64,000 bases of DNA from an uncultured Thermodesulfobacteriota bacterium (GTDB lineage Bacteria; Desulfobacterota; B13-G15), in contig CAZSWV010000006.1 of assembly GCA_964611295.1 (NCBI GenBank), positions 7,571-71,570 of the forward strand, given 5' to 3'. The position numbers and the translations under genes were made by a program. The notes beneath the pieces are model-generated. The model searched no databases. It was given only the letters and a program-made list of their open reading frames with translations, and was not told the DNA's origin. The first letter of the stretch is position 1; each line of letters begins with the position of its first letter. Below, piece by piece: positions 1 through 64,000 of the stretch.

Positions 1-81
1 AGCCTTGAGTTCCTCGCAAGAGGATGGTATCTTCTCTCCACTTTAAAGGATGGTCCTGAAACATTATACTTCGCTTAAACG

Positions 82-513
82 ATGCCCAAAGGCCGTCTTC
101 CTGACCCGTTGAAGAGAAGGGAAATCCTCTACGGTAAAGGCACCCCCACTGAGGTGTTGATAGAGTACGGTAAGTTATACCTAGAGGAAGGGCGCCTGAA
201 CGATGCGGTGGAGTTCTTCGGTGTGGCCGGTTTCAAAGAGGGTTTGATGGAGATGAAGGAGTTGGCCATAAAGGAAGGCGACTACTTCCTTTTGGAGAGG
301 GTCTTCGAGTTCCTCGGTGAGGAAGGTGGGAAAGAGGAGTGGCTTTCCTTGGGCAAAAGGGCTTTGGAGCTTGAGAAGTTCGTCTTTGCCAAGAAGGCCT
401 TTGCGAAGGCAGGGGATTTGGAGGCTATGAAGGAAGTAGAAAAACTTCAAAGGGAGGTAAAGGGTGGAAAGGGAGAACAGAGAAGAACTGAGGAAGATGC
501 TCCTCTCCCTTAG
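82..513 (+). CDS. hypothetical alpha-helical (TPR-like?) protein
   Basis: ORF of 143 aa with good coding bias and no recognisable catalytic motifs. Its 3' end overlaps the next ORF by 50 nt. Confidence 0.35.
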   Translation: MPKGRLPDPLKRREILYGKGTPTEVLIEYGKLYLEEGRLNDAVEFFGVAGFKEGLMEMKELAIKEGDYFLLERVFEFLGEEGGKEEWLSLGKRALELEKFVFAKKAFAKAGDLEAMKEVEKLQREVKGGKGEQRRTEEDAPLP

Positions 514-898
514 GGAGGAGACATTGAGGAAGATAGAAGAAGAGGTAGGGGCGAAGGTGAAAGAGGACCCCCGTTTTACCACGCTTTCGACCATGGACAT
601 AGGCGACCTTTCACAGTTCGACCTTGACGCCGACATAAACTATAGCTTGCTCCAAGGACATCTGGAGAGGTTGAGGAACATAAACGAGGCCCTGAGGAGG
701 CTTGATGAAGGGACTTATGGGTACTGTGAGGAGTGCGGTAGGGAGATCGGGATCAAGAGGTTGAAGGTCCTTCCCTTTGCCCGGTATTGTGTGGAGTGTC
801 AGGGGAGGCTGGAGAAGATACAAAAACAGGCCCGTATGGGCAAGGTCTTCTATCGTTTCGAGGAACTGGAAGGAGAAGAAGAGGAGAGCTTTTCTTGA
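464..898 (+). CDS. DksA/TraR-family C4-type zinc-finger protein
   Basis: C-terminal CEECGREIGIKRLKVLPFARYCVECQ is a C4 zinc finger, and the coiled-coil-like N-terminal region is typical of DksA/TraR. The start may be downstream of 464. Confidence 0.55.
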   Translation: MERENREELRKMLLSLREETLRKIEEEVGAKVKEDPRFTTLSTMDIGDLSQFDLDADINYSLLQGHLERLRNINEALRRLDEGTYGYCEECGREIGIKRLKVLPFARYCVECQGRLEKIQKQARMGKVFYRFEELEGEEEESFS

Positions 899-924
899 AA
901 ACGCCAGGGAGATGATTATTTATA
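895..924 (+). promoter_or_regulatory. candidate sigma70-like promoter for groES-groEL
   Basis: TTGAAA at 895-900, then ATTTAT/TTTATA about 17-18 nt downstream, about 55 nt before the groES RBS AAAGGAGGGG. Confidence 0.3.
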
Positions 925-978
925 GCTAGTGAAAACCGACAGTTAAAGCGGCAAAAACTAAGAAAGGAGGGGAGTAAG

Positions 979-1275
979 ATGAAAGTAGTTCCTCTGCAGG
1001 ATAGGGTCCTTATAGAACGCATTGAGCAAGCTGAAGAAAGATCTCCAGGTGGTATCATCATCCCTGATACGGCGAAGGAAAAGCCCATGGAAGGGAAGGT
1101 TGTGGCCGTAGGTAAGGGAAGGGTTAAAGAGGATGGCACGGTGATACCTCTCGATGTGAAGGTGGGCGACAGGGTTATATTCAGCAAATATGCGGGTACC
1201 GAAATAAAGATAGACGGCAAGGAATACCTTATCATGCGCGAAGACGATATCCTCGGTATCATAGTTGAAGACTAA
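979..1275 (+). CDS. groES: co-chaperonin GroES (10 kDa)
   Basis: 98 aa, [14 protein letters not shown]...[33 protein letters not shown], a full-length canonical GroES. Confidence 0.95.
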
Positions 1276-2922
<1,647 letters not shown>

Positions 2923-2946
2923 AGGATAGCCTCTAGGTAACGTAAA

Positions 2947-2979
2947 GGCGAGGCCCTTTGGGGCCTCGCCTTTTTATTT
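2947..2979 (+). terminator. rho-independent terminator after groEL
   Basis: Perfect 10-bp stem GGCGAGGCCC / GGGCCTCGCC with loop TTTG, followed by TTTTTATTT. It is shared with the 3' end of the convergent ttuA. Confidence 0.7.
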
Positions 2980-3864
2980 CTTCTTTGCCTTTTCCTTCAA
3001 CCGGCAGAAGTTACAAAGGTCACCTGTAGTTTGATATCCACATGAGCTACAGGGTCTAAGTTGTGGCTCTTCTATGCGGAAGCGGTCCTGTAGTTTTAGG
3101 AAACCTTGGTAGAACCTAAGTTTTGTCCCAGGAGATCTTTCCTCTATTTGGTTCAGCACGTCCTTGTAAAAGAGGCTTGTAGCCCCTTCACTGAAGGGGC
3201 ATTCTTCCAGGATATAGTCGATGTCTGACGCTATGGCATACGCTGCCATTTCCCTCTCAGTACAAAGGACAAGTGGCTTTACCCTTGGGGCAAAACCGTC
3301 ACGGGCCTCAAGCCTTGGTGCTTGCCTTCCTAAATAGCCTTCCTTCCAGTCCAGGACATTACCCAGGAGGGTTGCGGCCTCATCGTCTAAGTTATGGCCT
3401 GTAGCCAAGGTCCTGTCCGTTTCACATGCTACCTTGTTCATGAGGTAACGTTTGACCATGCCACATAAGGAACATGGCGGTCTCATGTCCTTTTTGGAGA
3501 GTTGGGGGATGCCCAAGCCTGAAAAATGTTCTCTTACGTCTTCCACCAAAAGGGATAGCCCCTTTTTTTGGGCAAAGGCCTTCGCCTTTTCAAGGGAACG
3601 ATCAGAATATCCCTCTATCCCCAAGTGGATGTAAAGTCCTATGGTGTCATAACCTAGTCCGTCAAGGATTTCCCAAAGGCTTAGGCTGTCCTTTCCGCCT
3701 GATACAGCCACAAGGACTTTTTCCCCTTTTTTTAGGAGTCTAAAGTCCCTTATGGCCTTCTGGACCCTCCGTTTTACGAAGTCCCTCAAGCAGTCCTGAC
3801 ATAAGCTGAGGTTATAAGCCCTGAGTCTCAACACAGCCCTTTGGCCACACAGCTTGCACTTCAC
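2974..3864 (-). CDS. ttuA: tRNA 2-thiolation PP-loop ATPase (TtuA/NcsA family)
   Basis: PP-loop SGGKDS, an N-terminal Zn finger CKLCGQRA...LCQDC, a C-terminal CSSCGY...CNFC, and a CSLCGM Fe-S motif. The N-terminus closely resembles Thermus TtuA. Confidence 0.75.
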   Translation of the reverse strand: MKCKLCGQRAVLRLRAYNLSLCQDCLRDFVKRRVQKAIRDFRLLKKGEKVLVAVSGGKDSLSLWEILDGLGYDTIGLYIHLGIEGYSDRSLEKAKAFAQKKGLSLLVEDVREHFSGLGIPQLSKKDMRPPCSLCGMVKRYLMNKVACETDRTLATGHNLDDEAATLLGNVLDWKEGYLGRQAPRLEARDGFAPRVKPLVLCTEREMAAYAIASDIDYILEECPFSEGATSLFYKDVLNQIEERSPGTKLRFYQGFLKLQDRFRIEEPQLRPCSSCGYQTTGDLCNFCRLKEKAKKK

Positions 3865-3868
3865 CCCT

Positions 3869-4057
3869 TTAACCCCCGGAAATTACAGGTATGACCTTTA
3901 TTTCCCCTTCTTCAAGGGGGATATCAGGGGGGAGTAGCTTTCCGTCTTTAAGGAGTAGTACCTCTTCTTCTTTCAGCCCAAGCCTTTTAATGACCTCAAG
4001 GCCTGTGACCTTTCCCTCAAAGGTGTAATACCTGTCGCGCCAAAAGACCTTGACCAT
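3869..4057 (-). CDS. ttuB: ThiS/MoaD-like sulfur-carrier protein (TtuB-like)
   Basis: 62 aa ending in ...VIPVISGG (C-terminal Gly-Gly), and lying immediately upstream of ttuA in the same orientation. Confidence 0.6.
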   Translation of the reverse strand: MVKVFWRDRYYTFEGKVTGLEVIKRLGLKEEEVLLLKDGKLLPPDIPLEEGEIKVIPVISGG

Positions 4058-4140
4058 GTATCTCTACCTCCCTCTTTGGAAGAAGATAATACCTCAGGCG
4101 TTGACATGGCGTCACGGTTTTTATTAGCTATTTAAAAGCC

Positions 4141-5166
4141 ATGAAGGCCATGGTCTTGGAAGAGATCGTTCCCTCTATAGAAGCCGTAAACCAACCTTTA
4201 AAGCTTAAAGATTTGCCTATTCCAAAACCCGGTCCGAGGGATCTCCTTATAAAGGTCCTGGCATGTGGTATATGTCGCACAGAACTTGACGAGATCGAAG
4301 GACGAAAGAAGCCCCATCTGCCTGTCATACCCGGACACGAAGTGGTAGGGGTGGTAGAAGAGGTTGGAGAGGAGGTGAAGGGGTTTAAGGTAGGACAGAG
4401 GGTCGGGGTAGGTTGGATTTACTGGGCTTGTGGGCGTTGTCCTTACTGTCTGAGAGGTGAAGAAAACCTTTGCGATGACTTCAAAGGGACAGGATGCGAT
4501 GCAGACGGAGGTTATGCGGAGTATATGGTGATAGACGAGAGGTTTGCAGTAAGGCTTCCCGAGGGGTTAAACGACCTTGAAGCGGCACCGCTCCTCTGTG
4601 CAGGTGCCATTGGTTATAGGTCCCTAAGGTTAAGCGGTATGGAGGACGGTGAAATCCTTGGGCTTTTCGGCTTTGGTGCCTCAGGTCATATAGTGCTACA
4701 AATGGTAAAGTATCTCTACCCGAACTCGAAGGTCTTTGTGTTCACTCGCAAAAAGGGAGATCCGCCAAGCTTATTGGCTGAAGAACTTGGGGCTGATTGG
4801 GTGGGCGAGACGGGCCAGATGCCTCCAGAGAAGTTAAACAAGGCCATAGACACAACCCCTTCGGGGGAAGTGGTGAGAGAGGCGCTGCGCGTACTCGATA
4901 AAGGCGGCAGACTGGTGATCAACGCCATAAGGAAAGAGACAAAGATACCCGAACTCGACTACGCACAATGCCTCTGGGAGGAGAAAGAAGTAAAGAGTGT
5001 GGCCAACGTCACAAAAAGGGACATCGAAGGATTTCTGGAACTTGCCTCAAAGGTCCCCATCCGACCAGAGGTAACGGTTTTCCGACTAGAAGAGGCCAAT
5101 AGAGCCCTGCTCCTGCTGAAAAGAGGCGGCTACAGGGGAGCGGGAGTTTTGAAGATCCAAGGTTAA
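4141..5166 (+). CDS. zinc-dependent alcohol dehydrogenase family oxidoreductase
   Basis: GHEVVGVVEEVG, the structural-Zn motif CGRCPYCLRGEENLCD and a Rossmann GLFGFGASGH motif. There is no obvious SD before the ATG. Confidence 0.8.
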   Translation: MKAMVLEEIVPSIEAVNQPLKLKDLPIPKPGPRDLLIKVLACGICRTELDEIEGRKKPHLPVIPGHEVVGVVEEVGEEVKGFKVGQRVGVGWIYWACGRCPYCLRGEENLCDDFKGTGCDADGGYAEYMVIDERFAVRLPEGLNDLEAAPLLCAGAIGYRSLRLSGMEDGEILGLFGFGASGHIVLQMVKYLYPNSKVFVFTRKKGDPPSLLAEELGADWVGETGQMPPEKLNKAIDTTPSGEVVREALRVLDKGGRLVINAIRKETKIPELDYAQCLWEEKEVKSVANVTKRDIEGFLELASKVPIRPEVTVFRLEEANRALLLLKRGGYRGAGVLKIQG

Positions 5167-5180
5167 AAGGAGGTGTCGAG

Positions 5181-5600
5181 GTGGAGCGGACCTTGGTGAT
5201 CGTCAAACCAGATGGGGTTAAGAAAAACCTCATAGGAGAGGTGATAAGGCGGTTCGAAACAGAAGGATTAAAGGTGGTCGGTCTCAAGATGATACGCTTA
5301 AGTAAAGAGGCCGCTCAAGGTTTCTACCACGTCCACAAGGATAAGCCCTTTTTTGAGTCCCTAACGGACTTCATGTCAGAGGGGCCGATAGTGGTCATGG
5401 TCCTAGAAGGCGAAGGGGCCATCGAAAGGGTTAGGGAAATAATGGGCGCCACCGATCCCAAGAAGGCCGCCCCTGGGACTATAAGGGCCCTTTACGGAGA
5501 TAACATACAGGAAAACATCGTCCATGGTTCCGATTCTCCTGAAAGCGCAAGCTTCGAAATCCCTTATTTTTTCAATGCTTTGGAGATCTACGCAAGATAG
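5181..5600 (+). CDS. ndk: nucleoside diphosphate kinase
   Basis: RTLVIVKPDGV...NIVHGSDS, a GTG start 7 nt after AAGGAGG. Confidence 0.9.
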   Translation: MERTLVIVKPDGVKKNLIGEVIRRFETEGLKVVGLKMIRLSKEAAQGFYHVHKDKPFFESLTDFMSEGPIVVMVLEGEGAIERVREIMGATDPKKAAPGTIRALYGDNIQENIVHGSDSPESASFEIPYFFNALEIYAR

Positions 5601-5632
5601 AACTCCTTTTTGCCGTTTAACATGCTGTTCAG

Positions 5633-5662
5633 TTGACAAAGGTCAGGTCCCTAATGTAAAAG
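5633..5662 (+). promoter_or_regulatory. candidate promoter for the hbd operon
   Basis: TTGACA at 5633-5638, followed 17-18 nt later by TGTAAAAG, an extended -10-like element. Confidence 0.3.
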
Positions 5663-5713
5663 ATTTTGTGAAAGTGGGAACTTAGTTGGGAAAACATAGG
5701 GAGGAGGTGGAAG

Positions 5714-6568
5714 ATGGAGATAAAGAAAATAGGAATTGTAGGTGCAGGGGCTATGGGGAGTGGGATCGCTCAAGTCTGTGCGCAAGTGGGATTTGAAGTG
5801 ATCATCAGGGACCTAACTGAGGAGCTCGTCCAAAAGGGTATAAAGAGCATAGACGCCTTTATGACTGAAGGGATAAGGCGTGGGAAGGTCACTGAAGAGC
5901 AGAAGCAGCAGACCCTTTCACGTATAAAGGGAACTACTTCCATGGCTGACCTAAAGGACGTGGATTTTGTGGTAGAGGCAGTGGTAGAGGACATGGAGGT
6001 AAAGAAGCAGGTTTTTAAAGAGCTTGACGAGCTTGTGAGGCCAGAGGTCATCCTTTCTACCAATACTTCTTCTTTAAGCATTACCGAAATTGCTACTGCG
6101 ACAAAGAGGCCTGATAAAGTGGTAGGGATGCATTTCTTCAACCCTGTACCCTTGATGAGGCTTGTGGAGATTGTGAAAGGGCTTGAGACAAGCGACGAGA
6201 CTGTGAAGGTGTGTTATGAACTTGCAGAAAAACTCGGCAAGGTACCTGTGGTCATTAAGAAGGACGTCCCTGGTTTTGTGGTCAATAGGATCATGATGAT
6301 ACAGTTTATGGAGGCGATAAGGCTTTACGAGGAGGGTGTGGCTTCCTTGGAGGACATAGACAAAGCGGTGAAGTTCGGTTTGAACTACCCCATGGGACCT
6401 TTCGAGCTCATGGACCTCACGGGGCTAGACATTGGTTATCACGTGAACGAGTATCTTGCGAAGGAACTAGATTACTGGCCTGCTACCCCTTACAGCCTTA
6501 AGGTAAGGGTTAAAGCCGGGAAGCTGGGCAGGAAGTCAGGCGAGGGTTGGTATAAGTATCAGAAGTAA
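5714..6568 (+). CDS. hbd: 3-hydroxyacyl-CoA / 3-hydroxybutyryl-CoA dehydrogenase
   Basis: N-terminal Rossmann IGIVGAGAMGSGIAQV and the FadB/Hbd family signature, 284 aa. Confidence 0.85.
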   Translation: MEIKKIGIVGAGAMGSGIAQVCAQVGFEVIIRDLTEELVQKGIKSIDAFMTEGIRRGKVTEEQKQQTLSRIKGTTSMADLKDVDFVVEAVVEDMEVKKQVFKELDELVRPEVILSTNTSSLSITEIATATKRPDKVVGMHFFNPVPLMRLVEIVKGLETSDETVKVCYELAEKLGKVPVVIKKDVPGFVVNRIMMIQFMEAIRLYEEGVASLEDIDKAVKFGLNYPMGPFELMDLTGLDIGYHVNEYLAKELDYWPATPYSLKVRVKAGKLGRKSGEGWYKYQK

Positions 6569-6580
6569 GGAGGAGGGGAG

Positions 6581-7363
6581 ATGGAACTTAATTTCGAAAA
6601 CCTAAAGGTGGAGAAGTTCGAGCGAGTACTCCTTGTGACCCTTAATCGTCCTCCTTATAACCCCCTTAGTTCTGCCCTTTACGGTGAGATCCTCAAGCTC
6701 TGTGAGGAAGTGGAAAAAAGCGGGGAAGTCAAGGTCATGGTGATATATGGGGCTGGAAAGGCTTTCTCCACAGGCCTTGACGTTAAGGAGGTGGAGGGGA
6801 AATCGGTGGTGGAGATGGCCTCGATAGGGGACCTAAGCAGGAAGGCATCCTGTGCCTTAGCTGAGTTGTCCATACCGACTATTGCAGCCATCTCCGGTTT
6901 GGCGGTTGGTGGAGGGTTGGAGCTGGCCCTTTGTTGCGACTTTAGGTTTGCCTCTGAGGATTCGAGGTTCGGGCAGCCCGAAATAAACTTGGGGATCATT
7001 CCCGGTGGTGGTGCTACCCAAAGGCTTCCCCGGTTGATAGGGCTTGCGCGGGCAAAGGAGTTGCTGTTCACGGGTCAGATGATAGATGCCAAAAGGGCCT
7101 TGGAGATAGGCTTAATCGATAAGGTGTTCCCTGCCGAGAGGCTACTTGAGGAAAGCTTGAACTTTGCCAAAGAGCTAGCGCAAAAGCCACTTGTGGCCCT
7201 TAAGGCATTGAAGCGGGCCATTTCCAAAGGCATTGATATGCCCCTTGATGCAGCGCTGGTCTATGAAGGGCAGTGTTTCTTACAGACCTATGTATCGGAG
7301 GATGGGCGAGAAGGCCTTAGGGCCTTTGTGGAGAAGCGCAAGCCCGAGTTCAAAGACCGCTGA
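6581..7363 (+). CDS. enoyl-CoA hydratase/isomerase (crotonase family)
   Basis: Crotonase fold motifs AISGLAVGGGLELALCCDFRFA and PEINLGIIPGGGATQRL, 260 aa. Confidence 0.85.
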   Translation: MELNFENLKVEKFERVLLVTLNRPPYNPLSSALYGEILKLCEEVEKSGEVKVMVIYGAGKAFSTGLDVKEVEGKSVVEMASIGDLSRKASCALAELSIPTIAAISGLAVGGGLELALCCDFRFASEDSRFGQPEINLGIIPGGGATQRLPRLIGLARAKELLFTGQMIDAKRALEIGLIDKVFPAERLLEESLNFAKELAQKPLVALKALKRAISKGIDMPLDAALVYEGQCFLQTYVSEDGREGLRAFVEKRKPEFKDR

Positions 7364-7376
7364 GAGGAGGTGACGT

Positions 7377-8561
7377 ATGGAGCGGAGGGTGTGTATCGTC
7401 GGCGGTGGGATGTGTAAATGGGGGCAAAGGGAAGCGAGTTTGTGGGATTTGGTGCAGGAGGCGGGAAAGGAATGCCTTGAGGACATCCCGGGGCTTAAGC
7501 CCAAGGATATAGACGGTTTGATCTTCGCCAATGCTACGGCCGGAAGGCGCGGGTTTCAGATCAACAGTGCCCCCATCGCTGCCGAGAGGCTTGGTATAAA
7601 ACCTACTTCCATATGCTGTCGGGTGGACGTGTTGTGTGCGAGTGGGAGTACAGCCATCCTTTTGGCCTACGGGTTGATAAAGAGCGGCATGGCCGACGTG
7701 ATCATGGTGGTCGGTGGGGAAAAGTGCTATACGCCCCAGAAATGGGAGATCTTTTATAGCGAACTTGCGACAGCTGATCACGATTGGGATAGCGTTCACG
7801 GTCTAGGGCTGCCTCCCCCTTACTTTGCCATGGTGGCCAAGGAACACATGAAGCATTACGGTACCACCAAGGAACACCTCGCATGGGTTTCGGTGGTGAA
7901 CTATAACTATGGTGCTGAAAACCCGAAGGCCCAATTCCAGAAGAAGTTGACCCTTGAGGAAGCCCTAAACGCCCCAGAGGTGGTACCGCCCCTTACCCTT
8001 TACGACTGTTGCCCCATAACAGATGGAGCGGCGGCTGTGGTCTTGGCTTGCGAGGAGAAGGCAAAGGACATGACCAATAGACCCCTTGTTTACATCCGCG
8101 GAGGGGCACAGGCGAGCCTTCATGCTTGTTCGGCCAATTGGCCGGGTGAACACTTCGCCGATTGGCCCCATTTGCGTGCTGCAGCCCAAAGGGCATATTC
8201 AGTGGCGAAGGTTGGGCCGGAGGACATCGACGTTGCCCAGACCCATGACTGTTTCAGCATCTCTCAGGTAATCGAGGTAGAAGAACTTGGGTTCTGCAAG
8301 AAAGGCGAAGGCGGTCCCTTTATCGCCTCGGGTCAGACCAAGATAGGGGGTAAGATCCCCATCAACACCGATGGAGGGCTTCTATCAGTAGGTCACCCCT
8401 TTGGGGCCACGGGGATCCGTCAGGCCATAGAGATAATGAAGCAATTACAAGGTAGGGCTAGGTTCCAGGTGGAAGGAGCTGAGATAGGTTTGACGCACAA
8501 CCTGAGCGGTTTGAACTTTGAGCACACGATCGTCATCTATGGAAGGGAACCAGTGAAGTAA
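7377..8561 (+). CDS. thiolase-like protein (SCP-x / DUF35-partnered type)
   Basis: Thiolase fold with the active-site region VDVLCASGSTAIL. It is the type that pairs with a DUF35 Zn-ribbon protein (archaeal thiolase/HMGCS and BbsAB-like). Confidence 0.75.
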   Translation: MERRVCIVGGGMCKWGQREASLWDLVQEAGKECLEDIPGLKPKDIDGLIFANATAGRRGFQINSAPIAAERLGIKPTSICCRVDVLCASGSTAILLAYGLIKSGMADVIMVVGGEKCYTPQKWEIFYSELATADHDWDSVHGLGLPPPYFAMVAKEHMKHYGTTKEHLAWVSVVNYNYGAENPKAQFQKKLTLEEALNAPEVVPPLTLYDCCPITDGAAAVVLACEEKAKDMTNRPLVYIRGGAQASLHACSANWPGEHFADWPHLRAAAQRAYSVAKVGPEDIDVAQTHDCFSISQVIEVEELGFCKKGEGGPFIASGQTKIGGKIPINTDGGLLSVGHPFGATGIRQAIEIMKQLQGRARFQVEGAEIGLTHNLSGLNFEHTIVIYGREPVK

Positions 8562-8574
8562 AGGAGGTGAAGAG

Positions 8575-9075
8575 ATGGCCGTCCTTGGCGTACCGATAAT
8601 AGAAGACAAATACCCTTACACTATGGACATGTGGCCTTTGCAGTGTAAGGAGTTCAATCGGCTCTATAAGTTTTACGAACATTTAAAAGAAGGGCGGTTT
8701 ACCACAACGAGGTGTAGGACTTGTGGTCATGTGGCCTATCCCCCACGGGTTATATGTCCACAATGCTATTCAGAAGACCTCGAATGGATAGACCTCCCTA
8801 AAAGGGGCAAAGTAATAGTCTTCACCGAACAGGTGAGAGGCGTGCCCCTTGGGTTTGAGTCGCCGCTGATTCACGCCCTTATTGACCTAGGGGAAGGAAG
8901 TCCTGTGAGGCGGATCCTTTCCAGGATCATCAACTGTCCAGCCGGAAAGCTCAAGGAAGGGGATGAGGTACAACTTGTAGTCTTCCCCGTGCCTTCCCAT
9001 CCCATTGAGGTCAAAGGCGGTGAGATGAAGTGGGTCGACAGGGTCTTTTTTGCCTTTGAACCTGTGCAGAAATAA
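8575..9075 (+). CDS. DUF35 Zn-ribbon/OB-fold protein (thiolase partner)
   Basis: CRTCGHVAYPPRVICPQC zinc ribbon followed by an OB-fold region, 166 aa, directly after the thiolase. Confidence 0.75.
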   Translation: MAVLGVPIIEDKYPYTMDMWPLQCKEFNRLYKFYEHLKEGRFTTTRCRTCGHVAYPPRVICPQCYSEDLEWIDLPKRGKVIVFTEQVRGVPLGFESPLIHALIDLGEGSPVRRILSRIINCPAGKLKEGDEVQLVVFPVPSHPIEVKGGEMKWVDRVFFAFEPVQK

Positions 9076-9087
9076 GTAGCGTAGCCA

Positions 9088-9133
9088 AAAAGAAAGGGGG
9101 GCATGGCCCCCCTTTCTTTTTGGGGGGCTTTTT
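9088..9133. terminator. bidirectional rho-independent terminator
   Basis: 15-bp stem AAAGAAAGGGGGGC / GCCCCCCTTTCTTT with T-runs on both sides, between the convergent DUF35 gene and ligase-1. Confidence 0.7.
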
Positions 9134-9136
9134 CAT

Positions 9137-10708
9137 CTAGAGCGTCCTTAGCCTATAACGCATGATCTTCCCGGTAACGGTCCTTGGCAACTCCTTGACA
9201 AACTCTATGGCTTTTGGGGCCTTGAAGTGGGCGATTTTGCTTTTTACGAACTCTATGAGTTCCTTTTCCAGTTCCTTTGAGGGCTCATAGCCTTCTTTAA
9301 GGACTACGAAGCCTTTACCCTTCAGAAGGCCGTCCTCAAAGGGCATAGCCACCACAGCGCACTCCTGTACAGCAGGGTGCTCGAGAAGGGCGTTTTCCAC
9401 TTCCATTGGGGCTACCCATTGGCCGCTGATCTTCATCATGTCGTCTGCCCTGCCTTGGTAGTAATAAAGGCCTTCGTCGTCCTTGTAGAAGAGGTCTCCG
9501 GTCTTGAACCATTCTCCGAAAAAGACCTCCTTGTTCTTCTCGTGCCTTCGCCAATAAAATGGAGTAATTCCGTCGTTTTTAAGCCACAGTTCGCCCACTT
9601 CACCTGGTGCCTTTACGTCTTCACCTTCCTCCCCCACAAGTCTTGCCTCAAAACCGGGCAGGAGCATCCCTGAACAGTCGGGTTTTTCTTGGAGGTTGGG
9701 GTTGGCGATGTATTGGCCTCCTACGTCGGTACTACCAAGGCCGTTCACTATGGGTTTTTTGAAACGTTCCCAGAGCCTTTCCACTATCGTTCGAGGCATA
9801 GGCTCACCGGATGTGACGAAGGCCCTAACGGAACTGAAATCGACCTCTACGCCTTTTTCCAATTCCCTGAGCATGGCCGAATAAAAGCTCGGAACGCTGA
9901 AAAACAAGGTCGGTCTGTATTTCTTAACGATCTCAAATACTTCACCGATAGTATCAGGTGAAGGCCATTTGGGCCAGAGGACAGCTGAAACACCGTAAAG
10001 GAGTGTTGTGTCAAAGGTGGCGTTTTTCCCATAGGCAAAGAACATCTTAGAGGTGCAAAAAATGACGTCATCCTCCTTTACCTTATAGACGGTCTCACAC
10101 ACCGGCGGCCAATTGTAAAGTACATCGTGATGTAAATGGACCACTGCCTTGGGAAGCCCTGTAGTTCCGGAAGTATACATCCAGTAAGCCATGTCATCTT
10201 TAGAGGTTTCCTCAGGTTGAAGTTCAGCGGATGCCTTTTCTAGGAGCTGATCGAAGTTGAGAGTACCCGGCACCTCCTTACCTACCACTATTACATGTCT
10301 TAAGAACCTCGCTTGGTCTTTTATGGGGGCTATTTTTTCGTAAAGGTCATCAGATACTAGGATGGCCTTAGCCCTTGAGTCGTTTAAGAAGAAAAGGTAA
10401 TCACGCGAGGCTCCCATGGTGTTGACGGGAACAGGTATAGCCCCAATTTTCATGGCGCCAAGGACTCCGTAGAAATAAGCAGGAGAATCCCAAACAAGGA
10501 CCACCACTCGGTCTTCAGGAGCGATCCCCAATTGCCTCAAGGCATTACCAGTGCGGTTCACCTTTTCCAAGAGCTCCTTATAGGTGATCTTTTGGTCCAG
10601 ATAATACAAGGCCACCTTTTCTCCTCGTCCTTCCTTTAAATGCCTGTCTGTCAGAAACTCCGCTTGATTGAAAGCTTCGGGCACTTTAATCCCCAGAAAA
10701 CTAAACAT
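9137..10708 (-). CDS. AMP-dependent synthetase/ligase (benzoate-CoA-ligase-like), paralog 1
   Basis: AMP-binding motif YTSGTTGLPKAVVHLHHD. The start was re-set to the ATG at 10708 (MFSFLGIKV...) by alignment to paralog 2, with GGAGGTG upstream. The 619-aa ORF in the track is an artefactual 5' extension. Confidence 0.8.
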   Translation of the reverse strand: MFSFLGIKVPEAFNQAEFLTDRHLKEGRGEKVALYYLDQKITYKELLEKVNRTGNALRQLGIAPEDRVVVLVWDSPAYFYGVLGAMKIGAIPVPVNTMGASRDYLFFLNDSRAKAILVSDDLYEKIAPIKDQARFLRHVIVVGKEVPGTLNFDQLLEKASAELQPEETSKDDMAYWMYTSGTTGLPKAVVHLHHDVLYNWPPVCETVYKVKEDDVIFCTSKMFFAYGKNATFDTTLLYGVSAVLWPKWPSPDTIGEVFEIVKKYRPTLFFSVPSFYSAMLRELEKGVEVDFSSVRAFVTSGEPMPRTIVERLWERFKKPIVNGLGSTDVGGQYIANPNLQEKPDCSGMLLPGFEARLVGEEGEDVKAPGEVGELWLKNDGITPFYWRRHEKNKEVFFGEWFKTGDLFYKDDEGLYYYQGRADDMMKISGQWVAPMEVENALLEHPAVQECAVVAMPFEDGLLKGKGFVVLKEGYEPSKELEKELIEFVKSKIAHFKAPKAIEFVKELPRTVTGKIMRYRLRTL

Positions 10709-10820
10709 CCCACACCTCCCCCTTTTTTCAGGACTACCATTATAAGACATCGTTCCTTTATGGTGCAACAAAAAGGCCTTATAAGACCATAAAAGGATAA
10801 AAGAGGGCGTTTTAAAAAAC

Positions 10821-10850
10821 TTGACAAAGGGCCTTAGATGAAGGTAAGTT
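10821..10850 (+). promoter_or_regulatory. candidate promoter for the nuo operon
   Basis: TTGACA at 10821-10826 with an A-rich tract upstream. The -10 is weak (TAAGTT, 18-nt spacer). Confidence 0.3.
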
Positions 10851-10865
10851 TTCTGGGGGGCGGCG

Positions 10866-11237
10866 GTGAGCCTAGTGCTCAGGGATTTTTCTTTTGTCCT
10901 CATCTTCATACTGTTATCTTTTTTGCTCTGTTTCTTAGTTTTTGTAGTACCCTGGGTTATTGCCCCGCGTTCAAAAGGGGTAAAGGCACAGGACATATAC
11001 GAATGTGGGGTTGATCCCTTTGGGAGCGCTTGGGTAAGGTATTTTGCCCCCTTTTACCTTTATGCCTTGATCTTTGTTGCCTTCGATGTGGACGTTCTGT
11101 ACCTTTTCCCGGTGGCCTTGGGTTATTGGCGGGAAGGGGGTAGTGATAGGTTTTTGGTGCTTTTAATCTTTTTGGCCTTTTTGGTCTTTCCCCTTGCGTA
11201 TGCGTGGAGGAAGGGGGTCTTTTGGTGGAGGCCGTAG
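10866..11237 (+). CDS. nuoA: NADH-quinone oxidoreductase subunit A
   Basis: 123 aa, three TM segments, NuoA/ND3-like ...[12 protein letters not shown].... Probable GTG start. Confidence 0.8.
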
Positions 11238-11716
11238 GGCCCAGGGTTAAGCTGGGAGTGCTTGAGGAATTTTTAAACCTTGCCAGAGCTAATTCCCTTT
11301 GGCCCATGACCTTTGGTCTTGCTTGTTGTGCCATTGAAATGATGGCCACTGTTGCTGCGAGGTTTGATCTTGCTCGATTTGGTGCGGAGGTAATGAGGCC
11401 TTCGCCTCGACAGTGCGATTTCATGATCGTTTCAGGGACCATTACTAAGAAGATAGCCCCCGTAGTAAGGACCCTTTACGAACAGATGGCTTCCCCTAAA
11501 TGGGTTGTTGCTTATGGTAACTGTGCCATTTCCGGAGGACCTTTTGTCTTTGAAGGGCAATACAACGTCATAGAAGGGGTAGACAAGGTGATACCGGTGG
11601 ACGTTTATGTCCCCGGGTGTCCTCCCAGGCCAGAGGCCCTTCTTGAGGCCTTGTTGAAACTACAAGAGAAACTCACCGGTGTAAGGAGATTTCCGGGCCC
11701 TGAGAGGAGATGGTAG
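11204..11716 (+). CDS. nuoB: NADH-quinone oxidoreductase subunit B
   Basis: [17 protein letters not shown] and GCPPRPEAL, the N2 Fe-S cluster cysteines. The start overlaps the nuoA end and is uncertain. Confidence 0.9.
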
Positions 11717-13275
11717 CTGAAGGACTCCTAAGAGACCTTGATGCCATTGGGTGTGTAGTGGAAGAGGTCCCTTATGAAAGGAAGGGGTATTGGTTTGATG
11801 TAAAGGCACAAAAGGAAAAGTTACCAGAGTTGGCTGGGGCCTTTGACCAACACGGTTACTTTGTGGAAGAAGTGGTATGTGTGGATTGGAGAGAAGAGCT
11901 GGAGCTCCTTTACCATTTCAACCATTGGGATGACCCGAGGAGGTTTTCTGTAAGGACTAGGGTTAAGGCCACCGATCCTGAAGTTCCCTCCATATGGAAC
12001 ATCTATCCTGGGGCGGGGTGGCATGAGAGGGAGATCCACGAGTTCTTTGGCGTCAAGTTCAAGGGGCACCCTAACCTTTCTTACCTGTTCTTGCATCCGG
12101 ATATCGACTTTTACCCCTTGAGGAAGGACTTTGTCCCTGTAACTGAGGAGGACAAGAGGGTCCTGTTGGGACGCTTTCCAGAGGGGGATGAGGAGTCCTT
12201 TTGGCTCAACATGGGTCCTCAGCATCCTTCGACTCATGGCGTGCTAAGGCTCTTGTTGAAGATGAAAGGGGAATTCATCGAGGATATGGAGCCGGTTTTG
12301 GGATACATGCACCGTATGCAGGAGAAAATGGCCGAAGAGAGGTCCTATAGCCAGTACTACCCCAACACCGCCCGGATGGATTATGTGGCTCCTCTTGCCT
12401 TCAGCCTCTGTTACGTCCTTGCCTTGGAGAGGTGTTGTGGTATCGAGGTGCCTGAAAGGGCCCAGTTTATAAGGCTTATTGCCATGGAGCTTAACAGGAT
12501 CGCAAGCCACCTACTGTGGTTGGGGACGTACCTCCTTGACCTTGGTGCTGCTACACCTTATTTTTTCGCCTTCGACGACAGGGAACAGATCTTGGACATC
12601 CTGGAGGGCCTGACCGGTTCTAGGTTGACCTATTGCTATTACAGGATAGGAGGGGTTTACGAGGACCTCAACGAAGGTTTCCTCGAAGCGGTGGATCGAT
12701 TTATACAAAGGATGAAAAGGAGGCTTAAAGACTACGACGAGCTGGTCACGGGCAACGCCATATTCCTGGGGCGTACCAAAGGCATTGGGGTTATCCCGAA
12801 GGAGGTAGCTAGGCGTTATGGTGTTACAGGGCCAAACTTAAGGGCCTCGGGGGTGGCCTTTGACATAAGGGTATGCGAGCCTTACGACGGATACAGGTTT
12901 CTCAAGCCTAAGGTAGCCTTACGGGAAGAAGGGGATAGTTTCGCCCGTTATTTGGTCAGGTTGGATGAAATAAGGGCCAGCCTTTCCCTATTGGAAGAGG
13001 CGATAAGTAAGGTACCTGAAGGTCCCTATAGGGTGGAAAAGCTACCAAAGAGGCCCCCAGTTGGTGATGTCTTTTTTGCCACAGAAGGGGCAAGGGGCGA
13101 AGTAGGGGTTTATATCGTCTCTGACGGGAGTGACAAGCCCTATAGGCTCAAGTGGCGTAGTCCCTCCTTTTCCAACTTTGTGAGTTTCACCGAAATAGGC
13201 AAGGGAATGCTTATTGCTGACGCTGTAGCTACGCTCGGAAGTCTCGATTTGGTGGTACCGGAGATGGACAGATGA
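11710..13275 (+). CDS. nuoCD: fused NuoC-NuoD (30-kDa plus 49-kDa subunits)
   Basis: N-terminal NuoC-like region ([25 protein letters not shown]) fused to NuoD ([15 protein letters not shown]...), 521 aa. Confidence 0.9.
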
Positions 13276-14375
13276 GGTTATGGTTAAAGAGGCTTTACCG
13301 GCTTTACTTTCAATCCGATCCTTTCAAGGCGGGATTGTGCCTATTGGCTGCCTTAACCGGGGTATCGATCCTTTTAGGCCTTGCATGGCTTCTGGGTAAA
13401 GCCCTATGGGACTTAGGAATTTCGGCATGGGGAGTGGACTTCCTACGGCTGGTACTAGGGGCCCTATGGGTGCTTTTAGTGCTTTTTGGCAATGCCCTTT
13501 TATTGGTGTGGGTGGAGAGGAAGGTGGCAGGTCATATGCAATGGAGGATAGGCCCCAAAGAAGTTGGTCCCTTTGGGTTATTGCAGTCCATTGCCGATGC
13601 GGTAAAGCTTATGGGAAAGGAATTGGTGTCGCCAAGGTATGTGGATAAGCCCCTTTACCTCTTGGCCCCTTTTCTGATCTTCATGCCCTGTGTTGTTGTA
13701 TTGTTGGTTATTCCGTTTGATCCTCATTTGCAAATTAGGGATATAAATGTAGGGATTGTCCTGATATTGGCCTTTTCATCTTTGACCTCTATAGCGGTGT
13801 TTATGGCTGGGTGGGGTTCTGTGAACAAATACTCCTTGCTTGGTGGCATGAGGAGTATCTCCCAGCAGATAGCTTATGAAATACCCATGGTGCTTTCCAT
13901 TGTCCCTGTAGTGATGTTATCGGGTTCTCTTTCCCTTAAAGGGATAGTGGAAGCCCAAAAGGTGCCCTATCTATTGCTACAACCTGTGGCCTTTTTCATT
14001 TATCTGATATCAGCTGTTGCTGAAGTTAACCGTACTCCTTTTGACCTTCCTGAGGCAGAGAGCGAACTTGTGGCCGGTTATCACATAGAATACAGCGGGA
14101 TGCGTTTTGCTATGTTTTTCCTTGCCGAATATACGAACCTCTTCATCGTATCGGCCTTGCTCACCACGTTTTTCTTAGCTGGTTATAAGGGACCGTGGCT
14201 TCCGGGGTGGGCTTGGTTTTTCATAAAGACTTACCTTGTGGTCTTTGTGATCATGTGGTTCAGATGGACTTTCCCCCGAGTCAGGTTTGACCAGTTGCTC
14301 AACTTCTCGTGGAAGTTCTTAATACCACTGGCCATGTTGAACTTGGTGGTCACAGGGGGGGTTTTGAAGCTATGA
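13272..14375 (+). CDS. nuoH: NADH-quinone oxidoreductase subunit H
   Basis: Multi-TM NuoH/ND1 signature ...RIGPKEVGPFGLLQ..., with an ATGA overlap with nuoCD. Confidence 0.9.
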   Translation: MRLWLKRLYRLYFQSDPFKAGLCLLAALTGVSILLGLAWLLGKALWDLGISAWGVDFLRLVLGALWVLLVLFGNALLLVWVERKVAGHMQWRIGPKEVGPFGLLQSIADAVKLMGKELVSPRYVDKPLYLLAPFLIFMPCVVVLLVIPFDPHLQIRDINVGIVLILAFSSLTSIAVFMAGWGSVNKYSLLGGMRSISQQIAYEIPMVLSIVPVVMLSGSLSLKGIVEAQKVPYLLLQPVAFFIYLISAVAEVNRTPFDLPEAESELVAGYHIEYSGMRFAMFFLAEYTNLFIVSALLTTFFLAGYKGPWLPGWAWFFIKTYLVVFVIMWFRWTFPRVRFDQLLNFSWKFLIPLAMLNLVVTGGVLKL

Positions 14376-14788
14376 ACCCTTTGGAGGTTTTAAAAGGAGG
14401 GTATTCGCTCCTTAAGGGGATGAAGGTCACCCTTAAGGTCTTCTTTAGTCGGCCAGTGACATGCCAATATCCCCGTGCTACCCTGCCCCTTAGTCCGCGT
14501 TTCAGAGGGCATATAAAGCTGAAAGGGGATTCCTGTAGGGCTTGTGGTCTGTGTCAGAGGGTGTGTCCCACGGGTTGTATAAGGATCGAGGCCGAAAGAG
14601 TAGAAGGTCAAAAGGGAAGGGTGCTTAAGGCCTTTTGGCTTGATTTTACCCGTTGTAGTCACTGCGGCCTCTGTGTAGAGGAATGCCCCCAAGGGGCTAT
14701 AGGTTTTAGCCAGGATTACAACTTGGCCTCCTTCAGGAAAGAGGACTTCGTCTTTGAACTTCTGTCCGAATACAGGAGCAGGGCATGA
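14372..14788 (+). CDS. nuoI: NADH-quinone oxidoreductase subunit I (2x[4Fe-4S])
   Basis: CRACGLCQRVCP and CSHCGLCVEECP. The start was set to the ATG at 14372 (ATGA overlap with the nuoH stop), which gives the typical N-terminus. Confidence 0.9.
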   Translation: MNPLEVLKGGYSLLKGMKVTLKVFFSRPVTCQYPRATLPLSPRFRGHIKLKGDSCRACGLCQRVCPTGCIRIEAERVEGQKGRVLKAFWLDFTRCSHCGLCVEECPQGAIGFSQDYNLASFRKEDFVFELLSEYRSRA

Positions 14789-15288
14789 GTTTAGGTGAGG
14801 TTGTCTTTTGGGCCATGGTAGCCATAGTGACCCTTGGGGCCCTTGGCGCTGTGTTGAGCAATTCCTTGGTCTATGCCATCTTTTTCCTTTTGCTGACCAT
14901 GGGGGGTGTTGCAGGGCTTTACGTTTACCTTGGCACCCCCTTTTTGGCCATGATGCAGATCCTGATCTACATCGGGGCAATAGGGGTCTTGATGGTCTTT
15001 GCTGTGATGCTTGCTGGGCCTTTTTGGCTCAAACCAAAGGAGAGAGGGGCGTTTTTCAAGGTGGGGGCAGGGGTTGTCCTCATTGTGGTTATCCTCTTGA
15101 CCTTGGGAAGGGCTTTACAGGAAATGCCTTCTGTAACAGGTGGACCTTTGCCTTCATCGGCAAAGGAGGTCGGTGACCTTATAATGGGGAGGTATTCCCT
15201 GGCCTTTGAACTTCTGTCCTTATTGATCGCCATAAGCATCGTAGGGGCATTGATGCTTGGGTTGCTTTCCCGAAGGGAGGGATCCTAA
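14785..15288 (+). CDS. nuoJ: NADH-quinone oxidoreductase subunit J
   Basis: 167-aa hydrophobic NuoJ/ND6-like protein in the conserved operon position. Confidence 0.8.
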   Translation: MSLGEVVFWAMVAIVTLGALGAVLSNSLVYAIFFLLLTMGGVAGLYVYLGTPFLAMMQILIYIGAIGVLMVFAVMLAGPFWLKPKERGAFFKVGAGVVLIVVILLTLGRALQEMPSVTGGPLPSSAKEVGDLIMGRYSLAFELLSLLIAISIVGALMLGLLSRREGS

Positions 15289-15290
15289 GG

Positions 15291-15605
15291 ATGCCTTGGG
15301 AACGTCCGGAAGTGTTCTTTTACGTGAGCTTACTCCTTTTAGGAATGGGGATTCTCGGTCTTATTTCGCGGAGGAGCTTGATAGGGATGCTTGTGGCTGT
15401 GGAGTTGTGCCTAAATGGAGCGGGTTTGAACTTTGTGCTTCTGCAGAAGTTCTATCAGCCTTCTTCACCACATGGTGAGGTATTCGCGCTCTTCATAATG
15501 GGGATAGCAGCTTCTGAGGCTGCGATAGCCTTGGGCATAGTCTTGTTGTTCTTCAGAAGGAAGGCCACAGTAGAAGAAAGGGCCTTAAGGGAGCTTAAGG
15601 GATGA
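15291..15605 (+). CDS. nuoK: NADH-quinone oxidoreductase subunit K
   Basis: 104 aa with a NuoK/ND4L-like LIGMLVAVELCLNGAGLNFV. Confidence 0.85.
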   Translation: MPWERPEVFFYVSLLLLGMGILGLISRRSLIGMLVAVELCLNGAGLNFVLLQKFYQPSSPHGEVFALFIMGIAASEAAIALGIVLLFFRRKATVEERALRELKG

Positions 15606-17059
15606 AGGAAGTCCCAAGTGTCCTTCCGCTTTTGCCCGTATTGATTACCTTCACGGTGGTGTGGCTCATCATTGCTTCTAGGTCAAGGCCCAACATCAGG
15701 GAACTTTGGTCAATAGCAGGTTCAGGGGCTACCTTCTTAGTGGTATTGGCTATGGTCCCTCATGTGTTAAAAGGGGAAGTTTTGAAGTTCAAACTTTCGG
15801 ATATAGGCCCTGGTTTGAGTTTTTCCTTCAGGGTAGATGGCTTAGGGCTTGTATTCGGATTGATTTCTTCCTTTCTCTGGATATTGGCTTCTTTTTACAA
15901 TGTGGGCTATATGCGTTCCCTCCAGGAGCACGCGCAGACCCGTTATTATGCCTGTTTTACCTCAGCGATCCTAGGGGCCCAAGGAGTTGCATATGCAGGG
16001 AGTCTCCTGACCCTTTATCTGTTTTATGAAATCATCACGGTAGTCACATATCCCTTGGTGGCCCATCATCAAGACAAAGAGGCTTACGAGGCCGGTAAAA
16101 AATACCTTTTCTACCTCATGGGTACTTCCAAGGGATTGCTCCTTCCTGCCATGGTCCTCACATACCTTATGGCTGGTTCTTTGGATTTCTCGCCTTCGGT
16201 CTACAAGGGAATAATCGAGCAGAGGGGTTTTTGGGTGGTGCTTATGTATTGGTTTTTCATCCTGGGCTTTGCCAAAGCCGCCATAATGCCCCTCCACAAC
16301 TGGTTGCCATCGGCCATGGTGGCACCTACACCCGTTAGCGCCCTTTTACACGCCGTGGCTGTAGTCAAGGCGGGGGTCTTTTCCATCTCACGTGTGATGC
16401 TTTCCGTATTCGGAATCCAGATGCTTAGCGAAACCGGACTCGGCCTTTACACGGCATATTTCGTCTCCGTAACCATCCTTTTGGCCTCAGTCATAGCCTT
16501 GACTAAGGACGACCTCAAGGAGCGATTAGCTTATTCGACCATAAGCCAGTTGTCTTACATAGTACTTGGGGTAGCGCTCCTTAACCCCGTAGGTATACTC
16601 GGGGGGATTTTCCACATAGTGGGCCATGCCTTTGGGAAGATCACCCTTTTCTTCTGCGCGGGGGCCATCTATGTAGCGCATCACAAAAAAAAGATAAGTG
16701 AACTTTCGGGACTCGGCTATCAGATGCCCTTCACCTTCGGGGCCTTTGCGGTGGCTTCCTTGAGCATGATAGGAGTTCCCCCTGTAGGTGGATTTGTGAG
16801 CAAGTGGTTCTTGGTAAATGGCTCAGTGGACTTAAAGGAAATGGGGCTTACGGTCGTGTTGCTCTTAAGTGCCCTTTTGAACGCAGGGTACTTTGCCCCT
16901 ATCACCTTTAAGGCCTTTTTCGAAGGGGAGGTACAGGGGTTCCGGTTAAGAGAAGCACCCTTGTGGATGGTAATGCCCCTTTGTGTCACAGCTACTTTGA
17001 GCGTGTTAATAGGCCTTTGGCCTGATGTGGTTTTAAGGCTTATAAGGAGCGTGTTATGA
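15602..17059 (+). CDS. NuoL-type antiporter-like subunit (short, 485 aa)
   Basis: HNWLPSAMVAPTPVSALLHAVAVVKAGV closely matches the NuoL signature, but the length suggests it lacks the C-terminal horizontal-helix extension. Confidence 0.7.
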   Translation: MKEVPSVLPLLPVLITFTVVWLIIASRSRPNIRELWSIAGSGATFLVVLAMVPHVLKGEVLKFKLSDIGPGLSFSFRVDGLGLVFGLISSFLWILASFYNVGYMRSLQEHAQTRYYACFTSAILGAQGVAYAGSLLTLYLFYEIITVVTYPLVAHHQDKEAYEAGKKYLFYLMGTSKGLLLPAMVLTYLMAGSLDFSPSVYKGIIEQRGFWVVLMYWFFILGFAKAAIMPLHNWLPSAMVAPTPVSALLHAVAVVKAGVFSISRVMLSVFGIQMLSETGLGLYTAYFVSVTILLASVIALTKDDLKERLAYSTISQLSYIVLGVALLNPVGILGGIFHIVGHAFGKITLFFCAGAIYVAHHKKKISELSGLGYQMPFTFGAFAVASLSMIGVPPVGGFVSKWFLVNGSVDLKEMGLTVVLLLSALLNAGYFAPITFKAFFEGEVQGFRLREAPLWMVMPLCVTATLSVLIGLWPDVVLRLIRSVL

Positions 17060-17304
17060 GGAAAGGGCTTGGCTTCCTTGTGGAGAGGCGAAGGCTCTTA
17101 AGAGACCTCGGGCTTTTGTCCCTTTTAGGGGTTTTGGTGGTGGAGCTCTGGATTCCTTCAGAACATGGACACTTTTGGTTCGAGAGGGCCTTTGGCTTTT
17201 GGGCCCTCTTTGGGTTTGTAGGGGGATTTGTATTGGCTAAGACCTCAAAGGCCATAGCACATCTTTTACTATCCAAACCCGAGGATTTCTATGGGGAGTG
17301 GTGA
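17056..17304 (+). CDS. small 2-TM membrane protein within the nuo operon
   Basis: 82 aa, two hydrophobic segments, with ATGA-type overlaps with both neighbours. Confidence 0.35.
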   Translation: MRKGLGFLVERRRLLRDLGLLSLLGVLVVELWIPSEHGHFWFERAFGFWALFGFVGGFVLAKTSKAIAHLLLSKPEDFYGEW

Positions 17305-19051
17305 GTTTATACATCCGGGGCTTTGTTACCTAGTTGGGTCCTTCGTCATCCCCTTTTTAAAGGGAAGGGCGAAGAAGGCCTTTTTGGCCTTATTTCCGCT
17401 TTTTGTGATCGGAATAGTAGCCCTTTTACGTGAAGGGGAGTATTGGCAAGGACAGTGGCTTGGTGTTCGATTGGTCCTCGGACACGTGGATAGGCTAAGC
17501 TTGTGTTTCCTCTGGGTATTCTCCATAATGGCCTTTTTAGGAGCCTTATACGGCCTCCATAGGAGCGAGGATGGCCACCACATAGCGGCGTGGTGGTATG
17601 TGGGTAGCTCTATGGGGGTGGTGCTGGCGGGCGACTATCTCACCCTTTTTACCTTTTGGGAACTTATGGCGTGTTCTTCCGTCTTTCTGGTTTGGTACAG
17701 GCGTCGTCCAGAGTCCGTAAGGGCCGGTTTTAGGTACTTGTTAGTCCATGTGTTTGGAGGGCTCTGCTTATTTTTGGGGGTGGTATTAAGGTATTGGGAA
17801 CAAGGGAATTTCCTCTTTGGACCTATCACAGAGGAGGCAGCTGGCCTTGCGGAGTATTTGATACTTACGGGCTTTGCCCTGAACGCTGCTGTAATTCCCC
17901 TTCATGCATGGCTTCCTGATGCCTATCCCGAGGCTACAGTGGAAGGGGCAGTCTTTATGTCGGCCTACACTACTAAAACGGCCGTTTACGTTTTGGCAAG
18001 GGCCTTTTCCGGTTTTGAGGTGTTGGCGCTGCTTGGAACCCTTATGACGGTCTACGGGGTCTTTTTTGCCCTTATTGAAAACGACATGAGGCGCGTTCTT
18101 GCATATCACATCATAAGCCAAGTGGGCTACATGGTGGCAGGGGTTGGTATCGGGACGGCCATGACGGTAAACGGAGCTGTAAGCCATGCTTTCGCCCATA
18201 TCATCTACAAGGGGCTCCTCTTCATGGGTGCAGGGACTGTGCTTTACAGGGTAGGCAACTGTAAACTGTCAGAACTCGGGGGGCTTTGGCGTTTTATGCC
18301 TTGGACCATGCTCTTTTACGTAATAGGTGCAGTTTCCATCAGTGGGTTCCCGCTTTTCAGCGGGTTCGTCTCCAAGAACATGACTGTATCTGGGGCCTTT
18401 GAGGCAGGAAGGCCGGTTTTAGGTATGCTCATGGAGCTTGCCGCCATAGGCACCTTCCTCTCCGTAGGGCTAAAGGTCACAGCCTTTGCCTTTTTTGGCC
18501 AGGGCCAAAAGGAGGCAGAAGAAGCACCATGGAACATGTTGTTGGCCATGGCTTTGGCCTCCTTTATATGCCTGTTCATAGGCATTTACCCTAAAGTTCT
18601 TTATCGGATCTTGCCCTTTGAAGTGCACTACCATCCTTATGAACCTAAGAAGGTAATAGAGGTCCTTGAGCTTTTAGGGTTTTCAGGGCTTTTGTTCTTC
18701 CTAATAAAGGAGAAGCTCAAGCCTGAACCCAAGGTGAACCTCGATATGGACGTATCCTATCGCTTGGGGGCCAAGTGGTTTATGGCCTTCGATAGAAAGG
18801 TCATAGCCTTCCTGGACATGCTTTGGGGGGAGTTGTGGAGGTGGTTGGGTCTTAAAGGTCTTTATGGAGGTGCACAAGGGGCTAACTGGTTTGACCAAAA
18901 GGGCATTGATGGCGTTGTGGACGGAACGGCTTACGGTGTACGTGGGATTGGATTACGGGTAAGGGGATTGCAAGTCGGTAGCATCCAAGCGTACATAGGC
19001 ATGTCCTTGGCTTTAGTGCTTTTGATATTCAGCCTCTTTGTCCTGAGGTAG
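17291..19051 (+). CDS. NuoL/MrpA/HyfB-family antiporter-like subunit (586 aa)
   Basis: LHAWLPDAYPEATVEGAVFMSAY and LTLFTFWELMACSS, the complex I antiporter-like fold, but a non-canonical L motif. Confidence 0.7.
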   Translation: MGSGEFIHPGLCYLVGSFVIPFLKGRAKKAFLALFPLFVIGIVALLREGEYWQGQWLGVRLVLGHVDRLSLCFLWVFSIMAFLGALYGLHRSEDGHHIAAWWYVGSSMGVVLAGDYLTLFTFWELMACSSVFLVWYRRRPESVRAGFRYLLVHVFGGLCLFLGVVLRYWEQGNFLFGPITEEAAGLAEYLILTGFALNAAVIPLHAWLPDAYPEATVEGAVFMSAYTTKTAVYVLARAFSGFEVLALLGTLMTVYGVFFALIENDMRRVLAYHIISQVGYMVAGVGIGTAMTVNGAVSHAFAHIIYKGLLFMGAGTVLYRVGNCKLSELGGLWRFMPWTMLFYVIGAVSISGFPLFSGFVSKNMTVSGAFEAGRPVLGMLMELAAIGTFLSVGLKVTAFAFFGQGQKEAEEAPWNMLLAMALASFICLFIGIYPKVLYRILPFEVHYHPYEPKKVIEVLELLGFSGLLFFLIKEKLKPEPKVNLDMDVSYRLGAKWFMAFDRKVIAFLDMLWGELWRWLGLKGLYGGAQGANWFDQKGIDGVVDGTAYGVRGIGLRVRGLQVGSIQAYIGMSLALVLLIFSLFVLR

Positions 19052-19056
19052 GGACT

Positions 19057-20532
19057 ATGGGCCTTTTTGCTAACGAATTGCCCTATGGGGTTTTGTCATG
19101 GACCATATTCCTGCCCTTGGGGGGGGCTTTCTTGATCCTTCTGTTTTCAAGCGACAGGATGGCCAGATGGATCGCCTTGGTGTTTACATTGATTGACTTC
19201 TGTTTGGCCCTACCCCTTTGGTATAGGTTTGATCCCTCAAAGATAGGGTTTCAGTTCGTTGAGATAAGGGAATGGTTACCTATTTTGGGATTGAGATATG
19301 CAGTAGGTGTCGACGGGATAAGTATGCCCTTGGTGCTACTTACGGCCCTTTTGAGCCCTATTTGTGTCCTTTGCTCATGGCATCAGATAGAACATCGTGT
19401 AAGGAGCTTTATGTTCTGCTTGCTCCTCATGGAGACTTCGATGATCGGGGTATTTTCGGCCCTGGATTTCGTGCTCTTTTACCTCTTTTGGGAGGGAATG
19501 CTCATCCCCATGTACTTGCTTATAGCCGTATGGGGTGGACCGAGGAGGGATTATGCCTCGCTTAAGTTTTTCATCTACACCCTGGTAGGGAGCGTCTTTC
19601 TGCTCCTAGGTATCATAGCCCTTTACTTCAAGCAGGGTACTTTTTTCATCCCCGAAGTGCTTTTCCGTCCATACGAGGAAAGGTTTCAGCTTTTAGTATT
19701 TTTGGCCTTTGCCACTGCCTTTGCCATAAAGGTCCCCATGTTTCCCTTCCACACCTGGCTTCCTGCAGCCCACGTGGAGGCCCCTACAGCTGGGAGCGTA
19801 TTTTTGGCCAGTATCCTCCTGAAGATGGGAAGCTATGGCTTCCTTAGGTTCTGTTTAGGTATAACCCCAAAGGCCTCTTTGACGATGGCCCCCTGGATTT
19901 TAATGCTTTCGATAATCGCCATAATATATGCGGGTTTCCTCTGCCTTGGCCAAGAGGACATGAAGCGCCTTATCGCGTATTCAAGCGTTTCTCACATGGG
20001 TTTTGTCACCTTAGGCATCTTTACCTTTACCCTATGGGGCCTAAAGGGGGCAATGCTCCAGATGTTAAATCACGGGGTTACAACAGGTGCCCTGTTCCTT
20101 TGCGTAGGGATCCTTTACGAAAGGACCCATTCGAGGTTGATATCCGACAACTCCGGTCTAGGAAAAGTAATGCCCCTTTTTGTCGCCTTTTTCGGGGTCT
20201 TTTGTTTCAGCTCCTTTGCCTTTCCTGGAACCAACAATTTCGTAGGTGAGCTGTTCGTATTATTGGGTGCCTTTGAGAAGGACAAAACCCTGGGGCTCTT
20301 CCTCTTGCCAGGACCTGTATTGGCTGCAGCTTACATGTTAAGGCTTTTGAAACGTACCGTATGGAAGGAGGGAGAGGTCAGTCCCCTTTGGGATTTAAAT
20401 GCTAGAGAAGTCTTTTACCTTCTTCCCCTTCTAGTGGCTGTCCTCTGGGTGGGTTTTTGCCCAGGGAAATTGGTAGAGGTAATGGAACCGGCCCTTATGG
20501 AACTCCTCAAAAATGTGAAGTCAATGTCCTAG
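19057..20532 (+). CDS. nuoM: NADH-quinone oxidoreductase subunit M
   Basis: FHTWLPAAHVEAPTAGSVFLASILLKMGSYGFLRF, the NuoM signature. Confidence 0.85.
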   Translation: MGLFANELPYGVLSWTIFLPLGGAFLILLFSSDRMARWIALVFTLIDFCLALPLWYRFDPSKIGFQFVEIREWLPILGLRYAVGVDGISMPLVLLTALLSPICVLCSWHQIEHRVRSFMFCLLLMETSMIGVFSALDFVLFYLFWEGMLIPMYLLIAVWGGPRRDYASLKFFIYTLVGSVFLLLGIIALYFKQGTFFIPEVLFRPYEERFQLLVFLAFATAFAIKVPMFPFHTWLPAAHVEAPTAGSVFLASILLKMGSYGFLRFCLGITPKASLTMAPWILMLSIIAIIYAGFLCLGQEDMKRLIAYSSVSHMGFVTLGIFTFTLWGLKGAMLQMLNHGVTTGALFLCVGILYERTHSRLISDNSGLGKVMPLFVAFFGVFCFSSFAFPGTNNFVGELFVLLGAFEKDKTLGLFLLPGPVLAAAYMLRLLKRTVWKEGEVSPLWDLNAREVFYLLPLLVAVLWVGFCPGKLVEVMEPALMELLKNVKSMS

Positions 20533-20541
20533 GGGGAGGAA

Positions 20542-21930
20542 ATGTGGGTCCTTATGCCTGAATTTTTCCTTATAGGTTGCTTTACTTTTTACTTCGTCCT
20601 TTCCCTTTCAAGGGTCCCGTGGAGAATCCGCCCTTTATCCAAGGGTCTTGCCTTATTGGCCTTCTTCCTCACCCTTATTACCTTTGGCGAACAAGGGGAG
20701 TTTTTTTCAGGAGCCCTGAAAGTCGATACCTTTACCCAAGTCTTCAAGGCCATCTGTGCCTTTGGTTTCTTTTTGGTCTTTTGCCTTTTAAAACCTGAAG
20801 GAGAGGATCATGAGGAGGGTTATCTCCACGAACTTTATGGGTTTCTGACCTTAAGCCTTTTAGGGCTCATGGTCCTTGTCTCAGCCGAAGACCTTTTGTC
20901 CCTTTTCATCGCCCTCGAACTTTCTTCCTACTGCTTATATGTGATCCTCCCTTTAAGGAAGGGTGGATATTTAGGGTCCGTTGAAGGGAGTTTGAAGTAT
21001 GTGTTTTTCGGTGCCGTATGCTCTGCCCTTGCCCTTTACGGAATGGGATACCTCTATGCCTTAAGTGGTACTACTAAGCTCGGTGCCCTTGTTGTGGAAG
21101 GTGGGCTGTTTTCCTCTTTAGGGCTTTTGCTTTTTTCAGTGGCCTTCTTTTTCAAATTAAGTCTTTTCCCCTTCCACTTTTGGGCCCCTGACGTTTACCA
21201 AGGGGCTTCCAATTCCGTTGCGGCCTTTATAGCCAGCGTGCCTAAGGTAGCAGCCCTAGCCGTGCTCTTGAAAATTATTGGGCTTTTCCCTCAGGAGTCA
21301 AAAGGTTTAAAAGATGCCCTGTGGGTCATAGCGGTCCTGTCCATGACCTTTGGCAACCTAGCTGCGCTGGTGCAAAAGGACTTGAAGAGGCTTATGGCCT
21401 ACTCGGGAATAGCCCATGGAGGATACGTAGTCCTTGGTCTTTTGGAACCCGGAATTGAAGCCAAGGTAGCGGTATCCTTTTACGCCCTTGTGTACCTCTT
21501 GATGACCCTTGGGGTCTTCCTGGTGCTGGTGGGAGTTTCTGAAAAGGGAAAGGATGTGTTGATAGAGGACCTTTCGGGTCTTTACAGCCGTTCCCCGCTT
21601 TTTGCCTTTACCTTGGCGGTTTCAGCCTTCTCCCTCATAGGTATACCCCCTACTGGGGGCTTCATGGGCAAGTTGTTCTTATTCGTGGTAGCCTACAAAG
21701 CCGGCCACAAATTGCTGGTGTTAATCGCCCTCGTCAACACCGTTCTCTCCCTCTTTTATTACCTGAACATGGTGAGACTTGCATATTCCAAAGAGTCCCT
21801 GGGGCCCAGGAGTCCCCTTGTCCTTTCAACCCTTGACAAGGTCCTCTGTTTAACGGTTAGCGGCCTTTTACTTCTCTTAGGGGTTTTCCCTTCTCCTTGG
21901 ACGGACTTTCTTTATAAAGTGGCCGTATAA
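20542..21930 (+). CDS. nuoN: NADH-quinone oxidoreductase subunit N
   Basis: FHFWAPDVYQGASNSVAAFIASVPKVAALAVLLK, the NuoN signature. Confidence 0.85.
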   Translation: MWVLMPEFFLIGCFTFYFVLSLSRVPWRIRPLSKGLALLAFFLTLITFGEQGEFFSGALKVDTFTQVFKAICAFGFFLVFCLLKPEGEDHEEGYLHELYGFLTLSLLGLMVLVSAEDLLSLFIALELSSYCLYVILPLRKGGYLGSVEGSLKYVFFGAVCSALALYGMGYLYALSGTTKLGALVVEGGLFSSLGLLLFSVAFFFKLSLFPFHFWAPDVYQGASNSVAAFIASVPKVAALAVLLKIIGLFPQESKGLKDALWVIAVLSMTFGNLAALVQKDLKRLMAYSGIAHGGYVVLGLLEPGIEAKVAVSFYALVYLLMTLGVFLVLVGVSEKGKDVLIEDLSGLYSRSPLFAFTLAVSAFSLIGIPPTGGFMGKLFLFVVAYKAGHKLLVLIALVNTVLSLFYYLNMVRLAYSKESLGPRSPLVLSTLDKVLCLTVSGLLLLLGVFPSPWTDFLYKVAV

Positions 21931-21935
21931 AAAAA

Positions 21936-21963
21936 GAGCGGGCCCTCACGACCCGCCCTTTTT
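21936..21963. terminator. candidate bidirectional terminator after nuoN / dctP-1
   Basis: GC stem GCGGG...CCCGC flanked by an A7 run upstream and a T5 run downstream. Confidence 0.45.
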
Positions 21964-21974
21964 GGTCTTTATCC

Positions 21975-23051
21975 CTATTCTGCCCGTATCTCTTTTGGAC
22001 CTGTGACCGACTTTATGCCGAGTTCCTTTTGCCTGTCAAGCCAATATCTGGTCCTCTCCTTTATATAGGAAATCATCTCGTTCAATTTAGCCCGGCTATG
22101 ACCCGCCTTTTCGAGTTCCTTAAGGTAGGCTTCTACCACTGGTTGGACTGCCTCCTGCCATTTCTTCATCTCGTCTTCAGTAAGGTTGATGAAGGTAACG
22201 CCCTTTTCCTTACCCGCCTTTAGCCCTTCGAAGTCCACGTCGTTCCATACCCTTGCGGCCTTTTCCCTGTACTCTTTGGAAAGTTCGTCAAAGACCTTCT
22301 GTACCTCTCCAGGAAGGCTTTCCCATGTCCTTTTGTTCATCACTACGTAAAAGGTATAGACGTCAGCCACACCATAACAAAGGGTGACGTACTTTGCCAC
22401 TTCAGCAAGCCTAAAGGACTTCAAGGTCTCAATGGCCGTCATACTCCCTTCCACTACGCCCCTCGAGATGGCTTCATAGGTCTCCGGCATAGGTACAGGC
22501 TTAGGGACAGCCCCTAAGGCCTTTAGGATTTCACTGGTCCTACCTGTACCCCTTATGGTGAGGCCTTTTAAGTCCTCAAGCTTATATACCGGCTTCTTAG
22601 CCAAGATCAAGACCTGTGGCGGTTGGGTGTTAAGCCATAGGACCTTCGTGTCCTTCCATTCCTCAGGCTTGTAACGCTCGTAAAAATCGTTTACCACATG
22701 GGTGGAGACCCAAGCACTTGGGTAACCATGGGGCAAATCGGCAAGTTCAGTGATAGGGAAACGGCCCACAGTATAAGCCACATGTGAGAAACCTATATCG
22801 GCTATCCCTTGTACTACACCGTCGTAGACCTTTGTGGCAGAAAGGAGGGCTTCACCTCCATAGAAGTCTACTTTTACCGTTCCGTTTGTCCTCTTTTCCA
22901 CATCGCGGCAGAACTCCTCAAGGAGCTTGGACTGAGAGGCAGCTGTCGGGAAATAAGAGGCGAACTTCAACCTTATGACCTTCTGGCCAAAGGCAACCGT
23001 TGCCAAAAGGAATACGCCTACAAAAGCCAACACCACCCTACCGTATCTCAT
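21975..23051 (-). CDS. dctP: TRAP transporter substrate-binding protein (DctP family), copy 1
   Basis: Signal peptide plus a DctP-family SBP, 358 aa. Residues about 20-90 are identical to copy 2. Confidence 0.85.
   Translation of the reverse strand: MRYGRVVLAFVGVFLLATVAFGQKVIRLKFASYFPTAASQSKLLEEFCRDVEKRTNGTVKVDFYGGEALLSATKVYDGVVQGIADIGFSHVAYTVGRFPITELADLPHGYPSAWVSTHVVNDFYERYKPEEWKDTKVLWLNTQPPQVLILAKKPVYKLEDLKGLTIRGTGRTSEILKALGAVPKPVPMPETYEAISRGVVEGSMTAIETLKSFRLAEVAKYVTLCYGVADVYTFYVVMNKRTWESLPGEVQKVFDELSKEYREKAARVWNDVDFEGLKAGKEKGVTFINLTEDEMKKWQEAVQPVVEAYLKELEKAGHSRAKLNEMISYIKERTRYWLDRQKELGIKSVTGPKEIRAE
22778..22994. repeat. 217-bp near-identical tract shared with dctP copy 2 (1 mismatch)
   Basis: Direct comparison: 22778-22994 equals 25749-25965 except G/A at 22977, while the flanks have diverged. 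Confidence 0.9.
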
Positions 23052-23089
23052 TTCCCACCTCCTTTAAACAGGCGTTTGTCAAATATTAT

Positions 23090-24394
23090 TTACCACTTTG
23101 CAAACTTGGGCAACCATGTGGCTAGTTCTGGGAATAGGAAGACCAGAACTGTAGTGATTATGATCCCCATGCCTATGAGTACAGCTCCTTTGAAGATCTG
23201 GCCGAGGGGTACATCTGGAGCAAGTCCTTTGGCCACGTATACGTTTACACCCACAGGGGGGCTGATTATCCCGAACTGGGCTACTAAGACGATGAGGACC
23301 CCAAACCATATAGGGTCAAAGCCCAAGTTCGTCACAAGGGGATAGAATATGGGGACTGTTAAGACCACTAGCGCTAAGGAGTCTATGAAACATCCTGCGA
23401 TGAGGTAGATGATGGTGATGATGATCATGACGGTCCAGCGAGAGACCCCAAGGGAGTTTATCCAGTCCACCAGTTCGAAGGGGATCCTGGTAATGGCAAG
23501 GAAGTGACCGAAAACGGTAGCCCCAGCGATTAGGAAAAGGACCATGGAGGCAGTTAAGACACCGTCGATAGTCGCTTCCCAAAAGGCCTTCCATGACAGG
23601 CTTCTCCTTAAGAGCCCTATTGCAATTGCACCTACAGCTCCGATACTTCCTGCCTGCGAGGGTGTAAACCAACCGGCAAACAATCCGCCCAGTACCACAA
23701 GGAAGAGGACCAGTGCCTCCCACACCATGCCTATCGCCTTAAGTTTTTGCACAAAGGTGGTAGGAGGGCCTGCAGGTCCCCATTCTGGTTTAAGCGCGCA
23801 TGCCACAAGGACTATGCCACCCATTATAGCAGCCATGATCAAACCGGGGATTATCCCCGAGATGAAAAGCTTCCCAATGGACTGCTCAGTCAGTATGCCG
23901 TAAACGATGAAGACCGTACTTGGTGGAATCATTATGCCCAAGGTACCGCCTGCAGCGATACAGCCTGTAGCGAAGGAATCGTCGTAATGATAGCGTTTCA
24001 TCTCAGGGTATGCGATCTTTCCTATCGTTGCAGCGCTTGCTGTTGCCGAGCCACAGATGGCCCCAAAACCAGCGCAGGCAGCAATTGTCGTCAACCCCAA
24101 TCCCCCTCGCATCTGTCCAAATATGTCGTAAGAGGCCCTATACAACCTCTGGCTTATGCCCGAGGCAAAGGCGTAAGTCCCCATGAGGATAAAGGTGGTG
24201 ATCACCGAAAGCGAGTAGGAGCTGAAGACGCTGAAGAAATCCCTCACAAGGAGTTTGGATCCTGCCCCAAAGCCTGACAGATACGAATAACCAAGCCAAC
24301 CCATGAAGGCCATGGCAAAGCTTATAGGCATCCTCAAGACGAACAGGAGGAGCATCAGACCTATTCCTATGATCCCCACCGTTACTGGTTCCAT
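23090..24394 (-). CDS. dctM: TRAP transporter large permease
   Basis: 434-aa polytopic DctM-family permease. Confidence 0.9.
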   Translation of the reverse strand: MEPVTVGIIGIGLMLLLFVLRMPISFAMAFMGWLGYSYLSGFGAGSKLLVRDFFSVFSSYSLSVITTFILMGTYAFASGISQRLYRASYDIFGQMRGGLGLTTIAACAGFGAICGSATASAATIGKIAYPEMKRYHYDDSFATGCIAAGGTLGIMIPPSTVFIVYGILTEQSIGKLFISGIIPGLIMAAIMGGIVLVACALKPEWGPAGPPTTFVQKLKAIGMVWEALVLFLVVLGGLFAGWFTPSQAGSIGAVGAIAIGLLRRSLSWKAFWEATIDGVLTASMVLFLIAGATVFGHFLAITRIPFELVDWINSLGVSRWTVMIIITIIYLIAGCFIDSLALVVLTVPIFYPLVTNLGFDPIWFGVLIVLVAQFGIISPPVGVNVYVAKGLAPDVPLGQIFKGAVLIGMGIIITTVLVFLFPELATWLPKFAKW

Positions 24395-24417
24395 GGCATG
24401 CCTCCTCTTACTTCCTT

Positions 24418-24888
24418 TTAACTCAAGGCGTGTCCTTTGAAGATGCCGATAAGGTGTTTGATCAACACCAAGACCAAGAGAAAAGCCGAAATTCCAAGTA
24501 CATAAGCGAAGGGGAAAAGGGGCAAGTTAATAGTCCCCGAGGTCTCCTTCACCTTCCTCAAAGACTCCCCGTAAAGTAGGCCTTCTACCGTTAGAATGCC
24601 AAATAAAAAGAGCGACAGTCCCGCAACGAATACCATTACGGCTACTTTAGCCCACTTAGGCATCATGTCCACAAAGAACTCCACCTGCACATGTCTTCCC
24701 CTCAAAAAGACATGGGCCCCTGCAAGTCCTATCACGAAAACCTGGCTAAGCATCACCAATTCATAAGATCCCACAACAGGTCTATTTAGGATCTTACTTC
24801 CGATGACGTCTGCAAAGGTGACCCCAACTATGAAGATGGCTGCCCAACATGCGACTACTGTCCCTGCTTTCGCCATCCTTTCCACCAT
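24418..24888 (-). CDS. dctQ: TRAP transporter small permease
   Basis: 156 aa with four TM segments, in the DctQ position. Confidence 0.8.
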   Translation of the reverse strand: MVERMAKAGTVVACWAAIFIVGVTFADVIGSKILNRPVVGSYELVMLSQVFVIGLAGAHVFLRGRHVQVEFFVDMMPKWAKVAVMVFVAGLSLFLFGILTVEGLLYGESLRKVKETSGTINLPLFPFAYVLGISAFLLVLVLIKHLIGIFKGHALS

Positions 24889-24945
24889 CTTTTCCCCCTT
24901 AAGGAAAGGGAAGGGAGGAGGAAAAACCCCCTCCCTTTAGTTCGA

Positions 24946-26025
24946 TTATTGGGCACGTATCTCCTTTGGTCCAGTTATGGACTTAATGCCCAATTCCTTC
25001 TGCTTTCCAAGCCAGTACTGGATCCTTTCCTTGATATAGGACACCATCTCGTTCAGTTTAGCGCGGCTGTGGCCTGCCTTTTCCAGTTCCTTTAAGTAAG
25101 CCTCCACTGTAGGTGCCACGGTCTCCTTCCAGCGCTTCATTTCGTCATCGGGCAGGTAGATGAAGGTCACACCTTTGGCCTTTCCAGCCTCCCAGCCTTC
25201 GAATTCTACGTCGTTCCATACCTTTGCGGCCTTCTCTTCGTATTCCTTGGCCAGGTCACCTATGACCTTTTGCACTTCTGCAGGTAGGCTGTCCCATACC
25301 TTCTTGTTCATGACCACATAGAAGGTATATAGGTTCGTGGCCTCATAGCACATGGTCACGTACTTCGCCACTTCAGCCAGGCGGAAGGCCTTAAGCGTTT
25401 CCACCGGAGTCATACAACCCTCTACAACCCCGCGGGCCATGGCTTCATAGACCTCTGGCATGGGTACAGGCTTCGGTACTGCCCCTAGGGCCTTCAAGAC
25501 CTCAGCTATCCTTCCAGGACCACGGACCGTCAGGCCTTTTATGTCCTCAAGCTTATAAACGGGTTTTTTGGCCAAGATCAATTCGTTTGGCGGAGAGGTG
25601 TTAAACCACAGAGGCTGCACGTCCTTCCACTCCTCAGGTTTAAAACGCCTGTAAAAGTCATTGGCCACTCGACTTGCTACCCACGCGCTGGGATAACCGT
25701 GTGGTAGATCTAGGATCTCAGTAAGGGGGAAGCGACCCACTGTGTACTCCACATGTGAGAAACCTATATCGGCTATCCCTTGTACTACACCGTCGTAGAC
25801 CTTTGTGGCAGAAAGGAGGGCTTCACCTCCATAGAAGTCTACTTTTACCGTTCCGTTTGTCCTCTTTTCCACATCGCGGCAGAACTCCTCAAGGAGCTTG
25901 GACTGAGAGGCAGCTGTCGGGAAATAAGAGGCGAACTTCAACCTTATAACCTTCTGGCCAAAGGCCAAAGGTACTAAGGACCAAAAGGCTAAAAAAACCA
26001 CTCCCACCACCTTCCACCTACCCAT
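24946..26025 (-). CDS. dctP: TRAP transporter substrate-binding protein (DctP family), copy 2
   Basis: 359-aa paralog of copy 1, with a different signal peptide. Confidence 0.85.
   Translation of the reverse strand: MGRWKVVGVVFLAFWSLVPLAFGQKVIRLKFASYFPTAASQSKLLEEFCRDVEKRTNGTVKVDFYGGEALLSATKVYDGVVQGIADIGFSHVEYTVGRFPLTEILDLPHGYPSAWVASRVANDFYRRFKPEEWKDVQPLWFNTSPPNELILAKKPVYKLEDIKGLTVRGPGRIAEVLKALGAVPKPVPMPEVYEAMARGVVEGCMTPVETLKAFRLAEVAKYVTMCYEATNLYTFYVVMNKKVWDSLPAEVQKVIGDLAKEYEEKAAKVWNDVEFEGWEAGKAKGVTFIYLPDDEMKRWKETVAPTVEAYLKELEKAGHSRAKLNEMVSYIKERIQYWLGKQKELGIKSITGPKEIRAQ
25749..25965. repeat. second copy of the 217-bp near-identical dctP tract
   Basis: See 22778-22994. Confidence 0.9.
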
Positions 26026-26038
26026 CCCTTCACCTCCC

Positions 26039-27601
26039 TTATGTTAAAGTTTTAAGCCTATAACGCATAATCTTACCTGTAGCTGTCCTAGGGAGCTCGT
26101 TAACGAAGGCGATCGCCTTTGGGGCCTTAAAAGGTGCTAATTTACCCTTTACGAACTCGATGAGCTCCCTTTCCAGTTCTTCACTAGGTTCATGACCTTC
26201 CTTCAAAACCACAAATCCCTTTGCCTTTATCAAACCGTCCTCAAAAGGCACTCCGACTACAGCACATTCTGCTACAGCTGGGTGTTCCAACAGGACGTTT
26301 TCTACCTCCATAGGCGCAAGCCATTGGCCACTCACCTTCAACATGTCGTCAGCCCTTCCTTGGTAATAGAAAAACCCTTCTTCGTCTACGTAAAAGAGGT
26401 CGCCGGTCTTAAACCACTCGCCATAGAAGACCTCCTTGTTCCTCTCGTGTCTTCGCCAATAAAAGGGCGTTATGCCGTCGTTCCTAAGCCAAAGCTCTCC
26501 GATCTCAAAAGGTTTTTTTACTTCCCTTCCTTCTTCGTCGACAAGCCTCGCTTCAAAGCCTGGTAAGAGCCTTCCGGAGCTTTCGGGCTTCTCCCTCAAG
26601 TCTCTGGTGGCTATATACATCCCGCCTACGTCTGTGCTGCCCACTCCGTTGACGATCCTCTTATTGAAAAGACGTGAGAGCTTTTCCACAATGGCTGGAG
26701 GCATGGCTTCACCTGCGGTGACAAAGGCCCTAATGGAACTAAAATCAACGACCAGCCCCTTTTCCATCTCCCTCAGCAGGGCAGAATAAAAGCTCGGAAC
26801 GCTGAAAAATAAGGTAGGCCTGTACCGCTTTACTACATCCGCTATCTCTTCAGGTCGTGGCCAATGAGGCCACAGGATTACCGACAGCCCATAAAGGAGG
26901 GTCGTTTCAACGGTGGCGTTACGCCCGTAAGAGAAGAAGGTTTTAGACGTACAAAAGACCACATCGTCTTCCTTGACCTCAAGGGCAGTTTCACACACAG
27001 GAGGCCAGAAGTATAAAAGGTCATGGTGTAAATGGACAACCCCTTTGGGGAGACCTGTGGTCCCCGAAGTGTACATCCAAAAGGCCATGTCGTCCCTTGA
27101 CGTTTCCTCAGGCTCAAGTTGCGAAGGTTCGGCCTCGAGCAAATCCCAAAAATCAAGCCCTTCCCTTACCCCATTTCCTACAAGGACGACATGCTTTAGA
27201 TAAGGCACCTCTTTCCTTATGGGTTCTACCTTTTCGTAAAGGTCAGAACCAGCAACAAGGACCCTCGCTCGCGAGTCCTTCAAAAAAAACAGTATGTCTT
27301 TAGGAGAAGAAAGGGTATTAACCAAAATGGGAACCGCCCCTACCTTCATAGCGCCCAGATAAGCATAAAACAGTGCTGGTGAATCCCAAAGTAAGATCAA
27401 CACACGTTCTTCCGGTGTGATCCCCAAACGGCGTAAGGCGTTCCCAAATCGGTTTACGTTTTCGCAAAGCTCCTTATACGTGACCCGTTCATCTAGGTAG
27501 TAAAGGGCCACCTTATCCCCTCTACCTTCTTCTAAATGCCTGTCGGTCAGAAAAGACGCAAGGTTAAAAACCTCCGGCACCTTGAACCCTAAAAAAGACA
27601 T
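26039..27601 (-). CDS. AMP-dependent synthetase/ligase (benzoate-CoA-ligase-like), paralog 2
   Basis: YTSGTTGLPKGVVHLHHD, 520 aa, co-linear with ligase-1 at about two-thirds identity by eye. It lies directly upstream of dctP-2 on the same strand. Confidence 0.8.
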   Translation of the reverse strand: MSFLGFKVPEVFNLASFLTDRHLEEGRGDKVALYYLDERVTYKELCENVNRFGNALRRLGITPEERVLILLWDSPALFYAYLGAMKVGAVPILVNTLSSPKDILFFLKDSRARVLVAGSDLYEKVEPIRKEVPYLKHVVLVGNGVREGLDFWDLLEAEPSQLEPEETSRDDMAFWMYTSGTTGLPKGVVHLHHDLLYFWPPVCETALEVKEDDVVFCTSKTFFSYGRNATVETTLLYGLSVILWPHWPRPEEIADVVKRYRPTLFFSVPSFYSALLREMEKGLVVDFSSIRAFVTAGEAMPPAIVEKLSRLFNKRIVNGVGSTDVGGMYIATRDLREKPESSGRLLPGFEARLVDEEGREVKKPFEIGELWLRNDGITPFYWRRHERNKEVFYGEWFKTGDLFYVDEEGFFYYQGRADDMLKVSGQWLAPMEVENVLLEHPAVAECAVVGVPFEDGLIKAKGFVVLKEGHEPSEELERELIEFVKGKLAPFKAPKAIAFVNELPRTATGKIMRYRLKTLT

Positions 27602-27641
27602 CGTTTTCTCCTTTCTGCTTTAAAAAAGCTTTTAACATAGA

Positions 27642-27673
27642 TAAAAAAACGAGGTCAAGGACCGTAGACCTCG
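27642..27673 (-). terminator. rho-independent terminator (minus strand) between crotonase-2 and ligase-2
   Basis: On the minus strand: CGAGGTC-10 nt-GACCTCG followed by TTTTTTTAT. Confidence 0.55.
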
Positions 27674-27723
27674 CTTTGGCTTAAAGCTTTCAAATCCTAA
27701 ACAAGTTGGAACAAAAAGGAAGG

Positions 27724-28509
27724 TCACTGGGCCTTGAACTCCGGCTTCCTCTTTTCTAAAAAGGCTTTCATACCTTCTTTTTGGTCTTGAGTGGAAAAGA
27801 GGATAGCCCATGTTTCCACTTCTAGGTCTTCTCCTCTTCTTAAGCCTCCTTCAAGGCCCTCGTTTATAAGCCTTTTGGCAGCCTTTATGGCCAAAGGGCC
27901 ATTTTTGGCTATCTTCATAGCCAAATCCTGGGCCTCCTTTAGCAACTCTCCTTGAGGGCAGACTTTGTTGACAATTCCGAGTTCAAAGGCCTTTTTCGCA
28001 TCTACCATCTCGCCTGTGAGGATCAACTCCTTGGCCCTTGCTTTGCCTATGAGACGGGCAAGCCTTTGTGTCCCTCCGAATCCAGGGCATATTCCAAGGG
28101 TCACCTCAGGGAAACCGAGCCTTGCGTTTTCAGAGGCCAGGATGATGTCACATGCTAAGGCAAGTTCGAGGCCGCCGCCTAAGGCATAGCCGTTTACAGC
28201 GGCTATTACAGGCCATGGGAACTCCTCGATCATCCGCATGGTTTCGTGTCCAAGGCGGGAGAACTCAAGGGCCTCTTTTGCGTCCATATTGGCCATCTCA
28301 GATATATCTGCCCCTGCCACGAAGGCCTTTTCCCCTTCTCCAGTTATGATGAGTACCCTTACACGTGGATCCTTTCCAATTTCCAGAAGCGCCTTTTTCA
28401 ACTCCTCAAGGGTGGCCTTGTTTAAGGCGTTCAACACCTTGGGCCTATTTATGGTCAACAAGGCTATGGGTTCTGTGACTTCAACCTTCAGGTTTTCATA
28501 GGCCATCAT
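27724..28509 (-). CDS. enoyl-CoA hydratase/isomerase (crotonase family), copy 2
   Basis: AAVNGYALGGGLELALACD and FPEVTLGICPGFGGTQRL. The start was set to the ATG at 28509 (TAATG overlap with the thiolase stop), 7 nt after AAGGGAGGG. Confidence 0.85.
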   Translation of the reverse strand: MMAYENLKVEVTEPIALLTINRPKVLNALNKATLEELKKALLEIGKDPRVRVLIITGEGEKAFVAGADISEMANMDAKEALEFSRLGHETMRMIEEFPWPVIAAVNGYALGGGLELALACDIILASENARLGFPEVTLGICPGFGGTQRLARLIGKARAKELILTGEMVDAKKAFELGIVNKVCPQGELLKEAQDLAMKIAKNGPLAIKAAKRLINEGLEGGLRRGEDLEVETWAILFSTQDQKEGMKAFLEKRKPEFKAQ

Positions 28510-29804
28510 TAGCCCTCCCTTTCCACTATCATGGCCATCCCCTGACCCCCACCGATGCACATGGTGGCAAGACCCCAACGGGCCTTCCTACGCCTCATCT
28601 CGTGGATCAAGGTCACCACCACTCTTGCACCGGTACATCCGATGGGATGCCCCAAGGATATGCCACTTCCGTGGACGTTGGTGTTCTCCAAACTTAAACC
28701 AAGTTCACGGATACAGGCTATAGCCTGAGCAGCAAAGGCCTCGTTCAGCTCCACTAGGTCTATGTCCTTTATGGAAAGCCCCACCTTTTTCAGCACCTTC
28801 CTTACCGCAGGGATCGGCCCAAGTCCCATGTAAGCAGGGTCTACCGCACCGGAGGCCCATGCCCTTATAACTGCCATGGGCTCTAATCCAAGCTCACGGG
28901 CCTTTTCTTTTGACATCAAGAGGACTGCAGCTGCAGCATCGTTTATCCCTGAGGCATTGCCTGCAGTTACAGTGCCATCCTTCTTGAAGACAGGGGGTAA
29001 CTTGGCCATTTTCTCCAAACTCGTGTCCATGGGTCTCTCGTCGGTGTCAAAGACCAAGGGTTCTCCCTTTGCCTGAGGCACCACTACAGGCACTATTTCT
29101 TCTTTGAAGATCCCCTCTTTTATGGCTGCCCGTGCCCTTTGGTGGCTCAAAAGCCCCAATTTGTCCTGCTCTTCACGGCTTATCTTATAAAGCTCAGCTA
29201 TATTCTCCGCGGTATAGCCCATGTGATACCCGTAAAAGATCTCCCATAGACCGTCCAGCACCATAAGGTCATAAAGTTCGCCCTTTGTGTCCACGTTCAT
29301 CCTGTAGCCCCAACGGGCCTTAGGCAGCCCGTAGGGCACAGCGCTCATGTTTTCCATCCCACCTGCTATTACTATCTCCGCCTCTCCAAGCATTATGGCC
29401 TGTGCCCCTAAGGCTATGGCCTTAAGGCCAGAAGCACAGACCTTGTTCACCGTAAAGGCATTGGTCTCCTTAGGAAGACCAGCGTAGATGGTAGCCTGAC
29501 GGGCCACGTTCTGCCCTTGCCCGGCCTGTAAAACACAGCCCATGATGACCTCATCTACATGCACAGGCTTAAGGGCCTCATCCCAATCATGGTATTGCTT
29601 CTCAAGCTCAGTTAGCCCTTTGCCCTTGAAGGGATCCGGGGCCACCTCTAAGACTTCCTGTGAGGGTAACGGTCTTAAACCAGCCCGCTTCAGAACCTCT
29701 TTTATGACCACACTGCCTAGCTTTACCACAGGTACATCCCTCAAAGAACCGCCAAAGGCACCTATAGCCGTCCTAACACCACTTACTATCACTACTTCCC
29801 GCAT
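28509..29804 (-). CDS. acetyl-CoA C-acetyltransferase (thiolase II)
   Basis: NKVCASGLKAI (Cys nucleophile) and the C-terminal GHPIGCTGARVV. The start was set to MREVVIVSGVRTAIG at 29804. Confidence 0.9.
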   Translation of the reverse strand: MREVVIVSGVRTAIGAFGGSLRDVPVVKLGSVVIKEVLKRAGLRPLPSQEVLEVAPDPFKGKGLTELEKQYHDWDEALKPVHVDEVIMGCVLQAGQGQNVARQATIYAGLPKETNAFTVNKVCASGLKAIALGAQAIMLGEAEIVIAGGMENMSAVPYGLPKARWGYRMNVDTKGELYDLMVLDGLWEIFYGYHMGYTAENIAELYKISREEQDKLGLLSHQRARAAIKEGIFKEEIVPVVVPQAKGEPLVFDTDERPMDTSLEKMAKLPPVFKKDGTVTAGNASGINDAAAAVLLMSKEKARELGLEPMAVIRAWASGAVDPAYMGLGPIPAVRKVLKKVGLSIKDIDLVELNEAFAAQAIACIRELGLSLENTNVHGSGISLGHPIGCTGARVVVTLIHEMRRRKARWGLATMCIGGGQGMAMIVEREG

Positions 29805-29878
29805 TAGGCCCCCCTTAGGAAAATTTTCACAAGCCATTCTATAGGATGCTCCTCCCTTTGTCAACGAACGCCTTCCCC

Positions 29879-29907
29879 TTGAAAACTGGGGGGATTGCCC
29901 CTAAACT
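29879..29907 (+). promoter_or_regulatory. candidate sigma70-like promoter
   Basis: TTGAAA at 29879-29884, a 17-nt spacer, then TAAACT at 29902-29907. This favours the downstream ATG (29935) as the start. Confidence 0.4.
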
Positions 29908-29934
29908 CTAAAACAAATGTGGAGGAGGAAAGGG

Positions 29935-31761
29935 ATGTTCATCAAGAAGAAGGGGTGGGGGTTTCTGACGCATGTAGTACAGAGGCAGAGGTTTCAATTG
30001 GAGGATGTGGACAAACCTGAGCTATTTAAGGACATCTTCCCATATACGGAAATATGTCGCACGGTTTTTGACCACCACGTGGAACTCATCGATCCACCGG
30101 AGGAAATCTTTATAACCGATACCACCTTCCGCGACGGTCAGCAGGCCCGTCCCCCTTACACAGTGGAACAGGTAGTCGAACTCTATGACCTCCTTTACCG
30201 ACTTGGAGGGGCTGCGGGCGTAATAAGGCAAACTGAGTTTTTCCTCTACAGCCAAAGGGATAGGGAAGCGGTAGAACGATGTATGGAACGGGGATATAGG
30301 TATCCTGAGATAACAGGGTGGATCAGGGCTAGTAAGGAAGACCTTAAGCTCGTAAAAGAGATGGGTTTAAAGGAGACGGGGATTTTGACCTCAGTTTCCG
30401 ATTATCACATCTTTCTCAAACTCGGCAAGAACCGCAGGACGGCCATGATAGACTACCTAAGGATAGTGGAGGCGGCCTTGGAACTTGGGATAAGGCCAAG
30501 GTGCCATTTCGAGGACGTCACTAGGGCTGACGTCTACGGTTTTGTCGTCCCGTTGGCCCAAGAGCTCATGAGGCTTTCTGAAGAAAGCGGTATTCCGGTA
30601 AAGATACGCCTTTGTGACACCCTAGGCGTAGGTGTGCCTTATCCAGGGGTGGCCCTGCCGAGAAGCGTCCCCAAGTTGGTTAGGGCCATGGTAGAGGATG
30701 CAGGGGTGCCACCTGAACAGCTGGAGTGGCACGGGCACAACGATTTCTATAAGGCCCTAGTAAATGGGGTCACGGCTTGGCTTTACGGTTGTGCTGCTGT
30801 TAACGGGACCCTTTTAGGACTTGGGGAAAGGACGGGCAACACCCCTATTGAGGCTTTGATTATCGAGTACATAAGCCTTACCGGCAAAAGCGATGGGATA
30901 GATACCACTGCCATAACGGACATAAGGAACTTTTACGAACAGGTGATTGGTGAGAGGATCCCAAAGAACCAGCCCTTTGTAGGGGCTGAGTTTAACCTCA
31001 CAAGGGCAGGGATCCACATAGATGGTTTGATCAAGCATGAGGAGATCTATAACAGTTTCGACACTGAACGGATCCTCCGCAGGCCGCCTGCTATCTCCAT
31101 TACCGACAAATCGGGTACAGCTGGAATAGCGTATTGGATCAATTCCTATTTCGCCCTTCCACCGGAAAAAAGGGTCGATAAGCGCCACCCAGGGGTGATC
31201 AAGGTCTATAAGTGGGTAAAGGAACAATATGAAAAAGGGAGGGTCACGGATATATCCTCAGAAGAGCTTGAGAAAAAGGTGAGGAAGTACCTGCCAGAGC
31301 TCTTTATATCCGATTTTGACCGCATAAAGCAGAGGGCTTATGAAATGGCGGCCCATTTAGTGGAAAAGCTTGCAGAGCATCCTGACATCCGTTCCATGGA
31401 CCCGAAGCGTCAGGAACCCCTCCTTGGAAAGGTGTTGGAGGAACATCCGTTTATACAATTCCTCTACGTGGTAAACCTCGAGGGACGGAAGATCACACGC
31501 AACATCTGCCATCCCGAAGACAAGGCCAAATACGAGGCCATCGGTTTAGATGAGGACTTCTCCAACCGGGATTGGTTTATCGGTCCCCTTAAGTCAGGGA
31601 AGGTTTATGTGTCCAACTTTTACACCTCGCGTATCACCGGGGCCCTTTGCATAACGGTCTCGGCGCCTGTTAGGAACTACGAGGAAGAGATCGTAGGGGT
31701 TATAGGCATGGACCTGAGATTCGAAGAGTTGGTCAAGGCCGAGGAGGAAGAGGAAGAATAA
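29935..31761 (+). CDS. DRE-TIM metallolyase (2-isopropylmalate / homocitrate / citramalate synthase family) fused to a C-terminal Cache/PAS-like domain
   Basis: TDTTFRDGQQ and HGHNDFYKALVNGVTAWLYGCAAVNGTLLGLGERTGNTPIE are LeuA/NifV-family metal-site motifs. The C-terminus ...GKVYVSNFYTSRITGALCITVSAPV..GVIGMDLRF matches the Cache-domain consensus, and the protein ends in a poly-Glu tail. Confidence 0.6.
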   Translation: MFIKKKGWGFLTHVVQRQRFQLEDVDKPELFKDIFPYTEICRTVFDHHVELIDPPEEIFITDTTFRDGQQARPPYTVEQVVELYDLLYRLGGAAGVIRQTEFFLYSQRDREAVERCMERGYRYPEITGWIRASKEDLKLVKEMGLKETGILTSVSDYHIFLKLGKNRRTAMIDYLRIVEAALELGIRPRCHFEDVTRADVYGFVVPLAQELMRLSEESGIPVKIRLCDTLGVGVPYPGVALPRSVPKLVRAMVEDAGVPPEQLEWHGHNDFYKALVNGVTAWLYGCAAVNGTLLGLGERTGNTPIEALIIEYISLTGKSDGIDTTAITDIRNFYEQVIGERIPKNQPFVGAEFNLTRAGIHIDGLIKHEEIYNSFDTERILRRPPAISITDKSGTAGIAYWINSYFALPPEKRVDKRHPGVIKVYKWVKEQYEKGRVTDISSEELEKKVRKYLPELFISDFDRIKQRAYEMAAHLVEKLAEHPDIRSMDPKRQEPLLGKVLEEHPFIQFLYVVNLEGRKITRNICHPEDKAKYEAIGLDEDFSNRDWFIGPLKSGKVYVSNFYTSRITGALCITVSAPVRNYEEEIVGVIGMDLRFEELVKAEEEEEE

Positions 31762-31770
31762 GCATTTTAG

Positions 31771-32787
31771 ATGAGGGTAGAGGAATTCGATTACTATCTT
31801 CCACCATCTGCTATAGCCCAAGAGCCTGCAGAACCAAGGGACACTTCAAGGCTTCTTGTGCTCGATAGAAGGGCTTCGGGCTTCAAGGAGGTCCTTTTCA
31901 GGGACATAGTACACTTTTTAAACCCAGGCGATGTCCTGGTCTTGAACGACACAAAGGTCATACCCGCTAGGATTTACGGGAAAAGGCCATCAGGGGGTAA
32001 ATGTGAGATTTTGCTCTTGAAGGACCTCGGAGAGGGCAGATGGGAGGCCTTGCTCAAGCCCTCAAGGAAACTCAAGCCTGGTTCCCAAGTGCTAGTGGGT
32101 GATGTGGTCTTGAGGGTGAAGGAGCGAACCGAAGACGGCACGAAGGTCATTGAGTTCCCCTCTGAACAAGACGCTTGGAAACTTATGGAGGCCTTTGGTC
32201 AACTGCCCCTTCCCCCTTACGTGAAAAGGCCCCTCAACGATCAAACGCGCTATCAAACCGTTTTTGCACGTACCCCAGGTTCTACAGCGGCGTCCACAGC
32301 GGCCCTACATTTTACCGAAGAGCTCCTCAAGCGGCTTCGTGAAAAGGGCGTAAAGGTAGTGTGGTTTACCTTGCACATGGGGGTTTCGAGCTTTCGGCCT
32401 ATAAGGACAGAAGAAGTAGAAAAGCATAAGTTGGTGCCAGAATATTTCGTCTTACCTCAAGAGACTGCCGAAGAGGTAAACCGGGCCAAAGAGGAGGGCA
32501 GGAGGGTTATCGCCTGTGGTACAGGAGCCGTGAGGACGCTTGAGGCCAGGGCAGGAGAAGACGGAAAGGTTAAAGCAGGCAGTGGTCTTGTGGATCTCTT
32601 CATCGTCCCTGGGTATCGGTTCAAGGTAGTGGATGCGATGATCACAAACTTCCACATGCCCCGTTCGTCCCATTTAGTTTTAGTTTCCGCCTTTGCAGGA
32701 AGGGAAAGGGTACTTGAGGCCTATAAATGGGCCCTTGAAAGGGGGTTTAGGTTTTTGAGCTTCGGTGACGCCATGTTGATCATGTAA
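31771..32787 (+). CDS. queA: S-adenosylmethionine:tRNA ribosyltransferase-isomerase
   Basis: MRVEEFDYYLPPSAIAQEPAEPRDTSRLLVL, a full-length QueA. Confidence 0.9.
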   Translation: MRVEEFDYYLPPSAIAQEPAEPRDTSRLLVLDRRASGFKEVLFRDIVHFLNPGDVLVLNDTKVIPARIYGKRPSGGKCEILLLKDLGEGRWEALLKPSRKLKPGSQVLVGDVVLRVKERTEDGTKVIEFPSEQDAWKLMEAFGQLPLPPYVKRPLNDQTRYQTVFARTPGSTAASTAALHFTEELLKRLREKGVKVVWFTLHMGVSSFRPIRTEEVEKHKLVPEYFVLPQETAEEVNRAKEEGRRVIACGTGAVRTLEARAGEDGKVKAGSGLVDLFIVPGYRFKVVDAMITNFHMPRSSHLVLVSAFAGRERVLEAYKWALERGFRFLSFGDAMLIM

Positions 32788-32801
32788 AAAGGAGGGGGAG
32801 G

Positions 32802-33839
32802 ATGTATCTGTTCAAAAAGGGGAGCGTGAAAGAGGTTTACGTCCTAAAGGAACCTCAGGGGGGAAGTCCGGGAGAAGGTCGGTTTGTCTTCACCGACGGT
32901 TATTCTGTATTCGATTGGGGGCAAATGCCCCAGAGGATTCCAGAAAAGGGGAAGGCCCTATGCCTAATAGGGGCCTATTTCTTCGAAGAACTGGGAAAAC
33001 GTGGGATCTCTACCCATTACCTAGGGATTGAAGAAGACGGGGTGGTGAAGTCCTTAAGTGAATTGAAGGCCCCTACCGACACCATGGCCGTAAGACTTGT
33101 TAGGGTAATAGAGCCTAAAAGGGAGGGTGCTTCTTATGATTACTCCGTTTTCAAAGAGCTCGAGCATAACTTCCTGATACCGCTTGAGCTTATCTACCGA
33201 AACTTCCTTCCAGAGGGCTCAAGCGTTTTCAAGCGCCTTGAAGCAGGGAGTTTGAGCCCAAAGGACCTAGGGCTACAGGACTTTCCCAGGCCTGGGGAGA
33301 GGCTTCCTAAGCCTTTCCTTGACGTCTCCACAAAACTTGAGGCCACCGATAGGTACATATCCTTCCAAGAGGCCAAGGAGCTTTCGGGCTTAAGCGACGA
33401 GGAGCTCGAGAAGGTCAAAGAGATAACCTTTTTTGTAAATGGGCTCATAACCGAGAAGGTCAGTGCGAAGGGTTTACAGCACGAGGACGGCAAGGTGGAG
33501 TTCGCCTTTGGAGAGGGGCGGACCCTTATGGTTGTGGACGTGGTTGGTACGCCTGACGAGTGTCGCTTCACCTTTGAAGGGATGCCTTTGAGCAAGGAGC
33601 TTTTGAGGATCCTTTACCGCAGGACGGATTGGTATAAACAGATAGAAGAAGCAAAGAGGGCCGATCCGGTTAACTGGAAGCAAAGGGTTGGACCACCTCC
33701 ACCTTTGCCATGGGAGGCCATAGGGTTGGTCTCGGACCTTTATAAGGCCTTGGCCAACGAGATAACTGGAAGGGAGTGGTTTAAGGCTCCTTCTTTGAAG
33801 CAAGTCCTTGAAAGGCTAAAGGAGTTATTAGAAGGATGA
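32802..33839 (+). CDS. purC: SAICAR synthetase (long, Ade1-type PurC)
   Basis: KGSVKEVYVL...FVFTDGYSVFDW...IPEKGKALCLIGAYFFEEL...IPLELIYRNF parallels Ade1 GKVRDIYEV...FVATDRISAYDV...IPEKG...IPLEVIVRGY. Confidence 0.7.
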   Translation: MYLFKKGSVKEVYVLKEPQGGSPGEGRFVFTDGYSVFDWGQMPQRIPEKGKALCLIGAYFFEELGKRGISTHYLGIEEDGVVKSLSELKAPTDTMAVRLVRVIEPKREGASYDYSVFKELEHNFLIPLELIYRNFLPEGSSVFKRLEAGSLSPKDLGLQDFPRPGERLPKPFLDVSTKLEATDRYISFQEAKELSGLSDEELEKVKEITFFVNGLITEKVSAKGLQHEDGKVEFAFGEGRTLMVVDVVGTPDECRFTFEGMPLSKELLRILYRRTDWYKQIEEAKRADPVNWKQRVGPPPPLPWEAIGLVSDLYKALANEITGREWFKAPSLKQVLERLKELLEG

Positions 33840-34798
33840 AGGTCCTTGAGGCCAATAGGCCTGAAGCCATAGAAGAGGCGGCCCGTTTGATCAGAGAAGG
33901 TGGTATTGTAGTTTTCCCCACGGAGACCGTTTACGGCCTTGGGGCCGATGCCTTTAACCCCCTTTCTGTGGCCCGGGTCTTTGAGATAAAAAGGAGACCG
34001 CACTTTGACCCCCTTATAGTTCATATAGCGGAGCTTGAGCAACTTGCCCTTTTGGCTTCAGGATGGGATGAAAGGGCCAAAAGGCTTATGGAAAAGTTTT
34101 GGCCAGGGCCTTTGACCCTTGTATTGAAAAAGCGACCTGAAGTCCCGGAGATAGTGACAGCGGGCTTGGACACCGTAGCCATAAGGATGCCTTCACACCC
34201 GGTGGCTCTTTCTTTGATACGCAGGGCCCAACGCCCCATAGCTGCCCCAAGCGCCAATCCCTTCGGAAAATTAAGTCCTACGCGGGTCGAGCATCTGTCT
34301 AAGGAGATCCTCGAAGGCGCCGACCTGGTGCTGGATGCTGGGCCTTGCCCTGTGGGGGTAGAATCCACCATCGTGGCACTTGTGGAAGAACCGGTATTGC
34401 TCAGGCCAGGGGGTATACCGGTGGAGGAAATTGAGGAAGTTATAGGACCTCTAGTGAGGGACAGGGTCGTTTCGCGTCCTCTAGCACCAGGTGGTCTTCC
34501 CAAACATTACAGTCCCCGTACCCCCTTGAGGGTCATCAAAGGCGATTTGGAGATAAAAGAAGGCCTAAAGGTGGGGCTTTTGGCCTTCAGGAGTCCTCGT
34601 GAAGGCCCTTTCCAAATGGTAGAGGTCCTTTCCCCCAGAGGCGACCTTAAAGAAGCGGCCTCTAGGTTTTTCGAGGCCTTGCACCGCTTGGATAAAGCTG
34701 GGCTTGACCTGATATTAGCCGAGCCTGTCCCGGAGGAGGGACTAGGACTTGCCATAATGGACCGCTTGAGGAAGGCGGAGGGAATGTGGAGCGCTTGA
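33836..34798 (+). CDS. sua5: L-threonylcarbamoyladenylate synthase (Sua5/TsaC type with Sua5 C-domain)
   Basis: [34 protein letters not shown] plus a C-terminal Sua5-like domain, 320 aa. Confidence 0.85.
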
Positions 34799-35529
34799 TA
34801 AGAGAGCTCTTGGAGAGGTTTAAAAGGGAAGAGATTACCCTTGAAGAGGTCATCGAGCGCCTGAGGGTCCTGCCCTTTGAGGACATAAGGGAAGTGCTTA
34901 TCGATCACCACCGTTCCCTTCGCAAGGGGTTTCCAGAAGTCATCTTCGGCCAAGGCAAAACCTCCGAGCAAATTTCAAAGGCGATAGAGACCCTCCTTAA
35001 AGCTGGGGAAAACGTCCTTGTTACCAGGCTCTCGCCCAAAAAGGCCGAAAGGATCTTGGAAAGGTTTCCCCAGGGGCAATATCACCCCATGCCGAGGCTT
35101 TTAACCATAAGGTCGTACGAGCCACCCAAAAGGGGACGGGGCTACATACTCGTAGTGAGTGCTGGTACCAGCGACCTACCTGTAGCAGAAGAAGCAGCCC
35201 TTACGGCCGAAGCCATGGGCCATGAGGTGAGAAGGCTTTACGACGTAGGGGTGTCGGGGATACACAGGCTCCTCTATCACCTTGAGCTTTTGAGGGGGGC
35301 AAACGTCCTCGTGGTCGTGGCGGGCATGGAGGGGGCCCTACCAAGCGTAGTAGGAGGATTGGTCTCGAGGCCAGTAATCGCAGTACCTACAAGCATCGGC
35401 TACGGGGCTTCTTTTAAAGGGGTCTCGGCCTTGTTGGGGATGCTCACAAGCTGTACCTCAAATGTTGTGGTGGTCAACATCGATAACGGCTTTTCCGCTG
35501 GTGTCGTAGCAAGCCTGATAAACGAGTAG
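34786..35529 (+). CDS. PurE-like/LarB-family protein
   Basis: N-terminal roughly 110-aa domain followed by a PurE-fold region [17 protein letters not shown]...[17 protein letters not shown]...PVIAVPTS, which is LarB-type architecture. Confidence 0.55.
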
Positions 35530-35535
35530 GGGGGA

Positions 35536-35562
35536 GGGGGAGGCGGTGAAGCCTCCCCCTTT
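35536..35562 (+). terminator. candidate terminator after the LarB-like gene
   Basis: Perfect 9-bp stem GGGGGAGGC / GCCTCCCCC with loop GGTGAA, followed by TTT. Confidence 0.5.
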
Positions 35563-35571
35563 GGATCAGCC

Positions 35572-37617
35572 TTAGGCCTTCTTGATCCTACATCTCAGGG
35601 CCTTTAGGTGAGGATAACCTGTCACGGGGTCTTTAGGATCAAGACCTGTGAGGAGGTTTACGTTTGCCTCTTCCCATCCATGGGAGATCAAGACGACTCC
35701 AGGTGAGAGTTCTGGGGTGGCTTTAACCTTTATCTTCAATTGTCCCTTTGGTGTTTCGACTATCGCGAGGTCTCCATCAGAGAGGCCATAGGCCTTGGCC
35801 GTTTCGGGGTTTACCTCGGCCACCGGTTCAGGATAACGCTTCCTCAAAGAGGGGAGGTTCCTGAACTGCGTGTGGGTATAGTATACAATCCGGGTTCCGG
35901 TGCTGAGCCATAGAGGATAAGCCTGGGCCTCCTCAGGATTGGAAAAGAGGACCTTTTCCGGATCTACAGGCTCTGGCAGAGGGGCATATCCGTGATCGGC
36001 AAGGGTTTGGGAGTAGAGTTCTATCTTACCTGAAGGCGTCCTTACCTTTTGTTTCTTTACCATGTCATAGGTCTTTTGGGCATAGAAGGTGCCGTGAGGA
36101 TACTGATCGAGCTTTTCGTAACTTAATCCCATGGGCTCAAGGAAGTAATCAATGACCTCCTTGTCTGTCTTCCACGGGAAGGCCTCCCCATATCCCATCT
36201 TCCTTCCCAATTCGGACCAGAACTTCCAATCAGGCCATGCCTCCCCAACAGGGTCTATCACTTGCCGACGCAACATTATGTAAGGGAGCCCCGAGGTGAC
36301 GGCATAGACATACCCCAAACCGGGCCTTTCAAGGAAGGAACAAGCAGGGAGTACGATATGGGCGTACTTAGCCGTTTCAGTCATGAACATATCCATCACT
36401 ACCAGGAGGTCCAGTTTTTCAAAGGCCTTCTTCCAAGTGGAAGACTCAGGCATGCTCAGAGCAGGATTACCAGCGGTTACGATCAAGGCCTTAACTGGGT
36501 AGGGTTTTTCCTCCAGTATAGCCTTTGGTAAGTACATGGCCTGTCCATATGGGGAAGTCCTACCCCAGAAGCTGTAAAAGATGGGATGCTGCTCAGCCCC
36601 AAGGGGCTTTTCCTCTACAGGAAGCCTCAAATCTCCAAGCCTTGGGAAGGCCACTGAGGCCCATCCACCGGGGACATCCACATTGCCAGTTATGGTCTGT
36701 AAAATGGCAAAAGCCCGCATGGTCTGGAGGCCATCGACCCTTTGGTCAAAACAGGTACCAGGGATGATACAGGCAGGCTTTGTAGAGGCAAAGGTCCTGG
36801 CGAGCTCACGGATCTGTTGGGCTGAAAGCCCCGTAATCCCTTCCACCCTTTCAGGTGTATAGGGTTTTACGTGTTCCTTGAGTTTGTCAAAACCGACAGT
36901 GTGGTTCTCGACGACCTCTTTGTCATAAAGTCCTTCTTCAACAATTACGTTTATCATGGAGAGGGCCAAAAAGCAGTCACTGCCAGGCTTAATAGGATAG
37001 TGAACGCCCAACTCAGCAAGGGGTATCCTCTTGGGATTGATGACTATGACCTTTTTACCAGCTGAAGCCCTCAAGAGGTTGCCCAAATGAGGGCGAGATT
37101 CATCTGGGTTAGTAGCCCAAAGGACCACGCAATTTGCTCCATCAGGCTCCTCAAGCAAGAAGGTCCCAAAGGTGAGTTGGTGCGCAATTATGCGCGAACG
37201 ATAGCAATTGCTCTCCACCGACAATAGGTTGGGAGTCCCATACGCCCCTTTGAACCTCTGGGCAAAGGCAGCTATTTCTAGGTTCTCAACCCCAATAGAG
37301 CCACAGAATATGGCAAGGGAATGGGCCCCATATCTTTCCTTTACCTCCTTGAGTTTTGCGGCAATCAAATCGAGGGCTTCATCCCAGCTTATCCGCTTCC
37401 ATTGGCCGTTTTCCTTCTTCATGGGATAAAGGATCCTATCAGGCGAATAAACCCAGTCGATCAACGCCTCCCCACGCGGACAAAGATAACCCTTGCTTAA
37501 AGGGTGCTCAGGCATCCCCTCCACCTTCACCAGTTTCCCGTCCTCTACATACGCCACAAGCCCACAAGACCACACACAACTTATACAAACCGTATTCACC
37601 TTCTTTAACTCACCCAT
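35572..37617 (-). CDS. cytoplasmic bis-MGD molybdopterin oxidoreductase (unknown substrate)
   Basis: N-terminal CISCVWSCG...CPRGEA 4Fe-4S motif and a formate-DH / assimilatory-NR-like fold, with no Tat signal. The start was set to the ATG at 37617 (MGELKKV), 5 nt after GGAGGTGG. An aligned Cys (SNCYRS) is at the Sec/Cys ligand position. Confidence 0.8.
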   Translation of the reverse strand: MGELKKVNTVCISCVWSCGLVAYVEDGKLVKVEGMPEHPLSKGYLCPRGEALIDWVYSPDRILYPMKKENGQWKRISWDEALDLIAAKLKEVKERYGAHSLAIFCGSIGVENLEIAAFAQRFKGAYGTPNLLSVESNCYRSRIIAHQLTFGTFLLEEPDGANCVVLWATNPDESRPHLGNLLRASAGKKVIVINPKRIPLAELGVHYPIKPGSDCFLALSMINVIVEEGLYDKEVVENHTVGFDKLKEHVKPYTPERVEGITGLSAQQIRELARTFASTKPACIIPGTCFDQRVDGLQTMRAFAILQTITGNVDVPGGWASVAFPRLGDLRLPVEEKPLGAEQHPIFYSFWGRTSPYGQAMYLPKAILEEKPYPVKALIVTAGNPALSMPESSTWKKAFEKLDLLVVMDMFMTETAKYAHIVLPACSFLERPGLGYVYAVTSGLPYIMLRRQVIDPVGEAWPDWKFWSELGRKMGYGEAFPWKTDKEVIDYFLEPMGLSYEKLDQYPHGTFYAQKTYDMVKKQKVRTPSGKIELYSQTLADHGYAPLPEPVDPEKVLFSNPEEAQAYPLWLSTGTRIVYYTHTQFRNLPSLRKRYPEPVAEVNPETAKAYGLSDGDLAIVETPKGQLKIKVKATPELSPGVVLISHGWEEANVNLLTGLDPKDPVTGYPHLKALRCRIKKA

Positions 37618-37747
37618 AAACCACCTCCTCGGTTTTCTCAACGAAACTATATAGCACACAAAAGGTAGTTTTGCAATATAGACCGATGTTCTTAAATGGA
37701 GAACAAAATTATGGGTTTGGTGGTTTTTGGGGTAAAATGCCCAACTG

Positions 37748-38584
37748 ATGGAGAGGGTTAGGTTTTGGGCGTATGGCCTTTCTGTGGTAGGGGCGTTGTG
37801 TCTTTCCTTTTTAGCGCTTTTGGGGAAGGTTGGGGGTGGGGTGCTTGATACCTGTCCAAGTGAAGGTTGTGAATTAATACAGCATTCTGGTTTTTCGGAG
37901 CTGTTTGGGATTCCGATAGCGGCATATGCCTTTGTGTTGCTCTTAGTGGTATTGGTCCTTTGGTGGATGCGGAATAAGAAGGGACTTTGGGTATTGGCCT
38001 TTCTGTTTGGAGCAGAGCTTTACTTAAGTGTAGTGGAGTTCTTTTACCTCAAAGGAGAATGTCCCCTCTGTATTGCCTTTTTGGGATTACTTGGGCTTTC
38101 CTTGGTCTTGGGGTTGGGGTACCTAGGTTGGAAGGAAGTGTTTGCCTTTGGGCTTTTTGGTTTTTTGGGCCTTCATTTCCTTTATTTCCCTTTGGGCTTT
38201 GTTCCTCGGGGTGGGGTTCCCTTCCAAGGGGAGGGGGTAATTTCGGTTTACCTTAAGCCTGGTCAAGAAGGAGAGCTAAGGGAACTAGTAGAACTTTCGC
38301 GAAAGAGAGGTTTTGAGGTCCTTTTACATTACCTAGGGTCCAGGCCCTCAGAAAGGCACAAAGCCCTTAAGCAGATTTGTCGAGCCCTTTTTGCTGAAGA
38401 AGACGGGTTTGCCTTAAGGGTGGCAGAGAGGATTTTAAGGGAAAACGAAGAAAAGGCCAAAAAGTTCGGCTTGAAGACGCCATTTGTAGTCATAAAAACC
38501 AACGGGGAGGAAGAAGTCCTAAGCCTAGAAGATGCCCTTTGGCATCTAGAGGGCTTTGTACCTTTGAACTCACCTATCCGCTAG
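37748..38584 (+). CDS. VKOR-family membrane thiol oxidoreductase with a C-terminal soluble domain
   Basis: Loop Cys pair CPSEGC followed by SELFGIP, and a TM CxxC (CPLC), the hallmarks of vitamin K epoxide reductase homologs. The C-terminal roughly 110 aa are Trx-like without a CxxC. Confidence 0.55.
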   Translation: MERVRFWAYGLSVVGALCLSFLALLGKVGGGVLDTCPSEGCELIQHSGFSELFGIPIAAYAFVLLLVVLVLWWMRNKKGLWVLAFLFGAELYLSVVEFFYLKGECPLCIAFLGLLGLSLVLGLGYLGWKEVFAFGLFGFLGLHFLYFPLGFVPRGGVPFQGEGVISVYLKPGQEGELRELVELSRKRGFEVLLHYLGSRPSERHKALKQICRALFAEEDGFALRVAERILRENEEKAKKFGLKTPFVVIKTNGEEEVLSLEDALWHLEGFVPLNSPIR

Positions 38585-38607
38585 TAGGTGGGTTTCAAAC
38601 CCTGTAC

Positions 38608-38637
38608 TTGACATGTATGGGCGTTGCCGTCTTTAAT
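38608..38637 (+). promoter_or_regulatory. candidate promoter of the XDH-family operon
   Basis: TTGACA at 38608-38613, an 18-nt spacer, then TTTAAT at 38632-38637. The RBS AAAGGGAGGAG precedes the ATG at 38668. Confidence 0.4.
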
Positions 38638-38667
38638 TTTAACCTCTTAAGCAAAGGGAGGAGTGAG

Positions 38668-39177
38668 ATGGAAGGTAAAGCCTTAAAGCTTGTAGTAAAC
38701 GGGAAACCATATGAGCTCCTGCTGGGCCGTGATGTACAGCCCTGGCATACGCTCGCTTACACCTTGAGGGAGACCCTGGGGTTGACTGGGACCAAGATAG
38801 GTTGTGACCATGGGGCATGTGGTGCATGTACCGTTTTAATGGATGGAAAGGCGATACTTTCCTGTTTGACCTTGACCGTGGAATGCGATGGGAAGAGCAT
38901 AACGACCATTGAGGGCATAGGAGATCCTGCGACAGGGCGGTTAGATCCCATACAGGAGGCCTTTATCGAACACACCGCTTTCCAGTGTGGTTTTTGTACG
39001 CCAGGGATAATCATGAGCCTCAAGGCCTTGTTTGAGGAAAACCCAACGCCTACAGAAGAAGAGGTCAAAGAGTACCTTTCGGGCCACTTTTGTCGTTGCA
39101 TTAGCCATTACCACGTCTTAAGGGCGGTAAAAGACGTGGTCGAAAAGAGGAGGAACCCAGATGGGGCAAAGGTATAG
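38668..39177 (+). CDS. xanthine dehydrogenase-family small subunit (2x[2Fe-2S]), HcrC/CoxS-like
   Basis: CDHGACGACTV (plant-type 2Fe-2S) and CGFCTPG...C..C (second 2Fe-2S). The start was re-set to MEGKALKL. Confidence 0.9.
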   Translation: MEGKALKLVVNGKPYELLLGRDVQPWHTLAYTLRETLGLTGTKIGCDHGACGACTVLMDGKAILSCLTLTVECDGKSITTIEGIGDPATGRLDPIQEAFIEHTAFQCGFCTPGIIMSLKALFEENPTPTEEEVKEYLSGHFCRCISHYHVLRAVKDVVEKRRNPDGAKV

Positions 39178-41449
39178 GTTTTTGGGCAAACCTACTCCTC
39201 GTAAGGACGCTTTGGACATAGTCACGGGTAGGGCCAAATACCTCAACGACATAAGGCTACCCGGCATGTTGATCGGCAAGGTGTTGAGGAGCCCATACCC
39301 TCACGCCATCATAAAGGACATACGTGTGGAGAAGGCAAGGCAGCTTCCAGACGTCAAGGCCGTACTGACCTATAAGGACGTTCCGGATTGGAAGGTAGGT
39401 CTTCCGCCGCATTTGCGCGTTCTCGACAGGAAGGTGAGGTTTGTAGGGGATGCGGTGGCGCTTGTGGCAGCTGAGACCGAGGAAGCGGCTTTGGAAGCCC
39501 TTGAATTGATCGAGGTGGATTACGAAATACTTCCTGCCGTTTATGACGTAGAGGAAGCCATAAAGCCAGGGGTCCCTCAGCTTTACGAAGAGTTTCCCAA
39601 TAACCTCCTCCCCTTGGGGAATCCCTGGTTTGGTAGTCCCCAGGCCCCTGAGGGTCTAAAGGAACTCATCGTAGGGGACGTAGAGAAGGGTTTCCAGGAA
39701 GCGGATGTGGTTGTGGAGGGGACCTTCACTTATGAAAACATAACCAATCCCTTGCCGCCTGAACCGCCTGGTGTCATAGCCGCATGGGAAGACCCTCGTA
39801 CCGTTCACGTGTGGTTGACCTCGCAGGGGATCTACATAGATAAGATCAGCCTTTATTACCTCATGAAGAGACAGTATGACGTAGTGGTCCACGGTCCCCA
39901 GTGTGGCGGTAGCTACGGATCCAAGGGTACTATATTGCCCCTTGCACTTCAGGCCATCCTTTTGGCGAAGGCAGCCGGTAGGCCTGTGAAGCTCTCCTAT
40001 ACCAAAGAAGAGCACTTGACCACCTTTACCTTGAGGTTGGGTTCACGGATCCGGGGTAAAGTCGGGATGAAGAAGGACGGTACCGTTACGGCGATAGAAG
40101 GCGAGTGGTTGGTCAACACAGGCCATTATTCGGCTGTCACACAGGGACAGGTGATGGTGGGATTGGGTGAGGCACAACTTGTGATCCGCTGCAAAAATTG
40201 GCGTCTTAAGCCTAAGATCGTCTGTACCAACCGGGCCAGCTCAGGTTGGATCAGGGGGTTTGGCGGGCAAGAATTGAAGTCAGCGCTTCTCCCCCTCCTG
40301 TATGTGGCCATGGCGAAACTTGACATCGATCCAGTGGAGTTCTTCAAGAAAAACGTCATAAAGGCTGGAGAGGGGTACTTCTGGAGAGACGGACAGTGGT
40401 GGGTATCGCGGGTCATAGATTTCACAAAGGCAATAGATAAGGGGGCTGAGGCCTTTGGATGGAGGGAGAAGTGGAAGGGGTGGCTTAAGCCCACCGCTGT
40501 GAACGGTCCGAAGAGGATAGGGATAGGGGTAGGGGTCCATGGCAACGCTGACGTAGGGGAAGATGTGGCCGAGGCCTATGTCCGTTTGGATCCGGATCAA
40601 ACGGCCACCCTCTTTGTAGCCGTGCCCGAGCAAGGTGGAGGCCAGAGGAGCAACCTCTGTAAGATGGTAGCTGAGGTGCTCCAAATACCCCTTGAGCGGG
40701 TCTTTATATCCCCTGCAGACACAAACATAAACCCCTACGAATTCGGCCTTGTTGGATCGCGGGGGACCTATGCCATAGGTAGCGCTGTGATAATGGCTGC
40801 CGAGGACGCCAAAAGACAGCTTTTCGAGTTGGCTGCTGAGATGTTGAGGGTTGGCCCAGAGGAACTGGACATGAGGGACGGGATCATATACGTGAAGGGA
40901 CAACCCGACAGGCAGACCACTTGGAGGAAGGCCTTGGGGCCCATGAGGACCATAGTAGGCTATGGACGCTTTGAGCCCGATTACTCCCTTTGCAACTTCA
41001 TGATCTCCTTTGTGGAAGTGGAAGTAGATACCGAAACAGGAATGGTAGAGCTCAAGCGGGTGGTGAACGCCACAGATGTAGGCCAGATCATCGATCCCCT
41101 ATGTTTGGAAAACCAACTCAACGGGTGCCTGGGGTCTGCAGGGATTGACACTGCCCTGTTCGAGGAGACGGTACTGGATCCGAAGGTGGGCAGGATCTTG
41201 ACTACGGACCTGATCGATTACAAGTGGCGTGTATTTAAGGACCTGCCGTCCATCGAAAACGTGGTCCTTGAGACGCCTTTCCCAAGTCACCGCTTTGGGG
41301 CAGTAGGGGTAGGTGAGATCGCTACCTCTCCCGGTCCGCCGGCGGTGGTCATGGCCGTGTCCAATGCCATAGGCAAATGGCTTTTCTCCTATCCAGCCAC
41401 TCCCGATAAGGTCTTAGAAGCCTTGGGGAAGACGAAAGGAGGCCACTGA
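39161..41449 (+). CDS. xanthine dehydrogenase-family molybdopterin-binding large subunit, HcrA/CoxL-like
   Basis: 762 aa with a CoxL/XdhA-type fold (..GGSYGSKG.., GGGQRSN.., EIATSPGP). The ATG is 7 nt after AGGAGG. Confidence 0.9.
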   Translation: MGQRYRFLGKPTPRKDALDIVTGRAKYLNDIRLPGMLIGKVLRSPYPHAIIKDIRVEKARQLPDVKAVLTYKDVPDWKVGLPPHLRVLDRKVRFVGDAVALVAAETEEAALEALELIEVDYEILPAVYDVEEAIKPGVPQLYEEFPNNLLPLGNPWFGSPQAPEGLKELIVGDVEKGFQEADVVVEGTFTYENITNPLPPEPPGVIAAWEDPRTVHVWLTSQGIYIDKISLYYLMKRQYDVVVHGPQCGGSYGSKGTILPLALQAILLAKAAGRPVKLSYTKEEHLTTFTLRLGSRIRGKVGMKKDGTVTAIEGEWLVNTGHYSAVTQGQVMVGLGEAQLVIRCKNWRLKPKIVCTNRASSGWIRGFGGQELKSALLPLLYVAMAKLDIDPVEFFKKNVIKAGEGYFWRDGQWWVSRVIDFTKAIDKGAEAFGWREKWKGWLKPTAVNGPKRIGIGVGVHGNADVGEDVAEAYVRLDPDQTATLFVAVPEQGGGQRSNLCKMVAEVLQIPLERVFISPADTNINPYEFGLVGSRGTYAIGSAVIMAAEDAKRQLFELAAEMLRVGPEELDMRDGIIYVKGQPDRQTTWRKALGPMRTIVGYGRFEPDYSLCNFMISFVEVEVDTETGMVELKRVVNATDVGQIIDPLCLENQLNGCLGSAGIDTALFEETVLDPKVGRILTTDLIDYKWRVFKDLPSIENVVLETPFPSHRFGAVGVGEIATSPGPPAVVMAVSNAIGKWLFSYPATPDKVLEALGKTKGGH

Positions 41450-41451
41450 CC

Positions 41452-43827
41452 ATGAAGCCCTTTGCCCATATAAGTGCACGGAACCTCCAAGAGGCCATAG
41501 ACCTCTTGAAGGCTTACAGAGGAAAGGCCCGCGTAATAGCAGGGGGGACTGACCTGATCCCCTTGCTCAAGAGGGAATCCCTGCCCTCTTATCCAGAGGT
41601 CATCGTCGACTTAAAGCCTGTAGAGGGGTTGCAGTACATAAGGGAAGATGCCGATGGACTTAGAATAGGGGCACTTACTAAATTGAGCGAGATAGCAAAG
41701 TCCCCTATTGTCAGGGAAAAGTACAAGGCCCTTGCGGAAGCGGCAGAAGCGGTTGCCACGCCTCAGGTCCGAAATATGGGCACCATTGGCGGTAACCTGT
41801 GTCAGGACCTTCGTTGTTGGTATTACAGGTATCCGCATCAGATTGGGGGTCGGATCCTGTGCTACTTAAAAGGAGGGAGTACCTGTTATGCCCTTACTGG
41901 AGATAACCGTTACCATTCGGTTTTCGAGTGTTATAGGGACGCAAATAGGCCTTCGGCATGTGCCCTGGCATGTCGGGCAAAGGTGAGCGTGCCCTTGTAC
42001 CTCTCCAAGGTCAGGGAGGGGAAGCTTGACGAAGCAGCAGAATTGCTCCTTGAGGCCAACCCCTTGGCTCCTGTGACGGGCCGCGTTTGCCCCCATTATT
42101 GTGAGAAGGACTGCAGTAGGCTCCGTCTGGACGAACCCGTGGCCATAAGGAGCCTTGAAAGGTTTATCGGCGATTACGCTCTTGGAAAAGCAGAGAGGTT
42201 CTTCAAGGTCGAGACAAGGGATACAGGCAAGAAGGTGGCTATAGTGGGATCAGGACCTGCGGGACTTACGGCGGCTTATTACCTCAGGAAGTCAGGTCAT
42301 CAGGTGGTGGTATTTGAAAAGGAGGCAGAGCCCGGAGGGCTTTTGAAGTATGGGATACCTCCCTTCAGGTTGCCCAAGGGGGTTTTAGAGGAGGTCATCA
42401 AAGCCTTCAAGGATTTCCTAGGCGTGGAGTTCCGGTTAAAGGTCCAAATCGGCAAGGACATGACATTGAAAGACCTCATGGGGAGTTTTGATGCCGTCTT
42501 CATAGCCTCTGGGGCGTGGAAGGAAGTGAGGATGGGTATTCCAGGAGAGGAACTTTTGATGGACGGCCTCCATTTCCTTAAGGAAGTAAACTCGGGCCTG
42601 AGGGAGGCCCCAGGCCGGGAGGTAGCTGTGATCGGTGGTGGTAATGTGGCGATAGATGTAGCGAGGGTGCTCCTGAGGCTTGGGGCAAAGCCCACCGTCA
42701 TCTACAGGCGCACCGAGGACCAAATGCCTGCTTTGAAGGAGGAGGTCGAAGCGGCTAAAGAGGAAGGGGTTAAATTTGAGTTTTTGACCTTGCCCATAGA
42801 GGCGGAACGGAAGGGCGAAAAGGTACTTCTCAAATGCGTAAGGATGAAGCTTGGGGCTATCGACCATACTGGAAGGCCGGCCCCGGTACCTATTGAAGGT
42901 TCGGAGTTCACCGTGGAGTACGATGCGGTGATCAAGGCCGTTGGGGAGGCCCCAGATACTTCCTTTATCCCTGAGGTATTCCTCGATGAAAAGGGGAGGG
43001 TCAAGGTAGACGGTGTTACAGGCTTTGTAGGTGAGAACCTCTTTGCAGGGGGTGATCTCGTCACTGGTCCAGCCACCGTGGTAGAGGCCATATCGGCTGG
43101 CAAAAGGGCCGCAGTGTTCATAAACCAGTTCCTTTCCAAGGGTGAAGTAACTGTAGAAGAGCCCAAGGAAGTGCCCATTTGGGACAAGGTAAACAATGCC
43201 TGTTTGGGACCTTCGCCAAGGGTTAAGGCTGAGAAGGTCCCTGTTAGCCAAAGGGGGATTGAAGTAGAGGACGTCTTGGGGTTGGACTTAGAGGAGGTGA
43301 AGGAAGAGGCAAAAAGGTGTCTCAACTGTGGGTGTGTAGCGGTAAGTCCTTCGGATTTAGCGGTTGCCCTTATAGCCCTTGGCGCGAAGGTAAAGATAGT
43401 TGGCCCTTCAGGGGAAAGGGTGGTCCCCGTAGAGGACCTTTATGTCACCCCACGCCCCCTAATCGAGCAGGACGAACTTTTGACCGAAGTCCTAGTGCCT
43501 CCGGTGCCCGATGGGGCAAGCCAAGTATTTGTGAAATTCAGGTTGAGGAGTTCTATAGATTTTGCAATAGTTAGCGTGGCCCTTCTGTTGATCATGGAGG
43601 ACGGCATCTGTAAAGATGCAAAGGTCGTTCTAGGTGGGGTTTCTCCACGGCCGATCCGCGCATCCCTAGCGGAAGAGGCCTTAAAGGGCAGATCTCTCAC
43701 GCCTGAGTCCATAGAGGCCGCTTCCCAAGCTGCTGTTAAAGAGGCGGTGCCCTTGAGCATGAACGCCTATAAAGTCGAACTCACAAAGACGTTGCTTAAG
43801 CGAGCCCTTGAAACGATACGGGGGTAA
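41452..43827 (+). CDS. xanthine dehydrogenase-family FAD-binding medium subunit (CoxM/HcrB-like) carrying an inserted GltD-like NAD(P)H:FAD/[4Fe-4S] module
   Basis: N-terminal FAD_binding_5 region up to GTIGGNLCQDLRC. It is followed by GltD/PreT motifs GRVCPHYCEKDC, VAIVGSGPAGLTAAYYL (FAD) and VAVIGGGNVAIDVARV (NADPH). A CLNCGC follows, then the CoxM C-terminal domain. Total 791 aa. Confidence 0.75.
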   Translation: MKPFAHISARNLQEAIDLLKAYRGKARVIAGGTDLIPLLKRESLPSYPEVIVDLKPVEGLQYIREDADGLRIGALTKLSEIAKSPIVREKYKALAEAAEAVATPQVRNMGTIGGNLCQDLRCWYYRYPHQIGGRILCYLKGGSTCYALTGDNRYHSVFECYRDANRPSACALACRAKVSVPLYLSKVREGKLDEAAELLLEANPLAPVTGRVCPHYCEKDCSRLRLDEPVAIRSLERFIGDYALGKAERFFKVETRDTGKKVAIVGSGPAGLTAAYYLRKSGHQVVVFEKEAEPGGLLKYGIPPFRLPKGVLEEVIKAFKDFLGVEFRLKVQIGKDMTLKDLMGSFDAVFIASGAWKEVRMGIPGEELLMDGLHFLKEVNSGLREAPGREVAVIGGGNVAIDVARVLLRLGAKPTVIYRRTEDQMPALKEEVEAAKEEGVKFEFLTLPIEAERKGEKVLLKCVRMKLGAIDHTGRPAPVPIEGSEFTVEYDAVIKAVGEAPDTSFIPEVFLDEKGRVKVDGVTGFVGENLFAGGDLVTGPATVVEAISAGKRAAVFINQFLSKGEVTVEEPKEVPIWDKVNNACLGPSPRVKAEKVPVSQRGIEVEDVLGLDLEEVKEEAKRCLNCGCVAVSPSDLAVALIALGAKVKIVGPSGERVVPVEDLYVTPRPLIEQDELLTEVLVPPVPDGASQVFVKFRLRSSIDFAIVSVALLLIMEDGICKDAKVVLGGVSPRPIRASLAEEALKGRSLTPESIEAASQAAVKEAVPLSMNAYKVELTKTLLKRALETIRG

Positions 43828-43900
43828 TGCCTCTGTTTTGCCTTTATCCCATGTCGAAAGGGTTGCTAATTCCAACGGCGTTGTTGTATGAATTTAAGAT

Positions 43901-45355
43901 ATGAAGCCTAAGACAAAAGAGAAGCTCCTTGAGGGCATCCTAAAGACCGGCCTTTTGTTCTTAGACGTAAGTTTGTTAAGGGGTCTCCTCATAAAGAAGA
44001 TGGAGGGGTATCTGTGGCGTAGGATCGTTGAAGAGGCTTTTGATGCCATACGGCCTGCTCAAGAACTGAAGTTTTATTTTGTAAGGAACTTGTTGCGCAC
44101 GACTGACAGACATCTGCGCAAAGGTTGGTTGAGCAAAGAGGTGTTTCACAAGATGGTGCGGGTTTTTGCCCGTGGTGTCCTTATGGAGGACATAGAGTAC
44201 CGAGAAAGGAAGCAAGAAGAAGGCGATCCGGCTACCCCCTCCTTTGTGGTCATAAGCCCTACCCAGGCCTGTAACTTAAGGTGTCCGGGTTGTTATGCCT
44301 TGAGCGAACCGACAAGGACCTTTTCCTTGCCTTATTCGGTGGTAAGTCGCATCATTGCGGAAAAGACCAGGTTCTGGCACTCACACTTTACGGTGGTGTC
44401 GGGTGGTGAGCCCTTTTTATGGAAGAGCGAAGGCAAGGACATCATAGACCTTGCCCGGGAGCACAACGATAATTTCTTCATGGTTTATACCAACGGGACC
44501 CTTATAGACGAAAGGGTAGCAGAGAGGTTAAGAGAGGTAGGTAATTTCACCCCTGTTATATCCGTAGAGGGTTTCGAAGAGAACACCGATAGGCGTAGGG
44601 GCAGAGGTACTTTTAAAAAGGTACTGAGGGCCTTTAAAGTCCTGAGGGACTACGGGGTTCCCTTCGGGATATCGGTTGTGGCCGAAAAACACAACTGGGA
44701 AGAAGTCACCAGTTGGGAGTTCTTGCGCTTCTTCTTCGACCAAGAGGGCGCCTTTTATGGGTGGCTGTTCCAATATATGCCGATAGGGCGAGGATATACC
44801 CTTCAGGCCATGGTGGGACCTGAAGAAAGGCTCGAAATGCTGAAGAGGAACATCGAGGCCATAAAGGCAGGCTATAACTACATCGATTTTTGGAACCAAG
44901 GACCAATGACCGACGGTTGCCTTGCAGGGGGTAGATCAGGTGGATATCTTTACATAGATTGGAAGGGCGATGTAATGCCTTGCGTTTTTATACCTTATAG
45001 GCAAGACAACATTTTGGAAGTGTACAACCGAGGTGGGACGCTTGAGGACGTCCTTTATTCGGGCTTCTTTAAAAGGATAAGGCACTGGCAACGCGAATAC
45101 GCCCTGAAAAAACCCGCATCTCAAAGGGGCAACCTCACCATGCCGTGCCCTATGAGGGATCATCACCAGTTCATGTGGGGCGTGTTGAAGGAACTTGTGG
45201 TCCAGCCCACTGACGAGGCAGCTCAGGAGGCTTTAAACGACGAAGCCTATCACATGGGGTTGATCGAATATGACCTCAGGCTCAAAGAGCTCCTTGATCC
45301 TGTTTGGGAAAAGGAATTCAAGGGCAAATCGGTCTTTCCCACGGAAGGGAGTTGA
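43901..45355 (+). CDS. radical SAM enzyme (unknown function) with a roughly 120-aa N-terminal extension
   Basis: CNLRCPGCYA (CxxxCxxC) and a GGEP-like SGGEPFLW. Additional C-terminal Cys residues (GCLAGG, PCVF, PCPM) could form an auxiliary cluster. Confidence 0.8.
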   Translation: MKPKTKEKLLEGILKTGLLFLDVSLLRGLLIKKMEGYLWRRIVEEAFDAIRPAQELKFYFVRNLLRTTDRHLRKGWLSKEVFHKMVRVFARGVLMEDIEYRERKQEEGDPATPSFVVISPTQACNLRCPGCYALSEPTRTFSLPYSVVSRIIAEKTRFWHSHFTVVSGGEPFLWKSEGKDIIDLAREHNDNFFMVYTNGTLIDERVAERLREVGNFTPVISVEGFEENTDRRRGRGTFKKVLRAFKVLRDYGVPFGISVVAEKHNWEEVTSWEFLRFFFDQEGAFYGWLFQYMPIGRGYTLQAMVGPEERLEMLKRNIEAIKAGYNYIDFWNQGPMTDGCLAGGRSGGYLYIDWKGDVMPCVFIPYRQDNILEVYNRGGTLEDVLYSGFFKRIRHWQREYALKKPASQRGNLTMPCPMRDHHQFMWGVLKELVVQPTDEAAQEALNDEAYHMGLIEYDLRLKELLDPVWEKEFKGKSVFPTEGS

Positions 45356-45906
45356 AAAGGGTTACTTGGTTTCTCCTTTTCCTTTCTTTAGTTACAGCTT
45401 GTTTTTTTAAAAGGCCCACTGTACAGGAAAGGCGCTGTTATCTTGTAGGAGAGATAGGCACAGCCCTTTCCCCCCTTTTTGGAGACCCTGAGGCCTTAAG
45501 AGGTCTTTTTTCCTTCAAGTGGGAGAAGGACGAAACGGTGACCCTTTTGAGGGGCGAATTCTTATACCAACGGGGGCAAGGGGTTTGGGCGGAGATAAAG
45601 GACCCATGGGGACGGAGGGTTGTAGAGGTTTGGTTGAAAGGGGAGGACTACTCGGTGTTTTACCCTAAGGGTGGCCTACTCTTTGTGGGCAAGGTCAAGG
45701 AAGAGGTATGTTTTTCGGTAAACAAACCGCCCCTTCTCAAGTTCCCCCGAGGGATAAAGGGAAACCTCGGGAGGTTTGGTTGGGAACTAGCGCTTAAGGA
45801 GATATCGGAAGACGTTTCCTCCGAGTTTCCTTCCCTTGATCCTTCGGCGATAAAGGGGGTCTTTCAAATAGAAGACCTAAAGGAACTTTTGGAGAGGTAC
45901 CTTTGA
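45352..45906 (+). CDS. predicted lipoprotein (hypothetical)
   Basis: Probable TTG start overlapping the radical-SAM stop (TTGA). The N-terminus MKRVTWFLLFLSLVTAC carries the lipobox VTAC. Confidence 0.4.
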   Translation: MKRVTWFLLFLSLVTACFFKRPTVQERRCYLVGEIGTALSPLFGDPEALRGLFSFKWEKDETVTLLRGEFLYQRGQGVWAEIKDPWGRRVVEVWLKGEDYSVFYPKGGLLFVGKVKEEVCFSVNKPPLLKFPRGIKGNLGRFGWELALKEISEDVSSEFPSLDPSAIKGVFQIEDLKELLERYL

Positions 45907-46694
45907 GGGGAGATAAGCTAAAACTCGGATGGTTCAGTTCGGCCAGGGACAAAGCCGCAAGGGATCTGTTGCTTGAGGTGTATCGGAGGACAAAGGACGG
46001 GTTTATCAAGGCAGAGCTGGGTTTTATCTTCCTGACCAAGGAAAAAGGCGAGTCTAAAGAGGGCGACGAGTTTTATGCCCTTTGCGAGGCTTTGGGGCTC
46101 AAGGTCATGGGGTTTTCCTCAAGGAGGTTCTTACCAGAGCTACGTCAGAGGGATCCTGCGACCTGGAGGAAGCTGTACCATCAAGAGGTCAAGAGGCTTA
46201 TAGAAGGCGAAGACATAGACCTAGGGGTCCTTTCGGGGTATATGCTTGTTGTGGACAAGCTCTTCTTAAAGGAATATGCCCTTATAAACCTCCATCCAGC
46301 CCTACCTGGGGGACCGCAGGGGAGCTGGGAAGAAGTCATATGGGCCATAATCGAAAAAAGGCAGAAGGAAACCGGAGCCATGGTCCATTTGGTCACAGAG
46401 GAATTGGACAGGGGACCAGCGCTTTCCTTTTTCACAATCCACCTTGAGGGGGAGGTTTTTGACCCCTTGTGGGAGGGAATAGGGGGGTGTCCTAATGAGG
46501 ACCTGAGGTCATATGAAAAGGCGCAGGAGCTTTTTTGGACTATAAGGAAAGAAGAGGAAAAGAGGGAACCTCCCCTTTTGGTCCTAACCCTTAGGGCCCT
46601 TTCACTAGGGGAGATGGATGTCGATAAGATAGGGAGCTTACCTCCTAGGGACTTCACCGAGGAGGTGGAAGCCTATTTGAGGGGGAAAATGTGA
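45903..46694 (+). CDS. formyltransferase-fold protein (PurN/Fmt-like)
   Basis: INLHPALPGG matches the N-x-H of the PurN/Fmt HxSLLP motif, and the HLVTEELDRGP Asp is conserved. The N-terminal substrate loop is divergent. TTG start with a TTGA overlap. Confidence 0.6.
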   Translation: MRGDKLKLGWFSSARDKAARDLLLEVYRRTKDGFIKAELGFIFLTKEKGESKEGDEFYALCEALGLKVMGFSSRRFLPELRQRDPATWRKLYHQEVKRLIEGEDIDLGVLSGYMLVVDKLFLKEYALINLHPALPGGPQGSWEEVIWAIIEKRQKETGAMVHLVTEELDRGPALSFFTIHLEGEVFDPLWEGIGGCPNEDLRSYEKAQELFWTIRKEEEKREPPLLVLTLRALSLGEMDVDKIGSLPPRDFTEEVEAYLRGKM

Positions 46695-47716
46695 AGGTAT
46701 TTGTCACCGATTGTGAAGGTCCTATTACCAAAAACGACAACGCCTTTGAGTTGTGCTGTCATTTCATCCCCAAAGGCGAAGAGTTATTCAGGGTCTTGAG
46801 CAGATACGACGATTACCTCTACTACGTGGAAAAGCGCCAGGGGTATCAAGCTGGAACCACCTTGAAGTTCGTCTTTCCTTTCCTTTTGGCCTTTGGCATA
46901 ACGGAGGAAAAGATGCTTGATTTCAGCCTCCGTACCCTGACCATCATGCCCAAGGCCATTGAGGCCTTGAGGTCTATAAGGGGGGTTATGCCCGTTTTCA
47001 TCGTGAGCACCAGTTACGCTCCTTACCTCAAGGCCCTCTGTGGGATCCTGGGGATCTCCATGGAGCAGGTGTTCTGCACGTCTTTCGACCTAGAGGGCAT
47101 AGAGTTCACCGAAAGGGACAAAAGGGCCTTGAGGGAATTGGCCAGAGAGATAGCCTCTTTTGAGGTCCCCCAAGACCTTACCCACGAAAGGGCCTTGAAG
47201 ATATGGGAGAGGCTTGACGCGATCTTCTTCAAGGGAGGCCTTAGGTACCTTGAGGGGCTTTTGTCGCGAATAGAGACCGTGGGGGCAAAGGAGAAGGCAA
47301 GGGCGGTCAAGGAGGTGATCAAGAGGACCGGTTCTTCCCTACAAGAGGTCATGTATGTCGGTGACAGCATTACCGACTTTGAGGCCTTGAGAGACGTAAG
47401 AGAAGGGGGAGGCCTTTCCGTAGCCTTCAACGCCAACCGTTATGCCCTTGAAGTAGCAGAGGTAGCCTGCCTTGCTGAGGACTTATATCCCCTTGCGGTG
47501 ATGGCCTATCTCTTCTATCGGGGAGGGAAGGAAGAGGTACTCAAGGCTGCCATGGACTGGAAGGAGGTTCCTTTGTTGAGAAAGGGGGTACCTAGTGAAT
47601 GGCTTTCGGAGGCAAAGGTTGGGATCATCAGCAAGGAGAACGTGGCCTTTTGGGTCCTGGAGAGCGAGAGCTGGAGGAAGCGCATAAGAGGGGTAAAGAT
47701 AGGGGAGCTCGGTTGA
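46691..47716 (+). CDS. HAD-superfamily hydrolase-like protein
   Basis: Motif I VFVTDCEGPIT (D-C-E in place of DxD) and motif III YVGDSITD. GTG start with an ATGTGA overlap. Confidence 0.5.
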   Translation: MKVFVTDCEGPITKNDNAFELCCHFIPKGEELFRVLSRYDDYLYYVEKRQGYQAGTTLKFVFPFLLAFGITEEKMLDFSLRTLTIMPKAIEALRSIRGVMPVFIVSTSYAPYLKALCGILGISMEQVFCTSFDLEGIEFTERDKRALRELAREIASFEVPQDLTHERALKIWERLDAIFFKGGLRYLEGLLSRIETVGAKEKARAVKEVIKRTGSSLQEVMYVGDSITDFEALRDVREGGGLSVAFNANRYALEVAEVACLAEDLYPLAVMAYLFYRGGKEEVLKAAMDWKEVPLLRKGVPSEWLSEAKVGIISKENVAFWVLESESWRKRIRGVKIGELG

Positions 47717-48774
47717 AGGCCTCAAGGGTCCTTTTTTACCTCTTGTTGTTTTTGGCCCTTTACCTCCTTTTCCGCATAACGGTTCCCTTCATATCGGCGC
47801 TGTTTTGGGCGGCGATTTTGGCGGTGGCCTTCCATCCTATCAATACCCTCCTGAGGAGGTTGCTGAGATACAAAACCCTATCAGCCCTCCTTTGTACCTT
47901 TTTGGTCATCGCAGCGGTGGTGCTGCCCATTTGGCTCATGGGTAAGGCCTTGGTGGGAGAGCTTTCAGATGCCTATAAGGCCCTTGAGGAGATGCTCTCG
48001 CACGGGAAACTAGAGGAATGGTTGGATAAGCTAGAGGAAATGCCTTTGGTCAAGAGGGTGCTTCCTATCCTTAATCCTGGAAGCACTTCGGTAGATTTAA
48101 AGGAGTTCCTTTTAGGTCAAGTGCAAAAGGGAGCTGAACTGCTAAGCGGGCAGGTCTTGGGGATCTTCAGGAAGTTATCGTCTATGGTCTTTCAGCTTTT
48201 AATAGCCTTTGTGGCAGTTTTTTACCTATTCAGGGACGGGGACCTGATCCTTGAGCGCCTGAAGGGCCTTTTGCCTCTCGAAAGGGGGGAAGCAGAGGAG
48301 CTCCTCGAACGGGTCCATAAGATGATCCTTTCCACGCTTTACGGTGGTTTACTGGTTGCCCTGGTCCAAGGGGGACTAGGGGGGTTGGGGTTCTTCCTCG
48401 TAGGCTTACCGTCGCCCATTTTTTGGGGAATGGTGATGGCCCTGCTTTCGCTTTTACCTATAGTGGGGGCTTACCTGGTGTGGGTTCCGGCTGCCTTTTG
48501 GCTTTTTTTCGGCAAGGGTCAGACGTGGCACGCCCTGTTCCTCTTCGGGTGGGGCTTGGGCGTGGTATCAACGATAGACAACCTCCTTAGGCCCTTGTTC
48601 ATAGGTACGAGGACCAAGGTCCACCCTTTGCTCCTTTTCTTCGCCATATTAGGGGGTATCAAGGCCTTCGGGATAATTGGGGTTGTGGCGGCCCCTGTAA
48701 TAGTGGCCTTTGCCTTGGCCATGCTCGACTTTTACACCAGGCCCAAACCCCCTTCCCAGCCCGGTACTGAGTAA
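47713..48774 (+). CDS. AI-2E family transporter (PerM/YdiK-like)
   Basis: 8-TM UPF0118 pattern ...STLYGGLLVALVQGG...LLPIVGAYLVWVPAA.... Probable TTG start at 47713 (TTGA overlap). Confidence 0.75.
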   Translation: MKASRVLFYLLLFLALYLLFRITVPFISALFWAAILAVAFHPINTLLRRLLRYKTLSALLCTFLVIAAVVLPIWLMGKALVGELSDAYKALEEMLSHGKLEEWLDKLEEMPLVKRVLPILNPGSTSVDLKEFLLGQVQKGAELLSGQVLGIFRKLSSMVFQLLIAFVAVFYLFRDGDLILERLKGLLPLERGEAEELLERVHKMILSTLYGGLLVALVQGGLGGLGFFLVGLPSPIFWGMVMALLSLLPIVGAYLVWVPAAFWLFFGKGQTWHALFLFGWGLGVVSTIDNLLRPLFIGTRTKVHPLLLFFAILGGIKAFGIIGVVAAPVIVAFALAMLDFYTRPKPPSQPGTE

Positions 48775-49412
48775 AACCTCAGGGCCGGAAGTTCCACACA
48801 CGTGAGGTTTCCGCCATAGACAGCGCCTGTGTCTATCCCTATCTTGTTTTCCATGACCAAAGGGGCGCGCAGGGGAGTATGTCCGAAGACCACTATTTTA
48901 CCGAAGTCGGCACGTGACCGTATGAACTCCCCACGTATCCACAAAAGGTCTGTCCTTTCCTGTTTCTCCAAGGGGATGCCAGGTCTTAACCCGGCGTGGA
49001 CGAACAAGAACCTTTCAGTCTCGTAGTAAAGGTAAAGGGAAGACAAGAAATCGAGGTGGCTCTCTGGGATGTTGAGCCTCCCTGCTTCCCGGTAAGACCT
49101 TATGGTCGTCCCACCACCGTTGAAGAGGTATAAATCTAGATCTTCACCGGTAAGGAGCCATCTGAGGAACATGTCTTCGTGGTTTCCTAAAAGGCAGATC
49201 GTATGGGGATACTGCTGTTTTAACTCGATTATCCTTTCTATCACACCTTTGGGATCAGGCCCTCTGTCCACATAATCCCCTATGAAGACGATGGAATCCT
49301 CCTCAGGGTTGACCTTTGGCAAGACCACCTTTAGGAGGGCTTCAAGGGGGTCCAAACAGCCGTGTATGTCTCCTATCGCGAAAAAACGCCTTATTTGCCT
49401 CTGACCCACCAC
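48732..49412 (-). CDS. metallophosphoesterase (ApaH / Ser-Thr phosphatase family)
   Basis: GDIHGC, GDYVDRG, GNHE and HAG motifs. Confidence 0.8.
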   Translation of the reverse strand: MVGQRQIRRFFAIGDIHGCLDPLEALLKVVLPKVNPEEDSIVFIGDYVDRGPDPKGVIERIIELKQQYPHTICLLGNHEDMFLRWLLTGEDLDLYLFNGGGTTIRSYREAGRLNIPESHLDFLSSLYLYYETERFLFVHAGLRPGIPLEKQERTDLLWIRGEFIRSRADFGKIVVFGHTPLRAPLVMENKIGIDTGAVYGGNLTCVELPALRFYSVPGWEGGLGLV

Positions 49413-49966
49413 TCTTCTTTAGACTTATCGAACCACCAGTCGCAGAATTCCCTTTCTAAGATGGCCTTTGCTACCTTCTGGCCTGTAGAGGTCCTTATCC
49501 TTTTTAAAGCGTAATCTATCCAAATCTGGGCATAAGGGTTGCCAAGGTCTTTTTGCTGCTTTAATTCAAGGATCAACTCGATCTGGTCGGCATCGCGACT
49601 CAGTTGGGCCTCAGGGCTTTCCCCTTTTTCGAACTCTTCGAGTAAGGCCTTGAACTCCTCAAGGGGTAAGCCATCCAGCATATCCCTTATGGCCCTTTCT
49701 TCATCTGCTTTCACATATCGCTTATAAACGTAATTGTGATCCCCAGTACGGCTCTCTGGAAGGTCATGGATTAGGCACATGAGGAGCACCTTTAAAGGGT
49801 CGGCGTCCTTCTGGACCTTGGCCAGGAGGTACCCTACCAAGGCTGTCCTGAACAGATGGCCCGCTACTGATTGTCCCCCTGAACCAAGGAACCGATAACC
49901 TGTCCTAGGGGTGTGTTGTAACATGCCTATCTCGAAGAGGAAATCGGCAATCCTCTTCAGTTCCAT
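49391..49966 (-). CDS. HD-domain phosphohydrolase (YfbR-like)
   Basis: H...HDLPE...D motif pattern, 191 aa. Confidence 0.8.
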   Translation of the reverse strand: MELKRIADFLFEIGMLQHTPRTGYRFLGSGGQSVAGHLFRTALVGYLLAKVQKDADPLKVLLMCLIHDLPESRTGDHNYVYKRYVKADEERAIRDMLDGLPLEEFKALLEEFEKGESPEAQLSRDADQIELILELKQQKDLGNPYAQIWIDYALKRIRTSTGQKVAKAILEREFCDWWFDKSKEEWWVRGK

Positions 49967-49992
49967 GGCTTCACTAGTTTACGGCAACCGAG

Positions 49993-50022
49993 TTGACAAG
50001 GACAAGGGTTTGAAATTATCAT
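49993..50022 (+). promoter_or_regulatory. candidate sigma70-like promoter for rplM-rpsI-argC
   Basis: TTGACA at 49993-49998, an 18-nt spacer, then TATCAT at 50017-50022. Confidence 0.5.
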
Positions 50023-50077
50023 CAAACAGGCGGTCGGGGCGGCCTGACTGCCTTTCTTTTGTAAGGAGGGAAAGGGG

Positions 50078-50518
50078 ATGAGGACCTTTCATCTGACCAA
50101 GGAAGAGGCAATGGCACAGAGGAAGTGGTACGTAGTGGATGCAGCAGGTAAAGTCCTTGGACGTTTGGCTTCTGAGGTTGCCAAGATCCTCAGGGGGAAA
50201 CACAAGCCGGTCTTCAGTCCCCATGTGGACGTAGGGGACTTCGTAATAGTGGTGAACGCAGACAAGGTCAAGTTGACGGGTAAAAAATGGCAGAAAAAGC
50301 TCTACCATTTCCATTCCGGTTACCCTGGTGGGCTTAAGACCTATACGGCTGAACAACTCTTTCAGAAAAAGCCCGAGGAGCTCATAAGGATTGCCGTTTG
50401 GGGTATGCTCCCTAAGAACAGGTTGGGGAGGAAACTTTATCGTAAACTTAAGGTCTACAGGGGGCCTGAGCACCCTCACAAGGCCCAGATGCCCGAGCCC
50501 TTGGAGATCGATGCCTAA
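50078..50518 (+). CDS. rplM: 50S ribosomal protein L13
   Basis: [17 protein letters not shown]..., the canonical L13. Confidence 0.95.
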
Positions 50519-50529
50519 GGAGGTAGCAG

Positions 50530-50931
50530 ATGGAGCAAGAGGTCCAGCGCTTTTACGGAACTGGGAAACGCAAAACGGCAGTGGCGAGGGTGTGGCTCAA
50601 GATGCCTGGAAAGGGCGAGATATTGGTGAACAAAAGGCCTCTTGAGGATTACTTCCCTCGGGAGACCCTTCGCCTCATGCTCCTTCAGCCCTTCCGTTTG
50701 ACAGATACCTTGGGCAAGTTTGACGTCTACGTAAACGTAAGAGGCGGTGGGATATCGGGGCAGGCTGGGGCCATACGTCATGGAATAGCCAAGGCCCTTG
50801 TGGAGTACGATCCCGAGTTGAGGTCCATCTTGAAGAAGGCGGGGCTTCTGACCCGCGACGCCCGTAAGAAGGAACGAAAGAAGTACGGACAGAGAGGTGC
50901 AAGGGCGAGGTTCCAGTACTCCAAGCGTTAA
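50530..50931 (+). CDS. rpsI: 30S ribosomal protein S9
   Basis: Ends ...[11 protein letters not shown], the canonical S9. Confidence 0.95.
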
Positions 50932-51961
50932 ACCCCTGCGGGTCGGGATCCTCGGGGCAAGCGGTTATACCGGTTACGAGCTCATCCGACTCCTGAAGAA
51001 GCACCCGTATGTGGAAATAACGGTCCTTACCGCTGAGCGACATGCGGACAAGTCACCTGAAGAGCTCTTCCCCTCCTTGAGGGGGGAAGCCCTTCCGCGT
51101 TTTTTGCCCCTTGATGCCGAAGGTCTAGGGGAGATGGCTGACCTGTTTTTCTTGGCGCTGCCCCATGGGGTTTCTATGAAAGCCATTAAGTCGTTATGGG
51201 ACGGCCAGAGGAAATTCATAGACCTAAGCGCTGACTTCAGGTTAAAGGACCCTGGGCTTTACCGTCAGTGGTATGGAGAACACCTCTTTCCTGAACTTTT
51301 GAAAGAGGCCGTTTATGGGCTGCCTGAAAAGTACAGGGAGGAGATAAAGGGGGCAAGGCTTGTAGCCAATCCGGGGTGTTATCCTACGGCAGTCCTAATA
51401 GGGCTCATGCCTGTGGTGGAGAAGGGGCTTATCAGCCCCCAAGTAATCGTCGATGCCAAAAGCGGCGTAAGCGGTGCCGGTAGGGCCCTCGAAGAAGGGC
51501 TGATGTTCTGCGAAGTAGCCGAATCCATAAGGGCCTACGGGGTTTTAGTCCACCGGCATAAGCCCGAAATGGAACAGGAACTCACAAGGCTTTCTGGAAG
51601 GGACTTCCAAGTGGAATTCGTGCCCCACCTTGTCCCTATGAACCGGGGGATCTTAGCCACCATCTACTGTAAACTGGAGGAGGCCGTCACCGAAAAGGAA
51701 CTTTACCAACTTTACCTAGAAAAGTTCAAAGGTGAGCCCTTCGTCAAGGTCTTCCCCCCAGGCCGGTTCCCTTCTACCTCATCAGTGAGGGGGACAAACT
51801 TCTGCTCGATAGGCCTAAGGGTACAGGGTAAGACCCTAGTGGTCATCTCTGCTATAGACAACTTGACCAAGGGTGCATCAGGACAGGCCATACAGAACAT
51901 GAACCTCATGGCAGGATTCCCTGAAACTACGGCACTTGAAGGCCTAGCCCTTTACCCCTAA
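50897..51961 (+). CDS. argC: N-acetyl-gamma-glutamyl-phosphate reductase
   Basis: [18 protein letters not shown] and an active-site Cys region (..PGCYPT..). The GTG start as annotated overlaps rpsI by 35 nt, and the true start is uncertain. Confidence 0.85.
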
Positions 51962-52045
51962 AAGACGACCAGATGGCCTTGAAGGAGAAAAGGCTTAATT
52001 GTTATCCTCGTATTAAGAACATAGTTCATAAAAGGAGAACTCACT

Positions 52046-52750
52046 TTGGCTGAGAGGAAGGTTCCAGCTGTAGAGCAGGTGGGGCGGATACTCCTCTATC
52101 TGGCCAAGTCGCCTCGTTTTAAGGTGAAGTTGACGGATATAGCGCGTGATCTAGGCATCCATAAAAGTCGGGTCTTTTACATTTTGAACACCCTTAAGGA
52201 GTTTGGGCTTATAGAAAAGGACCCGGAGAGCAAGGCCTATAGTCTTGGTCCTGCTTTGATCTTTATGGGGGAGAAGGTCTTGGACAATCTCGATTTCAAG
52301 GACAAGGCCGAAAGGACCCTCAAGGCCTTGGCTAAGGAGACGGGTTGTACTGCCTTTTTGGGGCGGATAGCCGAGGACAAGGTGTACGTGGTGGCGAAGG
52401 AGTATGCAGATGACGGCGTAAAGATAACCATTCCCCTTGGTTACCGTTTCCCTTCTAACTACGGGGCCTTGGGTAAGGTATTGTTGGCCTTCTCTCAGGA
52501 CTTAAAGGGGACAGGGGCCTTCTCAGAGGAGGAGCTTGAGAAGTGTAGGCGGCTAGGTTTTGCCATGGACATAAGGGAGGTGGACCCGCGCTTTTCAAGC
52601 GTGGCAGCCCCTGTTTTTGACAGATATGGGAAGGTCGTGGCCATCATCTTCCTGGTCGGTACCTTTAACGAAGAGCAGGCCCACCAATACGGTCAAAAGG
52701 TCGCCAAGGCAGCTAAGGACTTCACCAAGGCCATAGGTGGATCCCTTTAA
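52046..52750 (+). CDS. IclR-family transcriptional regulator
   Basis: N-terminal wHTH (ILLYLAKSP...LTDIARDLGIHKSRVFYIL) plus a C-terminal IclR effector domain. TTG start. Confidence 0.8.
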   Translation: MAERKVPAVEQVGRILLYLAKSPRFKVKLTDIARDLGIHKSRVFYILNTLKEFGLIEKDPESKAYSLGPALIFMGEKVLDNLDFKDKAERTLKALAKETGCTAFLGRIAEDKVYVVAKEYADDGVKITIPLGYRFPSNYGALGKVLLAFSQDLKGTGAFSEEELEKCRRLGFAMDIREVDPRFSSVAAPVFDRYGKVVAIIFLVGTFNEEQAHQYGQKVAKAAKDFTKAIGGSL

Positions 52751-53712
52751 AGGGTCCTTAGGGCCTTAGCCAGGTCCCCCTTTTTGGGCACGGTTCCTTC
52801 TAAGAGGCGCGCCCGTGAAAGGTCCTCACCTATGAGTTCTTCTACTTTTACCTTTGCCTTCTTTGGACCTATGGCCCTTCCTATGGCCTTTCCTATTACG
52901 GGGTGTTTCAAGAGCTCACCTGGTGAGAAGATCTCGAATTCGTCACCGATCCTTACCCCTGAGGCCCTTCCGGCGTTAAGGAGGACTATTTCTTCCTTTG
53001 CTTCGGCTATCGAGGTGTTCCATTCCGCTTGTGCAAAGGCCAATTGGATGCTATGGGCCAGGTTTTTCGAAGCCTCTTCCAGGGCCTTTTGTAGGGCCCT
53101 TGAGGACTTACCTGGGCCTTGGGATTTGGAGGATTCAAGGAGGTTCTGTCCCGTGGCCCTCTTTAAGGGTTCACCGGTCTCCGTACTTATGACCAGGGCT
53201 TCCATCTTAACTGAGGCATAGGCGTTTTCGCTATCCTGTCCTGTGAGCAATTCCTTCACTTCTCCCTTTATCACCGCATGTACCCCAAGGGCCTTCCAAA
53301 GTTCCCAGAGTCCTTCAGGGGTCTCGACGGGGTTTTTGCCTAAGGCCTCTTTCTCCACTATTACAAAGGCCCCGCTTTCCACGAGATGGCTAACCAAAAG
53401 CTCTCGAGCCCTTCGTCCTATTCCTTTGAACTCCATGGGGAGTTTGCCTTCCTCGAGGTCAAGTACCAAGGCCTTGAACTTGTAACGGAGCGGTAAGACA
53501 GCGGGAGCTGGTGCAGGTGCTGTTTCGGTCAGGGATGGGGGTGTCCCATAGGGACGGGCCTGGTAGGTAGTAGCTGTACGCCTTGTCTCACGTAGGGGTC
53601 TGCTTACTTCCCAACGGAGTTCTTGGGTTTGCCTTTCGGTTTTTTCCTTTTTCCAAGAGGCACAGCTTAGACAGAGGATCAAAGCCAGGGATAAAGCCAT
53701 AAGCCTCTTCAT
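52747..53712 (-). CDS. lipoprotein, CsgG/LpoB-like fold family (tentative)
   Basis: Start MKRLMALSLALILCLSC with RBS GGAGGAAGG. The region FKALVLDLEE...FKGIGRRARELLVSHLVESGAFVIVEKEAL matches the CsgG-family core pattern. Confidence 0.4.
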   Translation of the reverse strand: MKRLMALSLALILCLSCASWKKEKTERQTQELRWEVSRPLRETRRTATTYQARPYGTPPSLTETAPAPAPAVLPLRYKFKALVLDLEEGKLPMEFKGIGRRARELLVSHLVESGAFVIVEKEALGKNPVETPEGLWELWKALGVHAVIKGEVKELLTGQDSENAYASVKMEALVISTETGEPLKRATGQNLLESSKSQGPGKSSRALQKALEEASKNLAHSIQLAFAQAEWNTSIAEAKEEIVLLNAGRASGVRIGDEFEIFSPGELLKHPVIGKAIGRAIGPKKAKVKVEELIGEDLSRARLLEGTVPKKGDLAKALRTL

Positions 53713-54443
53713 TTTCCTTCCTCCAGCTGAAAGATTATGGGCCACATTTCGTGGGTGTAACCCCCCTTCTGGTCGAAGATAAACAAAGGGGACTCGACCT
53801 TAAGCCCCTCTTTTGCCCCTTTTACGGCCTCGACAAGGACCATCCTCGAAGGTTTACCTGGACTTGGGTGGACGAATCTGAGCCTTTTCGGTTCCAGTCT
53901 ATGGGCCTTCATAGCGTAAAGGAGCCTGAGGAGCCTCTCCGGGGGATATATGTAATAGCAGCGACCTCCGTACTTAAGCAGGTAAGAACTCGCCCTGAGG
54001 AAGTCCTCTATTGTTCCCAGGACCTCATGACGTGCAAGGACCTCTTGGGTATGGAGGCTTAAGCGCCCGTGGCCCTTGGGGAAATAAGGAGGGTTGCACA
54101 CCACTAGGTCAAAACCTTGGGCTTCCAGGTGTCTATGGCACTCCTTGACGTCCATCTCAAGGACCCTCATCCGTTCCGATACCCCGTTCAACTCCGCGTT
54201 CTTTTTCGCCAATTCCGCTAGCTCCTTTTGGACCTCCAAGGCCACTATTTCCAATTCCTTGAACTTCCTCGCCAGGATCACTGCGATTACGCCGTTTCCG
54301 GTTCCAAGCTCAAGGGCCTTCTCTCCCCTTTTCACCTTGACCCATGAAGCCAATATAGGGGCATCCACCGAAAACCTATAGCCCTCTTTGGGCTGAAGGA
54401 GCTTGATCCGACCCGAAAAGAGGCTGTCAAGGGTTGTCTCCAT
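53709..54443 (-). CDS. tRNA (adenine-N6)-methyltransferase-like (TrmN6/YfiC family)
   Basis: VVCNPPYF (NPPY) and an AdoMet motif LELGTGNGVI. The likely start is the ATG at 54443 (METTLD...). The track ORF extends to a TTG at 54470. Confidence 0.65.
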   Translation of the reverse strand: METTLDSLFSGRIKLLQPKEGYRFSVDAPILASWVKVKRGEKALELGTGNGVIAVILARKFKELEIVALEVQKELAELAKKNAELNGVSERMRVLEMDVKECHRHLEAQGFDLVVCNPPYFPKGHGRLSLHTQEVLARHEVLGTIEDFLRASSYLLKYGGRCYYIYPPERLLRLLYAMKAHRLEPKRLRFVHPSPGKPSRMVLVEAVKGAKEGLKVESPLFIFDQKGGYTHEMWPIIFQLEEGK

Positions 54444-55626
54444 CGAGTTCGAAGACCTGAAAGAAGACAAGCCCCGTGGGCACCTTCGGGTAAAAATAGG
54501 TGGACTTTTTGGGCATCAAAAGCCCCCTTTTTGCTACCTCGGCTACTTCCCTGGGGTTTACAGCTCGCAAAAGGAAGACAGCCTGAGCCACCCCGTCCTC
54601 CAAGGCCTTTAAGGCCTCATCCATCTCCTTAACGTATGAGACTTCCCCCTGTAGGCCTTTGAGAACCAGTTCGTCTATGACCCACGGGTCTATCCTCCCA
54701 AAGGGATACGGTAGGTCCCTCTTGGGCCTTATCATCAAGGGGTTTCTGTCTTTTTCCCAAAAGACCATCCCCTTGCCTTCCATGAGGATGGTGGGGATGG
54801 CCTCCTTTGATGTCTCCTGACAGGAAAAGTTCTCCATAAGGTTTTTCCTCAACGCCTCAAGCCTTGTCCCATCGAGGCCTTTCAGTAGTCTGTGTACGGG
54901 CAATATTACCAATCCCTCGTATTCCATGCCCGTAAGGTAGGCCAGTATGTAATCCTCAAGTCCCCTGTTCTTCCCTGAGGCAAGCCTCCTTTCCCTTAGG
55001 AGCCTTGCAGTTTTGAGCCGGTGGTGGCCGTCTGCCAAAAAGAGCTCCTGGTCTGAGAGCTTCCCCTTTATTTTGGAGATCTCCTCTTGGTCGTACACGG
55101 CCCAGAGGGTGTGCTCTACTCCTTCTTCGTCCTTGAAGGAGAAACGGGGCTCTAAGGCCTCTACCTTGGACAAGAGGGCCTCTATTTCGCCTTTCGGGTC
55201 AGAATAAAGGGAGAAGACTTCCCCGGTTTGTATCCCCGTGTGTTCCAAAAGTTCAAGGCGCTCCCTTACGACCTCTTCGAAGGTATGTTCGTGCTCCCTT
55301 ATGATGGTGTCGAGCTTCAACAGGCATATGAAACCCCACCGCTTGAGTTTTCGTCCTTCGTACGAGAACACCTGTCTATAGGGGTATATGGCCTCATGGT
55401 GCTCCCTTTCGAAGACACCCTGGCTAAGCCATTGCTTCAAGGTTTCCCTGGCTTCAAGGGGGCTATTGGGCAAGATGAGCCTTATGACGTTTAAAGGATG
55501 CCTGATGTAAAACTTGAGCCTTTCTTCAGGGGATATGACGTCATAAGGGGGGGTGACCACAAGGGATATGTCCTTGACCTTTTCAGGGGAATAGTAAAGG
55601 GCACAGAAGGGGCTGATTTCAGCCAT
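54427..55626 (-). CDS. conserved hypothetical protein (DUF1015-like, tentative)
   Basis: 399 aa, N-terminus ...FCALYYSPEKV...VVTPPYDVIS. The family assignment is from memory only. Confidence 0.3.
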   Translation of the reverse strand: MAEISPFCALYYSPEKVKDISLVVTPPYDVISPEERLKFYIRHPLNVIRLILPNSPLEARETLKQWLSQGVFEREHHEAIYPYRQVFSYEGRKLKRWGFICLLKLDTIIREHEHTFEEVVRERLELLEHTGIQTGEVFSLYSDPKGEIEALLSKVEALEPRFSFKDEEGVEHTLWAVYDQEEISKIKGKLSDQELFLADGHHRLKTARLLRERRLASGKNRGLEDYILAYLTGMEYEGLVILPVHRLLKGLDGTRLEALRKNLMENFSCQETSKEAIPTILMEGKGMVFWEKDRNPLMIRPKRDLPYPFGRIDPWVIDELVLKGLQGEVSYVKEMDEALKALEDGVAQAVFLLRAVNPREVAEVAKRGLLMPKKSTYFYPKVPTGLVFFQVFELDGDNP

Positions 55627-56406
55627 CTACCAGATCTCCCTCACCTTTACCCCTTTTTGGGCTAGGTATTGTTTTATCTCCCTTATGGTATATTGCCCGT
55701 AGTGGACCATAGAGGCGATCAAGGCTGCATCTGCCTTACCCGTGGTGAGGACCTCGTATAGGTGTTCGGGATGACCCGCTCCGCCTGAGGCCACAACGGG
55801 GATGGAGACGGCTTCGGAGATCATACGCGTGATCCTCAGCTCATAACCCTGCTGGGTCCCATCGGCATCAATGGAGTTCAGGCATATCTCCCCTGCTCCT
55901 AACCTTTCTGCCTCCTTTGCCCACCATAGGGCATCTATCCCCGTAGGGGTTCTCCCACCGTTTATCCAAACCTCATAGCCTGAGGGGATCCTTTCGGACT
56001 CACCCACATATAGCACGTCCATGCCTAGGACGATAGATTGACTGCCAAAGGCCTTTGCCCCTTCGTAGATGAGCCTTGGGTTCTTCACCGCTGCCGTATT
56101 TATGGATACCTTCTCGGCACCTGCCAATAGAACCTCCCTCATCTCCTCGAGGCTCTTTATGCCACCACCGACCGTAAGGGGTATGAAGATCTCCCTTGCC
56201 ACCCGGTCCACAAGGTCTATGACGATCTTCCGCGATTCAGCCGAGGCCGTTATGTCGTAAAAGACTATTTCATCGGCCCCGTCTTCATAATAACGCCTGG
56301 CCATCTCCACAGGATCCCCTACTGGGACGTTATCCTTGAACTTTACCCCCTTTGTGGTCATCCTATCCTTTACATCAAGGCATACGACAATCCTTTTACT
56401 GAGCAT
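55627..56406 (-). CDS. hisF: imidazole glycerol phosphate synthase cyclase subunit
   Basis: [10 protein letters not shown]...PLTVGGGI..., the canonical HisF. Confidence 0.95.
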
Positions 56407-56411
56407 CTTCC

Positions 56412-57038
56412 TTACGGGTTAAATCGACAAAAGTTCTCAAGCACCCTAAGCCCTGGTCTACCGCTTTTTTCAGGATGGAACTGCACCGCCCATAGGTTAC
56501 CATGAGCGATGGCAGAAGGGAACTCGATGCCATATTCGGTGATCCCAAGGATTATCTCCTCCTGCTCAGGCTCGGGGTAGAAGCTGTGCACAAAGTAAAA
56601 TTCGTGCCTTGGGTCAATCCCCTCGAAGAGCCGATGCGCCTTTACAGGCCTTACCCGGTTCCAACCCATCTGGGGCACCTTGAGCCTTTCCCCTTGCTTG
56701 TCAAAAAGCGGCTCCGGAAACCTCACTACCTTCCCCTTTAGGAAGCCAAGGGTTTGAGTAGGCCCTTCCTGGCTCTTCTCGAAGATGATCTGTATGCCAA
56801 GGCAGATCCCAAGCATAGGCCTCCCAGAGAGGAAGAATTCCCTTAAGGCCTCATCAAGTCCCTTTTGCCTCAGGTGCTCCATGGCCTTTCCAGCAGCACC
56901 TACCCCTGGGAAGATCAGTCTTTCGGCCCGAAGGACCTCCTCGGGGTCTGAGGTTATAAAGGATTTGAACCCCAAAAAATCAAGGGCCCTTTTAACACTT
57001 GTAAGGTTTCCTGCCTCGTAGTCCAAAATGGCGACCAT
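56412..57038 (-). CDS. hisH: imidazole glycerol phosphate synthase glutaminase subunit
   Basis: [14 protein letters not shown]...GICLGIQ...VQFHPEKS, the class I GATase triad. Confidence 0.9.
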
Positions 57039-57067
57039 CTTGGTGGTTTTAGCAAACTTTTATCCCT

Positions 57068-57097
57068 TTGACAATTTTAAGGCCCATGTGGGATATT
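57068..57097 (+). promoter_or_regulatory. weak candidate promoter for the OTase gene
   Basis: TTGACA at 57068-57073 and GATATT at 57092-57097 with an 18-nt spacer. This would make the ATG at 57107 nearly leaderless. Confidence 0.25.
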
Positions 57098-57106
57098 AAC
57101 GGAAAA

Positions 57107-59119
57107 ATGAAACGGCCTTTTTTAGTTGCGCTTGTCCTCTTTGGTTTATGTTTTGCCTTTAAGCTCTACCAGGCCAGATGGATCTTCCAGCATAAGCCCT
57201 TTTACTTTACCAAGGACGGTACCCCAGTGCTCACAGAGGCAGATGGCTATTATTTCCTCAGGCTTGGAGAGCTCATAGCGGAGGGGCAGTACCGTCCAGG
57301 GGCACCCGATCCCCTAAGGAACGCTCCTGACAACCAAAGGCCCCTAGAAAGCAAAAAGGTCCCTCTGCCCTTTCTTCCTCCCCTTTTGAGCTTCCTTTTG
57401 GCAGTGACGAAGTGGCTTACAGGTAAAGACATAGAGAGGGCTTTTTTGGCCTTTCCTTTGATCCCCTTCCTTTCCTCCCTTCAGGTCTTTCCCATGTTTT
57501 ACCTTGGGAGAAGGCTTGGGGGGAACCTCTTAGGTGTGGGGCTTGCCCTTGGTGCATCTTTTTCCTTGGAGTACCTCATAAGGACGGACATCTTAAGGCT
57601 CGATACCGATGCCTTGAACCTCTTTTTCCTCTTTTCGGTAGCCCTTTTGCTCTTAAGGCTCCTTGACCGTTGGTCCTTTAAGGACCTGATAGGTCTGAGC
57701 ATAATGGTGCATCTCTTCCAGTTGTGGTATGCCCATCCTGGGCTCCTCATACCCCTTTTTGCCTTTTTCGCCCTCTCTTTGCTCCTTAAGGAGAAGGACC
57801 TGGGAGTTACCCTCAAGAGGACAGCCCTTGTGCTGTTTTTTTCCAACCCCTTTATCCTTTACCAGGGCCTTTTTAACCTCTTGGACCTATTCAAGGGCTA
57901 CATCCCGGGCCTCATAAAGGAAGAAAACCCCTTTATCCCCAGGGCTGTTTTTGCCCAATCTGTAAGCGAGCTTCAGAAACTCAGCCCTGAAAGGGTCTTC
58001 CGAATGACAGCTGTCCATCCCTTTTTGGGTTACCTAAGCCTTCTAGGGCTGTTTGTGCTCTACCTGAGGGAAAGGCGTGCCCTTTTGCTTTTCCCCCTCA
58101 TGCTCTTGGGGATGATGTCCCTTTTTGGGGCAAGGCGTTTCATGGTCTACTTGGGCCCCTTTGTCGGCCTTGGGCTTGGTGTCCTAGTCCAAGTGGTCTT
58201 TGAAATTACGAGGAAGCGATACGAAAAAGCGCCCCTTTTCCCTTTGGAGCTAGGCCTCGGTGTGCTTTTGTTCCTCTCCGTAATACACCCCAGTCGTTTC
58301 GCCATAAGGCCCCTTCCGCCCATAACCCCTGGTTTGATGGAGGGGATAAAGCTCTTAAAGGAGATAGCCCCAGAGGGGTGTTTTGTCTGGTCGTGGTGGG
58401 ATTACGGTTACCCCATAGCACAGGGCTCCAAACGGGCCGTCTACCATGACGGGGGTAGTTGGGGAGGGCCGAAGAGCCTACTTGTGGCAAGGAGCTTTGT
58501 ATTACCTCCTTTTAAGGCCTATAACGTGGTCAACGGGACTACTGCCCTTGGAGAGGAGGGGATAAGGGAGCTGTTGAAGGGGGGCAAAAGCCCAGGGGAG
58601 ATCCTCAGGGAAGTAGAGGAAGGGAGGCACAACCGTCCTCTTAAGGAGAAAGTGTACCTCCTTTTTTCAGGACTTGACGTGAGGAAGTTCTACTGGATCT
58701 CCTTTTTCGGGACATGGGACCCTGACAGGCGCCAAGGCCTACACCTCTTCTACCTCCCTTTGGGGCTCTGCCAAGAAACCCCCCAAGGCTTTATGTGCCA
58801 GCGGGGTTCTGTGGACCTAAAAAAGGGCCTTGCAGAGGAGATGGAATCAGGAGTCCTATCCATAGGTAGGGTGGAAAAGGTGAGACTTTCCACAGATGAT
58901 AGGTTTTTGTCAAAAGAGATCCTAAGGGAGGGAGAGGGGGTGTTATTCTTCCTTGTGGAGAAGGAGGGGAGGCTTTTTGGCTTTTTGGCCCACCCTATGG
59001 TCCAGAAGACTACCTTTCACAAGTTGTTTTTCGAAGCGGAAGAGGGCCTTTTTAAGCTTGTGCTTTCTGATTTTCCGAGGTTCAGGATATACGAAGTCTT
59101 AGGTGAAAATCTTCCTTGA
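57107..59119 (+). CDS. STT3/AglB/PglB-family oligosaccharyltransferase
   Basis: The WWDYGY catalytic motif lies in SWWDYGYPIAQ, followed by DGGSW. A DK-type motif LDVRKFYWI (DxxKxxxI) is present. The EL1 motif TEADGYYFLR resembles Stt3 E-x-D-x-W/Y-F/Y-x-x-R, and there are about 11-13 N-terminal TM segments. Alternative upstream starts are TTG 57068 and ATG 57086. Confidence 0.7.
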   Translation: MKRPFLVALVLFGLCFAFKLYQARWIFQHKPFYFTKDGTPVLTEADGYYFLRLGELIAEGQYRPGAPDPLRNAPDNQRPLESKKVPLPFLPPLLSFLLAVTKWLTGKDIERAFLAFPLIPFLSSLQVFPMFYLGRRLGGNLLGVGLALGASFSLEYLIRTDILRLDTDALNLFFLFSVALLLLRLLDRWSFKDLIGLSIMVHLFQLWYAHPGLLIPLFAFFALSLLLKEKDLGVTLKRTALVLFFSNPFILYQGLFNLLDLFKGYIPGLIKEENPFIPRAVFAQSVSELQKLSPERVFRMTAVHPFLGYLSLLGLFVLYLRERRALLLFPLMLLGMMSLFGARRFMVYLGPFVGLGLGVLVQVVFEITRKRYEKAPLFPLELGLGVLLFLSVIHPSRFAIRPLPPITPGLMEGIKLLKEIAPEGCFVWSWWDYGYPIAQGSKRAVYHDGGSWGGPKSLLVARSFVLPPFKAYNVVNGTTALGEEGIRELLKGGKSPGEILREVEEGRHNRPLKEKVYLLFSGLDVRKFYWISFFGTWDPDRRQGLHLFYLPLGLCQETPQGFMCQRGSVDLKKGLAEEMESGVLSIGRVEKVRLSTDDRFLSKEILREGEGVLFFLVEKEGRLFGFLAHPMVQKTTFHKLFFEAEEGLFKLVLSDFPRFRIYEVLGENLP

Positions 59120-59145
59120 CACCAAAGGGCTTTGTGGCATTAAAT
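59116..59145 (+). promoter_or_regulatory. candidate promoter for the pilin gene
   Basis: TTGACA at 59116-59121 overlapping the OTase stop, an 18-nt spacer, then TTAAAT at 59140-59145. The pilin RBS is AAAGGAGGG. Confidence 0.4.
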
Positions 59146-59186
59146 AGCTGTGTGGTTTTTTTAAAAAACTCGAAAGGAGGGTTGTC

Positions 59187-59693
59187 ATGGTTCTAAGGTG
59201 TCTTAAGCGGAAGCTACGAAGTAAGAAGGGTTTTACTTTAATCGAACTTATGATCGTTGTGGCTATTATAGGGATTTTGGCAGCAATAGCTATACCTACT
59301 TACATGGATTATACTGTAAGGGCCAAGGTTTCTGAAGCGGTTAGCCTTCTAGCAGGATATGCCACAGCAGCTGCCGAGTATCATAATTCATACGGTAATT
59401 TCACACGAGACATCAGCGCATTTGGAGAATCAAAAACAAGCAAATATGTAAGCAATGTTACAATTGGTGATCTTAACAAGTGTGATGTAAAGGAGCCTGA
59501 TGCTATATGCTTTGTGGCCACTTTGCAGGGTATATCAAGTGATGTCAACGGCAAGAAAATTGGTCTGGAGGTTTACTACAACTCTCAAAATGGAACATAC
59601 GATAAATGCTATGATTGGAACTTGGATAAAGTAAAATATATTCCATCCAGTGTCCGCCAGAGACAATGCCAAAATGATGACGCAGCAGGTTAA
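59187..59693 (+). CDS. type IV (major) pilin, class III signal peptide
   Basis: Leader [15 protein letters not shown], then [22 protein letters not shown] with Glu at +5. C-terminal Cys pairs are present. The gene is visibly more A/T-rich than its neighbours. Confidence 0.85.
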
Positions 59694-59710
59694 GGGTACT
59701 GATTATCTCG

Positions 59711-60127
59711 ATGGGTAAAGGGCTTACTTTGCTGGAGGTTATGATTGTTGTAGTGATCGTAGGTATCCTTGCAGCCATTGCCATTCCTTCTTATACCCAT
59801 TATGTGAAGAGGGCCAGGAGGGCTGATGCCATGAATGCCCTCTTGGCCCTCCATGCGGCCCAGGAGTCTTACAAGGCCGAGCATGGGCGGTATGGTGACT
59901 TTGGCGAACTATCAGGTTGTTCCCCAAATATGGCGGGTGAGAACTATATGATAAGCCTTAACCTTTCTGATAACCGCACGTCTTACAACGCCACTGCCAT
60001 CCCTCAGGGCAGGCAGAAGGGCGACTACTGTCTAAGGATAGATCAGGACGGTAAGCAGTACTATGCCCCTTCTTCGGACGGAGGATGTGGAACTTTTACT
60101 GAGAAGAAGTTTTCCGAGTTAAGGTAG
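59711..60127 (+). CDS. type IV pilin-like protein (minor pilin/pseudopilin)
   Basis: MGKG, then [22 protein letters not shown] with Glu at +5. C-terminal Cys pair C...C. Confidence 0.75.
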   Translation: MGKGLTLLEVMIVVVIVGILAAIAIPSYTHYVKRARRADAMNALLALHAAQESYKAEHGRYGDFGELSGCSPNMAGENYMISLNLSDNRTSYNATAIPQGRQKGDYCLRIDQDGKQYYAPSSDGGCGTFTEKKFSELR

Positions 60128-60198
60128 TCCTCTTTAGGTTGCCTTCCTTCCCCTTTAGGTGTAACCTTAACTTAGGACCTAAAAGAGGTTGGGGAGAG

Positions 60199-61533
60199 AT
60201 GACAACAGGTGATGGCTACCAAGAAAAGGTAAGGCGTATCTATCGTTTCATAAGCGAGAACTTCTACCTGAACAGGCCTGACCTTGAGATAAAAGGGGAA
60301 AGGTACAACTCTGCCCTCCTTTTCGGGATACTCACTGCCCTTTATGGTGGCAAAGAACTGATAATAGGGGAGCCAGGCCTCGGTAAGACTACAAGCGCCG
60401 AGTACATAGGATGCTTAATTTACCGCTATCCCCTTGGGGTCATATGGGGGAGCGAAGTCTCAGGGCACCCCGAACAGACGGAGGAAAAGATCGTGGGAAG
60501 GCCTGATCTTGGGGCCTTGAACCAGGGACGAGAGGTGGTGGTCTGGAGCAACTTCGTGCAACTGCCTGTGAAGATCGTGGACGAGATAAACCGCCTGCCT
60601 GAGACCAAACAGTCCATGATCCTTGACGGGGTCGACCGCGGCAATTGGGAGTATCTCAACGAAATGATAATCAACGACGAGTACGTGCTTTTTGCCACCG
60701 CCAACTACCAAGACCGCGGGACCAATACCATAATCGCGCCCTTGGTAGACAGGTTTGACGTACTTGTCGAATCAAGACATCCAGGGCCAAACCTCGCCTT
60801 CCAGATCGGCAGGCGTTCGAAGCTGTATAACCCCCTGCGGCATCCGGAGTTCGAAAGGAAGTTCCATGAGCTTTTGAGGTCGCAGGTGCCATATGAGGAA
60901 AAGGTCCCAAGGCTTGAAGAACTATGTGAGGCCTATGGCCAGTACCTCAAAGAGAAGGTAGGCATCGAAGGCCTAAGCAAGGAGGAAAGGTTCGAAATAA
61001 GGAAGCAGATCGCCTCCATACCCCTTGACCTCGATTCGAACGCCTTCCTGAGGATGGTCCTTGCCGAATTCTCCTTCTGTCACCGTTATGGGCAGAAGAG
61101 GAGTGTCGAGCAGTGCCAGGAAGGGTGCCACTACACGGGTTATTTCTGCTACCATGTGAAAAACTGTGCCTCCAACCGCCTCCCCATCTCAGCAGTAGGG
61201 TATGCACAAGCCCTGGCCTGGTTCCTGGAGGAGGATGAGGTAGACCTCGAACACGTAAAGGCAGTCCTACCCTTTGTCTTGGCCCATAGGGTCCAGTGGA
61301 AGGACTCTTACATATCCAAGAAGGAAAGCGAGGGCAGGAACGACCCCTTACAGATATACCTTGCCAAGGAAGCCGTAGAGGAGATCTTCCACCGCTATAA
61401 CGAGCAGCGGGATTACCTCTTGGAAGCCCTGGCCGTTGCCTCTGAGGCCTTTGAGGGGCGGGAGGTGCAGCTACTGGACGGTGACCATCCCATATACGAA
61501 GAGATAAAGAAGGAGATAGCGGCCTTAAGATGA
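60199..61533 (+). CDS. MoxR-family AAA+ ATPase with a Cys/His-rich C-terminal insertion
   Basis: Walker A GEPGLGKTT and Walker B VDEINRL, with a MoxR-like sensor region. It also carries CHRYGQKRSVEQCQEGCHYTGYFCYHVKNC. The start was set to the ATG at 60199. Confidence 0.8.
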   Translation: MTTGDGYQEKVRRIYRFISENFYLNRPDLEIKGERYNSALLFGILTALYGGKELIIGEPGLGKTTSAEYIGCLIYRYPLGVIWGSEVSGHPEQTEEKIVGRPDLGALNQGREVVVWSNFVQLPVKIVDEINRLPETKQSMILDGVDRGNWEYLNEMIINDEYVLFATANYQDRGTNTIIAPLVDRFDVLVESRHPGPNLAFQIGRRSKLYNPLRHPEFERKFHELLRSQVPYEEKVPRLEELCEAYGQYLKEKVGIEGLSKEERFEIRKQIASIPLDLDSNAFLRMVLAEFSFCHRYGQKRSVEQCQEGCHYTGYFCYHVKNCASNRLPISAVGYAQALAWFLEEDEVDLEHVKAVLPFVLAHRVQWKDSYISKKESEGRNDPLQIYLAKEAVEEIFHRYNEQRDYLLEALAVASEAFEGREVQLLDGDHPIYEEIKKEIAALR

Positions 61534-62234
61534 AGAACCCTTTTGAAGAGTTCAAGAGGCATCCGAGTAAGGAGAGGTCAAAGGAGATCCCCCTTGACAG
61601 GATCCTGCGCCAGAAAGAAGAGACCTTACAGAGGATCCTTCGGGGTTATGAGAACCTTTTGAAGAACGAGGCGAAGGATTTGGTGTGGCTCATGCAGTAC
61701 AGTACGGTCATCAAGGCCTATAGCATCGCCGAAGAGGCCATAAGGGACATAGAGTACACAGCCGAAGACATAGAGGAATTTTGCTATGCCCTCGATAGGA
61801 CCGATCAGATCCCCTATCTGATCACTGGGCCTGCAGGGGTCTACATATCGGCGCTTTGTAACTACGCAAAGGAGTCCGAGATCGTCTTAAGGCTCCAGGA
61901 CCTGGGGATAAAGATAAACCTTTTGGGCTACAGGCTCCCCGAAGGGAAAAGGCTCATCGTGGAAGGGAACCTTGGGGACTTCACCGGTATAAGCCTTGAA
62001 GGGGGCGAACTGATCGTTGAAGGCAGCACCAAGAACTACACGGGTGCGGGTATGAAGAGGGGGAGGATAATAGTCAGGAACAACGCAGGGTTCAACACCG
62101 GTCATGGGATGACTGGAGGGGAAATCCTAGTAGGGGGGAGGATAAAGGGTCTCGGGAAGATCGTAGGCGGTAAGATTTACGAGAAGGACCAATTGATCTT
62201 CCCAAGTGAGGATTACAGGCCCTTCTATTTCTAG
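61530..62234 (+). CDS. GXGXG-repeat beta-helix protein (GltB domain-3 / FwdC-like)
   Basis: Tandem repeats GNLGDFTGISLEGGELIVEGSTKNYTGAGMKRGRIIVRNNAGFNTGHGMTGGEILVGGRIKG are typical of glutamate-synthase domain-3 / FwdC-like folds. Confidence 0.6.
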   Translation: MKNPFEEFKRHPSKERSKEIPLDRILRQKEETLQRILRGYENLLKNEAKDLVWLMQYSTVIKAYSIAEEAIRDIEYTAEDIEEFCYALDRTDQIPYLITGPAGVYISALCNYAKESEIVLRLQDLGIKINLLGYRLPEGKRLIVEGNLGDFTGISLEGGELIVEGSTKNYTGAGMKRGRIIVRNNAGFNTGHGMTGGEILVGGRIKGLGKIVGGKIYEKDQLIFPSEDYRPFYF

Positions 62235-62237
62235 GCC

Positions 62238-63797
62238 ATGGACAGGGAAGAACTGCTGAAAAAGATCTGGCCAAAGGTCAGGAAAAAGCACCTTTACCCG
62301 CAGTTGCCCATGCCCGAGTTTGTGGAGGGGGAAGAACTTGTCGGCCTTGAAATGAAAAGCAAAAAGCTCCAGTTGAACACCGCCTTCTTGGACCTCATGA
62401 AGGAAAAGATGGCAGAGGAAGATGTGCTTGAAGCCTTGCTAGACCACGGGATATCCCATTACATGTTCTGTCCTTGGGACTTTGAGACCCACTTGGTGCT
62501 TTACAGTGAGGCCAAAAAGGTCTTAAAGGACAAGAGGCTTGCCCAGAAGGCTGCCTCCTACTTCATGGACGTTGTGGCCAACACTTACTGCGTAAGGGAA
62601 AAGGAGACCAAGATCCCTGAACTCTACCGCAACCTCCCCAAACAAGGCATCCACAGGCTCATGGCCATGCTCTATCAGGTCATATGGGGGGTGGAGCTTG
62701 GGGTGGAGGGTGAAGACGAAAGGGTAAAACGTTTGGCGCGTATCCCTTATTTGGACAAGAGGCTTTGGAAGGAAAGCGTGAGGAAGTTCGCCAAGGCCTT
62801 AGAGGAGCTCTTACAAGAAGAGGCCCAAAACGAGCAGAAACAGAACCAGAAGATGCCCAATCCCTTGGGAGAGCATTCCCTGGAGAACTACACCTTGGAA
62901 GAGATAGACAGGGGCATAAGGAACTTCGCCACTTCGGTTGAAGACATCCAACAGTTCCGCGAGGCCATTGAGGACTTCAAAGAAGAACTAAGCGCCATGG
63001 GATACTCCACAGGCGGTATAGGCCGCGGCCGCGGTAACCCTGTGGATGCTGACCTTTTGTACTACATGAAGCTTGCCGAAAACTACACCCTCCCCATCAA
63101 GAAGTTGCCCATGCAGAAAAGCGGGGCCCTTCATCCCTATTCCCACTCGCCCTGGGAGATCGGTAAACCCACCCAGGACATTGATCCCTGGACGAGCTTT
63201 GGCAAGATCATGCCAGGACTCACCCAGACGTGGGTGAGGAGGGAAGGGGAGGTCTTTGGCGAAGCGGAGGCCATCCCCGATTGCCTCGTCATAATAGATT
63301 CTTCTGGCAGTATGACCAATCCTAGGGAAAAGCTCTCCTATGCTGTCCTTGGGGCTGCATGTGCGTGTAATGCCTATTTGAAAAACGACAGGAGGGTGGC
63401 CGTCTATAACTTCTCTGATGCCTTCAGGGGAAACAAGGTCCTCCTTGAGTTTTCAAGGGAGAAGGAGGCCATCTATCAAGCCATATGTAGGTACTTTGGC
63501 GGTGGCACGGCCCTTGACCTCAACGATATCCTGTACCTGCTTAAAAAGGCCGAAAAGCCCGATATATTCATCATAACCGACATGCAGATCACCAACCTCG
63601 AAAAGCTCATAGAGTTCTTCAACGGGATCGACAACCGGGTGACGGCGGTGCACATCGGGGAGAACATCTATGCCTCGCGTTTCCGCGAAGGGATAAAGCA
63701 GAAGAAGAACATCTCCCTGTTCATGGTCAAGGACAAGGAGGACATCCCCAAGATAGTCCTGGGGAAGGTGAGGGAATACTTCGGTTTGCCCTTCTAA
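62238..63797 (+). CDS. von Willebrand factor A (VWA) domain protein with a roughly 300-aa N-terminal domain
   Basis: MIDAS motif DCLVIIDSSGSM...T...D in the C-terminal third. Confidence 0.75.
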   Translation: MDREELLKKIWPKVRKKHLYPQLPMPEFVEGEELVGLEMKSKKLQLNTAFLDLMKEKMAEEDVLEALLDHGISHYMFCPWDFETHLVLYSEAKKVLKDKRLAQKAASYFMDVVANTYCVREKETKIPELYRNLPKQGIHRLMAMLYQVIWGVELGVEGEDERVKRLARIPYLDKRLWKESVRKFAKALEELLQEEAQNEQKQNQKMPNPLGEHSLENYTLEEIDRGIRNFATSVEDIQQFREAIEDFKEELSAMGYSTGGIGRGRGNPVDADLLYYMKLAENYTLPIKKLPMQKSGALHPYSHSPWEIGKPTQDIDPWTSFGKIMPGLTQTWVRREGEVFGEAEAIPDCLVIIDSSGSMTNPREKLSYAVLGAACACNAYLKNDRRVAVYNFSDAFRGNKVLLEFSREKEAIYQAICRYFGGGTALDLNDILYLLKKAEKPDIFIITDMQITNLEKLIEFFNGIDNRVTAVHIGENIYASRFREGIKQKKNISLFMVKDKEDIPKIVLGKVREYFGLPF

Positions 63798-63802
63798 AGA
63801 AG

Positions 63803-63831
63803 TTGACACCCCTATAGGTGGGGCTTATTTT
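63803..63831 (+). promoter_or_regulatory. candidate promoter for lon
   Basis: TTGACA at 63803-63808, a 17-nt spacer, then TATTTT at 63826-63831. Confidence 0.45.
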
Positions 63832-63863
63832 AAAGACCGAAAAAACCAAGAGGGCAGGAGGCG

Positions 63864-64000
63864 ATGATCTTCATTCCGAGGGAGAAAAAAGAAAGACGTC
63901 AGATCCCAAAGTTTCTACCCATTCTTCCCCTGCGGGGGACGGTCCTTTTCCCCGAATTGGTCCTCCCCATAATGGTGGGAAGGAAGAAATCCATAAAGTT
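63864..64000 (+). CDS. lon: Lon protease, N-terminal fragment (runs off the window)
   Basis: MIFIPREKKERRQIPKFLPILPLRGTVLFPELVLPIMVGRKKSI matches the Lon N-domain start (LPLLPLRD.V.FP.MV.PL.VGR). Confidence 0.7.
   Translation, partial: MIFIPREKKERRQIPKFLPILPLRGTVLFPELVLPIMVGRKKSIK

Follow-up and report, generated by a model that had tools for sequence, protein, structure and literature searches.

Does a bacterium exist that attaches glycans to its type IV pili through asparagine? The question is raised by a 64-kb stretch of DNA from an uncultured Thermodesulfobacteriota bacterium, hereafter the window, in which a gene for a putative oligosaccharyltransferase (OTase) of the STT3 family is followed by two pilin genes bearing several N-x-S/T sequons. 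In archaea, the STT3-family enzyme AglB recognizes plain N-x-S/T and modifies type IV pilins and archaellins with multiple N-glycans (PMC5131992, PMC2952790). The pilin glycosylation described for bacteria in the papers retrieved is all O-linked, and our search turned up none reporting that an STT3 enzyme N-glycosylates bacterial pilins, in keeping with the original prediction, which called such a case unusual.

Organization of the locus

Re-translation of the window confirmed the positions of the open reading frames and every sequence string quoted from them (Table 1). The OTase had been described as a protein of 680 residues; its position stands, and its length is corrected to 683, 677, or 670 residues, depending on whether translation begins at TTG 57068, ATG 57086, or ATG 57107. 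The last codon is probably the true start, giving 670 residues, because the OTase homologues begin in the alignment at MKRPFL, the residues encoded from ATG 57107, and because TTG 57068 falls inside a promoter-like site, of which it forms the first base. This site, TTGACA-18-GATATT, ends 10 nt before ATG 57107. Regarding the intergenic gaps, the 17 nt claimed between the pilin genes are correct, and the 68 nt claimed between the OTase and pilin 1 are really 67. A GGAGG ribosome-binding site lies upstream of pilin 1.

Table 1. Features of the OTase-pilin locus, in window positions
Feature	Position	Strand	Details
PglB-like STT3-family N-oligosaccharyltransferase ORF	57068..59119	+	683 aa from TTG 57068
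Promoter-like site, TTGACA-18 nt-GATATT, TG-extended	57068..57097	+	consensus scan, 10/12 matches, pattern match only
Asp59, EL1 catalytic acidic residue	57242..57244	+	= C. lari PglB Asp56, phmmer alignment to 3rce/6gxc
D179-T-D181, second DXD motif (EL2)	57602..57610	+	= PglB D154/D156 by alignment
S-V-S-E301, external loop 5, catalytic Glu	57959..57970	+	aligned to PglB TIME319 (E319)
W443-W-D-Y-G447, part of Ser/Thr (+2) binding pocket	58394..58408	+	translation
D461-G-G, DGG(K)-type motif	58448..58456	+	aligned with PglB DGGK
N489-G-T sequon in the periplasmic domain of the OTase	58532..58540	+	sole sequon of the OTase
D537-V-R-K540-F-Y-W-I544, canonical DK motif DxxKxxx[M/I]	58676..58699	+	phmmer alignment
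Pilin 1, type IVa, PilA-like	59187..59693	+	168 aa; N_methyl 6.4e-10, Pilin 6.7e-8
Pilin 1 leader			[15 protein letters not shown] / [10 protein letters not shown], cleavage after ...KKG
Pilin 1 sequon NFT (N71)	59397-59405	+
Pilin 1 sequon NVT (N90)	59454-59462	+
Pilin 1 sequon NGT (N135)	59589-59597	+
Pilin 2, ComP_DUS-family, minor-pilin-like	59711..60127	+	138 aa; ComP_DUS 7.2e-18, N_methyl 1.4e-5
Pilin 2 leader			MGKG / LTLLEVMIVV
Pilin 2 sequon NLS (N84)	59960-59968	+
Pilin 2 sequon NRT (N88)	59972-59980	+
Pilin 2 sequon NAT (N93)	59987-59995	+
MoxR-like AAA+ ATPase	60139-61533	+	Pfam/NCBIfam; 11-nt gap after pilin 2
GXGXG-domain protein	61530-62234	+	Pfam/NCBIfam; 4-nt overlap with AAA+ ATPase gene
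VWA-domain protein	62238-63797	+	Pfam/NCBIfam; 3-nt gap

The MoxR-like, GXGXG, and VWA genes (60139..63797) always accompany the pilins in relatives, with their order kept in four of the loci (L001, L002, L103, L105). Within the 64-kb window, no gene for a glycosyltransferase, a flippase, other glycan assembly, or the type IV pilus machinery (PilB/C/D/M-Q) was found.

Family, fold, and motifs of the enzyme

The WWDYG protein passes the Pfam cutoffs for STT3 (PF02516, 54.9 bits against 24.5, E 1.4e-14) and STT3-PglB_core (PF21436, 28.1 bits against 23, E 3.2e-6), and the Pfam search found STT3 domains only, with no Wzy_C (O-antigen ligase-like) domain. It is indeed an STT3-family N-oligosaccharyltransferase, a GT-C enzyme, and its catalytic motifs are all intact.

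Its description as an "AglB-type" enzyme held in part. A profile of the OTase family searched against solved structures matched C. lari PglB end to end (E 2.6e-80), whereas STT3 was reached at E about 1e-12 and AglB chains at about 1e-4 (5e-5 to 5e-3). The AF2 model (pLDDT 86.9), which has a multi-spanning N-terminal membrane domain and a C-terminal periplasmic globular domain as in PglB, aligned in Foldseek with PglB 5ogl at a TM score of 0.77 across 733 columns, against 0.55-0.59 for STT3/AglB structures (AfAglB, 0.55). Profile and predicted fold both place the enzyme nearest to bacterial PglB and not to STT3 or AglB; what survives of the AglB likeness is the Lys-type DK pocket. The NCBIfam thresholds are missed for both the PglB equivalog (NF050801, 74.7 bits against 1300) and archaeal AglB (TIGR04154, 26.9 bits against 450). 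The clade to which the OTase belongs is a large bacterial group of 822 clusters at E<=1e-30.

The motif mapping suggested in the original prediction placed D59, D179-T-D181, E301, WWDYG, and the DK motif in alignment with the PglB structures. Across 45 sequences having 23-77% identity to the OTase, residues D59, E301, R357, W443, W444, D445, G447, and D461 are invariant, and conservation reaches at least 90% at D179-T-D181, G462, K540, and I544. The S-I/V-x-E strand of external loop 5, which pairs with the sequon, is spelled SISE in 47 family members, SVSE in 14, and TISE or TITE in 18. The string EADGYYFLRL at 57236-57265 had been taken for a Stt3-like EL1 motif, a reading that was not upheld: it is equally PglB-like, since D59 alone is invariant and the residue two before it varies among E, S, T, and Y across the family.

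That a DxxKxxxI motif replaces MxxI is borne out by the phmmer alignment, in which D537 and K540 of a canonical DK motif stand column for column under the Met and Ile of the C. lari PglB M-x-x-I; in the AF2 model the motif falls in helix 536-548. Lys occupies the pocket column of K540 in 89 of 96 family members. The Asp is peculiar to the small clade of the window OTase; the wider bacterial family has L/M/E/Q-x-x-K and conserves only the Lys and Ile of DxxKxxxI, which is why the DK motif most likely arose inside the bacterial lineage and not through an imported archaeal gene. At the level of sequence, a Lys-type sequon pocket hitherto attributed to archaea and eukaryotes is here present in a bacterial PglB-like enzyme.

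Both the MI motif of Campylobacter PglB (MxxIxxx[I/V/W]) and Arg331 are absent from the OTase. The Arg331 column holds M313, with Met or Leu at this position, and the neighboring R312 is not conserved; a per-sequence reading of the alignment columns found no conserved Arg331 equivalent in the OTase clade, while Desulfovibrio-type PglBs showed theirs in the same alignment, which serves as an internal control. This absence agrees with plain N-x-S/T specificity and with sequons lacking an acidic residue at -2, in line with the relaxed specificity of which the original prediction spoke.

Comparison with known systems

The nearest solved relative by both profile and fold, including the C-terminal periplasmic domain, is the PglB of C. 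lari/C. jejuni (3RCE, 5OGL, 6GXC). The two enzymes have in common the EL1 Asp, the DxD, the EL5 Glu, R375 (R357 in the OTase), WWDYG, and DGG, although identity is only about 18%. The OTase differs in having Lys for Ile572 of MxxI and Asp for its Met, SVSE instead of TIxE in EL5, and no Arg331 equivalent; moreover, its neighbors are pilins, and no pgl glycan-assembly locus lies near it in the window.

The genetic layout, an OTase beside its pilin, resembles that of the O-OTases P. aeruginosa PilO/TfpO, Acinetobacter PglS with ComP, and Neisseria PglL. Among them, PglS O-glycosylates the pilin-like ComP; pglS adjoins comP, and pilO/tfpO adjoins pilA. These enzymes act at the periplasmic face of the inner membrane, as is proposed for the OTase, but they belong to the unrelated Wzy_C/WaaL-like family and form O-linkages to Ser/Thr, whereas the linkage predicted for the STT3-only OTase is to Asn.

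The PglBs of D. gigas, D. desulfuricans, and D. marinus are bacterial N-oligosaccharyltransferases (N-OSTs) whose hosts belong to the same broad phylum-level group, and the Desulfovibrio homologues are reported to have relaxed -2 specificity and to accept minimal N-x-T sequons (PMC4894442, PMC12229607). Their branch is distinct from that of the OTase (L015-L021, 23-29% identity in partial matches), with R, L, or I and not Lys at the pocket position, with the Arg331-equivalent Arg kept, and with no pilin neighbors seen at these loci.

AglB shares with the OTase the Lys-type DK pocket and type IV pilin-like substrates with class III signal peptides, which in the case of the OTase are predicted substrates. 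It is far more distant than PglB in sequence and fold, the host here is bacterial, and the lipid carrier of the OTase is presumably undecaprenyl, whereas that of AglB is dolichyl. Eukaryotic STT3, the catalytic OST subunit, has the exact spellings SVSE and DxxKxxx(M/I) in common with the OTase. Of the motifs as defined in PMC8342417, which include DGGK, the SVSE spelling is described for eukaryotic STT3 and the DGG(K) type for bacterial PglB and euryarchaeal AglB; SVSE and DxxKxxx(M/I) have been assigned to Eukarya, or to Eukarya and some Archaea (PMC8342417, PMC3703281). The similarity to STT3 is only local (the E value and TM scores given above), and the OTase has DGG in place of the double-sequon DNxTxNx[T/S] and no partner subunits.

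The pilins and their sequons

Both pilins exceed the N_methyl cutoff of 21.2 bits (PF07963; pilin 1, 38.6; pilin 2, 24.9), with PF00114 also above cutoff for pilin 1 and PF16732 for pilin 2, and both begin with a class III signal peptide, namely a basic leader ending in Gly, a hydrophobic helix, and Glu at +5. Pilin 1 is probably the major pilin. Its AF2 model (pLDDT 86.2) is a lollipop made of helix alpha1 (18-69) and four strands, with N71 in the alpha-beta loop, N90 in beta1, and N135 in the beta3-beta4 turn; a site such as N90, in a predicted beta-strand, would be a poor acceptor for a PglB-type enzyme unless modification precedes folding.

Re-translation reproduced the three sequons claimed for each pilin, none with D/E at -2, where the residues are Y, V, S, S, S, and S; in pilin 2, all three lie inside 12 residues. 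Pilins 1 and 2 have the two highest sequon densities among the 54 open reading frames of the window (1.8 and 2.2 per 100 aa, the figure for all 54 being 0.25). In composition-preserving shuffles, the window pilins by themselves are weakly significant (P 0.10 and 0.02), and the signal becomes strong once their orthologs are added. Fifteen distinct clade pilins hold 61 sequons against 19.7 expected, and 18 pilin 1 orthologs hold 63 against 28.1 (2.77 per 100 aa), counts that are phylogenetically non-independent and amount to a 2.2-3.1-fold over-representation in pilins of the OTase-linked clade. By comparison, 102 generic T4a pilins hold 123 against 136.7 expected (1.06 per 100 aa, ratio 0.9).

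Every pilin 2 ortholog has 3-5 sequons, against 0.6-0.9 expected, and retains the hot-spot. Among the orthologs, the positions of the sequons turn over while their number is maintained, and D/E stands at -2 in only 6 of the 61 clade-pilin sequons. Pseudopilins beside three distant OTases (L003, L012, L034) are not enriched, with 16 sequons observed and 20 expected.

Conservation of the gene linkage

The co-occurrence survey called for in the original prediction gave a divided answer. Relatives at 53-76% identity retain the order OTase-(SNase)-pilin-ComP-like pilin, in three different upstream contexts (L001, L002, L004-L006, L022-L024, L026, L102-L106); the OTase-pilin-pilin block is present in all close relatives having sufficient DNA, and the reverse look-up from pilin orthologs found an STT3 gene just upstream in four of four. 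Two distant subclades are linked as well: in L003 and L012 (25-26% identity) the OTase sits amid 4-7 pilin-like genes, and in L034 (35% identity) one strand reads pilin-pilin-x-PilB-like ATPase-x-x-OTase. Overall, the density of pilin-like open reading frames is 0.027 per kb up to 3 kb from the OTases and 0.004 per kb farther out.

On the other side of the survey, pilin adjacency is not a family trait, because only 6 of the 84 loci that have 2 kb or more of flanking DNA (97 surveyed) have a pilin within 3 kb, and because about 40 of 48 lineages (clustered at 60% identity) have housekeeping neighbors only, such as ValRS, ArgB, cupin, or SMC genes. The relatives all come from uncultured metagenome-assembled genomes, in which the OTase carries either a hypothetical-protein label or an automatically assigned name.

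Proposed role and alternative explanations

Kept adjacency, its independent recurrence in distant subclades, and the sequon excess support a functional link between OTase and pilins. We regard it as reasonably probable, from sequence and models, that the OTase is an active single-subunit PglB-like N-OST with a Lys-type pocket that glycosylates the co-encoded pilins on Asn. What we infer about OTase activity, relaxed sequon, pilin Asn-linkage, glycan, and physiological role can be put as follows. The periplasm-facing active site would pass a preassembled glycan, carried on a lipid pyrophosphate, to the Asn of N-x-S/T, the sequon being read by the Lys-type Ser/Thr pocket (WWD with K540/I544) free of an Arg331-type demand for an acidic -2 residue. 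Both pilins would be inserted in the inner membrane, their globular domains facing the periplasm beside this active site, and would be glycosylated on several Asn before or during assembly into the type IV filament, where the glycans may stabilize the filament or mask the surface, possibly in hot habitats. Because the roughly 40 other lineages have housekeeping neighbors only, the OTase probably serves the cell as a general N-OST for which the co-encoded pilins are prominent substrates, and a role confined to pilins is unlikely.

If the enzyme is general, the pilin genes may merely have been inherited next to it, the adjacency being functionless synteny, the targets being different proteins of the periplasm or surface, and the pilins being left unmodified or modified incidentally. 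Synteny inside the close clade could indeed be inherited, and most family members have housekeeping genes around them and lack a pilin within 3 kb. In addition, separate signals stand before the two window genes, a promoter-like site for the OTase and a ribosome-binding site for the pilin, and the distant pseudopilins lack enrichment. We nevertheless judge this explanation rather unlikely: the sequon excess is found in precisely the pilins of the OTase-linked clade and not in generic ones, the adjacency persists through three different upstream rearrangements, and links to type IV filament genes arose independently at least three times. Less probable still is that the sequons are a by-product of composition or antigenic variation in fast-evolving, N/S/T-rich surfaces, the pilins being unglycosylated or O-glycosylated by another enzyme. 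The pilins are rich in these residues (N fraction 0.05-0.07, S+T 0.18-0.23), their sequon positions are poorly conserved, and the bacterial precedents are O-linked; yet the excess outlasts composition-keeping shuffles, generic pilins with S+T content at least equal to that of clade pilins show none, and no PglL/PilO-type (Wzy_C) gene was seen next to the pilins, whether in the window or in relatives.

It is also conceivable that the homologue does not glycosylate protein in vivo, and either hydrolyzes lipid-linked oligosaccharides to free periplasmic oligosaccharides or serves a non-protein acceptor. Bacterial and eukaryotic OSTs do have such a hydrolase activity (PMC8342417), and most loci have no linked glycan-pathway or acceptor genes. 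Against this stands the fact that the most conserved positions of the family are the peptide-recognizing WWD, Lys540/Ile544, and S-I/V-x-E strand, whose retention would be unexpected without a sequon-bearing acceptor, and we find the explanation highly improbable.

Asn-linked glycosylation of these bacterial pili is, in short, what the sequences predict, and it would give the N-glycosylation of archaeal pilins and archaellins its first counterpart in bacteria. A wider claim is offered more hesitantly, as somewhat doubtful: that a widespread bacterial OST clade, apparently common in hot-spring and vent lineages, would combine a Lys-type pocket with minimal N-x-S/T recognition and, in at least one Thermodesulfobacteriota lineage, coat type IV pili with N-glycans. 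Such an enzyme, if confirmed, would provide glycoengineering with a natural, single-subunit, possibly thermostable, minimal-sequon OST. The sequon of the OTase itself, at N489, is found as NGTT in seven of seven aligned close homologues and is kept in the clade at >=50% identity.

Gene Layout and Start Codon

The locus comprises a gene for a PglB-like STT3-family oligosaccharyltransferase (OTase) followed by two pilin genes, pilin 1 (PilA-like) and pilin 2 (of the ComP_DUS family). On retranslation, all the motifs and sequons (N-x-S/T) quoted in the original prediction were found at the expected codons; of the two intergenic distances it gave, the 17 nt between the pilins is borne out, while the OTase and pilin 1 are separated by 67 nt and not 68 nt.

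Coordinates of the features discussed in the text
Feature	Sequence	Position	Strand	Remark
OTase ORF	window	57068–59119	+	683 aa, counted from TTG
OTase, alternative start (ATG)	window	57086	+	677 aa
OTase, most likely start (ATG)	window	57107	+	670 aa
OTase sequon N489 (N-G-T)	window	58532–58540
Pilin 1 ORF	window	59187–59693	+	168 aa
Pilin 2 ORF	window	59711–60127	+	138 aa
MoxR-like AAA+ ATPase, GXGXG-domain (FwdC/GltB-like) protein, VWA-domain protein	window	60139–63797	+	after the pilins
HMGL-like and Cache/PDC fusion ORF	window	29917–31761		614 aa
SNase-like gene	L002	12154–12723
SNase-like gene	L103	5315–5884
Three ORFs flanking the OTase	L034	6240–7897 and 9890–10933
Tandem OTase paralogues	L069	5815–7812 and 7820–9838

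A pattern scan places the TTG codon of the longest OTase form at the first base of a promoter-like, TG-extended TTGACA-18-GATATT site, and close homologues begin with MKRPFL; for these reasons the 670-aa form most likely represents the true protein as judged from the sequence, and the automatic calls of 677–683 aa, the shorter of which is also found in a 99%-identical homologue, are likely too long.

A scan of the sequence between the OTase and pilin 1 revealed no terminator-like site, and a GGAGG ribosome-binding site stands in front of pilin 1. Upstream, on the opposite strand, are hisH/hisF-like genes (Pfam labels taken from orthologous genes). The AAA+/GXGXG/VWA trio is densely packed, a 4-nt overlap being preceded by a gap of 11 nt and followed by one of 3 nt, and it follows both pilins in every relative examined, then giving way to Lon and an ArsA-like ATPase. 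Genes for glycan assembly and for type IV pilus machinery are absent from the window according to Pfam scans of 46 ORFs, which hold only housekeeping and metabolic functions, including GroEL, nuo, TRAP transporters, beta-oxidation, and molybdoenzymes; the glycan-assembly genes and the pilus machinery are located beyond the window.

Family Membership, Fold, and Catalytic Residues

The OTase matches Pfam STT3 with 54.9 bits (cutoff 24.5) and also STT3-PglB_core. Among all PDB chains its top phmmer match is Campylobacter lari PglB (E 1e-14, residues 210–676), and the match to eukaryotic STT3 is limited to 60 residues around WWDYG. A family profile built from 45 sequences aligns end to end with C. 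lari PglB at E 2.6e-80, versus 1e-8 to 5e-14 for STT3 and 5e-5 to 5e-3 for AglB fragments. The AlphaFold2 model (pLDDT 86.9, pTM 0.84) leads to the same ranking, its best superposition being with PglB 5OGL (TM 0.77), versus TM 0.54–0.59 for yeast and human STT3 and 0.51–0.57 for Archaeoglobus fulgidus AglB. The label “AglB-type” originally given to this protein is therefore abandoned.

By alignment, D59 of the OTase corresponds to PglB D56, D179-T-D181 to D154/D156, E301 to E319, and R357 to R375; W443WDYG and D461-G-G can also be recognized. Conservation at these positions is complete or reaches at least 90% among sequences with only 23–77% identity to the query, and the catalytic inventory, as read from these alignments, is complete. 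We regard it as nearly certain that the gene product is a PglB-like N-OST that looks functional.

The OTase contains a single sequon, N489, within VVNGTTALGEEG of the periplasmic domain, lying in helix 481–504 of the model; the seven homologues with 50% identity or more all retain it as NGTT. N489 might be a self-glycosylation site, and glycosylation of the enzyme itself is known for C. jejuni PglB and eukaryotic STT3.

Pocket Motifs and the Origin of the Enzyme

Published definitions from the Kohda laboratory distinguish a DK motif, DxxKxxx(M/I), which occurs in Eukarya and in some Archaea, from an MI motif, MxxIxxx(I/V/W), found in all PglBs (PMC3703281, PMC8342417); a second signature is assigned as TIXE to Archaea and Bacteria and as SVSE to Eukarya (PMC8342417). 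In the phmmer alignment D-V-R-K of the OTase sits under M-L-R-I, i.e., the MxxI motif of PglB, so that D537xxK540xxxI544 reads as a textbook DK motif, as had been proposed, and the TIXE/SVSE site is spelled S-V-S-E. By the letter of the published rules the OTase thus has two “non-bacterial” motifs, alongside which it retains the bacterial/euryarchaeal DGG motif and a PglB-like overall fold. No bacterial DK-type OST was found reported in the open-access literature.

The relaxed sequon specificity expected from the outset agrees with the column of PglB Arg331, the residue that reads an acidic −2 position: it is Met or Leu in the clade of close OTase relatives, with the adjacent Arg312 unconserved, and D/E occupies −2 in only 6 of 61 sequons of the clade pilins, about the background frequency. 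Desulfovibrio-type PglBs (L015–L021) keep Arg at this column in the same alignment, which provides an internal control, and have R, L, or I in place of Lys at the pocket motif. In these loci, from Desulfovibrionaceae and Desulfohalobiaceae, Arg is present despite a reported relaxed −2 specificity, in agreement with the statement of Ollis et al. 2015 (PMC4894442) that site choice by D. gigas PglB is not limited by R377.

How far the family extends is shown by an exhaustive profile search across 1.84 billion representative proteins: E ≤ 1e-3 is reached by 3986 proteins, E ≤ 1e-10 by 2332, and E ≤ 1e-30 by 822 (counted as clusters), the last mostly full-length with 650–700 aa. Genome matches place the close relatives (53% identity) in uncultured Thermodesulfobacteriota and distant members (25–34%) in Persephonella and other Aquificota, Phycisphaerae, Acidobacteria, and Desulfurellaceae. 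Source annotations read “hypothetical protein”, “STT3 domain-containing protein”, or an automatic dolichyl-OST name, and no characterized member was found among the annotations of the matches. Aquificae (Hydrogenivirga) and Geobacter had earlier been noted to carry PglB homologues (Ollis et al. 2015, PMC4894442), so distant bacterial homologues are not new in themselves.

Lys occupies the second signature position in 89 of the 96 family sequences whose loci were collected, while the first is L in 41, M in 22, D in 12, E in 12, and Q in 2, with Asp confined to the query’s own clade. The simplest reading of these sequences is that a bacterial PglB-related lineage with a Lys-type pocket exists, one sub-lineage of which would have reached the exact DK spelling. 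A recent archaeal import, namely a horizontally acquired aglB, was rejected, as both profile and fold side with bacterial PglB; it is also opposed by the L, M, E, or Q that the nearest bacterial relatives have at the Asp position, and by the flat GC content across the region (0.48–0.52).

One metagenomic contig (L069) carries two tandem Lys-type OTase paralogues with the motifs MVYKYDGI and MIGKFGAL, which fits the rule that paralogues of one organism share the same pocket type.

The Pilins and Their Linkage to the OTase

Each pilin starts with a class III signal peptide (Gly at −1, Glu at +5) and passes the Pfam N_methyl cutoff. Pilin 1 also exceeds the cutoff of Pfam Pilin (PF00114), and its orthologs are named PilA in their source records; the ComP_DUS assignment of pilin 2 comes from Pfam as well (E 7e-18). 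The AlphaFold2 model of pilin 1 (pLDDT 86.2) displays the usual long alpha1 helix and four-stranded sheet, with the sequons at the start of the alpha-beta loop (N71), in beta1 (N90), and in the beta3-beta4 turn (N135). Pilin 2 has a hot spot of three sequons inside 12 residues, retained in its orthologs.

The suspected link between OTase and pilins gains support from their gene order, which is preserved among relatives. Every relative of at least 53% identity with enough downstream DNA (L001, L002, L004–L006, L022–L024, and L026) has the block OTase-(SNase)-pilin-ComP-like pilin-AAA-GXGXG-VWA-Lon, with three forms of upstream flank: hisH/hisF, RsmF, or an inserted 1017-aa FAD/FeS oxidoreductase. 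In the reverse look-up, an STT3 gene lies immediately upstream in all four pilin 1 orthologs picked by pilin similarity alone.

In a sister subclade at 53% identity, a gene for a secreted SNase-like nuclease, overlapping the OTase stop codon by 4 nt, is interposed before the pilins (L002, L103, L105, and L106); it is missing from the window and from L001. Speculatively, this gene and the ComP_DUS-type pilin hint at a DNA-uptake or DNA-processing role of the filament.

Farther out, two OTases of 25–26% identity (L003 and L012, the latter from an Acidobacteria MAG) lie within runs of four to seven pilin-like genes, and at L034 (35%) one strand holds two pilins, an unknown gene, a PilB/GspE-like ATPase, two unknowns, and the OTase. 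At L014 (Aquificota) the neighbor is an ATPase on the other strand, homologous to the PilB/GspE-like protein of L034 and apparently PilT-like from its N-terminus. Three ORFs flanking the L034 OTase, in the same strand run as its pilins and ATPase, have hydrophobic signal-peptide-like N-termini and share the N-terminal motif (V/I)LIYKDPG(Y/F)Q(G/Q)DWA; no counterpart was matched in any other surveyed locus.

Such arrangements are the exception. The 102 OTases fall into 48 clusters at 60% identity, of which only five, equal to three independent events, have pilin neighbors, the remainder being in housekeeping contexts. Within 3 kb of the OTases, the density of pilin-like ORFs is about sevenfold that found farther away (0.027 vs 0.004 per kb), a figure driven by the same few clades. 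Recurrent neighbors of the wider family reflect lineage-specific housekeeping synteny only (ValRS, ArgB, cupin, SMC) and include no common acceptor or glycan gene. A dedicated pilin-specific OTase is rejected as a general rule because most family members are without pilin neighbors, and it is unlikely that the OTase studied here is itself exclusive to pilins.

Sequon Enrichment

The two pilins have the highest sequon densities of the window, and the excess over shuffled expectation grows clearer across the clade.

Sequon counts in pilins and reference sets, with all expected values from shuffles
Protein set	Observed	Expected	P	Per 100 aa
54 window ORFs	50			0.25
Window pilin 1	3	1.2 (shuffles)	0.10	1.8
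Window pilin 2	3	0.7 (shuffles)	0.02	2.2
15 distinct OTase-adjacent pilins of the clade	61	19.7		2.83
18 pilin 1 orthologs, protein database	63	28.1		2.77
102 next-best generic T4a pilins	123	136.7		1.06

All 18 pilin 1 orthologs have at least one sequon, versus none in a quarter of the generic pilins, which, where named, are mostly from Gamma- and Betaproteobacteria. Sites shift between orthologs with the count maintained, as would be expected if selection acts on glycan coverage and not on a particular site; one site is widely conserved, N-(E/G)-T-Y-(D/E)-K-C, directly before a conserved Cys. These counts, which are not phylogenetically independent, constitute moderately strong evidence. The pseudopilins beside the L003, L012, and L034 OTases are not enriched (16 observed vs 20 expected), so the sequon support is restricted to the query’s clade.

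Proposed Mechanism and Significance

We lean towards the view that the adjacent pilins are N-glycosylated by the OTase. Prepilins are bitopic proteins of the inner membrane whose globular domain projects into the periplasm, which the OTase active site, by homology to PglB, also faces. The sequon would be bound via the S-V-S-E strand and the WWD/Lys540/Ile544 pocket, and a preassembled glycan moved onto Asn from a lipid-pyrophosphate carrier, presumably undecaprenyl; processing and polymerization of the pilins would follow glycosylation. The original observation is confirmed, and its interpretation partly supported.

As a member of the STT3 superfamily, the OTase would act, by analogy, like PglB and AglB. 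It is no equivalog of Campylobacter PglB (74.7 vs 1300 bits), lacking the MI motif and Arg331, nor is it an AglB by overall similarity. Pilin-adjacent O-OTases (PilO/TfpO, PglS-ComP) have the same gene layout but belong to an unrelated enzyme family. Where subunits of type IV filaments are N-glycosylated, this is considered a feature of archaea. No STT3-dependent N-glycosylation of bacterial pilins was found reported in the open-access literature, and bacterial pilin glycosylation in the literature found is O-linked in every case (PglL, PilO/TfpO, PglS). A bacterial STT3-family enzyme tied genetically to sequon-enriched pilins would be a concrete case blurring this bacterial/archaeal divide.

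Even with the pilins set aside, the OTase contradicts the rule that pairs bacteria with MI and TIXE and archaea and eukaryotes with DK and SVSE (PMC3703281, PMC8342417), and it marks the E ≤ 1e-30 set as a large unexplored bacterial OST clade. The evolutionary origin of the Lys-type pocket, by convergence within bacteria or ancient inheritance, likewise becomes addressable. Enzymes that need no more than N-x-S/T are in active demand for the production of authentic glycoproteins in E. coli (PMC4894442, PMC12229607), and a bacterial OST with a Lys pocket, no Arg331, and possible thermostability readily suggests itself.

Other Observations in the Window

Elsewhere in the window, an HMGL-like (pyruvate carboxyltransferase/aldolase) domain (residues 65–339) and, towards the C-terminus, a Cache/PDC sensor-like domain (residues 481–605) are joined in one ORF, an unusual fusion.

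What the first reader, a model, noticed from the sequence alone, without database searches (positions are those of the whole stretch)
60199..63797. MoxR AAA+ ATPase, GXGXG beta-helix protein and VWA protein, tightly linked
MoxR-VWA pairs are known metal-cofactor insertion/remodelling chaperones, for example CoxD/E, NorQ/D and CbbQ/O. Here a glutamate-synthase domain-3 / FwdC-like GXGXG beta-helix protein is wedged between them. The junctions are ATGA at 61530-61533 and a 3-nt gap at 62234-62238. The MoxR additionally carries a Cys/His-rich insertion, CHRYG..CQEGCHYTGYFCYHVKNC, that looks metal-binding. The VWA protein has a large unassigned roughly 300-aa N-terminal domain. The trio may be a dedicated maturation or activation machine for an unidentified client. 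It lies immediately downstream of the OTase/pilin genes and 16 kb from the molybdoenzyme operon.
Basis: partly seen in the sequence, partly recalled or inferred. Interest (0 to 1): 0.55.

Follow-up and report, generated by a model that had tools for sequence, protein, structure and literature searches.

The report
Conserved AAA+, beta-helix, VWA machine
Three tightly packed genes encode an undescribed ATP-driven protein-remodelling machine: a MoxR-like motor, a small beta-helix adaptor and a VWA protein carrying a disabled zinc-protease domain; it is shared by many uncultured bacteria and archaea, and its target is unknown.

Summary
Three co-oriented genes (60199-61533, 61530-62234, 62238-63797) encode three proteins:
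- a MoxR/ChlI-clade AAA+ ATPase with a Cys4-His insertion;
- a 234-aa protein with a helical N-domain and a FwdC-like GXGXG beta-helix;
- a 519-aa protein with a C-terminal VWA domain and a complete MIDAS site.

The order AAA+, GX, VWA is kept wherever contigs allow in 80 species-level genome loci, essentially all uncultured Thermodesulfobacteriota. It recurs in 30 of 49 judgeable remote metagenome loci. GX also occurs downstream of VWA, as several paralogues in archaeal MAGs, and fused to the AAA+ C-terminus.

The "unassigned" VWA N-domain is zincin-like. Relatives carry HExxH; here it is HGxxH, so the catalytic Glu is lost.

Flanking genes differ between clades and are housekeeping. Neither the pilin/OTase genes nor the molybdoenzyme are conserved partners.

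Best reading: a self-contained, non-proteolytic MoxR-VWA-type remodelling machine with a beta-helix third subunit. It probably derives from an ATP-dependent zincin protease. The client is unknown and unlinked. No curated family or paper describes it. It is a new variant of a known kind.

The parts
60199..61533 (+). AAA+ ATPase gene (444 aa) of the MoxR/ChlI (helix-2-insert) clade; the motor subunit
   Evidence: Pfam AAA_lid_2 and AAA_5. A broad profile hits the MoxR structure 2r44 at E 7e-7, then BchI/ChlI. 937 homologues were found, the listed best 120 at 63-96% identity.
60367..60393 (+). Walker A motif GEPGLGKTT
   Evidence: Invariant in alignment A2; coordinates verified by translation.
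60571..60594 (+). Walker B motif KIVDEINR. Sensor 1 (ATANY, N169) and the Arg finger (DRF, R185) follow it.
   Evidence: Invariant in A2 and in remote homologues.
61078..61167 (+). Cys/His insertion C294-x11-C306-x3-C310-H311-x5-C317-x5-C323 in the lid domain, just before sensor 2 (SNR, R327); a predicted metal site
   Evidence: Invariant in A2. The first four Cys and the His are kept in Woesearchaeota and other remote homologues but lost in L089 and L093. Against 2r44 the segment is an insertion next to the GASTRA sensor-2 motif.
61530..62234 (+). GX gene (234 aa): the third subunit or adaptor. It overlaps the AAA+ stop codon by 4 nt (ATGA).
   Evidence: 412 homologues, the listed best 120 at 58-98% identity. 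Always between the AAA+ and VWA genes in 80 genome loci. Fused to the AAA+ C-terminus in L101 and L102.
61536..61553 (+). Conserved N-proximal acidic-aromatic motif NPFEEF of the GX protein
   Evidence: N3, P4 and F5 are invariant and F8 nearly so in A1. The motif is kept as NPFADF and NPFAEF in orthologues of 37-39% identity (L086, L091). A role as a MIDAS or pore ligand is inference only.
61878..62201 (+). FwdC/GltS-type right-handed GXGXG beta-helix (residues 117-224). It is preceded by a four-helix N-domain (residues 21-112).
   Evidence: AF2 model with pLDDT 81. Foldseek gives FwdC 5t61 and 5t5i at probability 0.97. The family profile hits FwdC chains at E 1e-14.
62238..62987 (+). Zincin-like N-terminal domain of the VWA protein (residues 1-250); a pseudo-peptidase
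   Evidence: AF2 pLDDT is 80-94 with a helix, three strands and then helices. The family profile hits the minigluzincin selecase MJ1213 at E 0.015 over the strand plus HExxH helix. Remote members give weak hits to Peptidase_M48, DUF2268, BSP and SprT.
62442..62483 (+). Degenerate active-site motif DHGISHYMFCPWDF (H70-G71-x-x-H74). Relatives have HExxH.
   Evidence: Position 71 is E in 40 of 49 family representatives and invariant in the 35 remote ones. It is G or A only in the clade containing the window. The candidate third ligand D111 (D in 38, E in 9) and N115 are conserved.
63006..63278 (+). Conserved linker (residues 257-347) between the zincin-like and VWA domains, predicted to be disordered
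   Evidence: pLDDT is 22-48, yet many residues are invariant (G260-G266, Y276, M277, K278, W306, E307, W318-K323). The motif is still recognisable in 25%-identity relatives. It is inferred to fold on a partner, like the NorD linker and finger (PMC13036017).
63279..63797 (+). VWA domain (residues 348-519) with a complete MIDAS site: D354-S-S356-G-S358, T424, D448
   Evidence: Pfam VWA_2. Foldseek gives vWF-A3, Rpn10 and integrin I-domains at probability 1.0. The MIDAS pentad DSSTD is present in 46 of 49 representatives and in nearly all remote loci.
63803..63831 (+). Sigma-70-like promoter of the downstream lon gene (ATG at 63865); marks the 3' boundary of the trio
   Evidence: TTGACA-17-TATTTT. 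The lon N-terminus was read from the sequence and confirmed in L001.

Best explanation
The three genes encode one self-contained, ATP-driven protein-remodelling machine of the MoxR-VWA type with an extra subunit.

(1) The AAA+ protein is a catalytically competent MoxR/ChlI-clade ATPase and presumably forms a hexamer. It carries a Cys4-His metal site in its lid next to sensor 2.

(2) The GX protein (helical domain plus FwdC-like beta-helix) is a stably associated adaptor or scaffold. It sits at the C-terminal face of the ATPase.

(3) The VWA protein is the substrate-engaging arm. Its intact MIDAS would grip an acidic residue. The long, conserved, unstructured linker is the likely element that the ATPase pulls or twists, as in NorQ-NorD. 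The N-terminal zincin-like domain has lost its catalytic Glu (HGxxH) and now acts as a non-cleaving binding or metal-holding module.

The ancestral form is still seen in Woesearchaeota, Marsarchaeota and other lineages with an intact HExxH. It was probably an ATP-dependent, MIDAS-gated metalloprotease. In the window's clade it has become a non-proteolytic chaperone or remodeller. Its client is encoded elsewhere in the genome.

Shown: gene content, motifs, co-conservation, the fusion, and loss of the Glu. Inferred: the assembly, the force-transmission route, the non-proteolytic role, and a constitutive housekeeping function.
For: Co-conservation:
- Order and tight spacing are kept wherever contigs allow in 80 species-level genome loci.
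- In remote metagenome loci, 45 of 49 judgeable AAA+ genes have the zincin-VWA partner. Thirty have GX in between, 3 have GX downstream and 2 have an AAA+::GX fusion.
- Archaeal MAG loci carry two or three GX paralogues.
- The fusion ORFs in L101 and L102 come from two different samples. In them the AAA+ covers residues 1-435 and GX covers 452-602.

Functional motifs:
- Walker A and B, sensor 1, the Arg finger and sensor 2 are all conserved.
- The MIDAS pentad DxSxS-T-D is essentially invariant across the whole superfamily.

Zincin origin and Glu loss:
- The motif is HExxH in 40 of 49 representatives, but HG/HA or H[IL] in GX-bearing clades.
- The family profile hits selecase, and the AF2 secondary structure agrees.

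No conserved client, and a housekeeping setting:
- Flanks include xseA, ispA, dxs, tlyA, yicC, gmk, rpoZ and lon, and they differ between clades.
- All three proteins remain 55-65% identical across the clade.

Not mobile and not a known defence system:
- There are no PADLOC hits.
- There are no matches in plasmid or phage collections.

Mechanistic paradigm: in NorQ-NorD, a VWA finger enters the AAA+ pore, the linker is remodelled, and client carboxylates are required (PMC9976466, PMC13036017).
Against: - No biochemical or structural data exist for any member, and every carrier identified is an uncultured MAG or metagenome contig.
- The complex and its stoichiometry are inferred from synteny and a single fusion lineage.
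- The zincin assignment rests on a motif, predicted secondary structure and a marginal profile hit (E 0.015). Foldseek could not test it because the VWA domain dominated the hit list.
- About 10 of 49 remote loci have no detectable GX, so GX is not indispensable to the core pair.
- The two His, D111 and clade-specific D69, C78, H85 and C118 are conserved around the dead active site. This could mean a metal-handling function rather than mere peptide binding.
Confidence: 0.6

Rival explanations
1. It is a metal-cofactor insertion chaperone in the strict NorQD/CoxDE/chelatase sense. The remodelled His2-Asp(-Cys) site of the dead zincin domain, perhaps with the Cys4-His site of the ATPase, holds a metal ion. 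ATP hydrolysis delivers that ion into a metalloenzyme client.
For: - Several characterised MoxR-VWA pairs insert metals (PMC13036017 and PMC9976466 for NorQD; CoxD/E and class I chelatases from established knowledge).
- The metal-ligand-type residues H70, H74 and D111 are retained after loss of the catalytic Glu. The clade also gains invariant D69, C78, H85 and C118.
- There are weak NCBIfam similarities to ChlD and cobaltochelatase, and BchI/ChlI are the second-closest structures.
- A cobW-family GTPase lies next to the VWA gene in L086.
- The window organism encodes several molybdoenzymes.
Against: - No metalloenzyme or metal-transport gene is a conserved neighbour in any clade.
- The molybdoenzyme 16 kb away is not co-conserved.
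- No ChlH/CobN-like subunit is present.
- The Cys cluster is dispensable in some lineages.
- Relatives with an intact HExxH look like proteases, not metallochaperones.
Confidence: 0.2
2. The GX beta-helix protein is not a subunit but the substrate. The AAA+/VWA(-zincin) pair would assemble, disassemble or process beta-solenoid GX proteins, for example a polymer or scaffold.
For: - Archaeal loci carry 2-3 GX paralogues with very regular 21-residue coils and variable length (L093, L092).
- GX position and copy number vary.
- GX has a conserved N-proximal acidic-aromatic motif (NPFEEF) that could serve as a MIDAS or pore ligand.
Against: - The in-frame fusion of GX to the AAA+ C-terminus points to a permanent partner rather than a turnover substrate.
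- In the window clade there is a single GX gene with translational coupling (ATGA overlap).
- GX is the least conserved of the three between clades but is strongly conserved within each, as expected of a co-evolving subunit.
Confidence: 0.12
3. It is still an active ATP-dependent metalloprotease. Another residue (for example D69 or D81) would replace the lost Glu as the general base.
For: - The family is ancestrally HExxH.
- H70, H74 and D111 are retained.
- D69 immediately precedes the first His and is invariant in the clade.
Against: - Replacing the zincin catalytic Glu normally abolishes activity (established enzymology).
- In a third clade the Glu is Leu or Ile and even the second His becomes Gln or Arg. 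This shows that catalysis is dispensable in GX-bearing systems.
Confidence: 0.05
4. It is an anti-phage or conflict system of the vWA-MoxR ternary type, or the GX ORF is a fragment of a split glutamate synthase or Fwd enzyme.
For: MoxR-vWA pairs with a variable third component are known conflict systems (PMC7159879). GX has FwdC/GltS-type repeats.
Against: - There are no PADLOC hits.
- There is no VMAP, iSTAND, FtsH or beta-propeller component and no C-terminal effector on the vWA protein.
- Distribution follows clades, with housekeeping synteny and high conservation.
- The module is absent from plasmids and phages.
- No gltB or fwdA/B/D genes are adjacent, and scores fall below the FwdC cutoffs.
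Confidence: 0.03

Closest known systems
NorQ-NorD (also CbbQ-CbbO, CoxD-CoxE, RavA-ViaA): MoxR AAA+ plus VWA chaperone pairs
   Same: - An adjacent MoxR-clade AAA+ and a VWA protein with a functional MIDAS.
- The VWA protein has an N-terminal domain, a linker and a C-terminal VWA domain.
- The likely mechanism is the same: one VWA protein on a hexamer, with the linker or finger pulled or twisted (PMC9976466, PMC13036017).
   Different: - The AAA+ is too divergent to pass any curated MoxR-subfamily model (AAA_3 scores 15.8 against a cutoff of 27) and carries a Cys4-His insertion.
- The VWA partner's N-domain is zincin-like.
- There is a third, beta-helix subunit.
- No client gene is linked, whereas nor, cbb and cox clusters encode theirs.
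FtsH and other AAA+ zincin proteases
   Same: An AAA+ motor is combined with an HExxH zincin domain. In the HExxH-bearing relatives this probably amounts to ATP-dependent proteolysis.
   Different: - Motor and peptidase lie on separate polypeptides bridged by a VWA/MIDAS domain.
- The AAA+ belongs to the MoxR clade, not the classical clade.
- There is no membrane anchor.
- In the window the catalytic Glu is lost.
FwdC and the glutamate synthase C-terminal (GXGXG) beta-helix domain
   Same: The GXGXG right-handed beta-helix is homologous (profile E 1e-14; Foldseek probability 0.97).
   Different: - It is shorter and is preceded by a family-specific helical domain.
- It is never next to FwdA/B/D or GltS domains.
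- It scores below the FwdC and Pfam thresholds.
- It partners with an AAA+ and a VWA protein and is sometimes fused to the AAA+.
Minigluzincins (selecase MJ1213); DUF2201_N/DUF2201 zincin-VWA-like proteins; eukaryotic CLCA (zincin plus VWA)
   Same: A small zincin module with a strand (xIxIN) followed by the HExxH helix. The architecture is zincin followed by VWA, as in CLCA and DUF2201 proteins. Two remote members hit DUF2201 weakly.
   Different: - No Pfam or NCBIfam model recognises the N-domain.
- The selecase hit is marginal (E 0.015).
- CLCA proteins are secreted self-cleaving proteins with no AAA+ partner.
- The DUF2201_N comparison comes from recalled knowledge and was not tested by profile-profile comparison.
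vWA-MoxR ternary conflict systems (VMAP, iSTAND, FtsH and beta-propeller types; Kaur et al. 2020)
   Same: The logic is three-component: a MoxR-vWA core plus a third protein that varies between lineages.
   Different: - The third component and the vWA architecture are different.
- There are no effector domains.
- The phyletic pattern is housekeeping-like, and PADLOC gives no hits.

Membership tests
MoxR-family AAA+ ATPase | Complete AAA+ catalytic motifs: Walker A, Walker B, sensor 1, Arg finger and sensor 2 | tested here: met
   GEPGLGKTT, KIVDEINR, ATANY, DRF and SNR are invariant in A2 and kept in remote homologues.
MoxR-family AAA+ ATPase | Passes curated family models (Pfam AAA_3 for MoxR proper; AAA_5 for the CbbQ/NorQ/dynein-like group; AAA_lid_2) | tested here: inconclusive
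   AAA_3 scores 15.8, below its cutoff of 27, so it is not met. AAA_5 scores 23.0 against 22, a marginal pass. AAA_lid_2 scores 33.8 against 22.7, a pass. NCBIfam has no model for it.
MoxR-family AAA+ ATPase | The closest solved structures are MoxR or Mg-chelatase-I clade members | tested here: met
   The broad profile A6 hits 2r44 at E 7e-7 and then BchI/ChlI at 1.7e-4 to 2.5e-3. The narrow profile A2 gives only E 0.04.
MoxR-family AAA+ ATPase | Helix-2 insert, pre-sensor-1 hairpin and hexameric ring | not testable with these tools
The EQTEEKIVGRPDLG segment after strand 2 resembles the AAA_5 H2-insert region by eye only.
MoxR-family AAA+ ATPase | An adjacent VWA-domain partner gene | tested here: met
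   The partner is present wherever contigs allow in the 80 genome loci, and in 45 of 49 judgeable remote loci.
VWA domain with MIDAS | DxSxS...T...D metal-ion-dependent adhesion site and the Rossmann-like VWA fold | tested here: met
   D354, S356, S358, T424 and D448 are present. VWA_2 scores 27.3 against 27. Foldseek gives probability 1.0 to vWF-A3, Rpn10 and integrin I-domains.
Zincin (gluzincin-type) metallopeptidase | HExxH motif with the catalytic Glu | tested here: not met
   The window protein has H70-G71-I-S-H74. The Glu is present in 40 of 49 family representatives and in all 35 remote ones.
Zincin (gluzincin-type) metallopeptidase | Zincin fold: an edge strand before the active-site helix and a third ligand on a following helix | tested here: inconclusive
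   - The AF2 model shows strands 27-47, helix 60-76 and helix 99-121 carrying D111 and N115.
- The family profile hits selecase MJ1213 at E 0.015.
- Foldseek was uninformative because the VWA domain dominated.
FwdC / glutamate synthase domain 3 (GXGXG) | Passes the curated models (Pfam GXGXG; NCBIfam FwdC equivalogs) | tested here: not met
   GXGXG scores 24.7, below 32.5. TIGR03122 scores 45.3, below 130.65. NF042910 scores 42.7, below 340. Beta-helix homology itself is supported.
FwdC / glutamate synthase domain 3 (GXGXG) | Encoded with FwdA/B/D, or with GltS amidotransferase and FMN domains | tested here: not met
   None of these appears in any of about 160 loci examined. GX is always with the AAA+ and VWA genes.
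vWA-MoxR ternary conflict systems | A VMAP, iSTAND, FtsH or beta-propeller third component, and effector domains C-terminal to the vWA domain | tested here: not met
   The domain content differs, and PADLOC gives no hit.
Class I metal chelatase (ChlI/ChlD/ChlH, CobS/T/N) | A large ChlH/CobN subunit and a ChlD-type AAA-like domain fused to the VWA domain | tested here: not met
   No such gene lies in the flanks. The VWA N-domain is zincin-like. Only weak sub-threshold ChlD and Cob hits were found.

The most novel reading that the evidence does not exclude
The trio represents an ancient, undescribed class of split AAA+ protease shared by DPANN and other archaea and by uncultured bacteria. It has a MoxR-clade motor, a beta-helix adaptor and a zincin peptidase tethered through a MIDAS-bearing VWA domain. 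The class has been converted into pseudoprotease chaperones at least twice or three times, as shown by loss of the catalytic Glu, almost only in lineages that carry the beta-helix subunit.
Probability: 0.3. Interest if true: 0.75.

Novelty: new variant of a known kind. Interest (0 to 1): 0.58.

Why it matters
MoxR-VWA systems are widespread, but only a handful have known clients or mechanisms.

This module adds two elements not previously linked to them in the searched literature. One is a FwdC-type beta-helix subunit, which would give the enigmatic GXGXG domain a role outside GltS and Fwd. The other is a zincin domain that is active-looking in some lineages and dead in others.

The module is strongly conserved in a large uncultured branch of Thermodesulfobacteriota. 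It is also retained in small-genome DPANN archaea, which suggests a basic proteostasis or maturation function.

It offers a natural series (protease-competent, pseudoprotease, fused and unfused) for dissecting how MoxR motors transmit force through VWA partners.

Tried and rejected
- **Client search by neighbourhood.** I clustered all ORFs within ±10 kb in 80 genome loci and within ±8 kb in 77 metagenome loci. Only the trio is conserved across clades. Clade-specific neighbours are housekeeping genes or sugar-metabolism genes.
- **Pilin or OTase link.** Prepilin-like ORFs occur near the trio in only about 4 distinct loci, so I rejected this link.
- **Lon link.** Lon is downstream in only about 15 loci of one subclade and has its own promoter, so I rejected this link too.
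- **Defence system.** PADLOC gave nothing. Plasmid and phage tblastn searches gave nothing.
- **L084 "GX-DnaE fusion".** This is an assembly chimera, not a real architecture.
- **Foldseek of the full VWA model.** It returned only VWA-domain hits, and the N-domain could not be searched separately.
- **Sequence and profile searches of the clade-level VWA family.** The PDB search found nothing. Pfam found no N-domain family.
- **Metagenome scan with the 35-sequence remote VWA alignment.** I replaced it with the AAA+ alignment A6.
- **Literature.** No paper in the searchable library combines MoxR or VWA with GXGXG or FwdC, and none describes DUF2201-type systems functionally.
- **A simple rule that GX is present if and only if the Glu is lost.** This is not strict. 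Seven GX-bearing lineages keep HExxH, and one GX-less locus (L131) has HG.

Full report
**1. The observation**

The window contains three co-oriented ORFs at 60139/60199-61533, 61530-62234 and 62238-63797.
- The ATG at 60199 is preceded by GGAGAG.
- The first junction is an ATGA stop/start overlap. The second is TAG-GCC-ATG, a 3-nt gap.
- Downstream, a sigma-70-like promoter (63803-63831) precedes lon (ATG at 63865).
- Upstream are an STT3/PglB-like oligosaccharyltransferase and two type IV pilins.

Single-sequence Pfam calls hover around their thresholds: AAA_lid_2 33.8 bits, AAA_5 23.0, GXGXG 24.7 (below 32.5) and VWA_2 27.3. Family profiles and models confirm them:
- The GX family profile hits FwdC structures at E 1e-14.
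- The GX AF2 model (pLDDT 81) has a four-helix N-domain and a beta-helix. Its best Foldseek matches are FwdC at probability 0.97.
- The VWA model matches vWF-A3, Rpn10 and integrin I-domains at probability 1.0.
- A broad AAA+ profile hits the MoxR structure 2r44 at E 7e-7, then BchI/ChlI.

**2. Co-conservation in the window's clade**

Each protein has hundreds of homologues. The listed best 120 are 55-100% identical, and all named ones come from uncultured Deltaproteobacteria or Thermodesulfobacteriota MAGs. They are named only "hypothetical", "AAA family ATPase" or "VWA domain-containing".

A scan of one genome per GTDB species found 81 relatives of the GX protein. All are MAGs and almost all are Thermodesulfobacteriota. 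Every locus with enough sequence has the order AAA+, GX, VWA on one strand. The exceptions are contig ends (L029, L082), one locus with no VWA ORF detected for an unexamined reason (L018), and one chimeric contig (L084).

I clustered all flanking ORFs. Nothing else is conserved across the set.
- In the Syntrophaceae-like subclade the trio follows xseA, ispA, dxs, tlyA, yicC, gmk, rpoZ and an HD-domain gene.
- In the window's subclade lon follows it.
- Pilin genes are nearby in only about four distinct loci.
- The xanthine-dehydrogenase-type molybdoenzyme 16 kb upstream has no counterpart in other loci.

So the trio is a unit, but its neighbourhood does not name a client.

**3. The VWA protein**

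The C-terminal domain has a complete MIDAS site: D354-S-S356-G-S358, T424 and D448.

The N-terminal 250 residues are predicted with high confidence (pLDDT 80-94). They form a helix, three strands and a helical bundle. Helix 60-76 carries D69-H70-G71-I-S-H74.

An exhaustive search of 1.84 billion representative proteins with residues 1-330 found 235 clusters, nearly all 500-560 aa. The whole architecture is therefore conserved down to about 25% identity. Named members come from Woesearchaeota, Marsarchaeota, a Hydrothermarchaeota bin, WOR-3 and Chloroflexota.

In this wider family the motif is HExxH:
- E is at position 71 in 40 of 49 representatives and is invariant in the 35 remote ones.
- A conserved P lies five residues after the second His.
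- A conserved D/E111 and N115 lie on the next long helix.

A profile of the N-domains hits the minimal gluzincin selecase (MJ1213) at E 0.015. The match spans the xIxIN strand and the HExxH helix. Individual remote members give weak hits to Peptidase_M48, DUF2268, BSP and SprT, and to DUF2201 for the VWA part.

I conclude that the "unassigned" domain is zincin-like and that in the window protein its catalytic Glu has been replaced by Gly.

The 90-residue linker (257-347) is predicted to be disordered, yet it is among the most conserved segments. That pattern is typical of a segment that folds on a partner.

**4. The AAA+**

All catalytic motifs are intact.

The Cys cluster C294-x11-C306-x3-C310-H311-x5-C317(-x5-C323) lies in the lid domain. 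Relative to 2r44 it is an insertion immediately before the sensor-2 motif. It is conserved in Woesearchaeota and other remote homologues but absent from L089 and L093. This favours a structural or regulatory metal site, most simply Zn, over an indispensable cofactor. The identity of the metal is an inference.

The protein does not reach the MoxR-proper model (AAA_3 scores 15.8 against a cutoff of 27), and NCBIfam has no model for it.

**5. The triad outside the clade**

Individual look-ups gave these arrangements:
- AAA+, VWA without GX: a Woesearchaeota MAG (L085) and L087.
- AAA+, GX, VWA in more distant bacteria: L086, L088, and L091, which lies on a 5 Mb, 63% GC contig.
- AAA+, an unrelated 219-aa gene, VWA: L089.
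- AAA+, GX, GX, VWA, GX: a Marsarchaeota MAG (L093).
- AAA+, VWA, GX ... GX: another Woesearchaeota contig (L092).

A metagenome scan seeded with the remote AAA+ alignment returned 77 loci. HMM searches of their ORFs gave these counts for the 49 judgeable loci:

| Arrangement | Loci |
|---|---|
| AAA+, GX, VWA | 30 |
| GX downstream of VWA | 3 |
| AAA+::GX fusion, then VWA | 2 |
| AAA+ and VWA adjacent, no GX | 8 |
| Another gene between AAA+ and VWA, no GX hit | 2 |
| No VWA partner in the flank | 4 |

In total, 45 of the 49 have the zincin-VWA partner.

The fusion is a continuous 620-aa ORF seen on contigs from two different samples. The AAA+ covers residues 1-435 and GX covers 452-602. This is Rosetta-stone evidence that GX works physically with the ATPase, at its C-terminal end.

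MIDAS is DSSTD in essentially every member. The zincin motif varies:
- GX-less loci almost all keep HExxH.
- GX-bearing lineages include HExxH (seven lineages), HG/HAxxH (the window's superclade) and H[LI]xxH or H-L-x-x-Q/R (a large clade from anaerobic digesters).
- Two related loci (L122, L123) lack even the first His.

The catalytic Glu has therefore been lost at least two or three times, almost only where GX is present. The association is not strict and has not been corrected for phylogeny.

**6. Mechanism**

The best-supported reading is a three-subunit MoxR-VWA-type remodelling machine.
- The ATPase provides force.
- The VWA protein engages an acidic residue of a target through MIDAS. 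The motor acts on it through its conserved linker. This follows the NorQ-NorD paradigm, in which a VWA finger enters the pore, a linker is remodelled and client carboxylates are needed (PMC9976466, PMC13036017).
- The dead zincin domain supplies a peptide- or metal-binding groove.
- GX is a scaffold or adaptor bound to the ATPase.

The HExxH-bearing archaeal relatives suggest the ancestral activity was ATP-dependent, MIDAS-gated proteolysis. The window's version is non-proteolytic.

Several points argue for a constitutive cellular function with an unlinked client, and against a conflict system:
- All three proteins stay 55-65% identical across the clade.
- The synteny is with housekeeping genes.
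- The module is absent from plasmids and phages.
- PADLOC gives no hits.

What is shown: composition, motifs, co-inheritance, the fusion, and loss of the Glu. What is inferred: the assembly, the force path, the non-proteolytic role, and the nature of the client.

**7. Rivals**

H70, H74 and D111 are retained, and D69, C78, H85 and C118 are gained around the dead site. No linked metalloenzyme supports it.
- *GX as substrate rather than subunit.* Archaeal paralogue arrays and the conserved NPFEEF motif suggest it. The fusion and the translational coupling argue against it.
- *Residual protease activity.* This is unlikely given the L/I and Q/R substitutions in a sister clade.
- *Defence system, or a split GltS/Fwd fragment.* Both are effectively excluded.

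**8. Comparison with known systems, and novelty**

It works like NorQD, CbbQO and CoxDE, and it belongs to the MoxR/ChlI AAA+ clade and the VWA superfamily. It is not a member of any curated subfamily, and it fails the FwdC, AAA_3 and zincin-motif membership tests.

The vWA-MoxR ternary systems of Kaur et al. (PMC7159879) share only the three-component logic. I found no paper linking MoxR or VWA with GXGXG or FwdC.

I rate it a new variant of a known kind, with interest about 0.58. The interest comes from an uncharacterised triad spanning two domains of life, a new context for the GXGXG beta-helix, and recurrent conversion of a protease into a pseudoprotease.

Noticed in passing
window 57068-60127: An STT3/PglB-like oligosaccharyltransferase (683 aa) is directly followed by two type IV pilin genes (168 aa with a Pilin domain; 138 aa ComP_DUS-like). 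This suggests N-linked pilin glycosylation by a PglB-type enzyme. The arrangement is conserved in the same organism's contigs L001-L003.
   Followed up: partly
window 39161-45355: A xanthine-dehydrogenase-family molybdoenzyme (762 aa) is followed by an unusual 791-aa fusion and then a radical SAM protein. The fusion joins the CODH-type FAD-binding domain with a GltD/dihydropyrimidine-dehydrogenase-like Fe-S/FAD reductase module.
   Followed up: no
L101:2-1879 and L102:1730-3592: Natural in-frame fusion of the AAA+ ATPase with a short GX beta-helix protein (620 aa), seen on contigs from two different metagenome samples. L169:7911-9119 looks like a decayed AAA+ (no Walker A) with GX-like coils at its C-terminus.
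   Followed up: partly
L093:3274-7431 (Marsarchaeota MAG): Three paralogous GX-like proteins flank the VWA gene. They have extremely regular 21-residue coils (SGSASLTINGPAGNYAGxGM) and different coil numbers. A 1023-aa protein with no Pfam hit follows.
   Followed up: partly
L089:3154-6080: In place of GX, two paralogous proteins of 219 and 223 aa flank the VWA gene. Both start MPIERFGTFKRIE and are unrelated to GX. This points to alternative third components in some lineages.
   Followed up: no
L092:6538-11545 (Woesearchaeota contig): Downstream of the AAA+ and VWA genes is a run of nine tightly packed small genes without Pfam hits. Two of them are GX-like. This may be a larger operon.
   Followed up: no
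L084: A contig binned as Dehalococcoidia carries the AAA+ and then an ORF in which the first ~113 residues of GX continue into a DnaE fragment. This is most likely an assembly chimera or mis-binning.
   Followed up: yes
L059 and L062: Two contigs of the same MAG (binchicken_co274_204) each carry a copy of the trio. This indicates either two paralogous copies or a strain mixture in the bin.
   Followed up: no
L086:7663-8802: A cobW-family metallochaperone GTPase lies convergent to the VWA gene in a distant deltaproteobacterial locus. A PAS-GGDEF gene is inserted between GX and VWA on the opposite strand.
   Followed up: no
window 17291-21930: Three consecutive Proton_antipo_M (Nuo L/M/N or Mrp-type) membrane subunit genes.
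   Followed up: no
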